Shown: piece after piece, positions 1 to 64,000 of the stretch | Position numbering within the stretch: position 1 is the first letter of the stretch | Layout: each line of letters begins with the position of its first letter | From: Saccostrea echinata | Lineage: Eukaryota | Reading direction: 5' to 3' | Assembly (NCBI RefSeq): GCF_033153115.1 | Contig: NW_026889767.1 | Coordinates: forward strand, 4,774,001 to 4,838,000 | DNA: 64,000 nt | Notes under the pieces: model-generated | What the model was told of the DNA's origin: nothing | The model's input: only the letters and a program-made list of their open reading frames with translations | Databases searched by the model: none | Position numbers and translations under genes: made by a program

Positions 1-185
1 GGTTTCTGGTTTTAATATTCCTCGGATGGCCGATCGGGTTCTTCATCGCTTGGTTGTATGTGCTTCTACTTCCGTTTGGAGCGTGTATTGCGCCAATCAA
101 AGACGTCAATCAACAGATACTCAGAGTTGTGCAACTTCCGTTGACATGCGCAGAGAATATGGTTGGAATGAAACCAATGTGTTAA
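1..185 (+). CDS. 3' part of a small hydrophobic, Cys-containing putative membrane protein (5' end outside window)
   Basis: Frame starting at nt 3 reads FLVLIFLGWPIGFFIAWLYVLLLPFGACIAPIKDVNQQILRVVQLPLTCAENMVGMKPMC*, with TAA at 183-185. GC is elevated relative to the flank, and AATAAA occurs at ~278 and ~338. Not in the ORF track because its start lies outside the window. Confidence 0.7.
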   Translation, partial: FLVLIFLGWPIGFFIAWLYVLLLPFGACIAPIKDVNQQILRVVQLPLTCAENMVGMKPMC

Positions 186-1925
186 ACATACAATTTTAAA
201 ATGTACTCTTGCAAACTACACTTTTAGGCAGCAAAGTACAAATGTTATTTATTTTATATCGAACGTTTATATTTTTAAATAAATGTTGTGCCTGCATGCA
301 TGCAATTTACATTTTTGTATTCAAACCATACAAACAAATAAATATGATGATTATTATTATGTCATTATTTATAACTTCCAAAGTATATTTTTCAAAGTCC
401 TCAATGTCTCTTTTTTTTTTTTTTACCTGGTACTTTTTTTCTTTCTACAGTTATCCCCCCCCCCCCCCCCCCCCCGCACACCACTTCTAATTCATATATG
501 TACTTGGACTTCCAGTCATTAAAAAGGATTTTGATCAAGTTTGTTTGCATTTAACAATCTCTTACTCTGTTTTTAATTATGTCTCTCAACTCTTTTACAT
601 TGTATTTCTGATTTTTTTTTTACATAATAGGAGTTAAAATTTCTCTTTTAGATTTTCAACAAAGAATAAAACAAACATTTGTTCACATTAATCTTATTTT
701 TTTTAATTGCCACAATTTCATAAAAATGTATTGCTGATTTTTTTTTTTTGGTCACTGTCAAGTATTACTTTTTTCTTACAATATCAATTACACAAACACA
801 TTAAACTGTAATCAATCTGATAATATCTATAAAACGTAAGTATCAATTATCATGATATAATTGTGGATTCTGTCACATCAATATCATATGCACAGTCATT
901 AAAAATTCCCAGTCACTACAAAGATAAACCTTGCGTTATTTTTTTCAGGTTTTCACACTGTAAATTCATAATTCATAAAAAAAAATTCACTATTAATCCT
1001 CCTGCATTCATGCTAATTTTAAAACATATTAATGACTTTCTATAAATACTGAAAAATAAAATTTATATCAATAACAGAGAAAATGACTATCTTTTAAGGA
1101 ACATAGCACTGATCTTTTTTGGAAAAGATGTTGCTATAGGAAAAAAATCTGTAACTAAATGCCTCTCTGCGACAATTTAAAAATAAATATCTATTTTACA
1201 ATTGCATATACGTTGTAAATGCATTATTTGGCAGATATTAAAACTAAAGATATAAAAAAAAACCTCTACATATATGTAATTATACAAAAGATCTCAAATT
1301 TTGAGAAGAATATTACAGATAAATGGATAGGAAATTTAAGAAATCAAAAATACTGTTTAGTATCATAGTAAGGGTGAGAGCAGAGAGGATGTACATAACT
1401 TTATTTAATTATCCATAACAGGCAGATACATGTATATAAGTTACCAATACAAAGTATTGGTGAAGACTAAAATTTCAAATATTATTCAAATACCATCTGA
1501 AACCTTCATTACCAATATTTAAAAAAAAAAACCATACATAAACATCCACTTAGGTTATTGCAACTAAAAATGTTCATGATGCCCATAGAAAAAAAAATAT
1601 TCCAGAGAAAAATATTTTTAAAGGAAAAAAAAATCCATAACTACATGTAATATCATTAAATTCCCATTACTTCCCAAAATATTAAAAAGAAAAAAAAAAT
1701 CATAACAAAATCTTACAATGATTGAGCATAAGTTCTCCATTGAATCAATTACCTTACAAAAAATCTCACTTAACTAGCACTTTTTCCCCCACAAAAATTA
1801 ACCAATCACAATTATTCATGCAAATTATCAATGCAATCAACTCCTTAATTCCATGTCCACGTCATGAATTACTTCCTTATTCCTGATTTAGCCGGCAGTA
1901 CACCACTGCACTGTCACAGACTCTA

Positions 1926-4900
1926 TCATAACATCCGCCGTATCATGTAGTTAAGGATTCCGCCGTGCCTAAAGTAGGTCAACTCCACCTCCGTGTCGAA
2001 CCTCGTTTTGACTTGGAATGTTTTGCCGTTACTCAGCTGAAGGAAAAAACATCATCATGATGATCAATTAATTGATTTAAAAAAAAAAAATGAGATAAAT
2101 TTATACTTCATAAAATGTCATTAGTTATGGTTTAGTAAAATACATGTATATCACTACATTATCAGAGCTGGAAAAAAATCTTAAGTTTCAAAAGTTGAAA
2201 AAAATTATCAAAAGAATCTTAGTAACAAATAATGCCAATGTTAAAATGATAATGAGGGATTAACCTGTAACAAAGTGTAAAACAACAATTTCACTGTTCA
2301 AATCAGTGAGAGAATATGTAACTAAGTCAATAAAGATGGTCCAAAACATTCATTGAATTCAATATCACACAGTACAGCAACCAATATGCCTAACTCATGA
2401 ACCTATTAACATTGAATTGGTATGGTTTCACTGAAGGCATGATCATGTTAATATTTGCCTCTAATCTTTTTTTTCCAACTTTACTGAACTACAGCCACTC
2501 TAAATATAGTAACACATGCTTACATTGAAGTGCTAGAGACGAGGGTTTCACTTCGTTATAGACATAATTCATTATATCTTTTAAGTTAATAATATGATTT
2601 TAGCCCACAGAGAATGAAAATCCCTTCACTATAAGCATAAATTCATTATTAACTTGTTTGCTATAAGGGTGTTTTACTGTATAAAGAATTTTGACCTTGA
2701 CCTCTATCACCACTCACCTTGACCTCTAACACTTGACCTGCCGTGAGGTTATCGGGGATATCTACAGAGTAGGTCTCTGTGCCAGTCAGCCCCAGGCTCT
2801 CAGCGGTCTGTCCCTCCAAATACTGGAACGGGATGATCCCCATCCCCACCAGGTTACTACGATGGATTCGTTCATAACTCTCAGCTATGACTGCCTTAAT
2901 TCCCTGTTAGAAAAAAAAGCAATCTTCTAGATTGATGTTACATGCATTCATTCACGCAAATAGTTTAATACGAATACAGTCAAACCTTGTTGTCTCAAAC
3001 TCAATGGGACAGAGAAAAAACTTCGAGATATCCGAGGATTTAAGATATCCAGTGTAAAATATGTAAAGAATAAGAAGTTGGGACTTCAAAATCACTTGGA
3101 CATGTCCATGATATTCGAGATATCAGTGTTTGAGATACCAAAGTTCAACTGTATATGCTCAAAGAAAGAATCCTTTTGTGTAAGTAAGGGAGTTATTTAT
3201 TTATAAAACCTGGATTTGTAAGAACCCTCATGTCTATTCCTCACAAATATTTCTGCTGCTAAAAACCTTCCTATAAATACATGTATGGTAAATGAATTTT
3301 TATATGCAGTAAATGAAGTACTGGAAGTGAGATTCCAGACTATTTCAGAAGAGACTTTAGAAAACAATCGGCTTGTGTGATATTGTGTAACGGGCATTTG
3401 GTACGTCAGACCAGTAGCTCAGTGGTAGACATGGTTAACAGGAGGTACCGAGTTTGAGTTCCCAGTCTAGCTGACATTTTCCCCGGCTTGTTATATTTGG
3501 TGCCCAACAACAAAACCCACGAGTGGTTTAGTGGAATCTTATGAGGTTTTCAGGATGGAAAACCTCAAAAAAGGAGTGTGTTACAGGGATTGAGTATTTG
3601 TTTATGTCTACCACATTTTAAGCAAAATAAATCTGTAGCAATGACATCCAAACTTAACAGCATTAATCATTAACTTCTCATTACCAGTATCCAGGGTCCC
3701 TTGGCTGCCCAGTCTCGGGACGACCCAGACCCATACTCTTTCCCTGCAAGAACAATGACCTGGCGACCATCCTTCTTATACCTCTCAGAGGCATCAAATA
3801 TGTCCATCTACAAAAAAGGGGAAAAAAATGAATTCAAAACAGAATGTCTTAATCTTGAGATTTGCATTAAATGATGGCATTTGAGTTAATAGAATAGTGA
3901 ATCTTAATTGATTCAACAGAGAATGGGGTTGCTGGTAAAAACTCTATTTTCAAAAATTTTCTTTAGTCAATCTGGTTGAATATTGGTTGAATTTTCTCTT
4001 AGAGTTAACAAAAAAAAAACATTAAGTGGGTTGTTTGTAATAACTAAGATGTGTCGATTACTCCACGAATGTCCCCACAAGCAGCCAAAATTTCAAAAGC
4101 AATATTTAGATTTAAATTTGTATTGAACTTGAACTGTATTTTCCGGAAACTGAAAATTTCTTATTTTTTTCCAAGTTCAAGAGGGATATCTCTGTCAAAA
4201 ATCACAGGACCATGACCAAATTCGAATTTGACCTGTATTTTTTGATAATATACCTGCATATGCAATTTCATCCTTATACATACATCCCTACAAAAGTTAG
4301 AGAGTGGAAACTGATAATTTCTTATTTTTTTTGTAAGTTCAAGAGGGATAACTCTGTCAAAAATCAACAGACCAGGACCAAATTTGAATTTGACCTGCAT
4401 ATACATATGTCGTATCCATATGTCAAATTAGATTTGAATGTGTGCAACTGTTGCAGAGATAATGAACAGAAAATGAAGGATGACGGAATGACAGAATGAC
4501 AGAACTGGGCAACACTATATGCCCCGGCCATTTTATGGCGGGGGTATAAAAATAAAAACCTTTTTTTCTCATCAAGATGGTTATCAAAATGAGTCTGACC
4601 CAAATCAAAATGAGACATAAGTCCCTCCCCCCCTCTCCAAAAAAAAAAAGCCTTGTGGTACAAGCATCACCAAAAAATAAAAAGTAACCCTTCTCTTTTG
4701 CACAAAGAGCCCTTCCAATCTCCACTAACCTCATCTCCGGATGGAATGTGTCGGGTCCTAGGACCAGCTTTGCTCATGAACTTGTTGACTAGACGAATAT
4801 TGGCAAAGGTTCCTCTCGCCATCACAGCATCATTCCCTCTACGAGATCCGTATGAGTTAAATTCACGAGGGGTTAACCTGTTAAAAAAATGTGAAGACAA

Positions 4901-7900
4901 TATTTTGCTTGAAAAACCTGCTTTTTTATGTTCGAACTATAAAAGTGAATGTGTTTATTAAAATTTTTATCACATACACGCAGCGGTGAAAAATAGAATC
5001 AAAGTACAGAATATTTCCATATACATGTGTTAGATGTACTTATTTTACAATGCTTCATAATTCAACTTTAGGGGTTTAAAGCAATATATGCACTGTATTT
5101 CCAAAAGCCTATGAATTCAACACTCCAAAGTAAGAACATTTCAAGGGATTCATAAACATACAAAAATTTTTCATACTTTGACTCAAGGGAGCTTAGTCAT
5201 AAGCTCTGAATACCTACCCTCTGTTGCCTAGGTAACGTGCTGCGGGGCTGTTTCTAGCTATACTACCGGCAGGGGATATGTGATCTGTGGTCACAGAATC
5301 TCCCAAATTCAGTAAAACGTGGGCATCTTTGATGCTTTCTGGTTTAGTGACTTCCTTACCCTGTAGAAAGAAGAAAATTTTCATAACAAACTTTTTAGGA
5401 AGAACTTTTGCTCAATATTTATAAAAATTTTATTTACCGCTCTTTATTGAGGGGTCAAACCTTACCATGTTTTCAAAGAAGGGAGGTGACTTGATGTATG
5501 TTGACTTCTCGTCCCAGGGATAAAGCATACCTTCAGGTGCTACTAACGAGTTCCAGCGTTTGTTTCCTTGCTGTTAATTTAATATGTCTAATATTAAATA
5601 TTACTATAATAAACCAGCATCAGACAATTTTTTGGAGAACATTAGTCAAAATCACTTATGCTGAATTAGAATAATTTGTATTTCAATAATTTTCATTACT
5701 GACATTTGACACTAGAAATTGGCTGGCACAATACATTGTACTAACTAAAGATTTCTTTTTAATAAAAAAAAAAAAAAAGAAGAAGCAAAGACATGCTGTT
5801 TTTAGCAACACATTTAAACATTTATCAATGTTAAAAACTATTAAACTTTAAATTCAGACATACTGTTCATATACATTGATATAATTTAAGTATTTCTTAA
5901 ACTCTGATATACAGAACAAAAATAAGAACATTCAAACAGAATAATTGACACCAACCTGGATTCTTGAGTAGACGTCGGTGAACATCGCAGGGACAACAAA
6001 TTCTTTTTCCACTGCCTGTTACAAATAACAACATTGGCATACATATACGTACAAGATAATAATTTTATGAAGGACAAAGAATATTCTGCATGTTAACACT
6101 TTGCATTTTGTCAAGGAAACCATGTTAAGGTCAAGATCTAGTAAATGAAAGGTGCCTACAGATTTTTTAAATTTGAGAAATAAATTCCATAAATTATGCA
6201 TTATAACTTTAGATTGGTCATTTAAGGTGTTTCGGGCATAATATGTAGATGAACAAGACGAAAAATCATATTTTAAACTGTCATTTTCAATGAAAAATTA
6301 AGAAAACCAGTCAGGAATACAGGAGTTTTTTTCCATATCAGACAAAGGACATGTGGCCTCTAAGAAAATGATAATTTGTATGTTCTTGGTCTCTTCTTAA
6401 AATAATATTAAACTGAATATAGGTATCGGGATTACTTTTCACATGACTTCAAATTAAACTCCTTGAAAATACTTTATTTTCTACATAATTAAATTAGACT
6501 GTAATGTACGGGAAAAAGAGAAGTTAAAATTGATTAGGCCAATTCAACTTAATTAGTAGATTATCATCCAGGGTCACTAAAAAATATGGGGCAGGTGGGA
6601 GGGTTTTATTTTTTATTTATCAGTTTTTTTTGTGTCCGATTTTGACAGTAATTCACGCCATCTGAATGTCAGGTTGGGGTGGATTGTTGTCAATATTTCC
6701 GCTCACGAAATCACTGTAGAAATCGATGATTGTTTTTTCATCACTAAAATTTGTAGCATACCAACCCCTTCTTTCGTTCACGCCTGTCACAACACGAGAA
6801 ATAATAAAAACCATTTCTCTTCTTGACATGCGGTTCTTGATGTTTCTAAACAGGAAATACTTTTTGAAATATAAATACAGGAATCAAACACGAAAAATCC
6901 GGGAAACATCATTCTTGCAAAAATAAAAAAAATTGGAGCGGGCCAATTTCTGAGGGGCGGGCGGGGATGATAATCTGTCAATTAAGTTGAATTGGCCTTA
7001 TGACGTCATAATGGATCTAGCACCAAAAAGTTTCTAAAGTCATTTACTAGATCTTGACCTGAAAATTTTAAGACCTTTTATCCCCCCTCCCTCCAAGCCT
7101 TTTGATGCATCTAATCCCTTTCTGTATACATATTTACTCCGTAAGAAACATACCTGGATTTCCTCTCTTGTTGGCCAAATATCTCTAAGATAAACTGGCT
7201 TGCCTTCAGGATTAGTACCTAAAAAGAAAGGAAAAGGATTTTAAAAATAAATCATACAGTACTTGTAGCATATTACAGTGAAAACTGCCTATTCTGACAC
7301 CTGTTGCAATCTGTTTCACTGTGAATCCCAACCTTTTTTTGATTTTCATTCCCATTTTTTCTTTACACCGTGCCATCTGACACACTGACTATTCCTTTAC
7401 AAAAATTTGTTTCCCAGTGCATATCGGATAAGACAGGTTTCACGTACACGTAACTGAAATCACTTCTTTTTAGTGTGTCATTCTGACTGGCTTCAAAAAC
7501 TAAACTTGGGAGGCAGGAAATTTCACTACCTTTGGTCAAAATAACCGTCCTGGATTGAATTGCTTTTTATTTTTATTTTAAGTTTCAGTCATGCAAATGA
7601 CTGTATACAATTGAAATCAAATTTACATGTATATAAATGTCCAAAACAGTGACAGGTACACGAATCATATCAGTGCAGAGGTGAGCATGTACTGTGCATT
7701 TAATTTGTTATTAAAATCTAAATCAGGGTGGGGTTTTTTTTGCAATTCGTGGGAGAGTAAAAAAAAAAACTCTTGTACATTACTCAATGGTACCACATAA
7801 CATACCCCTGTACTTGTAAACTAAAAACCAAACAAACAAACAAAAACCAACACAACAGAGCAAATTCCTACAAGTTTATTCCCTCCAACTTTGTTGCACG

Positions 7901-10900
7901 GGGATAAAAAAGGGTCAAAGAAAACAACTAAACAAAAGTACAGTGGTCGACTAATCCACCATACAGGGTAAATGTTTATATCTCACCCAGTGGATCTTTT
8001 TCAAAGTCAATAAGGACGGTTCCAGCAAGGGCATATGCGATGACTAGGGGTGGTGAGGCGAGGTAATTAGCTCTGGTGAGTGGATGGATCCTTCCCTCAA
8101 AATTCCGGTTCCCTGACAGAACCCCACATGCTACCAGGTCACCCTATAATATGTACATGTAGAAAATGAAAGTAGCATGAAGTGTGTAAAAACCTTGAAC
8201 AACCTTGTGGTCATTATTTTTTATACATAGAAAACCATTTTTTTTTTTTCATTCCAATTAAGCTACAGAGATTATAATTATTCATGTGCATAAATTATAC
8301 ACGCATAAGTTAGATGGGGAAAAAAAAAGATGCAAGTATTTTTCATAAAGTACTATGAATTACCTCTGTATGTGTTTGTTCTAAGTTTTTTTTTCAAAAA
8401 TTAATATACTGTTAAGTACCTGAGACACATTTTTTAGGGCAGCTCATAATTACTTACAATATTAAATATTCCTGAGTATCAAAACCCTATTTACCTTTTC
8501 TATGCCTTCTGACACAGGTTCTGGTAGGGGCCCGCTGTTACCAATGCACGTCATACAACCGTATCCTACGATGTCAAACCTGTCAACATCATTTTTATAT
8601 CATCAATGAAGTTAACTTTATCAGAAAAAAAAGTTCATGATTTTGTTTAAAGTCAATTTTTTGGAAAAGAAATAGATCAATTGGTTTTAGCTGAGCTGGT
8701 TTTTAATACCATCTCTATGCTGTCTAACAATTAAGACTTTTAAAATGGGAGTTTTTCTTTGTACAGGGTTTTTCCATTTTTCTTAAGAATTTTGACACTT
8801 ACACTTTTTTCAAGTACAAGGTGTTCCACTTCTCCCAAGATTTTGACATTTACCCTAGTTTTTCTAGGCAAGGAGTGACTCTTCTTTCCAAAAGATTTTT
8901 TAAATTTACCCTTGTTTTTCTAAGTTCTTCCCTGTGAGTTTTGACACTTACCCTAGCTTTTCTAGGTAAGGGGTGACTCCACTTTCCCTGAGGTAGTAAG
9001 TGACAACTCCACTTCCTGGAGACAGACTGGTTTTGATGTATGGTTTGACACTTAGCCCCGCCTCTACTGCTTTTTTAGCCAATATCCCTGCAGAGACAAA
9101 TTGTATGCAAATTCATCATAAGGTATGCTGATTATGATGCACATGAACTGTAGGATAATCTATGTGAATATTAATATGGAAGACAGATTACTCACAATAA
9201 TATCATATATGCTTTTATGATTTATAGAACCATTCATATGGAGAAAATGTGCAAATACTTCCTACAAGAATTTCCACATTTATAGTCTTTTTGGAATGTT
9301 GAAAGTCTCAAAGACAGAAGGATGAAAGAAAAAAAAATAAAATTGGTATGATGAACTAATGTTTCTACAAGGTATTGCATCAAAAACTGGCAAAAGTATA
9401 CAGTATTTAAACATTAAAAATTTTCTGTTGTGTATTATACCATAGAATTTTTTTTTTCTATGCGTAACAATTTTTGCGCAAATATTCCAAAAGACTGTAA
9501 TTTTCATTTTGCATAGTCCTATTTTCCTGATTCTTCCAATGGTTTATTAGAGTCAAATCTATCGATCTATGACATCTATAAATTTCTTAAACGGTGATAA
9601 TTTTGCAAAAATTCAATTTTTGGTGATCTAAAAAAAAAGCGAAAATTGCATTATCACAAAAATTGCCCATTATATGGTATTTCACCAACACTTACCAGCT
9701 CCCAGCATCACACTAGGGTTACTGGTGTTAGTACAGCTGGTGACGGCTGCTATGACGACAGAACCATGTGACAGGACATACTCTTTGTTGTCGAACACAA
9801 TGGGAACTTTTGTATCCTGCTTATCAGCTGGTATTGCAAAACCCTAAAATAGACCATTCAAAAACAGTTATTACCTGAAGCATTTGATAAAATCATGAAA
9901 ACTTTTAAACACCTCGCTTCTCTTCCCATTTCATACCCTTTGAGTCTAAAATTGCCAGTATTATCTCATACTTAAAATAAATCCGCTTCGAATGAAATTG
10001 ATTTTTACATTTACTATATTTTAGGTGTATATTTCTACCATGTTAATAGCTCTCCTTCTGTGTTCCGTACCACACTGACCCAAAAAAGTGACAAAATTGA
10101 AAATTTCCTCTTTGTAACTGAGTCTTAATACCAATTCATAAAATATCCACATGAATAATTTTCACAACAAACAAATACAGTACCTTGAATCCTATCTTGT
10201 TATCCAGACAGGCCTTGAAGTCAGTCTTCATCTCGGACACAGCGACCTTGTCGTGGGGGCGTTTGGGTCCAGAGCAACAGGACACAACTGTACTCAGGTC
10301 CAGCTCTACCACCTACAGATATTGGAGGAGTATTTTATATTTACTGAGGTCTACATTCTTTCAACCTTCTGTCACAAGAGAGTTCATATAAATATAATTT
10401 ATACAGTATACATGTACCATCAGTAACTAAGGGATTCTCAATAGCCTTGAATGAAAAAAAAAAAAGCTTTAGCAGTGGAAAAAACTCCTGCAGATAAAAT
10501 CAAAATTGCTTTCATTTTTTTCCGTCCTATTCCTACATCTATTTAATTTCACTCATCTTGTAAAATGCCAGTAATATATATTTATACATGTATATTTAAT
10601 GACCCCTCACCTGTGAAAACACTGGATCCTCCTCAGGATTGCTGTAGTTTCTAAACAGTTTGATTTCTCTTAGGAATTTCTCAATGAACTTGATTCTCTC
10701 CTCTGACCTCCCTGCAAGACAAAGCTAGCTTAGAAACACAGGAATATTTTCTAATATGACTATCAAAATATTTATGACTTGAAGTTGTTTTAATGTACAT
10801 TTGCCATCTGAATCCATGTGTAAATTTCACCCAGCACTGATCAGAAATTCTAATATGGGAAACGAAAGTTTTGTATTCTGCATAATCATGCATCCAGTAA

Positions 10901-13900
10901 ATGCGAATCAAACAGAATCTATATATGACAGGTCTTCTTCACAAGCAGTCTGTTTTTTAACACAAACAAATTATCATTTTCTTACATACATGTACATATA
11001 TGTAACCAAAGAGGAAAAACATGTGATGGACAAGACTGGGATTCAAACCTGGGCCCCCTGAATCTCCAGTCAGGGTGCTCTACCAACTGAGCTATCAGGC
11101 CTCTGGCAATCGAACCCATCTGACCGCCACACATATAATCTGTTCACAAACTCCATTTCTTTAAAAATTATATCCTCACCCACTTAGCTCTTGACTCTTT
11201 ATCTACCTGTTTGTCTGAGGTACTCCAGGCTTTTCTCGTCCACAGGGAAGAACCCCACAGTGGCGCCGTACTCGGGACACATGTTAGAGATTGTGGCTCT
11301 GTCAGCGATGGACAGCTCGGACACTCCTGGTCCAAAAAACTCCACAAACTTTCCAACGACCCCGATCTGTCTCAAGTGCTGCAAATTAAGTAAAGAAAAT
11401 TTGGATCCAGTTTAGTTGATTTCACGTTAAATTTGGTAAATGGTTGAAACAATTACATGACTGTATTTTCCTGTTTGATTGTACAGAACTTTTTACAGGT
11501 TGTATATAAAGTTAATGTACAATTTAATTTCTGCACTTTTAACATCTGCATATATTTCTTGAATACCATGAATTTTTCTAAGTCAGTTTTCCAGGCCTTC
11601 AAATGAGTCAAATTGCAATTTCTGTATGTTGAAAAACTTAAATACATGTATCTTTCAATTTTTCAATAAGTCCAAGCATGTTCAAGATAGTAAGGTTAAC
11701 TATAACTAGCTGGAACATCCCAGTAAAGAATACTATAAATTAATTTACCTTGGTAACAGTCAAGACGACATCTGTGGAGGTCACTAGATGGTCCACCTTG
11801 CCTGTCAGTTTATACCCCACAACCTCAGGTAACACCATACTGATAGCCTGACCCAGCATAACAGCTTCTGCTTCAATACCTCCAACACCTGCAAACAAAT
11901 AAAACATCAGCTAGTATTCACAGATGCAGAAATACATGTAGATATTTTAATCTTGTTTTCCATGTCAGAGTCAGACAAAGAAGTCTTGTATTAAGCATTA
12001 GTAGTGTTGAACTTTTAAATTCTAAAATTAAAATCAAGCACAATGGGTACCAATCATTAATCACTAAAGACAACATTCATTTTGTGTAGTGCAAACAAAA
12101 CATTTTTAATATTGCGAGCTAATTTATCTCTGGATTAAGTAATCTCTCTGGACAACGTTTGAATACTTGTTCATTCTTACCACTGTTTACGTAACTTAAA
12201 AATTGTCAATATTCAATTTTTTAGTCCTCCTACTTATAAACACCTTACTTCCATTCTAAGTACTTACCCCAGCCTACAACCCCTAGTCCGTTGATCATGG
12301 TGGTGTGGGAGTCTGTCCCCACGAGACTGTCTGGGTACAAGAGACCACCCTCATTGAAGACGACCCGGGCCAGGTACTCAAGATTCACCTGATGGACGAT
12401 GCCTGACCCTGGGGGAACTATCAACATGTTCTTCAGAGCAGAGGCTCCCCACTAAAAATGGAGGAATAATATAAATATATAGCTGATGGTTAAAACTGAA
12501 AATAAAACACTGTAAAATCACTTATTTTTTAAAGGGGTTTATTTCCTGAAGAGACCCATGGATACAAGACTAGCCCCCCCCCCCCCAACTATATGTGGCT
12601 CAACATATTTAACATTCAAAACTGCAATACAGTATCATTAGGTTTACACTTTTTTCAACACCCCCCCCCCCCCCCCTTCCCCAAGATCTAATTTTTTTCC
12701 CCTCAAACCACAAAAATTTTACCTCACAAAAATGTGATTTTTCAGCATAAATTAGTTTAATGTAAAAACTACTAAACATAGTATTACCTCAGTAGTGAAT
12801 GACAAAGAGAAGTAATCAAGCTCACAATTTATGTTTAAAAAATTTCTTCAGCTTGTGTCATTTTTGTCAAAATATTGGTAACTTACAATACCTTTAGAAA
12901 AACAAATCTTTCTCTATTTCTCTCAAATTCCAGCTCCTGATTTTGTTCTAAAGCATCAGCACTGCAAAGTATAAACAATTCCAAGATAAAATACATTTCC
13001 ATTATATAAATGTGTTATACATTCTGTATGTCAGGCTGCAAAAGAATTTGCTTTAGATTCATTTTGAATTTTCCCTTTCACATGCACACAAGCAGAATTC
13101 CCCTTTCTTGACTGTCAAATAAACATACTTATGATGCATGTACACTGTGAGTGCACAAGCAGACAAAAGAGGTAAAACATAACATGTTGTGATGTTTTGG
13201 TAATTCTGTTGCAAAGGCTAAATATTTCTAAATAAATAAAAAGATATAAAAAAAATATAGACAATGAAATGAATATTTTTCACTTCCCTTTGAATAATTT
13301 CACGCCAGCTCAACTTTTAAATCATGCATACTGTAAACCAACTATTATTCGAGTCAACTTTTATTCGCGATTCGTCAGTTTGAAATCAATCCGCGACGAT
13401 TAATTTTCGCGACTGAGGAAACATTCTCTACAAATACAAAGCAAAATTAATGGTTCACGGCGATTAATATTCGCGAGTTCAAGTATGTCGCGAAACTCGC
13501 GAAAATTTCTCACAAGCGAATAAAAGTTGGTTTACAGTACATTATGCCTATTGAATTAAAGCTATACAATAATATTTACTAAAATAATAATAAAAAAATT
13601 GAAAGCCCCACCCAACCTGCAAAAAAGTATATATAAGCAAACAACAGTAAAGTCAAAATGTAATGAAAACAGAATGATATATAATTCAATTTATATTAAA
13701 AACAAGCATGCATGAAATCAAAGCTGTTCACAGTTTATCAAAATATACTACCAACCCCTGTGTCTTCTGCTTGTGAAAAGGACAAATGTAATCGGAGATG
13801 GGAGACCGAGGGTCATGACACAGGTTGCAGGTTGACCTCTGTGACCCCTGAGCCCCTGAACTTTGACCTCCTCCAGGGTTGGGAGAATATTTCAATATAC

Positions 13901-16900
13901 TGAAACAGAATGACAGGAGTGAGGTTACAATTAAGAGTTTGCTATATGTTTAAGGTTTGAGCGTGAAGGTTTTTAAAGGATGAACCATGCTCTGTTTAAG
14001 GGAGATAACTTTTAAATTAAATAGTTCACAATGTTTCCTGTTAGAAAATTTATGTCTTTGGAAATAAGTTATTAGTCATTTTACTGTACCCAAGGAATTT
14101 TCACCCCCCATTTAATTTTTTTGCCCCCTCATCCTCACATGGGCAAATTCGATGGAGACTAATAGTGAAATTTCACCAAGGGGACAAGATTCAAGGTCTA
14201 GGACGAGGCTTTGCCGAGTCCTAGACCGTGAATCTTGGCCCCGAGGTGGAATTTCACTATTCCCACACGAGTATGTAATGAATGATTATTTTTCTCGCAT
14301 TATTTTATCCAAAATAATGGCCTGTCAATCACGTCGCCATAATAGGGCTAAAAATATATTCTTTTAATTTTCCATCTAATTAAAAATCTAAATACACCAT
14401 CGGAGAGAGCGTACCTGAAAAAGGTTTACACACAGTGTAAATGATAAAATGAATTTCAGTCCATGTAAATTAATTAGATAGATAAAAACTGGGAATAAAA
14501 AACTTATCTATCCGATAGCGTACACATTCATTCAAGAAGAATCCTTCCACGATCTAAAAATAGTGCCATTTAAAAAGTGAAAATACGACAATATTTTGAA
14601 TGAAAATAAGTTTATCTTAATAAGTTAAATGACAACATTTTGAGTATATGTAATATTTTTTAACATTGTTACAATTTTTTATATAAAGACGGAATGTTTA
14701 CGTTATCGTTCGCGGCGTAGTAATACACTGTGTAAGACAGAAAAATCTCACACTGATGTCTCACACCGGACAAGTCAATCTTACACTGGTGATTCTGCCA
14801 GAAAGAGTTATCTCTCTTTTATAATAAACACAACTGTATTTTAGCAAAGTATGTAATGGAGCAAAATCATTTTCATGACAGGACAATAACGAACCTTTAA
14901 ACAACATCTTAAATTGTAAAACTATATCATGTTTCAAATCTGCACAAATTTCATTCATTTGGTAGATTTTCAGGGAAACATTGCCAAAATTACGAAAAAA
15001 TATCATTTCATTGAGCAGAGAATTGTTCTCAGTTAAGGTTCATCATCCCTCTGTATATTCACATAAAAATTTTTTCACCCTAATGATTTTTTAAAATTAT
15101 TCTGATTTATAATTAATATGCATACAATTTCAGTGTACTTTACAGGCAAAATTTGATGGAAATTGTACTTGAACTTGACAATTTTAAGTAAGAATTATAG
15201 ACATTTATCCCAGGGAGAGTTATCTCTCTTCCCTCAGGGTCAATGAACCTTAAATATGTTGTTGACAAATAGCAGTTAAAGGACTTATCGCATGATCCTT
15301 CAAAAATCGTAATTTTATGAAAAATATTATCTATAACCTTATTTATTAAAATACTGATTACAATAAACATTGTTGGAAGCATATTTTAAGAGATATTGAG
15401 AGTTGAAATTCAAATACGATAAAATAAGTGATTTGGTCATCCACAACGCAGAAAATTCAGGTTGTATTGCGTATATTTTAGTAAGATTAATGAAGGGCTG
15501 ATCAGCCATTGTCGCCTTTGACGTCACAGAGTCATGTGATCGCTATCTAATTAACTTAGATTTTTAATTCAGGGGTTATCATTTGACTCAATAATTGGTC
15601 AATTACTGCAATTTATCCACAGTAAAAACACAGAATTTATGAATTGTGGTCATAAGCATGATAAGGAATGTAATACGCTTTTAATTTCAAATAATTTAAA
15701 AACATGCGATAAGTCCTTTAAATGATATACATGTAAATAAATAGACAAAAAAGCTAGCATAACTAATCAAAATCTAATGTGGAGAAGAGAGACATAAGAT
15801 AATTGATCAAAACAAGAATTGAGTTCCGAAATATAAAAAAAAGTTTGCATGCATCAATTTGAGTACAATATTTGTATATCTTATAAAATAAAATCCATTA
15901 ATGTACATGTAGAAATCTTCAGATTTTCACATACCATTTGCCTGAAGACTACTTGAAGCTTACTCAAGTCATAACTATCCATGTACTTGTATGTGTGCAG
16001 ATTTTGAACAAATAAGAAATCTAATGCATATGAAGTCAACAACTTGTTTTTTTAACCCCCCCCCCAAAAAAAAAAATCAGGGAAGTGCAGATATCAGGAT
16101 ATTCATGAGATTGTAAAGATTAGACAGTCATGAAATTTTTGTTTTTCATCAGTAAAAAATTGCAACATACTGTAATTTCCTTTTTTTTTCCATTTTTTAG
16201 AAGGTGGGAAAGTTAATTTTATATATTTCAGACTGACCTCAAATTTCTCGAGAGTACTTTGTATATTCATGATGAAAGAAATACAGTGTAAGTGAGTGAT
16301 AAGGTCAAAGAGCAAAAGAATAGACAAAATCCCTCCCTTTGGTCATTACCTCCTTGACACGTCCACCTGAATCGAGTGGTCTATCACGAGGTCTGCTGGA
16401 CAGATGGGGTTTATTTTCTCTGGATTTCCCCCCAGTCTCTTCACAGCATCCCTCATGGCAGCAAAATCTACCACAGCTGGTACTCCACTAAGAGGCAAAA
16501 ATAAAAAAAATTAACAAAGCTCAAGTTTGAGGATTTTTTCTTAAATCTAGTAGTAAATCTTTTCTTAAATCAGCACTTTTAATCAAGCACTGATAGTATG
16601 TTTGTAGATGTTGAAAAGAATAGTCAATAGCCCATAGAAGCTTGTTTAACAGACTTGGCAAAACATAAACAGCCAAACAAAGGCTTGGTTTTGTTTTGTT
16701 TGTTGTTTAACGTCCCTCTCGAGAATTTTTCACTCATATGGAGACGCCACCACTTGCCGGTGGAGAGCTGCAAATTTTGTCCTATATTCGGCACTTACGG
16801 CCATTGAGCAGTGAGGGATCTTTTTTGTGCCAGCACCTACTGCGACACAGGACCTCGGTTCCTCATCCGAAGGACCGGTCTCCACATCCCACAGTGGGAT

Positions 16901-17822
16901 TCGAACCCGCAACATAAGGATCAACTCCTTACTTCGCGACTCTAGAGCAGACGCTCTAACCACTGCGCCACGTGGGCAACACAAAGGCTGGGTGATGAAA
17001 AGGAAAAAGGAAATTAAGGAGGAATAATCCTTTGCTAAGAGAGATAAATCTAAATTTAAGAAATCATATAGGATTCCTTGACAAAATTTTTATCTTCAAC
17101 ATTCATTTGCCTCAAATTTTGCCCCAAAATGAGTGGAAAAAAATTGATCTAGATTTCATTTATATCTTCTTTTATTATGTGTATAAGATTTGTCTTAACT
17201 AAAAATCCCATGTTAGTGACCAGAGGGATTAGATTTACCCTTAAAGCTGTCTTACGTGAAATCTTGTAAAATCACCCTGGCAGGTTTGAATGGGATCTCA
17301 ACACTCTGTCCCTGATTTTTCTCCCAGTTCAAAATGTTCTCCACATCTTTCTTCAGCACTTGAAACTCATCACAATTTCTCACTGCAGACTCCAATAATA
17401 CTCGAATTGAAAATGGCAACTTTTCTGAAACAAAAAAAACAACAAAATATTATTTAAAGTAAATATTTCGTAGAAAGCAATTTTTGTACAGATTCAAATT
17501 TTATTTTCCAAGCAACAGTAATAATGTTAACAATACCTTTTTTCCCTTTCTTTCTAGGGTTGCTAAAATAACTGACACTGGATTGCTTAAATAGCCGACA
17601 CATTTAAAATTAAATTTTGATTAACTTTTCAGAACTTTCAGTAGAAGATAAAGGCAGTGCTCTCTCATATTAAACATGTTAAAAACAAACCACTAACCAT
17701 ATCTGGCATCTTTGAGATCTGCCAAATTAAAGAAAGTGAAGCTTTTCCCATCAATTTCAACATTCTTCTTTATTCCTCCATAAGGGTTTGTGGATCCTGT
17801 AAATAGTTAAGTAAAAAATACC

Positions 17823-17853
<31 letters not shown>

Positions 17854-19496
17854 GTATAAGTTAGAAAAATATAAAGCATTGACACTAATTCAATCCAGAC
17901 ACAGCTTATCAAATAATATCAAGTATATTATAAGCTACTGAACTGTAATTCCCTTGAAAGGAAAAATCAAAAAGGATTCAGTTATAATATCACTAATCAG
18001 TCAGGGGTGAGACTGAAATCCGTCATTTTTGAAAAATGATGGATAATCGTCATATTTACTAAGTACGTATTTTCGTCATTTTTGTCAATATGACTTACTA
18101 TCGTCATATTTTCTTTTTCAACTTAATTCTTCTATCCTGGTTACATAAAAGCGAAATTTGAATTCACCGCTGAAAGAAGAGTGTTTACGCAAGTTTCATT
18201 TCATCCGGGTCACTAATTACTGCCGACCACGTGCGTTAGAACATCAACATGGAAGGTGAAAGTTATTATTTAGCGGTAAAATGTCGAATTTTGGTAGAAC
18301 TAATTCGCCATTTTTACATGGCTTTTAGCCCTATAAAAACATATAGTACACCGTCGGGAAGAATACGTACTTGTAGAGAAAAGTCTCGACAAAAAGTTAA
18401 AGCCATAAAAAAGTAGTGCGCCCCGTAAAACAAGCGAGATATTTCAGTGCGCCCAGACCCTCCATTTTGAAAAAAGACGGAATATCGTCATTTTCGTCTT
18501 CTTTCCTATTTAATGCAAATAAATTGACAAATAACTCTTCCACTCTTATTTTTGCTTGGGAAATTTATACTGTCAACATAACCAGTATTGTAGTCAACTG
18601 TATTAGAGAAATGAAGTTCGTTTACGATGTTTTTTGTCCTTTTTTCGGTTGGTGGATCTAACATTTTTCAAAGAGAGGTAACTCGGTATTCTATAAACAC
18701 TCTAAATTTTTATGACTGTTTTTGGTCATTTTCTTAAAAATGACGAGTTTAAGTCATAATAAAAATTTTATTTTATGGCTTAAAATCGTCATTTTTAAAA
18801 TGACGGATTTCAGTCTCACCCCTGACTGCTAATAGAAAAAAAAATTAAATTACAATGACCTTTCTTGTTGAATGGTTTGGATATTATTTCTAACATAAAT
18901 CAAAGGCTTTTACAATATGTGGATCTGTAGCTCTCTATTTTGTCCGTCCAACTTTTCTTTCCCAAAGAACTACATCTCAGCAGCTAATGCATATCAATAC
19001 ATAGTGGGAAAGGGGGGTGGGGTGTTAAGCTTCACCAAAATTAAAAGCACAACATCAACTTTACAAAAAATCTCATTTAACAACTTAAAGATTTAACGTG
19101 AACCCGTGCTCAAGACATTGTTAACAAAATGAGCTCATGTTTTTTTTCCCCTTTTTTTCCTACAAAATTCTCGAACAGAGGTACAAATAAATATATAACA
19201 ATGTAAATGCAAAAATATAAGTAAACATTATTTTTTTTTTGACCCGTAGCCTAACTGTCACTGCACCGATAAATCCTGAGTAGGCCTAAGATCAAAGTAC
19301 ATTTCAACAGTGCAAATTACGCAAGACTTTGAAAGTGAACCGTTTCTATGCCATCTTTTTGTGGATCAAAATCTCACAAGCATCTAAATTGGAGGTAAAA
19401 TTATTTGTATTGACCGACTAAAATAAATGAGCACAAACTAAGAGAGAATATATAAAACAAATTGAGATGTTGTGATTCTCTACCTTCGGTCGCCAT
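1926..19496 (-). CDS. ACO1: Cytoplasmic aconitate hydratase / iron regulatory protein (IRP1-like); 893 aa without, 941 aa with the cassette exon
   Basis: Hand-spliced GT-AG exons in transcript order: 19484-19496, 17698-17796, 17256-17424, 16350-16487, [13756-13899 cassette], 12892-12961, 12268-12451, 11749-11888, 11207-11378, 10611-10711, 10184-10312, 9696-9843, 8952-9087, 8495-8579, 7987-8143, 7154-7218, 5956-6015, 5466-5570, 5218-5360, 4730-4877, 3685-3807, 2718-2903, 1926-2036. All phases are compatible (2682 nt without the cassette). Motifs: [49 protein letters not shown] and [12 protein letters not shown] (three 4Fe-4S Cys), [38 protein letters not shown]-terminus [12 protein letters not shown]. 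Confidence 0.98.
2977..3151. mobile_element. MITE, Tc1/mariner-pogo type
   Basis: Imperfect TIRs cagtcaaaccttgttgtctcaaac / gtttgagataccaaagttcaactg, with TA on both sides. Confidence 0.75.
3408..3475 (+). mobile_element. Degenerate tRNA-derived SINE head
   Basis: gtagctcagtggtaga (A box-like) ... gagtttgagttccc (B box-like); no intact cloverleaf. Confidence 0.45.
4042..4550 (+). mobile_element. Non-autonomous Helentron/HINE-like (CvA/pearl-type) element
   Basis: aactaagatgtgt start, two ~160-bp core repeats (aagttcaagagggata...gaatttgacctg), (acagaatg)n microsatellite, and 3' hairpin tatgccccggcc...ggcgggggtata followed by an A-run. Confidence 0.75.
6129..7059. mobile_element. Outer TIR element (Kolobok/piggyBac-like, TTAA-type site) carrying a nested MITE
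   Basis: ggtcaagatctagtaaatga (6129-) is the reverse complement of tcatttactagatcttgacc (-7059); flanks are ttaa / tgaa. Confidence 0.65.
6537..6997. mobile_element. PIF/Harbinger-type MITE
   Basis: TIRs ggccaattcaacttaatt...gattatcatcc / ggatgataatc...aattaagttgaattggcc, with TTA on both sides. Confidence 0.8.
7276..7444. mobile_element. Short degenerate MITE (pogo-like)
   Basis: ta-cagtgaaaactgcctattctga ... tcggataagacaggtttcacg-ta imperfect inverted ends. Confidence 0.5.
8790..8992 (-). repeat. Degenerate ~45-55 bp tandem repeat derived from an ACO1 exon end plus splice donor
   Basis: Three decayed copies of ttttgacacttaccctagcttttctaggtaaggggtgactccactttccctgag precede the real junction at 8951/8952. 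Confidence 0.8.
11028..11100 (-). mobile_element. tRNA-derived SINE head / tRNA pseudogene
   Basis: Reverse complement reads gcctgatagctcagttggtagagca...caggtttgaatcccagtc with A and B boxes; acceptor and anticodon stems are imperfect. Confidence 0.55.
13331..13537. mobile_element. MITE with TA target site
   Basis: TIRs ctgtaaaccaact / agttggtttacag, TA on both sides, internal tcgcga palindromes. Confidence 0.85.
13756..13899 (-). CDS. Candidate cassette exon of the ACO1/IRP gene encoding an IRP2-like Cys-rich insert (48 codons)
   Basis: Acceptor ttctgtttcag| and donor GG|gttggt; 144 nt, phase 2-2, no stops. Encodes (S)[47 protein letters not shown](G) between [10 protein letters not shown] and [12 protein letters not shown]. 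Confidence 0.9.
14161..14261. repeat. ~100-bp imperfect palindrome, probably part of a non-autonomous DNA element extending to ~14770
   Basis: aatagtgaaatttcacc...aagattca.ggtctaggac pairs with gtcctagacc.tgaatctt...ggtggaatttcactatt. Confidence 0.75.
15280..15717. mobile_element. TTAA-target MITE (Kolobok-like)
   Basis: ttaa-aggacttatcgcatg ... catgcgataagtcct-ttaa; perfect 15-bp TIR. Confidence 0.85.
16686..16980 (-). mobile_element. Full-length tRNA-derived SINE
   Basis: Head on the minus strand has A box (gtggcgcagtggttagagcg) and B box (ggttcgaatccc); (aaac)n tail; target duplication acaaaggct at 16677-16685 and 16981-16989. Confidence 0.85.
17998..18828. mobile_element. Non-autonomous DNA transposon in ACO1 intron 1
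   Basis: Perfect ~32-bp TIR cagtcaggggtgagactgaaatccgtcatttt; ctaat flanks both ends. Confidence 0.85.
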
Positions 19497-19632
19497 TTTC
19501 CTTCTTGCGGAAGTCACGCACGCAATCAATGTACAAAGCAAGTCGTACAACAAGTAAGTCCTATGCCAAAAAAAAATTAATGAAGGCTGAAATAATATGT
19601 AAGACGGTGCGACCGTTGGTGAGGGCGGAGCC
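19488..19632 (-). promoter_or_regulatory. Probable housekeeping-type promoter / 5' region of ACO1
   Basis: Start context GAAAATGGCG (also YY1-like), ETS-like CGGAAGT at ~19508-19514, GC box GGGCGG at ~19623-19628, and local CpG enrichment. Confidence 0.5.
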
Positions 19633-21404
19633 ATCAAGTGAACATTTCTACATTTTATTGTTTAATGATAAATCAGTGTTAAAATCAAGTTGCAAGTCAT
19701 AACAAAAACCTCAGTCCTTTTAAAAAACTCTAATTAAGTTCTCTTACCTCAAATATTTTTTATTTCAAACAAAGAAATTTAAGAGTATTTGGTTTTATAA
19801 ATCTGGAAAACTTTTACTATGATATTTCATCATGAATTGCTTGGCCAGAGCATTCAAAATCAAATAGCATAACGGGGAAAGAGTGTGCACTGGACCAGTG
19901 TCGCCAGTCAAGGATTTAACCTACCCAGGCCCAAGAACTCTTAAACGTTAATTTTTTCATCTATATGTATCTGTCCAACAATTATACGTGAGCTTGCGTG
20001 AGCATCATATTTCTTTATCTTTCACGACTTAATTAAAAAAACCCAATCCAGAAACATCAAGTCATTTAATTCCCATCTTTTACTTCCAATGCATGGTTAT
20101 GACATCAAATACAAATAAGGACAATTGTCAGAGACTACATCGGAAGTTGAACTTGGGACCCAAACTACAGAAAGATGATCTGACTCCTGGGTTATCAGGA
20201 CACTTGGAAACTGATCATCTGACCAACACTAGGACTGTGTATCGTGAGGGCTAAAAGTATCAGCATCGCAAAATTTCTGAGAATTATTTTCTTAATTTTA
20301 ATGGAAAAAATGTAGAGTAAATTTAACGTTTCTGCATTTAAAAAAAAAAAATAATCTGATTCGAATAGTCTTTAGTGCTTTCTAAAACTAACATAAAAGC
20401 AAGATGATTTTTTTTCTTTTTAATATCTGGAAAAACGAATTTAACTCAATAAAAGTTTTTTTTTCCAGATATTAAATTGTTTAAGCGAAAACTATTAGAA
20501 TTTTAAAACCAAAACTTGTGAATAATAGGATACATTTCTGGGAAGTATCGAATAGAATATTTATCAATGTATTGACACCCCCCCCCCCCCGCATCAGTAA
20601 TTGATGTTTTGTGACATCCCTATCCACAACATAATAAAATGGATCATATATGGAAGCTTTAAAAAAAAGAAGAAGATATTTTAGCACTACTCAACAACTT
20701 TGAACTCTTTGCATGGATTAGCGTGGGTAATGTCAAATGAAGATTCGTTTTGTTTTGTTTTGTTTTAAGCCAAGAGAACATGAAACTTTATTCATATACA
20801 TGTCATGTATTTTGCTGTCCCTCCTGTATTGTTTAACTTACTTTTTTCATATGGTTATGTATTGTTTAACTTAATAGTTTTTCTCATGATTTTGTACTTT
20901 ATACACTATCATAGTCCACCATAGGTTCCAACTGGCTGAATACATTTTCAGTTCTATATTTTTAAAAGTACTTTTTAAAATAAAAATTAGAAATCATTTT
21001 ATTTTATCCGTTGAAACGTATCCACATGTATAAGTGGAACATGTGTTTGATGTGGTAGTTTGAGCTTCCGACATGTCCAAAGATTTTTCTTTTGATGGTG
21101 AACTTCATAAACTGAAATTTAACACTTAAAAAATGATAAATCTTTTGAGAAAAAAATATTCACAACAAAAATGAAACACAGGCCTCCACCGGTAAATGTA
21201 TATAGGAACAAGCAAGCAATCAAAGACAAGAATGAATGAATGAATAAATAAATCCATGTAATAAATAAATTAAAAAAATAAAATTAAGAAAAAAATTTTT
21301 AAAATTAAAATGCATACCCCTTCCCCCTTTCTTGAGTTCATACCAGAATTCAGTAAAGCTTTTCATGCTTTTTACCACTAAAACATTTTTTTAAATGTAT
21401 TATT

Positions 21405-21670
21405 CATGGCCGTAGGAACCGAAGGGGGGGGGGCACGGGGGGCCGTGCCCCCCCCCCCCCCAATAATTTTCGCCGATATATAGATTACTATAGAAAACAT
21501 AGCTACTATATATGTTTGTGCCCCCTCAATAAAAACTTGTGATGAAATTTTTTTTTTTTTTTTTTTTTTTTTGCTTGTCAAGGAATTTTTGGTTAATAGT
21601 GCCCCCTCAACTGAAAATGTATGGCTGCCCCCCCCCCCCCCCCAAAATGAAATTGCTTCCTACGGGCCTG
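21405..21670. mobile_element. MITE with G/C homopolymer tracts
   Basis: catggccgtaggaa ... ttcctacgggcctg termini; ttatt on both sides. Confidence 0.7.
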
Positions 21671-23849
21671 TTATTCAATAGAAAAATTATACTATGTCAC
21701 AAAAAATCTTATATTTCTAGTATGTGTATTGAAAATAATCCTGAAGACATTCGTAATTAATAAATTTTATTAACAAATAAATTAGAGTTGTTTCTTTTCC
21801 CTAAAGTCTGGTGAAACGGCCACAGAAAGATCCGCCCCTCCATAGTGCGTAGTACGCAGTCTAGACAGTGACGTCACTGGAATTCGTTAAACTGAGTTTT
21901 TTTGCTTCACCAAAATATAGTAAGGTTTATTAAAAGGTGGAATAAATCTGTTTTTAAAAAGAGAGTACGCATATGAAATATCAGTTATTACAGGTTGTTA
22001 AAAATGCAACAGTTTCCGCTGATTCATCAATGAATGACGTCACATGTCAGGTCTATGACGATCGAGAGCAAGTTAGTTGAAAACGAAAGTAACAAGGATG
22101 TGTACCATAAGGGTGCTTTTGATTATTAGAATTGATAAAACTTCATTAACGCAGGATTGGAATTAAAATTACGATTCTCCAGCATCTCGTTAATGCGGGA
22201 ATTAGTCGCGAGATTCAAGATGGAAAAGACTATGGACGCCATATTGGCGACAAGGTTCTCAGTTCCATAGGTATTGTAATAAAATTATAGTTTACAATAG
22301 AATTCAATATATTTTACATACATACGTGTTACCTATAGGGAGAGCTTCGCTCTCACGGGCCCTTCGGGCCCGTGAGAGGGCTCCGCCCTCTATTATTCGA
22401 AAATTTAGTTTTGCTTCTAATATTTTTAAGGAAATAGGACTGAACGCAAAAGATTATGTAACTTTTGATAAAGCATGCAATAAAATTAAGAACAAAAGCT
22501 TTTCCTCAGAAATCAACTTTTCTCTAAATTGAATGATAAAACTGAAGACTATTTTTTGAAGAGACACGCCTTTCAGTAAAATACAACTGTGATTAAGGAC
22601 ACTGTCCTTACAGGCACGTAGTATTAGGGGAGGGACTGCCCCCCCCCCAATTTTTTCCTAACATAAGGTTTTACTATAGGAAATTTTCATGGAAGGGGTG
22701 GTTGAACCCCCCCTCCCCCCCCCCCCCACACACACACATTTTGTTGTAGCATAGTCAATAAATAGACTATCATCAATTATTAATGCATTTGCATTATCGG
22801 AATTATAGGCCGCTATATAATTCATATCAAATTTCGGTTTCCGACCGTGACAGTTTTAAACATGCAATACATACTCAGGTATTGATTTTTAAGAGGGAGT
22901 TCTTAAAATTAAAAATAAAAAAAGAAAAAGGAAAGAAAAATACTTTCCTTTTTAAATTCATCAATATGAATTAATGAGTGATCTTTTCTGTAACCAAGAA
23001 GAATGTCTATATATCTAATTATGATTGACATAAGTTCCGCTGAAATTAAAAAAAAAATGAAAGAAAAAATCCGGACGTGCATCGGGTTCTTTCTACACCA
23101 TCTTTATAAGTTTCAGTATTTGGATTATAAATACGTCATTGGTCTACTAAAATTTCGATTTCATAATAACTTTCCAGATTAATAATTAACATTATATATT
23201 CTCTTGCATATATTTGTATCAGTCCAAATTAAAATCCTGTGCTAAATTCCATTCACCACACAAGCTAATAAACTTATAGTTAACAAAAATCACAATCTCG
23301 TTATTCGTTATCTTTATTCAGGCCTTAAACATGCTCACTTGAATTATTGTATATTTACATACAGACAACTTATATTCAATATTGTTATTAAATAGTGTCA
23401 AAGATCCCATAGAATCAGTTCTAACCGAGCTACATAAAAAAAAAAAATTAAAACCCCACTTGTGAATAAGCAATATCCCTGTCTTCTTCAGTGCAATGTG
23501 TGTCGTATTTTGCAAAATTTTATACTTATTTGAAGCTGCCACAGGTTCTGTTCAGATTCTGTTTCTAAACTGTTGCGATCATTAGTGTCATAGTGCAGAT
23601 AGATGTACATGTACTTCAATACTAGACCAAAAACGCGTTTTCCACTGAGCCCATTAAGCAAAGTGTGAGCCCACATCTTTTTATTTTGATGTCCTGGTAA
23701 GTCGCTTCTGATTACCTGGCCTTTTGGCATGGGGTTTGTAAAGACTTAGATTACATAAAGTTCCTCTTATCTATATCTTACAGAATCTAACAGTCATGGC
23801 CTTACGCGCAGTAGGGTTGTATGAATTATCTTGATTTCTGGGTATTTCC

Positions 23850-24210
23850 TAGGGAAAGTAGCATAGTAAACTATAGTTTACTATAGTTAACTGTAGTAAA
23901 TGAAAGTTTTAAAGTTTTCACTATAGGAAATCAAAGTACCAAGGTTTTCACTTAAGTAAATCAAAGTCCCAAAGCTTTTACTATATATAGTGAATCCAAG
24001 TTTCAAATTTTCACCATGGTAAATAAAAGTTTCAAAGTTTTCACTACAGTTCAACAAAGTTTTTACTTTAGTGAATCAAAGTTTTTACAATAGTGAATCA
24101 AAGTTTCAAAATTTTCACTTTTAATAGTAAAACAAACTTAGAACTTTGACACTATAATTTTAAACCTATAGTAAAGTATAGTTCACTTTGGTACAGTGTA
24201 ATTTTGTTAA
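23850..24210. repeat. Minisatellite-like repeat (actatagt / aatcaaagt units); related copies at ~45520-45900, ~57180-57510 and ~58070-58330
   Basis: Repeated degenerate units such as tttcactatagtaaatcaaagt. Confidence 0.65.
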
Positions 24211-25989
24211 GGATTCCATGAGCATGTTGTATTAAAATCGCTTTCAGCATTGTGGAGGAATTTTTAAAACATATCTTAAGAAGTCTCTTATAATCACACT
24301 AGGATTTTTATTTTCCTTCTTCTCCATCTCATAAAACACCAAACTGTATCTCTTTGACCTCTGTTCATTGTACTTTAACTGCTTTTCATCTGCTTCTAGT
24401 TTGTCTTCGAGATCAGAAAATTTTCTCCAGCTCTCTTCACCTCATCTTTTTTTCCTTCCACCTCACTTAGCCTTTCTTTGTGGTTCTATAGACCTTTTTA
24501 AATCCTTTTAATCTCACTGAGTTGTCCTCGGAGACTGTCCTATGAATTTACTAAATTTATCTTTTTTGTTATTTAATCTTACTAAAGTTTACGTATAAGA
24601 CCAAATTTTTTGCTTCTGTTTTAGAGAACCCCCTTTCAGTCTATTTGTTCAACAAATTCCCCTTCTCGGTGATCTTTATTTTTTCCCTTGCCTGGCATAG
24701 TTTGTGGCAATCTGCTGGACTTTAAACTAAGTGGGAGATAACAAAAATGTCCCCTCTAAAAGACACACAAGAATTTAGTTTTGCTTCACTTGTTTTATTC
24801 GTGTATGTATAAATTATTAGAAGACATTGATTCACATAGTTTAAGATATGTTATATTTATCTTAAAAGGGAGAGCTGACTTGTAAGACTATTTTAAAACA
24901 TATGTATTTATTTCAATATTCTTTTAACCATATTTACCAAAGGATATTTTACTGCTCCTGTGTTAACTGGAACATGACATTTTTTTTTCTCGATCCCCTG
25001 AATTCGTAAGGGCATATACACGTTTACGCAATGTAAATTTTGATCGTCAGTTTTCTTATCTGTAAATAATTGAAGAAATCCAATAAGAGAAACGTCTCTG
25101 CTCGACTCTGATGAATCTGTACACTGATCTTATAAAAATTTTAAGGAAACCTGGTCAGTTTTGTATATTTTGCATTGAAAAACCCAAGAATTTTTCGTAT
25201 TTTATATTCTTTCAAACCCTTTCTATGTTTCAGAACATCTAATAGTACTGTGATTTTAAACTTTTAAATAAAGACCACTTGTAAAGTTACCATTAGGTAA
25301 ACAAGGTGCATGTACGTTGCATATTACCTTAAATAAATCAAAGTATTGAAAGTACAGAGTACAGAAGTACAGAAAGTACAAGTGTGAGTTTATTTTAATT
25401 CATTTTGTGTTTAATGTACCTGCAACGTTAACCCTGTTCTCAACTTTTCAAATCATATACAACTTGGAAACTTCAAAATTTGATATGTGAGAGACAAATG
25501 AGAGACAAATTACTAGATAAGACGTCACGATATAAGACTACACTTTCTAATGAAGACATACAGAATATTCAAAGGCATAAAGTTGACCTCTGACCAGAGA
25601 ATTTGTCCTCACCTTAAAACAAGGTTGTTCAAAGAAGATTTAAGTCATCTGATTGTTAATTCAGTCTTTTGAATGCAAGAAAACAAGAAGTTTTTGTCAA
25701 CAATAAAGAACTGTATATTACATAAATATTGCATGTATCTGAGTGTAACATTGAAAATTTTCACCCCAAGAAAACCATTGTCAACCGATATATATATTAT
25801 TTATTATATTATACTGAATGTTTTATACAGATATATAGAACAGTGAACCGTGCGCGCATAAATTCTGCGCATCAGTCACTATTTTTTGAAATATCACCCG
25901 TCGTTTTATACTGCAACATGTTGACTGTTGCTATGCTTGAGGGCTTGGCTTGGCTTCATTATTCAGCGGGTAATAGTGTTTTTTAACAA

Positions 25990-27690
25990 ATGTTTCTCGA
26001 CGAATCAGATTCAACTCATATACAGGGGCAATATGAGAACCATCTATCCTTCTGTATTCAGTAATCCAGAAGTGAAAATAGAATTAGATAAATTACATGA
26101 TCAGTACATACTGGTCCCTGCAGACAAAGCAGGTAACAACATTGTCTTTGTTTGTAAGGCTCATTATATTAAATGTATTTTAGAGGAACTTGGATTTAAT
26201 TCTACAAGTGGTAATGCAACTTATTCTCATAGTTCCCTTTCTAAGGAAGACATTCTTTAAAATCATATGTCATGATCAGTTTTGAATATTTTTAATATTC
26301 CAAACAACCAAAATGAATTTGAATTACCATATTTATATTGGATTCTGAAACTTCATAAAAATCCTTACAAACAAAGATACATAGCGGGTTCCAGTAAATG
26401 CTTAACCAAGCCTCTTTCTTTACTCCTCACTAAGAAATTAACAGTAGTGAAGGAGAAACTGCAAGAGTACTGTGCAACAATATATTTTAGAAGTGATGTA
26501 AATCAGATGTGGATACTTAAAAATTCCAAGGAACTTTTGGAAAATTTGAATTTAAAAGATTTTACCAAAATCAACAGCTTAAAAACGTACGACTTTTCAA
26601 CTTTATACACAACCATTCCCCACGATAAATTAAAGTCCAGGCTTTTTGATATCATTGACAGCTGCTTTTTCAATAAAAATGGAAATCGTAAATTTACTTA
26701 CCTTGTCATTGGTCATTTGCAAAATTATTTTGTTAAAAACCATTCTGATTGTACACACAAGTACTCTGAAGTTGACATTAAAAAGATGCTTGAGTTTCTG
26801 GTTGACAATATCTATGTGGTTTTTGGAGACCAGGTCTTCCAACAATCTATTGGTATTCCCATGGGTACCAATTGCGCCCCGTTATTAGCAGACCTTTTTT
26901 TGTATTCATATGAAGCAGAATTTGTCCAAAATCTTGTACGTGAAAAGAAGAAAACACTTGCTGTGGCCTACAACTCGACATTTAGATATATCGACGACGT
27001 ATTGTCAATTTACAATGGCTATTTCCATTCTTATGTCGATACGATATATCCCGGTGAGCTTGAGATAAAGATACTACAGAGTCTGACACATCTGTTTCAT
27101 ATTTGGATAGGATATTTTACTTGAAAAAGACGTTAATGGTAATCTAACAACAAAGCTTTATGATAAACGTGATGACTTTAGCTTTTCAATCGTCAACTTC
27201 CCTTACTTATGCAGCAATATACCTTCATCACCTGCATACGGGGTATATATCTCTCAGTTGATTCGATACGCAAGAGCATGCTCTACGTATGTACAATTTC
27301 TAAAACGAGGTAAATTATTGACAAACAAGTTTATGAAACAAGAATATCAGCTGTCTCGTTTAAAGTCATCATTTCGTAAGTTTTATGGTCGATACAATGA
27401 CCTTGTCAGCAAATACAATTTATCATTGAGTCAAATGCTGACTGACGTTTTTCACACTAATTGTTAGGCCATTATTTACACACTGAATTGTCGACGGATT
27501 TTTCCATCATTTCCCGATCATGACAAGGAGCACACGGCGGGTGTGACCGGTCGGCAGGGGATGCTCACTCCTCCATGGCACCTGATCCCACCTCTGATGT
27601 TTGGAGGTCCGTGTTTGCTCTGCTCCTATTTTGTATTGTTTAATGGACTTTTGAGCTCGATTACTGTTCGTTATCTCCATATATTTCATG
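25990..27690 (+). mobile_element. 5'-truncated, decayed Penelope-like retroelement (Naiad-type reverse transcriptase)
   Basis: VPADKAGNN, YWILKLHKNP, TYDFSTLYTTIPH, GIPMGTNCAPLLADLFL, FRYIDD, LIRYARACS. The ORF ends after the RT thumb with no C-terminal GIY-YIG, and there is an insertion between motifs A and B. Premature stop at 26258 and frameshifts near 26270 and 27070-27115. Confidence 0.88.
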
Positions 27691-27854
27691 AAAGTATAAT
27701 ATTAATAAATGTCGCACAAAAGCAGCAAAGAAACACCAAATGAAATTTAATGGTCCCTTTTTGCCTGAACATTTCAGGGACCTCTGATCTTTTCGTCTAT
27801 TTCGTCCTTGATTATTCATAAGGTAAGAAAAGAATAAGAAAAAGGTTCATGATT

Positions 27855-27912
27855 GATTCGGCACTCAGGGCCCCGATCACGAAGCGAGTGCTTTACCGAC
27901 TGAGCTACCCTG
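27855..27912 (-). mobile_element. tRNA-derived SINE head fragment
   Basis: Reverse complement begins ggtagctcagtcggtaaagca. Confidence 0.4.
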
Positions 27913-28261
27913 ACATTAAAACTTCTATGAAGTTTGAGAAAAAGATGTACTTTTGTGAGAATCAATTAGATTTTTGAATGAATCTTTTAATATAACTAGA
28001 ATCGGAATTATATATTTAAAAAAAAATCCTATATAATACCATTTCTTTCAATATTAGGAGCAATTGTAGCACAAGATATATAGAATGATGAGGGAAAAGC
28101 ATGTGTCTGATGTAAGATATATATGTAATTAGGTCAGACTTGTAGTTGTTGTTGCACCCAATCTAAGACGTAAGCAGAATTATGCCTACTATGTGCACAG
28201 TTTAGCCTGTCCAAATTTAATTTTATGTTAATTTGAAATAACTGACGCGCATAGATTTAAG

Positions 28262-28709
28262 AACAAGATGTGTTTGTGAAACACTGATGCCCCCGTATGG
28301 CAGGTTATGGCAAAGGTTAAAGTTTCTCAAATGCAAGTCAAAATCCAGGCCAAAAGATAAAAAATGTTAAATTTGAAAGCCCTAGCTGCAACTGTCCAAA
28401 AGTTATGGCGAAGGTTAAAGTTTTTTAAAATTAAGTAAAACATCAAGGTCAAGGTCAAAGTTGTTGGTATCCAAAGGAATGCCTTGTCACAAGGATTACA
28501 TATGTAAAGTATGAAAGCCCTAGCACCAACCATTCAAAAGTTATGGCCAAGGTTAAAGTTTTTCGAAAGTAGGTCAAACTCCTATGTAACGTCAAATGGT
28601 CAAAGTGGTTGGTATGCAAAGGAAGGTCTTGTCACAAGGATTACATATTTGAAGAATGAAACCCCTAACACCAACCATTCAAAAATTATGGCCAAGGTTA
28701 AAGTTTTTC

Positions 28710-28740
<31 letters not shown>

Positions 28741-29150
28741 AAAGGTCAAAGTTGTTGGTATCCAAAGGAAGGCCTTGTCACAAAGAATACACATGTGAAG
28801 TTTGAAACCCCAAGCACCAACTGTTCAGAAGTTATGGCCAAGGTTAAAGTCTCATAAAATTTTGCAAAAGTGGGTCAAACTCCAAGGTCAAGGTCAAAAG
28901 GTCAAATATGATGGTACCCAAGGAAAGGTCTTGTCACAAGGAATACACATGTGAAATATGAAAGTCATAGCTTCAACCAATCAAAAGTTATGGGCAAGGT
29001 TAAAGTTGACAACAGATAGACAGACAAACAGATAAACAGACAAACAAATAAACAGACAAACAGATAAACAGACAAACAGATAAACAGACAAACAGACAGA
29101 CAGGACTAAAACAATATACCCCCGGGATCTTTCGATCCGGGGGCATAAAA
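28262..29150 (+). mobile_element. Non-autonomous Helentron/HINE-like element
   Basis: aacaagatgtgtttgtgaaacac start, tandem core repeats (gttatggccaaggttaaagt / caaggtcaaggtcaa), (acag/acaa)n microsatellite, and 3' hairpin cccccgggatc...gatccgggggcataaaa. Confidence 0.85.
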
Positions 29151-31053
29151 ATTCCCAATTTGGAAAAAAAATACAAACGAACAAAAACATCTATATTGTT
29201 GATTTTCAAAATATTATTATTCCAGAACTATGGTTTTACTACATTGTATTCCATTAGAATAAAAAGCATATATGATTCCTTTATGCAGAATTCATGTACT
29301 TTGCATGATACTCTCTGAAGCTTTATTAGTTTTATATCTTTTTAACTGACAGATTTAAAATAAAATTTAAAAAAATCATTTAATACTAAACCTTGCACAT
29401 GTATAAGACCATTATTTTCATAATTTCGATTCGTGAAAATTGGTTTGCATAAAAAAATCGGCCTCCTAAATAGGTTTAAACTTGTTTTAGTGAAGATAAA
29501 GACAGAAATAATTTCAGACAGCCATTTGAAAAATTAGGCGTCATTGCCTTCCATAGAAATTATTGAAAGGCATTGATTCACTTGTTAAACATTTAACTAT
29601 TTAAACAACAATTAACTTAAAGGAAACGGTCTTATGGGTTTGTTTCAAAAACCCCTCTCGTTGTTATGATATGTCGCGACAATCAATAAAATCGGAATCA
29701 TTTCTTTGTGTACCGCAGAAAGACGCCGTAAAGTTATGTAGTCTAGAAAGAACTGGTTTGTATTGTGATGCTTGGAATCAGGACATGTTTAGTAAGTTAT
29801 ATTTCTTGTATATCTTTCAATATTCTTGTATCCATATACAAATACATGTATTTACAGCTCCTGCATTTGCAGGAAGATGGCCTTATGGTTTTTTTAACTG
29901 AATTTATCATACTTAAAATTTTCAATGTGTTCAAAACAAAAAAATAATAGGTAGGTTCACTATAAATTAAAATAAACATAATCATAAAAATTAATGACAT
30001 TTTGATTAAGATAGTCTGATCCTCGGGTTCTGAAAATCAGGTATTCAATAAATGAAACTGCTCACAAAAATGTCTCTGAATTCTCAAAGTAATGTGAATT
30101 TACCCACGACATTCGTTCAGACGTCATCATTAAAGTTAATCATATTATACAGGAAAAATTAGTAAATCTCAAATAAAATTTCAGGAAATGCGAATAAAGA
30201 CACCTACTATGCATTTTCTTATTTGAAATTGATAAATAAAAACATTGTAGGATAAAAAACTATAGGTAACCGGACATTTGAAGAAAATTGCATGATTTTA
30301 TACTTATACAGGACTTTAGTTTCTTCTGTGTACTTCAATTATTTTATAATGCATAGTTTATAAAGTGTTTCCGATCGTTGTAAAACACCATTAAATCATT
30401 TCTAATTTCATATCATGCTAATTAGCATTGGTATCTACATGTATGGCTAAATTAAAGGAAAAGTGGATTTCTTTAAATCTGTATTTTTAACATACCCTTT
30501 AGGGTAAAAATATCAACGTTTTAAAAGACTGTTTCTAAAACTTCAAAGAACCTTGAATCACATTGAGATGCATAAAATGAAAATCATTGCATGAAGATCT
30601 CATATTTAAGCTTCATTTTGAGACTTTGAATTAATGTATCAAAGAGTTAGCCTTCCCAGCTGAGGATCGGATATCCTTAAGTGTTTTTTTAGCTTCATTG
30701 CAAACCAAGACCGAAATGTACAATCCTCCCCTATGTATATAAATCTACTTTGGGCCGCGGCTTGAGATGATGTGCTGCTTTCATAAGTTTAATTTTTGCG
30801 AAAACTACCGGTATTATATTTATTTCAAAAAGTTTTTCAGTATGGTTTATTGCTTTGATTCAGAATTTTGGAGAGGTACGTCATATTAGTTTCTTATCGT
30901 ATAAAATCCTGGAAGTGTGAAACAATGAAAGCAATTAACGTAGGCCCCGGATTTACTGACGTCGTTAAAACTGGGTACGCAATTTATATGATTTGGGCGA
31001 CTTTCTTGCGCACATTTGATTATGACGTACAATGAAAAAGAAATCTGATATGA

Positions 31054-32605
31054 TTTTTTAGGTCACCTGAGTCACTCAGGTGACTTACTAGTATTGCTAT
31101 CCGTTTTTGTCTGTCGTTGTGCGTCGTCCGTCGTGCGCTAACATTTGAACATTTTCAGCTTCTTCTCTGAAACCACTCAACCAATTTCAACCAATTTTAG
31201 CATATAGCATCTATATAGGTGAAGAGAAACAAAAAAAAAAAATGAATTTCTTGGTCCCTGCTCCCCTGGAACCACCAAAATTAATGCAATTTTTAAAAAT
31301 GTTCTTCTTTACTCCTGGACACCAAGCAGGGAAACTGTTGTCATGATTGTAATAAGCATTGAGCCCTGTACCAAAATTGTGAATTTCATGGCCCCTGGGT
31401 CAGGGGTTGTGGTGTTAGGACGGGGCTCTATTGATTATATGGTAAAAATGCATTAAATCTTTGAAAATCTTCTTCTCTACTCCTGGAAACTAACTAAGTA
31501 CATATTTACGATGAACAAGAGTGCCTCCTCGGAAATTTTTAATTTCATGGTCCGGGGGTCAGGGGTTCTGGTGTTAGGGCCGGGCTCAATTGATTATAAA
31601 GTGAAAATGCACCAATCCTTTAAAAAACTTCTTCTCTGCTCCTGGGTATTATTTAATCAACGAAAGTGCATGGTTATGATAAGCAAGAATACCTCTTCCA
31701 AAATTTTGAAATTCATGGCCCCAGGGTCAGGGGTTCTGGTAAAAGGGGGCACTCTTGATTATATAGTGAAAATTCATAATTTCCTTCTACTCCTGGTTAA
31801 AAAGCAAAGAAAACAAGTGTATAGTTATAATGAGCAAGGATGCTTTTACAAAAGTTTTAAGACTTGTGGTCCCAGGGGTTCTGTTGTTTCTCTGAAGGGG
31901 GGGGGGGGGCTCTATTGATAATATAGGGAAAATGTGTGAATTCTTTGAAAATCTTCAACTAACTGCATCGTTAAAATGATGAGGGTACCTCTTCCAAATT
32001 TGTAAATTTCATGACCCTGAGTCATGGGTTCTGGTGTTAGGGTAGGTCTGTGTTAAATAGTGAAAATGCAATATTTCTTTGAAAATCTTCTATGCTCCTG
32101 GGCATATTGGAGATAAACAGAGTAAGTTTTAATAAGGAAGCGTATTTTTTATCAGAATTTTGAACATCTAGACCATTTAGTCAAGTATTCTGGTCCTAGC
32201 CAGGTCTCTCGATCTATTAATTTGTATTCTACGGAGTGAAGTTATTCCCCTGTGCCATTCACCTTTGATAATTAATCACTGTAGATAATGCATTTGAAAG
32301 GTTAACAGAATAAGAGAATTATGCAAGAACATTTATTATATAATACAAAAAGTACTTTCATAGTTTTAATGATCAGGTAGACATGGAAATAATAGATGAA
32401 TAAAAATGAAACAAAAATAACTTATCTTTTTAAATGTTCTTCAAAGCCAAGCGAGGCTAATATGAGAGGTAAATAATATGGGGTTAATAGACATTTTGTT
32501 AAAAGTATGCATGGTAATAGTGATAAATGGGAGAGACATTATCAGTTTATGGTTCCTCAAAATTGTTGTACTCAGGTGACCGTTAAGGCCCTTTGGCCTC
32601 TTGTT
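31054..32605 (-). mobile_element. Helentron/HINE-like element with ~165-bp satellite-like core repeats
   Basis: Terminal hairpin ggtcacctgagtcactcaggtgac, (cgt/cgtc)n microsatellite, repeated aatttcatggcccc..ggtcaggggttctggtgttagg units, other end actcaggtgaccgttaaggccctttggcctcttgtt. Confidence 0.85.
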
Positions 32606-32989
32606 AAAATTAAATTCTTTAGTTTATTCTTATTTAGCTATAACTCTTGTTGGAATTGGCAGTTTAGAGCTATATTATTTATGGAACAAACTTATCATAA
32701 ATAATGAAGGCTTTTTACTTTTTGAATAGTCGATGTGATGTAACATTTGTTAGAATAGGTACAGAAGTTTAGTGTAATATCATCTATGGAACAAACTGAA
32801 GTTATCAGAAATAATCAAGACTTATTGCAATTCAAATGATTGACACCGGAAGTATTAAAATATGTTTATTTGTTATCAATGGTACATGTTTCTTCTCTGG
32901 CCTTTCCGGCAAGCTCAGAAAAACAAGCGATTGTTTTCGGCTTGTCGGAATTAAAGGTCTGAAAAGTTGCGTTTGGTTTGTGGTCGAGA

Positions 32990-33332
32990 GAGAGATGACA
33001 CATTAAGTTTGTAACCCGGATATGAAGCCCCAGTGTAAGCTGCCATTGATAAGCTGGTGGTTTGGCAAATGACACGATTTCTAAATATAGAGATGTAAAC
33101 AAAACTGCTCAATGACAAAGAATGGGCGATCTGTCAAACAGGCCATCTTAAAAAAGAACTTGAGAGATGACACATTAAGTTTGTAACCCGGATATGAAGC
33201 CCCAGTAAATTAGCTGCCATTGATAAGCTGGTGGTCTGGCAAATGACACGATTTCTAAATATAGAGATGTAAACAAAACTGCTCAATGACAAAGAATGGG
33301 CGATCAGTCAAACAGGCCATCTTAAAAAAGAA
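32990..33332. repeat. Near-identical tandem duplication, ~172-bp period
   Basis: gagagatgacacattaagtttgtaacccgg...ggccatcttaaaaaagaa starts at 32990 and again at 33162. Confidence 0.95.
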
Positions 33333-33384
33333 AAACTACACGTAAATCATAGAGAGTCAAAGAGACAATATCGCTTGGGTAGTG

Positions 33385-33650
33385 GTGGGTCTTCAAAATA
33401 CATGCATATCTTATCTAATCATGGTCAGCGCGTGTGTATCAGAATGCACTTAACATGACATCGATAAGAACGGCCAAGGCGTGGATCAAAGTATTTACAG
33501 AAAAACAAATTGGCGGGTCTTCAAATAACATGCAGTTATCTAGGCTGTTACGTGAATGATGGCCCGCGCGTGTGTATCAAAGTACACTTTACATGGCATT
33601 GATTAGATCAGCCAAGGCGTGGATCCAAGAATTTACAGAAAAACAAAATC
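33385..33650. repeat. Diverged tandem duplication, ~130-bp unit
   Basis: gggtcttcaaa...gcgcgtgtgtatca...gccaaggcgtggatc...atttacagaaaaacaaa occurs twice. Confidence 0.85.
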
Positions 33651-34252
33651 AAAGTAAATTTTAAATACGACTGACGTGAATTGATGTCGAAAATTTTACC
33701 TTTATGTGTATCTAAGTCATTCAATAACCTTATGCCATTTTTTAAAATATTTTTTTTAAACAAATAGTTAATGTTAAAACTACAGGCATTGGAAGAAAGA
33801 TTATAATCATTGTGAGTTTTTACGCATATCTGCACTAGTACTATTCTTTGCTTTTTGTTCTATAAAAAATAAATGTCAGAAATACAATATTGTTACCTTT
33901 TTATAAACGACGCAATTTCTTTACCCGACTCGTATTTTGAGAATTTATAATTAAAGCACCTGCGATCATTTTCTTTGTGTAATTTTAAATTGCATTATTG
34001 GTTAGTGGCAAAAAAGCTATCAAATCACTTCTCTTATTCTTGAAATATTATTATATAAAATGATTGTTTCCTTGAACAGTCTAAATATCAGGGTTGGTAA
34101 ATTGGTACTCTTTCAGATAATTTGTAAATGCCTAATTTTAGCTTATAACGTGTAAATTTTATTACTGACCTATATTTAAATGCATGTGAGGGTTATTTCT
34201 TAGGATAAACCATATATTTAAAAGTGGAAAATCCTTCGAAAGCAATTGAGGG

Positions 34253-34980
34253 TCAGTGTCGTATAGTGAGACTTCCCCATAGTGAGATTTCCCCGGAAGG
34301 CTGGCTATATAGTGAGATATCCCCCGGGAAGACTGGCTATATAGTGAGATATCCCCCGGAAGATCGACTGGCAATAGAGTGAGACTTCTCCCGGGGAGGT
34401 CTCACTATATAACCAGTCTCTCCTCCTTTCATAGTGAGACTTCTCCTCAAATTTAGTTTCCGGAATATTTTATTTCATTGTAAAACAATATTTTTCAGTA
34501 TATGAACAAAAGTTCTCCATTAATTAATAATTAAAACATCTTAACAGCCTTTTAACAGTTTGTTAGCCAAAAATAATTTTGGGATGACATGTACATGTAT
34601 ATTGATGAAGGTTAACATAAGCAAATTCCAAGAGTCCACGAGTAATGATCTCTTAAATATTAAATGTTTTTCTTTTGATAAGAATCATTTTGGAACAATT
34701 TAATCATTTACTGTGCACGATAAATTTTTAATGCGCACTTCTATATTTATTCATACATGTATCTATTTTATAAGATTATTATCAAAATGCAAATATATAC
34801 ACATTGTCTATGTAAATAAAATAATACTGAACATGGAAGGGGGAAGCCTCACTATGGTCGTTTAGGTGGGAAGACTCACTATCTAGTATATCTACCCCCC
34901 ACCGGGGAGTCTTACCGTAGCTAGATTTCCGGGGGGAAGTCTCACTATGGGGGGGGGGGGGTCTCACTATATGACACCGG
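34253..34980. mobile_element. TIR element with subterminal atagtgaga repeats; a related right end lies at ~37460-37564
   Basis: cagtgtcgtatagtgagac ... gtctcactatatgacaccgg termini; repeated ctatatagtgagatatccccc units. Confidence 0.75.
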
Positions 34981-37900
34981 ACTAATTCAAGTTAGCGCTT
35001 TAAACTTCTTGGCTGTTGTCCGAGTAAGCTGCTGTGATGTAAAGTCAAAAGGAACGCTAAGGTTTTACCCATCCTCTTGTATAACAATTGTTTACAATTT
35101 TTACGAATACTGCTTAGTGGTTAAATTTTTTAAACACATATACAAAAAAGTATTTGAAATTACTGTTGCAAATGTTCACTGAAAGGCAGCTTGCCTCTAC
35201 CTTCCCAACATTTTTTTGTTGCAGCATATTCATACCCCCCCCCCCCCCCATGTGTTTTTCGAGAGAGTCAAAAAGTTTAAATCTTCCCTCCCATTCAGGA
35301 AATAAGAATTTTGAGCTTGAACACCCCCTTTTTTTCCTTGTGAAAGATTATTCAGGTAAGTTGTAATTTATTTTTTCTGACTACCCCCCCCCCTCTTTTT
35401 TGAAAAAAGTTCTTCTGCTTGTAATCGCTGAGGAAAAAAAAAGTTACATTCCAATGTTTATTCTGAGCCCCCCCCTTTTTTTAAAGTTCTTCTGTCTGTA
35501 ATAGCTGAGGAAAAAATGTTACATTCCACTGTTTATTCTGTGACATTAATCAAGCCAAAGAGATGACATTTCAGGCTTTCTGGAAAGCCAAACTTGTTAT
35601 CACATTGAGATTACAATGGTACCACGAAACAATATGGACACAAGTTTCAATTGACCTCTTTTTTTCCCTTTGAACTTATTTGAATTAACAGTTTGTTTTA
35701 TTAATAAAGAAGTCATAATATAAACAATTGGATATACTCCTGTTACATAAAAAGAATTAAACTCTATTTTAAAAAAGGACATTTAAGGAATGTTTTTAAG
35801 TTTTGTGTGAGTTATTGGTGTGTAAATCACACAGACTTGTCACGTAGGCATATTTCATGAAGCGCGCTAATTTCGCCGTGTATATTTCTACGCGTGAGTA
35901 TACACAAAAATGACTTTCAAATCAATTTCAAAGTTGGATTAGTAGAAAAACACACTAAATGTAAATATTTTAAAATAAATCTATAAATTTATACCATATT
36001 AAAATCTGCTAAGGTACTATGAAACATAAAGACAATTTAAGCACTGATCTCCTGTAAGTAACGGCTTACAATGCTGTTAGCTAAAAATTTTATTCGCTAC
36101 TTTGCTTTCCATATCCATATCCAACAAATAATGTTTTATAGATTGAAAAATCGCAAATCAGAAAATTATCTGCATGTTGATTACGTCAGATAAAATTAAT
36201 TTTTTTTTTTTTACTCTTGTCCCATTTACCCCTCTAAAAGTGTCTCGTTCTATTGTTTTAATTTTTTTGTATTCTTAAACATATACTTCATAAAATCAAG
36301 ATCACAATTTTTTGACTTATTCCCGATATGTATGTGAAAAAATTACATTAGGCTATTTGTGAGAATGAAGAAAAATCGGCGAGGAATCCAATGTAAATGT
36401 ATGCATGTATCGAGAATTAAGTTAGAGTTTACATCTTATCATACAGAGATTTGAACACAAAAAAGTACTGCGAAAAAGAAATGAAAGGTCTAAATTACAA
36501 CGTTTAGAGGCAAACGGCACTTGTGTGTTATTTCATCTGATTAAAAAAAAGATTGCCGGCAGGCTTGTAAGGAATTTTTAGAGTTTAATCGTGCTACAGA
36601 AAATAGTGCACCAGGCCTGTTAAGAACTGGGGGATGTATATACTATACACCAGAAAACAAAGCTAATTTGGCAGTTGCATGTCTAATAATCATTTCATTG
36701 GTATTGAATTATTATAATACAATTCATAGGTCATTTGAAAGCAGATAATTTTTGTTTTACACTATGTTTAATCGATATCGATCAATTGTTTTAGTATTAA
36801 ATTTATTAATCAATTTACCAAATAATTACTGTCATTTGTGTATTAAATTATTGATTCATAGAGGTTGTGTGTTTTCAATTTATTTCGTGGTTCCTTCGCG
36901 AGTTCGGTCCCGAAATGACGGCGAATATAAGCTCTTCGCGTAATTCCTGCGGCACAGTTAAAATTTGAAATGATGGAGAACCCTGTTTAGTTTTGGCTTT
37001 CCTTTGTTGAACTCGAATCAGATACATTACTCACAAAATAGTATGTGGAACCTTTAATAAAAAGAATTATAATTTTCTCACACACTCTTTGTAAAAAGTA
37101 TCGAACCATATATAAAATATTAGACCTTATAGAGGACAAACAAAGTATCAAATCACTAATGGTGGCCTGAGATATATTTTTTAAAATTCTTAAACAAAAA
37201 GACTCCGAGGGAAGATGTTGAGACATCGAATCTTACGATTTTTGCGTGACTGGTTTTTAAAATTTCTTTAGAGTTAAAATTCTTGAGAATTCTTAAGATT
37301 TTATACTAAATTTAACAATTTTTAATTAGAAAAAATTAATATTCCCATTAAAAAATCAGTTGAGTTTCATATAAACTTCAAGCCAAAATATTTTCGATAT
37401 GATTTAAGCATTGATAAAAGATGGGAAATCTTAATCTGAGAAAGGAAGAGGGGGAATTTGATTTTCCTCTATCGTGAGATTTCCCCTCCGGGGAAATCCT
37501 GCTCTAGAGTACAGATTCTGGGGGGAAAGCTGGCTATGGGGGAAATCCTACTCTACAACACCGGTATCTTGAAATAGGTTTTTAGACATTTCTTTTTATT
37601 TTGATTGATCAAAATTAATATTTTTTCTATGAGTATGTATGTAGATATCTAATTCCACATTCTTTCTCAACTGAGTATGACGAAAAAGCATACCAAATTT
37701 AAATTGAAGAGCAAGTTTTAAATGGGCAATGTTGTTACATAGAGTAGTACGACCTCATTATGATGCCTTTAAAAATATCTTGTTAGCGGAAAGATGTAAT
37801 GTTGACATTTTTGTGAAGCGGGATGAGAGACATAAAATCAAATATGCTAAGTCTTTGTAAACAGAAGTAAATCTGTAGATAAATTAATTATCAAACTTTT

Positions 37901-39954
37901 TACAGAGCTATTAATTTAAAGTGGAAGGAAATAAGACATTAGCATTCATGCATGAATTCTGCTCAATTCCTCGCCTAATCCATTTTGTTAAAAATTCTCT
38001 CTTTTTAACGGGATTAGTAAATGTGTTCAGAAATGGGAATATTCCTAGCAAAAATAGTCAAGAAGACCTTGTACATAATTTGCTGAATGGATGTTTCCCG
38101 CTAAACACCAAACGTGCAAAACAATCGATACACAAGGTTAGCTGAGAGTCTTGCAGTCAGGGAAATACAGAAAGTTTCTTTCAAGTCTTGTGATGGTATA
38201 TGATTTGTTTTATCCATCATGTTGTGTTCCTTACAAGTCACTGTTTGTTAAATCAAATTTAAATTAACCAATCGCTTTCTTATTTATATTATAATGCTGT
38301 GCATAATAAATAATAAAGCATAGAACAAGTTTTAGTTAGACTGCATCACGATCATAATGATGACCTCCAATTAATTTCTTTTGAGCGCGGACATCAGAGA
38401 AATTAAGTTCGTCTCAGACTAAAGCCACTTGATTACAATCGTTGAACATTGACGACATTTTCAAATTTTGTATGTCTTCATAACTTATAATTATCATTAG
38501 ATTGAAAAGCGATTCCTTTTCAATGTTTTGGGGCCTTTGTGGCAAGTGGATTATTGTGTACATTCCGATTGGATTGGATTGGATGTCTGATGCAAAAAAT
38601 TGAATTAGGTAGTCAGTTGCATCAGGCATCCATAGGAATATCCACAGATCCGTGACTTGCAACGACTATTGAGGGATATATATATATCAAGTGTTAAATC
38701 TGCTCTTGATATAAACTGCCTCATCTTTAATGCGTGTATATAGAGAAGCACTGAGGTATTTTCCGAATTCATATAAAACAGTACAAATTTCTCACTTAGA
38801 ACAATCTATGTCTTTAATTCAACATCTAGAACGACGAAGAGCAGTACAGTCTATAGGTAGATCGAGTCGTGTCTTTAATCTAACATTGACCAGAGAGTAT
38901 GCATGAAGAAGCATGTCCTCTGATTGGAGCAAATAGTATCAGTACGAGCTAGTTTCATTAGAATGAATCGTCTAAATCTTTGTTCATGAATTTCAAATTA
39001 CGCAATCGCACTTGCAGTTTCACTCCAACGTAAATAGTCAGTCCGGTGGATGACTAAATTACTATAATGAGAAACAGCGTCATTGTAGGGTAGTTAGAGG
39101 AAATTAGGTTTTGGCTATGTGACGAGTCAAGCACTTCTTTAAAAAAAAAAATCAACATTACGGTTAAAATCAAAATACATTTAAATTGAAATGGTGAGAT
39201 TTGAAACTTCTTGACTGGCATAATTTACCGCTTTCCGAAAACCAATGAACCGGTAAACTTTATCCTTAAGGGAAGTGTACTTAAGAAAGAAATTCTCACG
39301 TATGCAAAGACAAATGTAACTGTATAAACGTTTGCATCTCGAGGTATTAATACATCAAAACAATGCTCGTTAAATCTTAACGTTTAGAAAGATTTACGCA
39401 AAGCTGTCAGTGCATTGCAGGGCGTGATGTGTGCACAGGTACATGTAGTTAAATCTGCCGGATGCCTCATATGGAATGAACTGTGATCGACCGAAGCCGA
39501 TCAAAAAAATTCCATAATGATTATTGTACAATGATTGCAGTAACATTGTTTTGTTTCTTTGGATGCATAGATTCTTGAATGAAAACTCCCCATACTTTTT
39601 TGGTTCATATAAAGAAAGTCTTCCTATACCATCCAGTGATAATAATTAAGGTTCATTCTAAATGCAAAATGCAAGAATTAAATACAAGATATACAAACAA
39701 ATATTTATATAAAAAAATCTTTATTGTTACCACTTTTACTCATCGGTTACAATGAAAATTGTTCTAAATGGCATTCAATCAAATATTCATTTGTAAGATA
39801 CAAAGATTGTATTTTATTTTAAATAAATATTTTATAACCACACTATCATTGTAAATCGCTCTGTAGATATTTAATCCGTAATACTATCTATATTGAATCC
39901 CTAAATATAGCATGATGCCAGAGTTATATATTGAAAAATAAAATCTTTGCATTG

Positions 39955-40398
39955 AAATATATGGAGAAAACGAACAGTATTCAAGCTCAAAAGTCCTTTT
40001 AACAATAAAAAATAGGAGCAGAGCAAACACGGACCTCCAAAACATCAGAGGTGGGATCAGGTGCCATGGAGGAGTGAGCATCCCCTGCCGACCGGTCACA
40101 ACCGCCGTGCGCTCCTTGTCATAATCGGGAAATAACGGAAAAATCCGTTGACAATTCAGTGTGTAAATAATGGCCTAACAACTGGTATGAAAAACGTCAG
40201 TCAGCATTTGACTCAATGATAAACTGTAATTGCTGACAAAGTCATTGTATCGACCATAGAACTTACGAAATGATAACTTTAAACGAGACTGCTGATATTC
40301 TTGTTTCATCAACTTGTTTGATAATAACTTACCTCGTTTAAGAAGTTGTACATACGTAGACCATACTCTTGCGAATCGAATCAACTGAGAGATATAAT
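39955..40398 (-). mobile_element. 3' fragment of the same Naiad-type Penelope-like family
   Basis: SQLIRFARV...FRKFYGRYND...TDVFHTSC* plus a 3' UTR matching 27250-27690. Confidence 0.9.
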
Positions 40399-41118
40399 AC
40401 CAAAATATAATTTTTTTTCAATATTAGGATCAATAGTAGCACAGGGGATAAAGAATAATGGGAAGAAAACTAAAAGCTAATCTTGGTTGTAAAAGCGTCT
40501 GATGTAAAATAAGATATAATAAGATTATTAGATTGAACCTATAATTGTTGCACCCAAAAGGGCGCAAACAAAATATTGCTTTTGCTGTGCACGTTTTATA
40601 GCGTCTGATTTTAATTTTTGTTTTAAGTCCCCAGCGCACTTAGGTTTAAAAGAAATACCCATTTAAATCCCTGTTTTTATTTTGAAATGAATCCAGAACT
40701 ATTAACAACTGAACACTCAACTGCATTAGAATATACAATCTTTGATCCCTATAGACTAATATTTGGCATACTTTCTGAGGCTCATAAGTTATTTAATATA
40801 TCTTTTAAACTGACAGCTATAACATGAAATGATTATCATTTAATAAGAAACATGTACAGCTGTAACTCAATTATTCTCCAAACTTTCATCATTGGAATTT
40901 TGAAAATTTCGCTTGTTTAATTTTCTCTCCCCCGAACGTAGATTTAAAATTTTTAGTTGACGTTAAACATAATCAATTCGCAGGAGGACGCTTTACTTTT
41001 TTCATGAATTTATCATTATTGATAATATTTTTGTAACAGAATCTGGTTTTTCTGTAAGTCTTAGGTACCACTCAAGGCCCAACGTAACCGAATTTCGTTA
41101 CACGGTACATATGTAATT

Positions 41119-42792
41119 AAACAATAGGCCTATGGGCCATAACACTCACCTGAGTCACTTTTATCGTACTATAATTCTTCAACAGCTGGTACTCCTATTT
41201 ATTTTCATATTGTGAAACAAAATCTAGCCTAGGAGAGCTATGATTAAATCGAAGTTGAATCCACAAAATATTTGGATGCTTCACTTTCAATAGAATCAAA
41301 AGTGATCTGTTGTTCTGGAGAAGATTTTTTTCCTGTACCCACGCATTATAAGAAATATGTGGAGATAACGAACAGTATTCGAGCTCAGAAGTCCATTAAA
41401 CATTACAAAATAGGAGCAGAGCAAACACGGACCTCTAAGACATCAGAGGTGGGATTAAGTGCCATGGAGGAGTGTGCATCCCATGCCGACCGGTCACACC
41501 CGCCGTGTGCTTCTTGTCATGATCGGGAAATAACGGAAAAATCCTTCGACAATTCAGTGTGTAAATAATGGCCTAACAACTAGTTATGAAGAAAGTCGGT
41601 AAGCATTTGACTTAGTAAAAGATTGTATTTGCTGACAAGGTCATTGTATCGACCATAGAACTTACAAAATGATAACTTTAAACGAGACTGCTCATTTTCT
41701 TGTTTTATCAACTTGTTTGTCAATAACTTACCTCGTTTTAGAAATTGTTCATACGTAGAGCATGCTCTAGCGTATCGAATCAACTGAGAGATATAAACCC
41801 CGTATACAGGGGGTAAGGGTATATTGCTGTATAAGTAAGGGAAGTTGACGATTGAAAAGTTAAAGTCATCAAGTTTATCATAAAGCTTTGTTGTTAGATT
41901 ACCATTTACGTCTTTTTCTAATAAAATATCAAAATATGAAACAGATGTGGCAGACTGTGTGGTATCTTTTATCTCAAGCTCACTGGAATATACCGTGTCG
42001 ACATAAGAATGGAAATAACCATTGTCAATTGACAATACGTCGTCGATATCTATATGCCGAGTTGAAGGCCATAGCAAGTGTTTTCTTCTTTTCACGTAAA
42101 AGATTTTGAACAAGTTCTGCTTCATATGAATACAAAAATAGGTTTGCTAATAATGGGGCGCAAATTGGTACCCATGGGAATTCCAATAGATTGTTGGAAG
42201 ACTTGGTCTCCAAAAACCACATAGATATTGTCAATCAGAAACCTGAGCATCTTTTTAATGTCAACTTCAGAGTACTTGTATGTACAATCAGATTGTTTTT
42301 TTAAAAAGTAATTTTGCAAAACGAAAAGAACGAAATGTTATCTACACTGCCTGAGGATGTTTCAGTATAAATATGTCTAATCAGGGCTTTGCTGTTCTTA
42401 AGAAGAAGATTTTTAAATATTTTCCCCTATATATAAACATGTAAAAGTTGAATCTAAACCACTTGAGAATGCTTCCATATAAATATGACCAATCATAGCT
42501 TTGCCTTTCTAAATTGAGAAGAAGATTTTCGAAGATTTTTCCTTTATACTCCTATGTTAAACTATGATCGTCCACTGTGGTTCCACCCTACCTCCCGTGG
42601 TTATGATTCGAACAAATTTGAATCTACACTACCTGAAGATGCTTCCACACAAATATGACTCATCATAGCTGTGCTGTTCTGGAGAAAAAGATTTTAAAGA
42701 TTTTTCCTATAAACTCCTATATAAAACTTTGATCGTCCATTGTGGTCCCACCCTACCCCCGGGGGTCATGATTTGTTGAATCCCCTTCAGCA

Positions 42793-42827
<35 letters not shown>

Positions 42828-42900
42828 CCAGTAGTTCTGCAGAAGATGAAAATGTGAAAAGTTTACAACGATAACGCCAAAGACGACAACGACAACGACA

Positions 42901-42931
<31 letters not shown>

Positions 42932-42960
42932 TCTTGAGCATTCGACTCAAGTGAGCTAAA
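41119..42960 (+). mobile_element. Helentron/HINE-like element interrupted by a Penelope-like copy
   Basis: aacaataggcctatgggcc...ctcacctgag start, core repeats (tgaatctacact.cctga.gatgctt), (acgaca)n, end gatcagaaaagctctcttgagc...ctcaagtgagctaaaa. Confidence 0.8.
41350..42318 (-). mobile_element. Truncated, frameshifted Naiad-type Penelope-like RT copy
   Basis: QQSIGIPMGTN, IDDVLSI, LYDKLDDFNFSIVNFPYL, SQLIRYARACS; 3' UTR as in the other copies. Confidence 0.9.
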
Positions 42961-43204
42961 AATAACACGATACCAGTGTAGCGAAAATGATCGTATGCAC
43001 GCAAAGTGCTTTACCAAACCAAGAATTCTTATAACAAGAGTTTGCAAATTTATCAACAGCACAAAATATTTACATTTATATATTTACAAGAAACTGAAGT
43101 ACTTATGACCTAATGTATTACTAATGGGCCTCAATAAAAATATTGCCTACCTAACAGGTGTAAAAATTCCAGATCCAGTCCTACTCTATGCTAAGCCTGA
43201 AGAG

Positions 43205-44135
43205 CTAAAGCAGTCCCAGAGCAGTCCCACAGCTTTCCAAGAGCAGTATCAGTCCCAGCGGTCCCAGAAAGCAGTCCCAGCAGTCCCAATAGGCGGGGTT
43301 AAAAATTTAAAGGTCGGGGCTCAGTCATAACTGAGATTACACACTGTATCAACAATGTCAGTTATATAAAGGCAGTTGAAATTTAATGACACACTTCTTT
43401 TTTTAGTAGAAAAAGTGTTACATGTTACATGTACATGTACAGCATATTAACAGTTCTTATGTGAAAATAATTTCTGAATAATTAACAAAACTACAGTATA
43501 TATAAAATAAAATAGTAATAGAAGAAAAGAGACTTTCACACTAAATAATTACATTTGTGGCATATTAATTTGAAACCAAATTAAACCATTATTTATTAAA
43601 TTTTATTTATTGATAATGGTTACCGAAAAAATACATATTTTTTTTTCTTTATAGAAAATTAACCATGTGCTAGATAAAACGGATGACTTATTTTTAGACA
43701 TGAATTTAATGACTTTGAAATACAATTACGGAGCAAGACCGATTCGAATATTATAAATCATACGTTTTTCATTGAGGTTGAAGCTTGAGAAAATATACAT
43801 GTGTATCATGAATCTGATGACAGTTTTATCAAATTTTGCTTACTAATGTATTCTGGCTATCATTTTCATTGACTTGTCGATATAATTGTTGTAAGAATCT
43901 TTATGCAACGTAAAACAATTTCACTAAAGTACGTATTTTCCGAGCCCATACATCAGTGTGCATGTACATGTAAATCATGCAAGTGACTACCTCAGATATT
44001 TTAGAAATTGAATAATCCTGAAATACATTTTTATCTTATTTAAAACAAATGCTTTGCAATCTGAAGAACGAAATAAATGCCATTGTTGGCCAGCATGGTA
44101 AGTGATGTGTAGAAATGATACCCAAATAACACACG
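43205..44135 (+). mobile_element. Diverged partial copy of the 54513-56501 element
   Basis: gcagtcccaga repeats followed by colinear blocks (ggcggggttaa, aaggcagttgaaatt, gtggcatattaattt, ccagcatg...tgatacccaaataac) shared with 54540-55405. Confidence 0.75.
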
Positions 44136-45899
44136 TGGACTGTCTGCTATTCATGCCCAAAGGCGACTGAAAACATACATCCCTACTAATTTTATTGTGA
44201 TTTAAATTCAAGACAAGAGGTGTATTTTGACCCTTTCAAAAGTTATAGGGTAGAACCGGTTTTATAAATAAATTGGCAGTAAACAGGAAATTGCTATAGC
44301 CTGTTTCTTTTGAAAACATTTCCTATGAAAAATGTGTTTCCAGGCCTTTCTGAAAGATTTTCATGATATTAAACAGAAAAGACAAGAGGGGGGGGGGGGT
44401 GTTAAAAATCACAATCTACTCAATCTTCGCTTTTGTGATACTTTACGGCGAAAACTGGAGCTTAGTACTGACACTATTTCCAAAATCGCCCGAAACACTG
44501 GTAGAAAAAAGTGTAATATGTCTTCTACAATGACAAACCTTTGTTTACCTTATACGGCTATTGTCATTAATGCGCACAGAGGAACTTACCACGAACAATA
44601 GACCAAGCGTTGAATGAATCAGAAGACTGCAAAACTTTAAAAAAAAAAAAATCCAAAAAAAAAACTTTTTGAAAAAATGCAAAGATTAGAAACTATAAAA
44701 GATTTAACGGGTGTTTGTATATTTTTGTTATGTTGTTTTAACAAGAAAATGTACATAAAAAAACGTAGGCTGTGCCACGTTAAGGACACTAGCGCTTCAA
44801 CAGTTCATGGAAAACGAGCGACATCCCTTAGGCATATAAATGGACAATTTTTTTATTTTACATTACAATACCCATGATCACGTGTTTTGGGCCAGGAAAC
44901 CAACCTGACAATTGTATTCACCGACAATACATCAAAGGAATACAGACGCAAATCGCCTTACAGAATGGCTTTGAGAAACCTAGAATTCCACGTTTGTTTA
45001 ACAATAGAATTGTTTGTAATTGTGAGCATGGAAATAACAATGGACAGATTGCTTTTCATCTTCATAATGCATGGAGAAAAAATTCTTTGTGCCTCTCCGA
45101 TCGCCTGTATATGTGTTGTTTTTTTTTTCTTTTCAAGTGTGAAATCATTGTAGTATCCGTAGTAACCCACAATGCAATTCAAATGCCAGAGCTACTGCGA
45201 ACTCCTCGGGTTTTATAATTTGCTCTTTCCTCTTTCCGTTATTGATTGACTTTAAAAGAGAAAGGAATAATCAAGTTATATAAAAAATATTCCCCATCAA
45301 TAACCCACTGAAGCTTAAACCAACAATCAATACATCTGAATATAACATCAACATTATACGATAATATATATAATATTCGTATCATACGAATGGAATGTAA
45401 AACATATAAGAGTTTCCGTTCACGTCAGCTCAAGTTTGTGGCATTTTGATGTCATATGCTATTATGAAGTTACATCTATGTAGTTCAGAGAAGTATAGGT
45501 TGTACACTGTAATATCGCTTACGAAAATTTACTATAGTAACTATAGTTTATTATAGATAGCTATACTTAACTGTAGTAAATACTCTGATACTTTTAATTA
45601 ATTTACTATTATGAAACTTTATTTTAGAACAGTTTTTTGAGATTTTCATATTTAAAATCTCTAAAATTCAATACTACTGATCTGATTTTTTTCTGAATAA
45701 TATGTCAATAATCAAGTGATATTTCCATTTAATACAACAAATATGCATTTATAAACTATAGAACATAAAATATAACAATCTGACATCCGTAGTAAAATAC
45801 TCTGATTTACTATGATAATTTGATTTACTATAGTAAAAACTTTGATACTACAGTTAACCATTTTAAACTATAGTTCACTATAGATAAGTGTATTTTTTA

Positions 45900-46890
45900 A
45901 GGATCCTATCCTAGCCACGTATCCACAAATACTTGCATATTTATATCTATCTTGGTCCAACACTACCTGAGAATACATTAAATGATTTTTTTATTATGTT
46001 TTTCTATGCAAAACTGTGATCACTTATTGTGATCTTACCGTATCCCTAGAGGCCTTGATTTGAGGAAACTTGAACCTGTACCATCTGAAATGCTTGTATA
46101 TTAATATCTAAAATCATGGCTCTCCCGTACCTGATAGAAAGATTTTTTAACATTTTTGTTTTGCATTATCTATCATGTGTTTTGGCCCCACCAAATCCTT
46201 AAGGCCATGCTTTGAAAAAACTTGATTCTTTATTACCTGAAGATGCTTGCATATTAATATGACTGATAATGATGAAACTGTTCTTGAGAAGAAGACTTTT
46301 TTAAAAAAAAAAATGCACATTAAGATTCCCATGTAAAAATTTGTTTTTAAATGTGACTCTGGATCAACCCTAGGATTTGAATAAAACTATATCGGAACTA
46401 CCTGAGGATGCTTGCATATTAATGTAAGTTAAAATGACTAAGCTGTTTTTAAGACAAAGGTTTTATAAGATTTTCACCTAAATATTTTCATTTTAATGAT
46501 GAACTCATTCTGTAGTCCAACTCTATGTACGGGACCAAGATTTGATTAAACTTTAATCTACACTTCCTGTTTGCTTTTAAAAATGACTAAGCACGACCTT
46601 GTTATTCTTGGAAAGAAGATTTTAAAAGATTTTTCCGATGTAAAATTCTGATTTCTTACTGTGGACAAACCCTATCCCTTGGGTCCATGGTTTAATAAGT
46701 TTACTTGAATTTACACTATGTCAGGAAGCCTTCATATAAGTATCATCTTATTACATGTAGCCCATCAAATTTTCACGAATTCTTAATTGCATGCCATTCA
46801 CTTTAATAAACTTAAATTGAATTCCCTTTAGGGTATTTTGTGGCAGGTTTTATTGAATTTCGATCAAAAAAGCTCACTTTAGCTTTTTGC
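45900..46890 (+). mobile_element. Decayed HINE-like satellite array
   Basis: Degenerate cctga.gatgcttgcatattaat units and a gatcaaaaaagctcactt end. Confidence 0.55.
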
Positions 46891-47518
46891 AAAATAATAT
46901 TTTAAAAATGAAATAAAGGACATAAATAAATATTGTTCTTTTTCAATGAAATACATAGTATTAATATTTTCTTTAGTTCTTTCTAATTCTTTATGAGTTA
47001 AGGACCCTCTCTACACCAGTGCAAAATATTTTTTGGATATTGAGAAAAATATATTATATAAAGGTGCTAATATTGAGCTTTTCTATTTAATATTCACTAT
47101 ATGGTACCTGGCATTTACCCCCAGGAAAAATGTTTAAACACAACACAGTATCAGTGAATAGAAATCACTGTTGTTTACCTTCATATTGAAAATACATGTA
47201 AATAACATGTTCAATTAATTTATCTTGGCCTTTTAAAATGTTAGGAATACTTGAATTGATTACAAATTGAGTAATGTACTGTAAATTTCTATTTTTTAGA
47301 ATTTAAATCTAAGGGCAGATCACTCTAACTGCAGAAAAATACCATAGAATCAGAACTCTTTAGTGTGCAGTGTACAGAGGGTTCTTAATAAACTAAATAT
47401 GAATGATTTTCCAATCAAAGAGTGACATCTTCATAATTTTTCTTTTAGACGTTTTACAAAGCACGAAAAAAGGATTCTTATGAAGAGTTAAATAATTTTT
47501 TATTTCAATTTCAGATTA

Positions 47519-50500
47519 ATGATGGCGTATTCAAAATATATTTCGACAAAGGAGACAGCAAACTCTGCACGTGTGTCCCGAGTAATACAGGGTCCCTGTA
47601 CTGATCTCTTTAGAGACGTTCTCAAAATCCATATTTCAGAAATCCAGTTTCCTTTCATTCTCCAGAAGAACAAAACAAATATAAGTCCTGTTCTGTCTAA
47701 AGAACAAAGAGAGCTTCTTTATCCAAAATCAGGACACTTCAGTGGTACTTATGATGAATTTGATCTAACGTTATTATATAGTCTAATAAGAAACTTGTCT
47801 GGAATACCACCTCACAAGAAAGGATGGGGAAAACAACCAGACTTATCAGACCGATCTCTATCTGCACATATTGACAGAATCAGAAAGATCAGAAATACTT
47901 ATTTAGGACACAGGCCAAAAGTCTCACTATGTGAGACAGAATTCCAAAGTCTTTGGCAAGACTTGACAAATATAATCGGTGAAATTGAAAAATGTCTTCC
48001 TGGGGGATGTTCAATGTACACAGATGCTACAGAAGGTATAAAAACGGACGTGATGGACCCTGAACTCGAAGAAAAATATCTTACCTTTATTGATGACCAA
48101 GAAGACCTATTAAGTATTACATTTTTTTTCTGATCAACAACCTAGGATCCCCTTTAAACATATCATGACTTTGCTCTCCCTCTCTTTCTGACTAATATGC
48201 CTTTTTATAAGTTTCCCTGTTTGTATTTTTAAAGTATAATTCTCTTAAACATTCTTCTTTTGTATAATTATAGATACAGCTTTGAAAGAAATTTCTGAAG
48301 GATCAGAACAGCTTCCAAACTCCGAGGAAAAGAATATTCTTGGTATGTCAATTTTTAGAAAATATTTTAACGAGGCCGAGTCTAATTCGAGTGCGCATGA
48401 CTTTATGCAGTTATATGTTTGACATTACACCTTTCCCATATATTGTGATTTTACTACAAAATTAATACTGTCTGTATCGCTGTGGGTCTGAAATTGTGCT
48501 TTTACGACAATAATTAGGAAAAAATCGCTGAAATGGCTCTAACGACGTTTCTGTTTTCCGATTTTGTAAGCAATGCATGACACAGAAGAATGACACATGA
48601 CGCGCTTGTATGTTCAAGACGTCCATAGATAATATACCCGGTACTAAAAAATGTTGACAGAACAGCAAAAGAAACATACTAGCAATCTAAACATTGCTAT
48701 TTTTTTTTTACCAAAATAATTCATCTGCGCTGATAATTCACCTGCGCCGATAATTCACCTGCACCGATAATTCATCTGCAACGACATATATTTAAACCGC
48801 AAGACGAAAATTTTAGAGGTATTGGGTATTGAAAAAAAAAAACAACTTTGTAATAGTTCCTAGATCAACCTAGATGGTCAACTTTTTTGAAATTAGAGAT
48901 TGGTGACTTTTTACAATAACTTTCATGTACTTGGCTGAAAAAGAAATCTTTAGGGCAGAAATACAAAAATTATGGAAAAAATATGATTATTTGGCGCTTT
49001 TCCAAAAAATTCCCATAGGGTCTGATAAAATTTGAAAACTTTTGAGATGGCCCTCTAGGAAATCGGAACGGTAAACATTCAATTTTTTAATCTTAAAACA
49101 ATAAATATAATAGTAAAAATTAAGTCAAGAAAAGAACTGGGTACATGTACGTTACGTATAACAGAGCGGCCCTGTCTCCAGATTTGATTTCAGTTTTTTA
49201 CAAACATGCCTACGACGTGTCCTTTCAAAATTATTTAATTCTTTAAAATTATCTCAAACCGTTACTTTAATCTGCCTTATGTTCCAGAAAACAATTTTGA
49301 ACTTTTTTCAATTCATCTAATGTATCTTTGATAGCTGAAAGGATATAATAATTTAAAGGAAAATATAATTTTATTACAAACGATTTCATTAGACAAGTAA
49401 TGAAGCTTGATTCATTCATGCAGACGAGACAAGGTAGTATTTCTTTAAAATTGTGCTCGTATCAGATTTATCTTTTTTTATGTTAAAATTTCCTTATGAT
49501 TTCTTCAACCATTTTCCGCATTGTCTATGAAGTTACATTAAAAATTTTAAAGAAACATGAATGAATTAAAAAGAAAATTTGAACGTTCCATATAAGGTTT
49601 AAAACTGAATTTTTGGCAATGAAAAGACCATCAACAACACTCCTCCCCTTCTCCATTCAAACAAATGGCAATGCTATTAATTTCGTATTTTCTATTTTTC
49701 TCTCTTTTTTTCGATAACGTTAACGTATAAAGTTCTCACTATTACGGGGTTACGAGGTGTCTTAAACTGCGTTAAAATTTTTTTCTTTGATTTTAGGATT
49801 TCTTTTATAGAACGTTATTTATTTATTCCAGTGGATCCGCTTTACTGCTTGGTTCATGTAAAATTCACTAACCAGGAATAATCCTCAATATACTTACGGA
49901 ATCACTGTCTAGTTAGTAGAGTATGCCAAGGCATCAACAATAGTTAGAAACGTGGGGTAATTTGCATAACGGGAGAAGCCCGTTATTCATAAATTATTCC
50001 ACGTTTCCAACTATCGTTGATGTCCCTAGCATACTCTACTAACTAGACAGTGATTCCTTATATTTCCATTTCATTGTGAAATAAAATTGTAAATTTAGAT
50101 TTTAAAAATGTAGACTAATTGTGGAGAGAAAGTGAAGTTTATCCAAAAATGCAGCATTTTTAACTTCAATTTTTTTTGTAAAAACGGATGTGGCCGCACT
50201 TTTGTAATATTATTTTTTTTCTTTAATATTAGAATTCGTAGTATATTTGTTCTTTCTGCAAAGTTTCGCATACATACTCGGATGCGGCCATATCGAAATA
50301 TAGACTTGAAGAGGAGGAAAACGTCCAAAATAGAGGAATTCCGGAATTTTAGACCGGTTTTGAACGTTATGTAAATGAAAGGGCACGTGATTTGAGAAAA
50401 ATTGATTCCTATTTCACACACAGGGAAACCTAAACAGTTAATTGATACAATTGATAAAATGTAATCGTCCGTTTTAATTTTGCCGATTTTACAGAGCTGT

Positions 50501-53500
50501 AAATCGGTCTTAACGTACCAAGTTCTTTATCAAAATCTCTAGGGTAGAAATAATTAGACTCGGTCTCGTTAAAGTAATAATGATGAATTTTACTAGGCAC
50601 ATGTACCTGGTCTGATGTTTTACATGTCATTAGGTCCCTGATGTCAGGTACTGTAGATGCAAAGTTTCTTTTTCAATAAATAGCACGCAAATTCAATTTA
50701 TAACTATGCGTTCTTCGTGTTACTGTGCGTAAAATTTGCTTCACGCAGATTAAAATGAAGAACGAAAATAATAGCTTACTGAAATGAGTACATTGAACCC
50801 ATCCCATACACAGTTTTACAGAAAGAGAGAAAAAAATATGGCACAACCGGGATTGATGCCTAATTGAATTTTTAGGAGGGTAGAAGGTTGATATATAGTA
50901 ACCACCCAGTCAGCATCAATATGTTGACCCATCGTTGGGCCAACAAAGCTGATTTTGTAGACCCAACGATGAATGCGAATGTTGACCCAATATGCAAAAT
51001 GCAAAGGGGGCCTATTTTCAAAGTATACTTTGTACGTAATATATGTATTCAATGAAGGAAGTAATATCTAAAAGAAAATCGCCTCTTTTTTTAAAGAAAA
51101 TACAGAAGCAGTTCTTCAAGATCAACAATCGTTGAAAGTTTGCACAATGACATCAGCTGTACAGATTACAATAAATAAACTCAAAAAAGACCACGTCGCT
51201 ATTCTGGTGGGGAAAAAAGGAGCTGGAAAAACCACCACAGCCTATCAAGTCATGTGCAAAATGTCTGACGAATCCTCCGAACCCTACTATACACCTGTTT
51301 TATTGAAATCTCCAGATCAATGGGATAAGGTTATCAACCCGAATAAACGGTTTATTGTCTTTTTGGATGATTTTATAGGTTCAACAAATTTAGATGTAGG
51401 AGCTGCTGAGAAATGGAAAAATCATCTTGATCACATCATATTTTCTTGCTCTAAAACTGGGAATATTAAGGTATTAATGGGAATCGGGAAGAACGTTCTA
51501 GATGAAGCAAGAATGTACCATATGTTTGAAATTCTTAACGAAGAGTATGTAATTGACATATTGTCGGAAAACATATTTACGCTGTATGATAGATATCAAA
51601 TGCTTAAAGACCACGAGGATTATTATTCTTATAAAGCATCTGAACTAGATGGTGAACGTTTTTCCGCTTTTGCAGACAAAAATGGCTCTGATGCCGATTA
51701 CACATTATCAGAGAGTGAGAAAATGCAGATAATAAATGCCGATCCTTACTATGGATTTCCATTGACATGTTTCCAGTTCTTCTCTAAGCGCGAATGTTTT
51801 CAGCTTGGTCCCTCTTACTTTGCAGGTCCTAATAAAATGTTATACGATATAATAAAAAACATGAGAATCTCAAAAGATGAGTGCAATGGAAAATTGAAAT
51901 ACTGTGTTTTGTGATACGTACTAATACATGGGAACATTAATTTACAGAACACATTCATGCATTTGCTGAAAGAAATTTGTAAAATAATAGGCTTTGAGAC
52001 AGCAAGTATATCAGACATAGACGTACATATAAAAGACGCTGTTAAAGAATTAACTGGTTTATATTTGTCGGGTACTCAAAACGAAGAAGATTTTAGATTT
52101 TCACATGAAAGTATTCTAGACACTGTGTTAGTCTCATTTGGGCGTCTTGCACCAGATATTGTATTAAAGCATTGCAGTAAGCGAAAAATGTTTGCTTTTA
52201 TTCGTACCCAAAACTACTCAATCAAAGCGAGTGAAATTATTCTGAAAATACCAATTCAGCATTATAAATGCCTCGCACAGAGAATGCTGGATGGTGATAA
52301 TGGGAATGGTATACAAACAAGTGATGATCCATACTTTGTGGCATATTACATTGTGTGTCATCCTGCTTCTAACGATCCTGACTTTGTAGCTGTTCTGCTA
52401 GCTATGCAAAAGTATCCTAGAGTTTTAACAACTTTTTCTGAAATCTGGAAAAATGTTTTACCGTTCTCACAGATAAAACCATGTGTCCTTATTTCGGCAT
52501 TTCTGAAGGAGTATTACATTTCTCCTTCAGCTGATGACAGAAATGATACTAGGAGACCAAATCTATTCTTAAAAAATATCACTGAAATACTGTCAAGAAT
52601 AAAATCAAACTGCACATGCTGCTTCCTCTCACCATCTGAACAACAAACAAACGAAGAAATGTTTGAAATCAAACGGGAAGAACTTAACATTTTTTTGTTC
52701 CATTGTGTGAATACATACGAAAATAGAAAAACATCGAGTTTTATCATTCGATATATTTGTGAACATAAAGAATTATACGATCTTCTTAGTTCTAGATCTG
52801 TATGTTCTGGCAAGACACAACTTCACTATTGTGTTCTCCACGGATGGGAAGAACTGGTGGACTTAATACTAGAGATTCATGAGCCTACAAATACAGACAA
52901 TGGCTGGTCCTGTGCTCATCTCGCTGCGTTTGCTGGAAGAGCATCACTATTACAGAAGTTTATAGATTCAGGTCATAATGTTTTAGACAGAACAAGGCAA
53001 GGCTTTTCGGTATTACAGACGACACTGCTAGGACTCCGATTTGGATCTGTTGAAGTTAGTTTACCGTCAGCGCAGCATGTAGTATCCATCCTACAAGATT
53101 TTAACACGTCAGATTTTGTTTTATTACCGGGAAATGAAGATTATACAAAAGTTATTCGCTTATTACTGAGGGCACATAATCGAAACATCAATGCGAGTGA
53201 ACTAGATATGGAACTCGATCAACACAGTAATAATGTTGTGCACTATCTTGCGATTCATAAATATGATAAAATTTTAGAGCGCCTCATCATTCACAACAAG
53301 AGTTTCATTCACCACTGCAATAAAAGTGAGCTACCTACCACTTTACACACTGCCGTATACCTGGGTAGACCAAAGCTTGTGAAGACATTGGTGGAAAGAG
53401 GAGTACGTCCGCGTGAATCAGATATGTCTATTTTAAAGACGCTCTGGAGAGGAAAAAGACTTCAGACAAAAATCCTGAAATGCAGATTTTACATCAGTGA

Positions 53501-53723
53501 TGAGAAAGATGATGATTATTACTTTACTCTGAGAGAATTGTGTTCTGATTTAAAAGCAATTGAACATAGTGATCCCAAAATATGCTGGATAGACAAATGC
53601 AGTGGCCTTAAAAGAGAATGCATGAAACTTAAAGCAATAGTGCAAACGAAAGTTAAGTTTGGAAATTCTGCAGACTTTGAAAATACTGGTGAAATCCTCA
53701 GTAATAATAACTTAATAGACTAA
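47519..53723 (+). CDS. NLR-like protein: DZIP3-like HEPN + nSTAND3-type P-loop NTPase + ankyrin repeats; ~1096 codons with one in-frame TGA (possible pseudogene or nonsense allele)
   Basis: Exons 47519-48113, 48274-48342 and 51097-53723 joined by GT-AG phase-1 introns. HEPN-like FDLTLLYSLIRN..GIPP..GWG..P...DRIRKIRNTYLGH; Walker A GKKGAGKT; Walker B FIVFLDDFIG; YGFPLTC; ankyrin-like GKTQLHYCV, GWSCAHLAA, NNVVHYLA, PTTLHTAV. Track ORFs 51132-51914 and 51957-53723 are in the same frame, separated only by TGA at 51912-51914. Confidence 0.88.
48716..48783. repeat. 17-bp tandem repeat, 4 copies
   Basis: Unit ataattcacctgcgccg. Confidence 0.85.
49898..50059. repeat. ~160-bp imperfect palindrome (hairpin of a non-autonomous element)
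   Basis: ggaatcactgtctagttagtagagtatgc...aacggg agaag cccgtt...gcatactctactaactagacagtgattcc. Confidence 0.85.
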
Positions 53724-54512
53724 GGTGTACTTGTGTGATTGTACAGAAACACGTAACACTATTTTTTAGTAGATATTATATACAATAATATTTTTTTTTC
53801 ATTCTCTGTTTATGATTTTTTAATTTAAAATAATCGTCCCATGTGTAGTACAGTATTTATAGAAAATATCGTTACAAAATGTCTATACAATGTAATTATG
53901 CATGCGTACAAAATATCTAGTGTATATTGTGTGCATATTAACGAGACCCAAACTAGTTGATTCACATTTCACGCATCTACGATCTGCGAATCAATTTCAA
54001 CGTAAGTTACCTGGTTGCAGACTCCAACAATCTAACGTAAACAACATAAATGCTCTTCACAGGTTATCGGTTGGAATTACTTTTCAATTGCTGTGTTAAC
54101 GTACGAAGATTGAAAAAAATATTTGTCAAAGGACTGATAAATTTTAGAGAGGTTTAAAACACATAAATTGAGATAGTGAAAACCAGGAAGGAACAATAAT
54201 TATAACTGCAACCGCCTTAAGGTGTTGTTAATGCCACCAATGTTAACTGACTGTTCTGGTAATGCAGGATAGATTAGGGCACGTTATTTAGTTTTCATTG
54301 TTAACAATTAAAATTCACAATACTCTACACTGCTGATGAATAAGGAAAATGAGATGCAATTATTAGCTTTCTTTACATCACATAGTGTGGAGTTCAAATG
54401 TCATGAACTTGAAAACTCAGCCTTGCCGTACAAGACTGCGATTTCAATTTTTCGATCTGTGTAAATTCATTATTTCTGACTCAAGCAAAGAATTGTAGCG
54501 ATATTTTACGTA

Positions 54513-56501
54513 CAGTACCAACCAGACCCAACCTGACACAAAGCAGTCCCACAGCGGTCCCAGAGCAGTCCCACAGCGGTCCCAGAGCAGTCCCAGCAGT
54601 CCCAGCGGTCCCAGAAAGCAGTCCCAGCAGTCCCAGTGGGCGGGGTTAATTAATTTAATGGACGGAGCTTACTCGGAAATGAGATTACCAATAAACAATG
54701 TAACTATAAAAGGCAGTTGAAATTGATGATCCATTTCTTTCTGAGCAGTATCAATTCTCATGCGACGGTCATTTTTTAACTATTAAGAAAATCACACTAA
54801 GCGTATAGAAACAAATAATAGATATTGAACAAAGAAGACGTTCACACCTATAAATAACATGAATATTTAAACACAGTTTTGTGGCATATTAATTTTTCAC
54901 CAAAATAAATCAATTTCTAAATTACTGTGATTGATATTGGTTTCCATATTTATTTTTATATATATATATATATATTTTGTACATAATTAAGCTTGAGTTA
55001 TTTATTTTCTATCAAAACTAGCTTTAAATATGCCTTATAATTATAGAGCAAGGCCGATTTCCATACCATACTCTGAATGCAGTTTTCTTAAGTACTGGAG
55101 CTTTTGAAAAATTCTTTGTGTATTATATTTCAGTCATGATTATTTTCACTGACTTGCCAATTTAATTATCATTGAATTATCTATGTAACAGAAAACAATA
55201 ATACTTTTATTATATAAACGATTGAGTGTATATCTGTAAATCACGCGAATGGAACCCTCAGATTATGTTCAAAATTAATTAATCCCGAAATAAATTTATA
55301 CACATTTATCGAAACGAAGATTTTTTGCAGTACATAGATTGAAATTAGTGTCATTGTTGACCAGCATGTTCAGTGATGTGTAACACTGATACCCAAATAA
55401 CATGCATTGACTTGAAACTTCAGGTGTTGACACCATTTTATACATTTGTATTGCTTTTTATTAATTGGCCAGGAAAACACAAACAAAACAAATAAGAAAT
55501 AAGTCACAATTCCCAATATTTTAAAATGTTTATAAATTTACTCTTTTAATTACTTGTTTATAAATCAAAAACAAATTCATAAATAAATCCCCAATAATTG
55601 TTCACACATATAATGTTTTAAATGACTGAAGAATGGTAGAATAATTGTATTTCATAGTCATTTAATAAATTATTAGGTTTTATTTGAGGGCGGTAAAAAA
55701 TAGCATGGAATGCTCTTTTTTAGCATGCATATGGTTTCAGCTTTTTCAATTTAAAAAAAAATCCAGTACAGTCCCAGTCCAGTCCCTCTGAATGTCTTAT
55801 TGTAATGACAAGTTTGTTTGTTTGTTTGTTTTGTTTGTTTGTTTTTAAATAGTGCTAATGCAAACTTTGAGTACATTCCGTAACTTGACAGCATTAATTA
55901 ATTAAATAGGCCTCGATATTTTTTTTTCAAACGCCTGTATTAAAGTTTTAATTAGCATTGATTAATTAAATAGGCCTAGATATATTTTTTTTTCAAATAC
56001 CTGTATTAAAGTTTAATTTAAAGGATAACAGTCATCTCCTGACTTCCCTTTTAACTACTTTCAATTTTTGAAATTAATTCTAGACTACAATTGTGTAAAT
56101 TTACAGCCCCTGAAGACATTTAGTAATTACATGTATATCTATCTCTACTTATTAAAATGTTGTAAAAAAATCCTTGGTTTTTTTTTTAATTCTTTATCTT
56201 AAACACCTCTCTGCTGAAAGTAAACAAAACAACAACAGGGAGCCTGCAAATTCAGAATACACAAGGGGCGGAGCTATCATGTCACTCAGAACCTTTTTCA
56301 TGCATGAGTGAACAAAGCAGTCCCAGAAAGCAGTCTCAGGGACTGCTGGGTCTGCTTTCTAGAGCAGTCCCAGAGCAGTCCCAGAGCGGTCCCAGAGCAG
56401 TCCCAGAGCAGTCCCACAGCAGTCCCAGAGCGGTCCCAAAGCAGTCCCGGGGACTGCTTTCTGGGACTGCTTAGGTGTCAGGTTGGGTTTGGTTGGTTCT
56501 G
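54513..56501. mobile_element. ~2-kb non-autonomous TIR transposon with subterminal 11-mer arrays
   Basis: ta-cagtaccaaccagacccaacctgacac ... gtgtcaggttgggtttggttggttctg-ta; (gcagtcccaga)n near both ends. Confidence 0.8.
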
Positions 56502-57882
56502 TAACTACTGATTGTTTATATAACATTGCTCCAAATGAGCAATGGGTTTTTGTTTACATTGCATTGCTCCGCGCGAGCAATGGGTTTTATGTATAAATAT
56601 AGGAGCGATTTTAGACAGAGAGTCAGTCAGTTTTCATGTGTCATTACGATCACTTCGGACAAATTTTTATACTTACTGTGTTTGTGCCAATGTGGATTTT
56701 AAAATGTGAATAAACCATAAACTTTATTACTTGTGTATCATTTCAAGACAATTCATTGGGAGAATTGGAAAACACTGAGAGTTATTCCCCTTAGACCGTA
56801 TCGGAAAAACGTTACAGAATGTTAAAGAAGGCTGAAAATTTAGCATCCACATCGTATAACCTGATCAGCCTAAACATTATATCTATTTATGAGTGCAAAA
56901 TTTTAGATTTTCTCGGCATAATCATAGACAGCCTAACAAAACCTTGAAAAATCATTTGGGCAGGATAAATGTCCGAACTTGCAGACGGACAGGCATATAA
57001 ATTCAACACATATATATCATGTAGTTCCAACTTCAAATTGCTTATTGCATTGCGATCATACATTTCAAATTTTAGTAAATTAATTCCCTGTCTTATAAAA
57101 ATCATAATGTCTACGTGAAAATACTATGCATAGAATTAGCGAGAGTCTGTGTAGGAGGCTAGGCCTAACCAAAGCAGAAATACTACAGTGACCTATAGTT
57201 TTCTATAATGAACTATAGTTTACTATAATTAATTATGGTTAACAATAGAATCAAAGTCCTTGTTCACCTTGATTTACTGAAGTGAAAACTTGGGTACTTT
57301 GATTCACCATAGTAAAAACGTAGAAATTTTGGTTTTCTATACTAAAAACGGTGAGACTTTGAATTGCTCTAATGAAAATTTTGATAGTTTGATAAACTAT
57401 AGTTAAAACGTAAGGTTTCTATAGTGAACACTTTGAAATTTTGATTGATTATTGTAAAAACGTTGAAACTTTTATTAAGCATTGTGAAAACTTTAAATAA
57501 CTATAGAATTCTGATTTGGATAACCATTCTGGACACTATGTGATAATTCATGGTCAAAATTCAGAAAAGCTTAAAGGAACTGTTTATAAATCCCCCATCT
57601 CCCCTAGAAATAGAGAAAAGAAAAGAAATTAAACAAATGAATTTTGATATGAGCTTGTCTTGCTCAACATTAGACCTACAGATAAGAACATTCATTTAAT
57701 GTGTTTTAGAATAATGCTAATGTAGAGTGTTTTATAAGAGGAAGGAAAATATATCATAAAATGTTATTTGTGTCATTTAGAACCAGAATTCCTGTTCTTC
57801 CATCAACTTCACTAAACATGTATATGCATTTTCTTAAATTTAAAAAATAATTGGAAATATTGCAATTGCAACAGCTTATTTG

Positions 57883-58061
57883 NNNNNNNNNNNNNNNNNN
57901 NNNNNNNNNNNNNNNNNNNNNNNNNNNNNNNNNNNNNNNNNNNNNNNNNNNNNNNNNNNNNNNNNNNNNNNNNNNNNNNNNNNNNNNNNNNNNNNNNNNN
58001 NNNNNNNNNNNNNNNNNNNNNNNNNNNNNNNNNNNNNNNNNNNNNNNNNNNNNNNNNNNNN
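57883..58061. other. Assembly gap (179 N)
   Basis: Run of n. Confidence 1.
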
Positions 58062-61000
58062 CCGCATTCTATGAAACTTTATTTACCTACTGTTAAAATT
58101 TAATACTTTTATTAAATCAAGAGAAAACTTGCCTATAGTGAAAACTTTTGATTAACTATAGTGAAAACTTTGAAACTTGAATTACTAATAACTCTACTGA
58201 AAACTGTGATACTTTGATTTACTATCGTGAAATTTTGATACTTTGTATAACTATAGAGAAAACTTACATTTACCATAGTTATCTTTTGTAAACTAAAGTT
58301 TACAACAGTTTGCTATAGCATTATTTTGATAGGAAGTTAAGAACAACTTCTGGTGATAAGAGGAAGCTAGCTTTCTCATACAAAGTAATCAATCATATAA
58401 AGGCTTGATGGAATTAAAATAGAAATGTAAACGGTTGCACTTGTGTATGATTTTATTACTTTATTTTTAATTAGAATAAAACAAAACATAAATTCTGGCA
58501 TTTATTTCATTTATTGATAATGGGTATTTTCTTATTTGAGGAAACATCAGATAAAATGAGGTGAATTAGCACTGTGTTTATATAATGCAGCAGTAGCAAA
58601 GGAATTTTGAAAACATGTTTTTGAGAAAGATAGATGCAAAGAAAACATGCAAGAAAAACACATTCCAAATACTTGTCAGGATCAGCCAAAGAAGGGGTAA
58701 ATAAAAAAAAAGCCTGGATGAAGAAAAATTAAAAAAAAATATATGTTCTGAAAAAAGTTGCAGCAATCATTGGGAAAGAAAATATCAAAATGCATTATTT
58801 TTTTCAGTAAAACAAAAGGGCAAGTGAGTTAAGAAAAAATGATACCTATTTCACACACAGGGAAACCTTAACAATTAATAGATACTGTTGATTAAATGTA
58901 ACTGTATGTTTAATTTTTGCCGAATTTACAGGGCTGATAATCGGTCTTAACGTACCCAGTTTTTTTCGAAGTAAAAAATACTGACAACGAAATAAATCCC
59001 CACCCCACTCTACTTTTCATAAAAGTTAACTAATATTATTATGGTGTTCTTATATTTTTTTTATATCTTGAATTGCCTGCATTTCTTGAGAGACTTCTTG
59101 AAATTTGGGGTAAAAATGGTCATTTCCAGAATGTAAGAATTTGGTCATCTTTGAGTCATCAATTGAAGAATTTGCATTGACTTGTAGAATATTTTTTAAT
59201 GGTGTTATAAATTCTCCATTTGTTCTATTCATATAATGTATGAATTATCTCAAAATAATAAAGATGATTAAACAACATGAAATCAAGTATATAGTATTTT
59301 TATGCTTGAATTGAGAATAAATGGGGCAAAAATCTATGTTAGCCTGTTACCATGGCAACAGGTAGTAACATTAATGTTGAATGTTGATTATGACATACTG
59401 TATGGACATTAATCACCTGAAAAAGTTTCATGAAAATCTCTCATGATTGTGTCACAGCCCTACAATAATATTTTGGTCCTTACTGAGAAATGATGTTAAA
59501 GTTTCTGTACTACATACATGTATTATATAACGTACTACATATTATATAAAGAGGACTTAATGAAATAATGGATAGACTTAGTGTTATATATGTAAAAGTG
59601 ACACTATGATGCATAATGTGTACCCTTAATACAGCAGTGGCTGTAAAGTCAATATTGTCTTTATGAGACAGAGAAATATTTTTAAAAACGGCGCCAAAAT
59701 GCGCGATCTTCTATGCTTAGTTATTTAATCGAAAACTACCACTTCTGACACCAATATTGTGTTAGTATCACTATACACACATATACAATATAAAAGCAAT
59801 AGCTCATCCAAGGCAGGTGAATCACTGAGCTGCAAAACCTCCCTGGATATGATCAGGTCTGTTACACTGTCAGATCTAAAAAGCAACTGAACATAATTGT
59901 TTGCAGTTAACAACTCAAGTATCAATTTCGGGATCTCGAACCCGATCAATATTTACTACACATATTTTGTACCCTTAAGACAGCTGTCGCGTTCTATGGT
60001 TTAAGGTTTAGAAGGGTTTATTTTAGGCTGGAGTCCAGAATGAATTTGACCCGATTATGATACAATCACAAATGAAAACTTAGTAAACAGATACCCAGAT
60101 AGCACAACAACGTTGGTTTTTTGGTTGGATTGTTGGTAGAGTGTTGGCGGTGGGGAACAAATGTAGGCCCGACGTTGGTCTACGTTGGCATGATAGCTAA
60201 ACCAACGGTGTTGGGTATGCGATGTTGGTCCTGTGACCGTGTTACATAGATGAACAACACAGTAGGTACAAGGGTTCGACTATTTATTTACGTGAAGCTA
60301 GAAAGATAAAAGTAGAAAAGAGATAAAACTTACTGAATGTGGTCTGTATAATGATCAAGAAAATTCTCCTTGTAAAACAAATATATGTATGTACTATAAT
60401 AACCAATCGAGACAAATATCTACGAGCCGCCAGGTTGTCTATCCGTGCGGGAAGTGAGTACTCCTGCGTACTCTACCGAACAATAGAAAACTTACCGCCA
60501 AAACCCTTGACCAATAAAACTACTTACACCGTAATATCAAAGGTCTCCAAGGTCAGCCTGCCAGAATTACTAACAACATGCGAAGTGAAATAGGTAAAAA
60601 TGCAATGATGATAATATTCCTACTATGAAATGTTGGCCTAACATAGGTCTAACCGAGTACATGTTGACTCGAAACGTGCCCACTTAGTGTTGGACATTCA
60701 ATATCTGGTCCAGCTTAGTAAATGTTGACTTATGAGACATCGGTCTGTGTTGGGCTTGTAACATTGGGCTGGAGTTTGTCCAATAAAGGGAATACCGGGA
60801 TTACATGTAGCCTGCAATGTTGGAGATGAATCAGATGAAATGCTTGACCAACGTTGGCCCAATATTGTGAAAAGTGCCATTCATCAATCCAAGTTTATTT
60901 ATTGTAAATCGATGGTAATGTAATAAGCACCTCATTATAAACATTGATCTATTATATTAAATGGAAAATCATGAAACAATGTTTATAAGTCTTTGATGCA

Positions 61001-62127
61001 TATAGTAATTTTGTTTTGCACAGAATATATCTTGGTAGATTCTTTATTTAGCATCATTGAATTAAAGTGTTGTGTTTTAGAGCTCTAAATAAATAGGTCA
61101 GTGGTGAAATTCCCTGGCTCGGGTATCCCAGGAAACTGGCATCTTAATCAGTTTTTTCTCACAAACATCACGTACCGCACTTGAACAAAGCAAATGTGAT
61201 TGTTAATGAAGGCAAGAATTTTAACCATTGAAATGTAAGTATAGTTGTTATAGCGTGGACCCCGAGGTACACGCAGAAAACATATATATATGGGGTTAAA
61301 CCGGATGCCATGGGCTTACCTCAGGTTACGCATGTGCGAAAAATGCTAGGCATTTCGTTCCTTGGACAACTTGCCCTTAGGACAATTCGCACAAGCACTA
61401 TTCGAATTAGAACTCGCCAATCATTGGCAAACCTATCTTAAAATCTGTACATCATATTATTAATTCATTACCGTATCCAAGATCAGAATCTACTCATTTA
61501 TACATATATTCTTAAACGTAAACAAAACATATTTTACTTAAGTTATGTAATGGAAAATTCAAGATCGGGGGTTTCAAAGGAACAGGCATTTTAAAAAGGA
61601 GGAAGAATTTAGATGCATTTACAGCATCAATTAAAAACTTTATGCAACGATTAAGCTTTAGAGCAACATAAGATGCATTTTTGAGAATTTTATTTTGCTG
61701 TTAAAATTTGTTGTTATGATAAATTTGTATGTCATTTAAACATTTCTAATCAATTAGACAGAAATAAAGTATGAAATGAAATTGTTTCAGAATAAAGGCT
61801 CTGTACAATTAAATATGTAGCATTATATAAGATATCAATATTGTACATGACGACATATGAACAACATTATGTTATATATAAACGTTTTTTTTTTGTCATT
61901 GAAATAGTTAATCACAATTTTGCAACAAAAATTGCTGACATCAAAGTTGCAGTTCGTATTGCTCTAAAAGATAGATCAGTCTTCACCGGCATCAGTTTTG
62001 TACACCCAGTTTCGTAGGACGCAATTTCATTGGGAAGGGGGGGGGGGGCTAACAAATTCTTTCAAAGAAAAAAATCTGATGTTTCTTGATAGGGTTCGAC
62101 CGTAAAGGAGCTTAGATTTCTAATGTA

Positions 62128-63198
62128 CGAGGGTTGTTCGGAAAGTTCGTGGACTATGCCAATCTTCGTGATACTATCTTCAAGAAATTTAAAATGAACA
62201 CATAATCATATGTAAAAATATTTATTTTGTTTAATTGTGAAGTTTCATTCCATGTGATTTTATAGAATTTTTGTTATTTATAATTTTAAAATCAACACGT
62301 TTTGTAACCACGGAGCAAACTCAACAACACTGTAACGTCAAAAACATACCGACACGAGGTTCTCAAAAATACTATCCCTGTACATTTCACACAGTATTGC
62401 CCAACACCAGTACACTCATTAAAAACTTTTCTCTGTCACTTCACATCTATTATGCTAACAATTGTTCCAGTAGCATCATTTTGTTTGTCAGTGTTATATT
62501 TTTTTCACTGCATAAGTGTGCTTTCACAAGATCGATCAGCATCTGTGAAGCGCCAAACTCTTAGCTTGACGTTATTAACTTTTCAATGTTTTTGATAAGA
62601 TTTTTACGGATAATCCGTTTTCTCACAGATCACCATCGTCTAAGCAGTAGTCTATCATTCAAACACCTCTTGTACCATGTACACACACATGCATGGTTCG
62701 CTTTTGACATATTTCCTACTCCTCCGGCATTTTCAGAATTTTTTTCTGGAGTTTTCGAGAGTACAACACAAAATTGTATGGTTAACTGCTGCTCTGTGAC
62801 GTTCTACGACGTCATCTTTGTTGCCCTTTTCAATGAGGACTACCTATCTTCTGTACTTGATTTCTTTTCAACGAAACAAAATATTAAGTCATAATTTGGA
62901 ATCAAAAACGATGAAACAATTCCTAATTTGAACGTGTAGAATTTTCCGTTTTTGTGACATTTTACAGAAGATATGACTTCAGACATTATCTTGATTGTAA
63001 ATTGCAAAATTTTGGCCTGCTTCGTGATCCGATTTTCGCATTTTTTAAGTCTAAATAAGTTTGAAATAAACCACGATATTAAAAAAAAAAATTAATACAC
63101 ATCATTTGAATTTACTGTTGAAATATTTCTTCCAATATACTATAACGTTAAGTAAAAAAGTTATGAGGGTAGTCCACGAACTTTCCGAACAACCCTCT
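62128..63198 (-). mobile_element. Internally deleted mariner-like transposon
   Basis: TIR cgagggttgttcggaaagttcgtggacta with TA on both sides. A minus-strand relic EQQLTIQFCVVLSKTP...VCTWYKR resembles the mariner N-terminal HTH; no DDD domain seen. Confidence 0.85.
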
Positions 63199-63480
63199 TA
63201 TAGTTTATATCGGCAAAAAGAATATTGGGGGGCACACCTGTAAATAACCTTCGTTTCCTATAGTAAAGAATATATATCCTAGCAAACCTATTGGGAAAGG
63301 GGGGTAGCCCCACCCTCCGGGTTCTCGGGTTCTACAGCCCTGGCATCATATGTAATCTTCAACAGAGATGTCTCCTCTCTCAAGGAGAAAAATACTGTTG
63401 AAAACTGGACAATATTTAAAAATCTGAGCTCGAACAAAATAGTTGGGGTATAAATAAATGACCCCATTTAAAGGACAAGG

Positions 63481-63821
63481 CCACAGGTGCTTGAGGACAG
63501 GACCCAGCCCCCCAACCCCCTCTCGATATTGACCCCTTGGCCGTTTCGACTTTTTTCTCATAAATAATCTTTCAATGTCATATTCGAAAAAATTCCCCAA
63601 AACAAACATTTAATATAAATGTCTACTCACTCTGTATGTAAATTTATATAGAGAGAGTGGGTAGAATTTATTTATAAAATGTTAGTTTTATGTAATTTTC
63701 GAATTGATGGTATGGAATATATAACAAATATGACACTGAAAGATAATTTATGAGAAAAAAAAGTCGAAACGGCCCGGGAGTCGGACGGGGGGGGGGGGGT
63801 CCTGTCCTCAAGCACCTGTGG
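63481..63821. mobile_element. Foldback-like MITE
   Basis: ccacaggtgcttgaggacaggaccc...ccgtttcgacttttttctcataaat mirrored by atttatgagaaaaaaaagtcgaaacgg...gggtcctgtcctcaagcacctgtgg. Confidence 0.85.
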
Positions 63822-64000
63822 TCAAGGCTACATTGAGTATACAATGAACTCCTTGATCAAGTATTGATATCCAGGACCGGCTTCTGTCATTCGTTATTAC
63901 AGCTTTAGTAATTGGATTTAAACGATGAATTATAATGAAAAAATTACATGTTTCAAGATAAGGCCAATTTTAAAATAAAGTTTGCTTGCCCTCTCCCGAC

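What the first reader, a model, noticed from the sequence alone, without database searches (positions are those of the whole stretch)
3685..9843. The insert-bearing gene keeps IRP1-type catalytic residues that IRP2 has lost
Seen: all three cluster-ligating Cys (TSCTN, GCMTC), SGNRNFEGR and GSGSSRDW. Established, from memory: human IRP2 has Lys (SGNKNFEGR) and Asn (GSGNSRDW) at these two sites and lacks aconitase activity. Inference: the long isoform would combine a competent aconitase site with the IRP2-like insert, a combination absent from mammals, and so could model the ancestral IRP.
Basis: partly seen in the sequence, partly recalled or inferred. Interest (0 to 1): 0.7.

Follow-up and report, generated by a model that had tools for sequence, protein, structure and literature searches.

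The report
Oyster gene holds both IRP forms
This oyster's single iron-sensor/aconitase gene has an ordinary intact active site, but it also splices in a small exon resembling the insert thought unique to vertebrate IRP2, an exon annotated as optional from corals to lampreys, so our two iron sensors likely arose by dividing two ancient splice forms; whether the insert-bearing form is an active enzyme is untested.

Summary
Observation confirmed; interpretation partly supported. The window holds a 23-exon IRP/cytosolic aconitase gene (941 aa, identical to a protein NCBI names for Saccostrea echinata). All four motifs are present, and human IRP2 has K611 and N853 at two of the sites. But IRP2 keeps all three cysteines, bat and bird IREB2 keep the serine, and an intact site is the default (258 of 285 relatives). 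The residues lie in exons shared with the 893-aa short form, so they say nothing about long-form activity. The real feature lies outside the finding: a 144-nt cassette exon (13899-13756) matching IRP2's 73-aa insert in position, phase and end motifs. It is the main difference in 27 of 27 long/short pairs from corals to lampreys. The tree puts the oyster gene outside the vertebrate ACO1+IREB2 clade. Best reading: IRP1 and IRP2 partition two ancestral splice forms; the long form likely leans to RNA binding, since insert-bearing proteins in hagfish, copepods and a nematomorph also show active-site decay. No paper found in 10 searches; this scan noted the same cassette on two other genomes.

The parts
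1926..19496 (-). IRP / cytosolic aconitase gene, 23 coding exons, 941 aa with exon 5 and 893 aa without
   Evidence: All 22 introns GT-AG, open frame to TGA; identical to P0017; only such locus in G000 by a one-exon search
13756..13899 (-). Cassette exon 5, 144 nt, phase 2 at both ends, 48 aa (residues 141-188); counterpart of the IRP2 73-aa insert
   Evidence: Spliced to exon 6 in contigs of runs X1 and X5 with 0 mismatches; aligns to the IRP2 insert; pLDDT under 50 over most of 132-191
13866..13883 (-). PNPGGG motif (residues 146-151) at the start of the insert
   Evidence: PGG invariant in 17 of 17 invertebrate inserts aligned; [ND]PGG in 78 of 101 inserts; same motif in human and bat IRP2
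13818..13829 (-). CxxC (C164, C167) inside the insert
   Evidence: CxxC in 70 of 101 inserts
13773..13784 (-). CPFH motif (C179-H182), aligned to human IRP2 C201-H204; six residues from the exon end
   Evidence: C, P, H invariant in 17 of 17; alignment to IRP2; heme-ligand role of these residues in IRP2 is recalled
16350..16487 (-). Exon 4, with active-site D130-H131 (IRP1 D125, H126), ten residues before the insert
12892..12961 (-). Exon 6; receives either exon 5 or exon 4; holds the position equivalent to IRP1 S138 (Ala here)
   Evidence: Inclusion joint in X1 and X5; a 17-nt loose end matching the exon 4 end in one X6 contig; alignment
9727..9741 (-). TSCTN, cluster ligand C490 (IRP1 C437; IRP2 C512, kept)
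8546..8560 (-). GCMTC, cluster ligands C556 and C559 (IRP1 C503, C506; IRP2 C578, C581, kept)
8090..8116 (-). [10 protein letters not shown]589 (IRP1 R536; K in human, bat and hagfish IRP2-type proteins)
3709..3732 (-). GSGSSRDW, S831 (IRP1 S778; N853 in human IRP2, S in bat and bird IREB2)

Best explanation
This is the oyster's single, pre-duplication IRP gene, which likely makes two proteins by including or skipping one exon: a short form predicted to be the classical aconitase/IRE-binding switch like IRP1, and a long form with an IRP2-type insert that is likely biased toward RNA binding and sensing rather than catalysis. Shown: gene structure, intact active-site residues, inclusion of the exon in transcripts matching this species, a disordered-looking insert on an IRP1 fold, canonical-shaped IREs before four ferritin loci of the genome. 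Inferred: skipping in this species (seen in relatives); the insert sits ten residues after active-site D130-H131 and two to three residues before the IRP1 S138 position, a loop where modification is reported to destabilise the 4Fe-4S cluster, so inclusion would weaken the cluster and add a Cys/His sensor (CPFH, heme or metal). The catalytic residues persist because the short form needs them. After the vertebrate duplication ACO1 would have lost the exon, and IREB2 fixed it and then lost R536.
For: Gene model and identity. One locus in G000. Inclusion joint with GT-AG ends in X1 and X5; skip-type loose end in X6. 27 of 27 hand-picked long/short pairs from 26 species (oysters, mussels, abalone, lampreys, amphioxus, echinoderms, corals, ticks, Daphnia, Penaeus) differ by one block at this site. 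Junction residues change as phase-2/phase-2 splicing predicts: lamprey N to K, Amphiura R to S, and C to W in a bird IREB2 model that lacks the exon. A profile of 17 invertebrate inserts alone matches bat IREB2 at residues 140-154 (pairwise E 2e-4) but not shark ACO1 (E 0.61). Oyster lies outside vertebrate ACO1+IREB2. Lamprey keeps all 20 sites and an optional exon and groups with IREB2 at 96/96. Insert-bearing proteins with decayed sites occur in gnathostome IREB2, hagfish, copepods and a nematomorph. Model: TM 0.79 to 2b3x, insert pLDDT under 50. S138 phosphorylation destabilising the cluster: paper title seen in a reference list. An IRP1 chimera with the 73 aa reportedly lacked aconitase activity (Phillips 1996; recalled, not readable).
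Against: No activity, cluster or binding data exist here. The insert-only profile is not significant against the whole PDB (IRP2 E 3.2, ranked 15 of 15 listed). Skipping was not shown for this species: the one skip-type end is 17 nt in one contig of a related organism, X1 and X5 are only guessed to be RNA, and contigs give no levels. Isoform pairs are automated annotations. Lamprey placement is unstable (IREB2 outside cyclostomes+ACO1 at support 78; AU p 0.048). A second, active gene was not looked for in hagfish, copepods or the nematomorph; their proteins join IREB2 on very long branches, so independence is assumed; insert-free proteins with decayed sites also exist (P0313, P0326). The oyster insert is 48 aa, not 73. 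In human cells the 73 aa are dispensable for iron-dependent degradation (PMC2267205).
Confidence: 0.6

Rival explanations
1. One reading: the long form is a fully competent aconitase/IRP1-type switch that merely carries an added sensor loop; aconitase loss in IRP2 came later and independently of the insert.
For: All 20 scored sites intact; the model folds as IRP1 with the insert as a low-confidence excursion; the insert ranges from 27 to 440 aa, which suggests a tolerant surface loop; for this species only the 941-aa form was among the 15 of 28 cluster members listed and inclusion is seen in RNA contigs.
Against: The residues are shared with the short form, so carry no information on the long form; insert is next to D130-H131 and the S138 loop; active-site decay in several insert-bearing lineages; recalled chimera result.
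Confidence: 0.3
2. The insert is a small metal-binding module (C164, C167, C179, H182, a CxxC...CxxH site for zinc or iron) or a protein-binding tag, not a heme sensor, and changes partners, location or turnover of the long form rather than its cluster.
For: CxxC in 70 of 101 inserts and CP[FYM]H by definition in all; the IRP2 insert is needed for a growth phenotype while its function is called largely unknown (PMC2854138).
Against: Coral, Nematostella and Ixodes inserts lack the CxxC; no ordered fold predicted; no Pfam or Atlas lead.
Confidence: 0.2
3. The invertebrate and IRP2 inserts arose separately at a permissive loop, or the exon is minor splicing noise without function.
For: The middle of the insert is not alignable; insert-only profile is not significant at database scale.
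Against: Same position, same phase at both ends, two shared end motifs in the same order with fixed spacing to the exon end, kept from corals to lampreys and bats.
Confidence: 0.05

Closest known systems
Vertebrate IRP1 / cytosolic aconitase ACO1 (PDB 2b3x, 3sn2)
   Same: Four-domain fold (TM 0.79, 68% identity to 2b3x); all 20 scored active-site and cluster residues; short form is colinear at 893 aa.
   Different: Optional 48-aa insert after residue 140; Ala at the S138 position; co-orthologue of ACO1 and IREB2, not an ACO1 orthologue alone.
Vertebrate IRP2 / IREB2 and its 73-aa insert (PDB 6vcd)
   Same: Insert at the same site on its own exon, beginning near PNPGGG and ending CPFH plus six residues; predicted unstructured; three cluster cysteines kept in both; 58% identity to bat IREB2.
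   Different: Keeps R536 and S778 equivalents; insert shorter and annotated as optional; outside the IREB2 clade; FBXL5-dependent turnover not tested.
Lamprey IRP (Petromyzon, Lampetra; P0076, P0238 long, P0242, P0235 short)
   Same: Intact site plus optional insert exon ending in CPFH.
   Different: Inside the vertebrate clade, probably on the IREB2 side; insert lacks PNPGGG.
Mollusc cytoplasmic aconitate hydratase, e.g. razor clam SccAH (PMC12896564) and RefSeq oyster isoforms X1/X2
   Same: Single mollusc IRP tied to ferritin control; X1 941 aa and X2 893 aa already annotated in five oysters.
   Different: The passages read do not mention isoforms, splicing or an insert (0 hits); RefSeq names do not link X1 to IRP2.

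Membership tests
IRP / cytosolic aconitase family | Aconitase and Aconitase_C domains, IRP1-type fold | tested here: met
   PF00330 E 1e-161, PF00694 E 5e-40; best fold match 2b3x
IRP1-type bifunctional aconitase | Three cluster Cys and substrate/catalytic residues incl. R536, R541, S778, R780 | tested here: met
   20 of 20 sites; the list of sites is recalled from the aconitase literature
IRP1-type bifunctional aconitase | 4Fe-4S binding and aconitase activity (each isoform) | not testable with these tools
   Needs enzyme assay
IRP1-type bifunctional aconitase | IRE binding in the apo form | not testable with these tools
   Only a plausible target was found: IRE-shaped hairpins before 4 of 6 ferritin loci; Rfam did not score them
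Vertebrate ACO1 orthologues | Inside the gnathostome ACO1 clade | tested here: not met
   AU p 5.5e-5 against bivalves + ACO1
Vertebrate IRP2 (IREB2) | Cys/Pro-rich insert in domain 1 on a separate exon | tested here: met
   48-aa counterpart, same site and phase, shared end motifs; weak at database scale
Vertebrate IRP2 (IREB2) | Loss of active-site residues (K611; N853 in human) | tested here: not met
   R589 and S831
Vertebrate IRP2 (IREB2) | Inside the IREB2 clade | tested here: not met
   AU p 3.4e-10 against bivalves + IREB2
Vertebrate IRP2 (IREB2) | Iron-dependent degradation through FBXL5 and domain 4 | not tested
   Interface paper not held; FBXL5 not searched in G000
Heme regulatory (Cys-Pro) motif | CP motif aligned to IRP2 C201-P202 with H204 | tested here: met
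   C179-P-F-H182
Heme regulatory (Cys-Pro) motif | Heme binding with a regulatory effect | not testable with these tools
   Needs spectroscopy

The most novel reading that the evidence does not exclude
The IRP1/IRP2 division of labour is older than vertebrates and was first a splicing switch: since the cnidarian-bilaterian ancestor one gene has made an aconitase-type sensor and, through a cassette exon with an invariant CPFH, an IRP2-type sensor whose insert turns catalysis down; whenever the long form got its own gene (jawed vertebrates, hagfish, copepods, horsehair worms) the active site decayed. The conserved function of IRP2's unexplained 73-aa insert would then lie in two short end motifs.
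Probability: 0.4. Interest if true: 0.75.

Novelty: new variant of a known kind. Interest (0 to 1): 0.5.

Why it matters
Reviews and papers describe the 73-aa insert as what distinguishes IRP2 from IRP1, with function largely unknown (PMC3048577; PMC2854138), and invertebrates as having an IRP1 homologue only (sponges: PMC7034838). An optional homologous exon across animals changes the origin story of the two sensors, reduces the insert's conserved core to PNPGGG and CPFH, and supplies natural isogenic pairs (same protein with and without the insert, active site intact) to test directly what the insert does to cluster stability, RNA binding, heme binding and turnover. The conserved catalytic residues alone, the finding as titled, are ordinary.

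Tried and rejected
Single oyster insert against PDB sequences: no match at E up to 10. Insert-only profile against PDB: IRP2 listed at residues 140-207 but E 3.2, below tau and catalase chance hits. Pfam on the insert: none. ESM Atlas on residues 135-195: only aconitase-fragment clusters under 0.9, no lead. Tree with copepod and nematomorph proteins: they join IREB2 on branches of 2 to 4 changes per site with a long-branch warning, and the careful search did not finish; not used for placement. An ancient pre-bilaterian IRP2 paralogue is the literal reading of that tree; rejected as probable long-branch attraction, not excluded. Contig depths (exon 6 vs cassette: X1 48.9 vs 16.1, X5 65.4 vs 65.4) were not used as inclusion levels. 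Rfam IRE search of G000 found nothing and its control rang nowhere; Rfam scans of ferritin loci gave no IRE hit; IRE hairpin energies are not below shuffles (z -1.1 and -1.5). Primary papers on IRP2 chimeras, heme binding and the FBXL5 interface were not held. No complex prediction was run. No supplements were read.
Full report
Gene and observation. The minus strand of 1926-19496 holds a 23-exon gene with GT-AG introns throughout and an open frame of 941 aa; leaving out exon 5 (13899-13756, 144 nt, phase 2 at both ends) gives 893 aa. The long model is identical over 941 of 941 residues to P0017, which NCBI names cytoplasmic aconitate hydratase-like of Saccostrea echinata. A search of the own genome with one conserved exon found 1 match among 4 candidates scored, the window itself. 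[19 protein letters not shown] and GSGSSRDW begin at residues 488, 555, 586 and 828. Human IRP1 has R536 and S778, human IRP2 K611 and N853 at the aligned positions.

What the residues do and do not show. IRP2 keeps all three cluster cysteines, so only two sites separate the proteins in the finding. The Asn is not general: 6 of 6 full-length bat IREB2 sequences (a seventh is truncated before the site) and a bird IREB2 fragment have Ser; only the Lys is shared by the jawed-vertebrate IREB2 sequences that cover it. Of 285 proteins of at least 780 aa (shorter ones dropped; the set is redundant), 258 keep all 20 scored sites: 171 of 182 without the insert and 87 of 103 with it; 18 differ only by gaps and 9 by substitutions, 4 of these hagfish. 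The list of sites is recalled. An intact site is therefore the default. All four motifs lie in exons 12-21, common to both forms, so they cannot show that the long form is active.

The cassette exon. Contigs of runs X1 and X5 cover exon 5 without mismatch and join 13756 to 12961 with the intron's GT-AG ends; X6 and X7 (another organism, 8 differences) show matching loose ends, and one X6 contig carries 17 nt like the exon 4 end directly on exon 6, the skip form. X1, X5 and X7 are only guessed to be RNA and contigs give no levels. I picked 27 long/short pairs from 26 species out of the cluster and search lists; 27 of 27 differ by one block at this site, two of them also at the N-terminus. They span corals, molluscs, ticks, crustaceans, echinoderms, amphioxus and lampreys. 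Among 101 parsed inserts the length runs from 27 to 440 aa, 78 have [ND]PGG near the start and 70 a CxxC; in 17 aligned invertebrate inserts PGG and C, P, H of CPFH are invariant. Human and bat IRP2 have NAPNPGGG at the start and CPFH six residues from the end. Junction residues behave as phase-2/phase-2 splicing predicts, including a C-to-W change in a bird IREB2 model that lacks the exon (inference from protein models, vertebrate genomic DNA not examined). The insert-only profile matches bat IREB2 at 140-154 (pairwise E 2e-4) and not shark ACO1 (E 0.61); against the whole PDB it finds IRP2 at 140-207 but only at E 3.2. Homology rests on position, phase and motif order together, not on score.

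Phylogeny. With inserts removed, a careful tree of 20 rows puts gnathostome ACO1, IREB2 and cyclostome proteins on one branch (100/100) and the oyster with bivalves (98/96); a quick tree of 33 rows agrees on both. Forcing bivalves with IREB2 or with ACO1 is rejected (p 3.4e-10, 5.5e-5). Lamprey and hagfish group with IREB2 at 96/96, but not (support 78 for the alternative), and the alternative is barely rejected (p 0.048). IREB2 is represented only by bats and one bird fragment. The lamprey protein keeps all 20 sites and an optional exon; hagfish has the insert with C437Y, R536K, R541Q, D678N, S778G.

Structure. The AlphaFold2 model (75 sequences; mean pLDDT 84, pTM 0.82) matches human IRP1 best (TM 0.79 to 2b3x); most of residues 132-191 are under pLDDT 50. 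The insert starts ten residues after D130-H131 and ends just before the position of IRP1 S138. A paper title in a reference list states that S138 phosphorylation destabilises the cluster. The model cannot say whether the long form holds a cluster.

Mechanism. Shown: gene, residues, inclusion, fold, and IRE-shaped hairpins (UGC bulge, 5-bp stem, CAGUGA loop) upstream of 4 of 6 ferritin loci, in L004 about 85 nt before the ATG (the four look like two genes present on two contigs; Rfam did not score them). Inferred: the short form works as the IRP1 switch; the long form adds a Cys/His sensor beside the active site and leans to RNA binding. Against: these decayed proteins came from a search biased to divergent sequences, two insert-free decayed proteins were in the same set, their active paralogues were not sought, and they join IREB2 on long branches.

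Literature. PMC3048577 (passages): the 73 aa distinguish IRP2, lie on a separate exon, appear unstructured; IRP2 arose by a later duplication. PMC2854138 (passages): unique insert, function largely unknown, needed for tumour promotion. PMC2267205 (abstract, background, part of results and references): insert dispensable for degradation, domain 4 needed, heme and iron-binding models listed. PMC3904948 (passages): a heme regulatory motif in human IRP2 is tied to its degradation. PMC7034838 (passages): sponges have one IRP1 homologue. PMC12896564 (passages): razor clam cAH; no hit for isoform, splicing or insert. PMC13676908 (passages): nothing further. Ten searches showed no paper on an IRP2-type exon in invertebrates; most subscription papers are not in the library, so this is weak evidence of absence. 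The isoforms themselves are already in RefSeq. Two earlier notes of this scan reached the same cassette reading on other genomes; my reading was filed before I saw them, and they are not counted as support.

Verdict. The finding as titled is expected conservation. Its context is real and worth follow-up: an ancient optional exon that is the counterpart of IRP2's insert, in a gene outside the vertebrate duplication. New variant of a known kind; interest 0.5.

Noticed in passing
P0462, P0463, P0312, P0465-P0467 (bat IREB2); P0315 (bird IREB2 fragment): Ser, not Asn, at the IRP1 S778 site, so the second 'IRP2 loss' is lineage-specific; R536K is the shared change.
   Followed up: partly
P0077, P0244-P0246 (hagfish); P0468, P0322, P0403 (copepods); P0318 (unnamed); P0335 (Gordionus): Insert-bearing IRPs with decayed active sites, possibly repeated IRP2-like evolution; Gordionus has Asn at the S778 site like human IRP2. 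P0403 was not scored at the sites (717 aa).
   Followed up: partly
P0076, P0238 and short forms P0242, P0235 (lampreys): Vertebrate IRP with intact site and optional insert exon, sharing several IRP2-type residues (DFTGIP, CVGN, YGARRGN).
   Followed up: partly
window 8850-8960: Degenerate copies of the 3' end and donor site of exon 13 in the following intron, seen by eye; Tandem Repeats Finder did not report them.
   Followed up: no
window 13328-13539: About 210-nt high-copy, MITE-like element in the intron between exons 5 and 6; many contigs of all four runs lie on it.
   Followed up: no
window 47492-53723 (+): HEPN_DZIP3 exon, then nSTAND3 NTPase and ankyrin repeats in two in-frame ORFs separated by one stop at 51912-51914; a NOD-like immune-type gene, possibly broken.
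   Followed up: partly
window 25925-27743 (+) and 39884-42146 (-): Fragmented reverse-transcriptase-type retroelement copies (weak RVT_1 hit for the first).
   Followed up: no
L002-L005 (G000 C16 and C54): Two neighbouring ferritin genes, each with an IRE-shaped hairpin, appear on both contigs in near-identical form; may be an assembly duplicate.
   Followed up: partly
P0053, P0303, P0304 (Penaeus), P0071 (Elysia), P0065 (Aplysia): The insert has expanded to about 250-440 aa in decapods and some gastropods while keeping CPFH at its end.
   Followed up: no

What the first reader, a model, noticed from the sequence alone, without database searches (positions are those of the whole stretch)
13756..13899. 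Hidden IRP2-type insert exon in an invertebrate aconitase/IRP1 gene: one gene may make both IRP1-like and IRP2-like proteins
Seen: a GC-rich island inside the 3.4-kb intron between the [10 protein letters not shown] and [12 protein letters not shown] exons. It has a polypyrimidine/AG acceptor, a GTTGGT donor (the same donor hexamer as the exon at 5956), is 144 nt, phase 2-2 and stop-free. It encodes [48 protein letters not shown]. Established: vertebrate IRP2 (IREB2) differs from IRP1 by a single-exon 73-aa Cys-rich insert at this position, which as I recall starts AIQNAPNPGGG, contains TCRGSC and ends LCPFH, the CPFH being the described heme-regulatory motif. IRP2 is usually regarded as vertebrate-specific. 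All three anchors occur here in order. Inference: the insert predates the ACO1/IREB2 duplication as a skippable exon. Skipping gives an 893-aa IRP1-like protein and inclusion a 941-aa form with a possible heme/redox-sensing loop. Vertebrate IRP1 and IRP2 could be subfunctionalised splice isoforms. I cannot tell whether automated annotations already list this isoform.
Basis: partly seen in the sequence, partly recalled or inferred. Interest (0 to 1): 0.93.

Follow-up and report, generated by a model that had tools for sequence, protein, structure and literature searches.

The report
IRP2-type insert exon in invertebrate aconitase
A 144-base exon in the only iron-regulatory-protein/cytosolic aconitase gene of this invertebrate (probably a bivalve) is the counterpart of the 73-residue insert thought to be unique to vertebrate IRP2, so that insert is far older than the vertebrate IRP1/IRP2 split.

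Summary
Window 13756-13899 (minus strand) is a 144-nt, stop-free, frame-preserving segment with a pyrimidine tract/AG acceptor and a GG|GTTGGT donor. It lies in the 3.4-kb intron between the ...[10 protein letters not shown] and [12 protein letters not shown] exons of a single-copy IRP1-type aconitase gene.

Openness alone is not significant: 70% of shuffled introns give such a segment. The other evidence is decisive.
- More than 20 homologous exons from other animals keep PNPGGG, a Cys pair and CPFH, and conservation stops at the splice sites.
- pN is 0.13-0.40 against saturated pS of 0.79-0.96.
- Another genome (L015) has the exon in the same intron.
- An intron-less 940-aa mRNA contig (L013) and a published 942-aa ark clam cDNA contain it.

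Homology to the IRP2 insert is supported by several results.
- The position and the codon split at the upstream edge are the same.
- PNPGGG is the 7th residue after the junction in both, and CPFH is followed by 6 residues in both.
- The invertebrate and vertebrate exon profiles match with hhalign E 5e-9.
- An invertebrate-only profile finds vertebrate IRP2 exons at E 3e-4 among 5.8 billion proteins.

The exon is not "hidden", because related species' cDNAs include it. The protein keeps IRP1-type catalytic residues.

The parts
13756..13899 (-). Insert exon (144 nt, 48 codons). It encodes [11 protein letters not shown]...C-x2-C...[10 protein letters not shown] and is the counterpart of the vertebrate IRP2 73-residue exon.
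   Evidence: sequence and frame; homologues in other animals; hhalign E 5e-9 against vertebrate IRP2 exons; pN much lower than pS.
13900..13925 (-). Acceptor region: pyrimidine tract ctcactcctgtcattctgtttcag.
   Evidence: The ORF translations of the homologues end in ...CFS/FCS just before the exon, which is a translated Y-tract plus AG.
13750..13755 (-). Donor GTTGGT (T at +3, G at +4). Homologues have a similar form: gttggt in L015, gttagt in L014, and GLV/GFV/GSV in the ORF read-throughs.
16350..16487 (-). Upstream constitutive exon (GVPAVVDF...[14 protein letters not shown], ending in AG of a split codon).
   Evidence: IRP1 residues 89-133, IRP2 residues 92-135.
12892..12961 (-). Downstream constitutive exon (T + [23 protein letters not shown]).
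   Evidence: IRP1 residues 135-157, IRP2 residues 215-233.
1926..19496 (-). The whole IRP1-type cytosolic aconitase gene: 23 coding exons, 941 aa with the insert exon and 893 aa without.
   Evidence: TIGR01341 positions 19-876 matched exon by exon.

Best explanation
Window 13756-13899 (minus strand) is a genuine protein-coding exon of the genome's single IRP1-type cytosolic aconitase/iron regulatory protein gene. It is the orthologue of the exon that encodes the "IRP2-specific" 73-residue insert of vertebrates.

The exon adds a 48-residue loop to domain 1, directly after the [14 protein letters not shown] segment. The loop is rich in Gly, Pro and Cys. Three elements are conserved: PNPGGG at its start, a Cys pair (C-x2-C) in the middle, and a Cys-Pro-Phe-His motif six residues before its end.

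Shown:
- The exon is conserved and under purifying selection.
- It is spliced into mature mRNA in related invertebrates.
- It is homologous to the IRP2 insert.
- The host gene is single-copy and keeps IRP1-type catalytic residues.

Inferred:
- The bilaterian ancestor's IRP gene already carried this exon. After the vertebrate duplication IREB2 kept it and ACO1 lost it.
- The loop binds a ligand through its invariant Cys and His residues (heme through the CP motif, or a metal ion) and tunes the RNA-binding/aconitase switch or a protein interaction. I put this at about 50%.
- The exon is included in some transcripts and skipped in others. I put this at about 45%. It is untested here.
For: Sequence and frame.

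Single-copy gene: PF00330 and TIGR01341 scans of the 923-Mb genome find only this gene and one other aconitase, on C10. The IRP-specific exon and the insert exon each occur once.

Conservation:
- phmmer of the 47 aa against 1.84 billion proteins gives 9 hits. Six of them, fetched, are ORF calls that read through the same exon in other animals' genomic contigs.
- Alignments A1-A3 and the trimmed set show invariant PNPGGG and CPFH, and a conserved Cys pair in nearly all. Similarity ends at the exon edges.
- The frame is kept across exon-equivalent lengths of 35-207 aa.
- pN is 0.13-0.40 against pS of 0.79-0.96.

Orthologous position: L015 has the exon between the DHSVQVDVAR and ANSLQKNQQLEFERN exons. 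P0028 links it to the downstream IRP exons, and P0035 (Mya arenaria, NCBI) links it to the upstream ones.

Expression:
- L013 is an intron-less contig with a complete 940-aa ORF that contains the insert.
- The ark clam cDNA is 942 aa, with an extra Ser138-Gly189 between [10 protein letters not shown] and EFERNKERFVFL (PMC8947174).

Homology to IRP2:
- The upstream R45 aligns with IRP2 K136, and the downstream A1 with IRP2 residue 211. PNPGGG therefore starts at the 7th residue after the junction in both, and CPFH is followed by 6 residues in both.
- P0021 against the PDB hits only 6vcd_A, residues 132-209, at E 0.043.
- Profile A2 ranks 6vcd_A first, at E 0.06.
- The invertebrate-only profile A2 recovers vertebrate IRP2 exon ORFs at E 3e-4 to 7e-3 among 5.8e9 proteins. 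They were verified as IRP2.
- hhalign of A3 against A4 gives probability 95.9% and E 5e-9.
- At most 2 of 5000 composition-preserving shuffles reach the real score.
- In the L013 alignments, the match to IRP2 runs into the insert from both sides, whereas against IRP1 residues 140-187 stay unaligned.
Against: - The window peptide alone, and profile A1, did not hit IRP2 in the PDB at E<=10. With profile A3, IRP2 ranked third at E 1.4. Plain sequence statistics against the human chain are therefore marginal and depend on which homologues are in the profile.
- No RNA evidence exists for this species itself.
- The taxa of most homologues are unknown.
- The ligand-binding idea has no direct support. 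AlphaFold gave only pLDDT 63.5, about 70-77 in the Cys/His half. No fold match was found and no Pfam family.
- The literature reports that the human insert is unstructured and dispensable for iron-dependent degradation (PMC3048577, PMC2267205).
Confidence: 0.88

Rival explanations
1. The exon is real and homologous to the IRP2 insert, but it is constitutive in this species. The gene then makes only the 941-aa protein, and there is no IRP1-like/IRP2-like isoform switch.
For: Every spliced sequence I could find that covers this junction includes the exon: L013, the ark clam cDNA and the Mya arenaria model P0035. The acceptor has a strong pyrimidine tract. The GTTGGT donor is also used by a constitutive exon of the same gene, so it does not mark an optional exon.
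Against: The razor clam sequence PV963841 has its cluster cysteines at 443/509/512, which leaves no room for an insert. The earthworm cDNA is 890 aa. The exon length is a multiple of 3 in all homologues, and both splice forms regenerate the same Ser codon (AG|T), so skipping costs nothing. I had no search left with which to look for skip-form transcripts.
Confidence: 0.45
2. The segment is a chance open stretch in an intron, or an unexpressed relic, and is not a functional exon.
For: Open, phase-compatible AG..GT segments of this size are common in shuffled introns, occurring in 70% of them. No reads from this species were available.
Against: Conservation across many animals stops at the splice sites. 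pN is far below pS. The frame is kept through many indels. The segment is present in a full-length mRNA and in a cloned cDNA. It is single-copy and not a repeat.
Confidence: 0.02
3. The invertebrate insert and the vertebrate IRP2 insert arose independently at the same intron, and their resemblance is convergent.
For: The similarity is confined to short motifs (PNPGGG, a Cys pair, CPFH) separated by variable, low-complexity linkers. Some searches against the human chain were not significant.
Against: The two inserts share the same intron and the same motif order. The motif distances from both junctions are identical. Profile-profile comparison gives E 5e-9, the database search gives E 3e-4 in 5.8e9 sequences, and the shuffle test gives p of about 4e-4 or less.
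Confidence: 0.03

Closest known systems
Vertebrate IRP2 (IREB2) 73-residue insert, encoded by a separate exon (human residues 137-210 in PDB chain 6vcd_A)
   Same: It sits at the same insertion point, between ...DHS(I/L)Q(V/I)D(xx)(R/K) and ...(L/V)(E/K)xNQE(L/V)EF. PNPGGG starts at the 7th residue after the junction, there is a Cys pair in the middle, and CPFH lies 6 residues before the downstream exon. The upstream codon split is the same, judged from ORF read-throughs of vertebrate contigs; the downstream split is my own reading of those translations, not checked on DNA.
   Different: It is 48 rather than 73 residues, with C-x2-C instead of C-x3-C or C-x4-C. The host protein keeps IRP1-type catalytic residues and is the only IRP gene in the genome. 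Overall the flanks are more similar to IRP1 than to IRP2 (77.7 against 62.9 bits for the upstream exon; 1457 against 1279 bits for L013).
Ark clam SbIRP-1 cDNA (942 aa; PMC8947174)
   Same: It is a bivalve IRP1 with an extra Ser138-Gly189 segment between [10 protein letters not shown] and EFERNKERFVFL. The segment starts with Ser and ends with Gly, as predicted here, and the total length is within one residue of this gene's 941 aa. The paper also reports that no IRP2 was found in that genome.
   Different: It comes from a different species and its segment is 3 residues longer. The authors called the segment poorly conserved among molluscs and absent from vertebrate IRP1, and they did not compare it with IRP2. 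Its sequence is in a figure that I could not read, so its motifs are unverified.
Vertebrate IRP1 / cytosolic aconitase (ACO1; PDB 2b3x, 3sn2)
   Same: It has the same fold family (TIGR01341, PF00330 plus PF00694). The three cluster cysteines and the IRP1-type active-site residues are present.
   Different: Vertebrate IRP1 has a single residue (R134) where this gene can place 49 residues.
Heme regulatory (Cys-Pro) motifs, as described for human IRP2 Cys201/His204 (Ishikawa 2005, cited in PMC3904948)
   Same: A Cys-Pro-Phe-His element is invariant in all homologues.
   Different: No binding data exist for any invertebrate insert. The role of the human motif in degradation has been rejected experimentally (PMC3048577).

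Membership tests
AcnA/IRP aconitase family (TIGR01341; Pfam PF00330 + PF00694) | Match over the whole length of the family profile | tested here: met
   Exon-by-exon matches cover TIGR01341 positions 19-876 on one strand of C18. The joined model has no internal stops. The homologous mRNA L013 scores 532 bits on PF00330 and 134 bits on PF00694.
AcnA/IRP aconitase family (TIGR01341; Pfam PF00330 + PF00694) | Three [4Fe-4S] cluster cysteines and IRP1-type active-site Arg/Ser residues | tested here: met
   [31 protein letters not shown] and GSGSSRDW are present in the window's exons. They align to the IRP1 equivalents.
AcnA/IRP aconitase family (TIGR01341; Pfam PF00330 + PF00694) | Aconitase activity and IRE binding | not testable with these tools
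   This needs biochemistry.
IRP2 (IREB2) orthologue | Insert exon of the 73-residue type at the domain 1 junction | tested here: met
IRP2 (IREB2) orthologue | IRP2-type substitutions in the aconitase active site (SGNKNFEGR, GSGNSRDW, SCTNNCNPS in 6vcd_A) | tested here: not met
   The window gene has the IRP1-type residues.
IRP2 (IREB2) orthologue | A second IRP paralogue beside ACO1, closer to IRP2 than to IRP1 | tested here: not met
   There is only one IRP-type gene. The flanks score higher against IRP1.
IRP2 (IREB2) orthologue | FBXL5-dependent, iron-dependent degradation | not testable with these tools
   A hemerythrin-domain scan of the genome found nothing. This is inconclusive because the domain would be split by introns.
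IRP2 73-residue insert exon family | Same intron position and the same reading-frame split at both ends | tested here: inconclusive
   Position: met. Frame split: the window's is shown directly. The vertebrate split is consistent with the ORF read-throughs at the upstream end; at the downstream end it is my own reading of those translations, and no vertebrate DNA was available to check either.
IRP2 73-residue insert exon family | PNPGGG, then a Cys pair, then CPFH, in that order and in register with the junctions | tested here: met
IRP2 73-residue insert exon family | Statistically supported sequence relationship | tested here: met
   hhalign E 5e-9. The profile search gives E 3e-4 in 5.8e9 sequences. 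The shuffle test gives at most 2 of 5000. However, the window peptide alone is not significant against the PDB.
Heme regulatory motif (Cys-Pro) | Cys-Pro dipeptide in a flexible region, followed by a hydrophobic residue | tested here: met
   ICPFH is invariant across homologues. The model of this region has only moderate confidence, pLDDT about 70-77, so flexibility is not shown here.
Heme regulatory motif (Cys-Pro) | Heme binding | not testable with these tools
   This needs spectroscopy.
zf-CCHC zinc knuckle (PF00098) | C-x2-C-x4-H-x4-C spacing and a Pfam match | tested here: not met
   The spacing here is C-x2-C-x11-C-x2-H. There is no Pfam hit. The Atlas look-alikes scored only 0.80-0.83, and there is no fold match.

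The most novel reading that the evidence does not exclude
The domain treated for 30 years as IRP2-specific would be an ancestral bilaterian exon of a bifunctional IRP/aconitase gene, spliced in or out to make two regulators from one gene. Vertebrate IRP1 and IRP2 would then be the two isoforms frozen into separate genes. The invariant Cys, Cys, Cys-Pro-x-His residues would form one heme- or metal-sensing site whose function predates FBXL5-based control.
Probability: 0.3. Interest if true: 0.9.

Novelty: new variant of a known kind. Interest (0 to 1): 0.72.

Why it matters
Reviews describe the 73-residue insert as the feature that distinguishes IRP2 from IRP1, and its function is still unresolved. 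The proposed role in iron-dependent degradation was rejected experimentally, and the heme-binding role is debated.

The same exon, with the same invariant residues, sits in the single catalytically competent IRP gene of an invertebrate (probably a bivalve). This has three consequences:
- It dates the insert to before the protostome-deuterostome split.
- It separates the insert's function from the loss of aconitase activity and from vertebrate-specific regulation.
- It singles out a handful of residues (PNPGGG, two Cys, CPFH) as the ones selection has kept.

The old question becomes testable in a simpler one-gene system, and vertebrate work gains a ranked list of residues to mutate. If the exon proves to be optional, this would also be a clear case of splice isoforms becoming separate genes after duplication.

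Tried and rejected
- Window peptide against the PDB: no hit at E<=10.
- Profile A1 against the PDB: IRP2 was not found, and the top rows were chance matches to the PI..ICPFH stretch of catalase KatE. With A3, IRP2 was only third.
- P0021 region search: only itself was returned.
- Cluster look-up: no names or taxa for the homologues.
- ESM Atlas: zinc-knuckle-like look-alikes at 0.80-0.83, below the level that means anything.
- AlphaFold of the 47-aa exon with 12 homologues: pLDDT 63.5. Foldseek against the PDB gave nothing below E 7.
- Pfam: no family for the exon.
- Hemerythrin (FBXL5) scan of the genome: no match, which is inconclusive.
- Ten literature searches (nine ran; one was rejected as malformed) found no paper linking an invertebrate IRP insert to the IRP2 insert. 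Piccinelli & Samuelsson 2007 and Dycke 2007 are not held, so prior notice there cannot be excluded.
- Spliced model: I did not send it to any search tool. Exons were searched one by one by reference. The joined coding sequence was built only inside a script, to count length and stops.
- P0040 and P0041 look like mammalian, possibly human-like, IRP2 exon ORFs. They were listed once and were not fetched, aligned or searched further.
- The weak-donor argument for optional splicing was rejected, because a constitutive exon of the same gene uses the same hexamer.
Full report
**1. The observation**

On the minus strand the sequence reads ...ctcactcctgtcattctgtttcag|T ATA TTG AAA TAT TCT CCC AAC CCT GGA GGA GGT ... 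AAG ACA CAG GG|gttggt. The exon runs from 13899 to 13756 and is 144 nt long.

The upstream exon ends at 16350 with ...GTG TCA AGG AG|gtaatg. The downstream exon starts at 12961 with cag|T GCT GAT GCT. Inclusion therefore reads R-S-ILKY...KTQ-G-ADALEQ, and skipping reads R-S-ADALEQ. Both are in frame.

The exon is a GC island, 50% against 32% for the intron. The donor hexamer GTTGGT is also used by the constitutive exon 6015-5956.

I rebuilt the gene with a full-length homologue as guide. It has 23 coding exons, an ATG at 19496 (MATE...), a stop at 1926-1928 and no internal stops. The joined sequence was used only inside a script, for counting. It was never sent to a search; all searches were done exon by exon, by reference.

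Openness alone proves nothing. In 70% of shuffled copies of this intron there is at least one open, phase-compatible AG..GT segment of 144 nt or more, and the real intron holds others.

**2. It is a real, selected exon**

*Homologues in other animals.* phmmer of the 47 residues against 1.84 billion representative proteins gave nine hits. Six of them, fetched, are short ORF calls on genomic contigs of other animals that read straight through the same exon. Two profile searches raised the number to more than 20 distinct sequences.

*Pattern of conservation.* In all of them PNPGGG and CPFH are invariant, and a Cys pair lies between in nearly all. Similarity stops exactly at the exon edges. Upstream lies a translated pyrimidine tract plus AG (...CFS), and downstream lies G-L/F/S-V, which is GG|GT... 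read through.

*Frame and substitution pattern.* The exon-equivalent length varies from 35 to 207 residues, yet both anchors stay in one frame. For the four copies with DNA, synonymous sites are saturated (pS 0.79-0.96) while pN is 0.13-0.40. That is the signature of purifying selection on this reading frame.

*Copy number.* The exon is single-copy in the 923-Mb genome and is not a repeat.

**3. It lies in the orthologous intron elsewhere and is spliced into mRNA**

A scan of JGI metagenome contigs returned three loci.

- L015 (JAAUYG010063549.1) is genomic. The ...[12 protein letters not shown] exon is at 1238-1408, the GVPAVV...DHSVQVDVAR exon at 1779-1913, the insert exon at 3998-4144 (acceptor ttgctttttgcag, donor GG|gttggt) and the ANSLQKNQQLEFERN exon at 7524-7595.
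- L013 (Ga0210351_1333111, 3412 nt) has no introns. It carries a complete 940-aa ORF that reads ...DLVIDHSVQVDVARS VLQYAPNPGGG...VCPFHELETEG ANALEKNEELEF.... This is a mature mRNA with the exon included.
- L014 is a genomic contig carrying the exon alone.

Three further sequences bear on this.

- P0035, named by NCBI "ACOC-like protein [Mya arenaria]", joins ...[11 protein letters not shown] directly to ILLNTPNPGGG....
- P0028 links a long-insert version of the exon to the downstream IRP exons.
- The ark clam SbIRP-1 cDNA is 942 aa. It has [10 protein letters not shown] at 124-133 and EFERNKERFVFL at 200-211, and an extra segment Ser138-Gly189. The authors call this segment poorly conserved among molluscan IRP1s and absent from vertebrate IRP1, and they report that IRP2 is missing from that genome (PMC8947174). 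They do not compare the segment with IRP2.

The exon is therefore not hidden in related species.

**4. Homology with the IRP2 insert**

*Position.* The upstream exon aligns with human IRP1 residues 89-133 and with IRP2 residues 92-135. The downstream exon aligns with IRP1 residues 135-157, and its fifth residue aligns with IRP2 residue 215. IRP1 has one residue between the two exons. This gene has 49 when the exon is included, and human IRP2 has 74.

*Register.* In IRP2, PNPGGG is residues 143-148, so it starts at the 7th residue after K136. CPFH is residues 201-204 and is followed by six residues before position 211. The window's exon has exactly the same two offsets.

*Statistics that were weak.* The window peptide alone and profile A1 did not reach IRP2 in the PDB. 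With profile A3, IRP2 ranked third at E 1.4.

*Statistics that support homology.*
- The divergent homologue P0021 hit only one PDB chain out of 177,635: IRP2 residues 132-209, at E 0.043.
- Profile A2 ranked IRP2 first, at E 0.06.
- The same invertebrate-only profile, searched against 5.8 billion proteins, recovered ORF read-throughs of vertebrate IRP2 insert exons at E 3e-4 to 7e-3. One of them, P0033, matches IRP2 at E 1e-25 over three collinear exons.
- Profile against profile (invertebrate A3, vertebrate A4) gives probability 95.9% and E 5e-9.
- At most 2 of 5000 composition-preserving shuffles of the vertebrate exons score as high against an invertebrate-only HMM.
- BLASTP of the window exon against P0033 gives two collinear segments, at E 0.005 and 0.015.
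- In full-length context, L013 aligned to IRP1 leaves residues 140-187 unaligned. Aligned to IRP2, the match runs into the insert from both sides, through PNPGGG and from CPFH onward, without gaps.

I regard common origin as established and convergence as very unlikely.

**5. What kind of gene carries it**

The genome has one IRP-type gene and one other aconitase, on contig C10, probably the mitochondrial enzyme.

The window gene keeps [31 protein letters not shown] and GSGSSRDW. These are the IRP1 versions; human IRP2 has SCTNNCNPS, SGNKNFEGR and GSGNSRDW. The flanks score higher against IRP1 than against IRP2.

The long product is therefore an IRP1-type, probably catalytically competent protein that carries the IRP2-type loop. 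It is not an IRP2 orthologue.

**6. How it most likely works**

*Shown.* The exon inserts a loop rich in Gly, Pro and Cys right after the [10 protein letters not shown] segment. PMC8947174 lists that segment as a putative RNA-binding region.

*Inferred.* Selection has kept very few residues across protostomes and vertebrates: PNPGGG, the Cys pair, and C-P-F-H. That pattern suggests a ligand site (heme through the Cys-Pro motif, or a metal) joined by flexible linkers of free length.
- For the human insert, heme binding at Cys201/His204 has been reported (Ishikawa 2005, cited in PMC3904948).
- Reviews, however, state that the insert is unstructured and not needed for iron-dependent degradation (PMC3048577, PMC2267205).
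- AlphaFold gave only moderate confidence for the Cys/His half, pLDDT 70-77.
- There was no fold or Pfam match.

I put ligand binding at about 50%.

**7. Alternative splicing**

*For an optional exon.* A razor clam sequence has its cluster cysteines at 443/509/512, which leaves no room for an insert (PMC12896564). An earthworm cDNA is 890 aa (PMC4184891). Skipping preserves the frame in every species.

*For a constitutive exon.* Every spliced sequence that I could inspect across this junction includes the exon. The donor type is not special within this gene.

I put skipping in this species at about 45%.

**8. Novelty**

The field describes the insert as unique to IRP2 (PMC2267205, PMC3048577). 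It describes IRP2 as a product of a later duplication "in higher eukaryotes" (PMC3048577). Invertebrate papers report only IRP1 (PMC8947174, PMC7034838, PMC4184891).

None of my ten searches (nine ran; one was rejected as malformed) found a paper that connects an invertebrate insert with the IRP2 insert. Two relevant papers are not held, so I cannot exclude earlier notice.

The exon itself is already in public cDNAs and gene models. What appears to be new is the recognition that it is the IRP2 insert, and that it sits in a single-copy, IRP1-type gene.

**9. Verdict**

The exon is real and homologous to the IRP2 insert exon (confidence about 0.9). The claim of an origin before the vertebrate duplication is supported. 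The "one gene, two proteins" switch and heme sensing remain hypotheses.

Noticed in passing
P0022, P0023, P0028, P0031 (proteins): One group of homologues has a much longer insert exon, about 165-207 residues. It is Ser/Pro-rich and carries an extra Cys cluster, CCREACCRLPGNENKVCDPLCPFH. In P0028 it is followed, in frame, by the downstream IRP exons. The taxon is unknown.
   Followed up: partly
P0035 (NCBI ACOC-like protein, Mya arenaria, 224 aa): This annotated model joins the insert exon to WGAKALKNM... part-way through the exon. It omits CPFH and the ...NQELEFERN exon, so it looks like a mis-predicted or partial gene model.
   Followed up: no
window 17823-17850 (minus strand), in the intron before the second coding exon: A run of 28 A lies just upstream of the acceptor of exon 17796-17698.
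   Followed up: no
window 19496 (minus strand): The first coding exon is tiny (ATG GCA ACA GAG G|gtagag, MATE). It was found only by pattern and by its resemblance to the MATP... start of L013. The 5' UTR and promoter were not examined.
   Followed up: partly
PDB chains 6lfk_A / 8j4r_A (E. coli KatE catalase), residues 430-449: The stretch IPINKPICPFHNHQRDG matches the exon's ...PI.D.ICPFH..KT.G consensus. It outranked or rivalled IRP2 in two profile searches (E 0.3-0.8). I take this for chance.
   Followed up: no
window 26282-27124 (+): This is a 280-aa open reading frame, the longest in the first 30 kb, and it lies outside the aconitase gene. It was not examined.
   Followed up: no
G000:C10:3779844-3784966 (+): This is the only other aconitase-family gene in the genome, presumably the mitochondrial aconitase. 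It was not examined further.
   Followed up: no
L013:1-52 and 2876-3412: The full-length environmental IRP mRNA has a 52-nt 5' UTR and a 3' UTR of about 540 nt. Neither was checked for an iron-responsive element.
   Followed up: no
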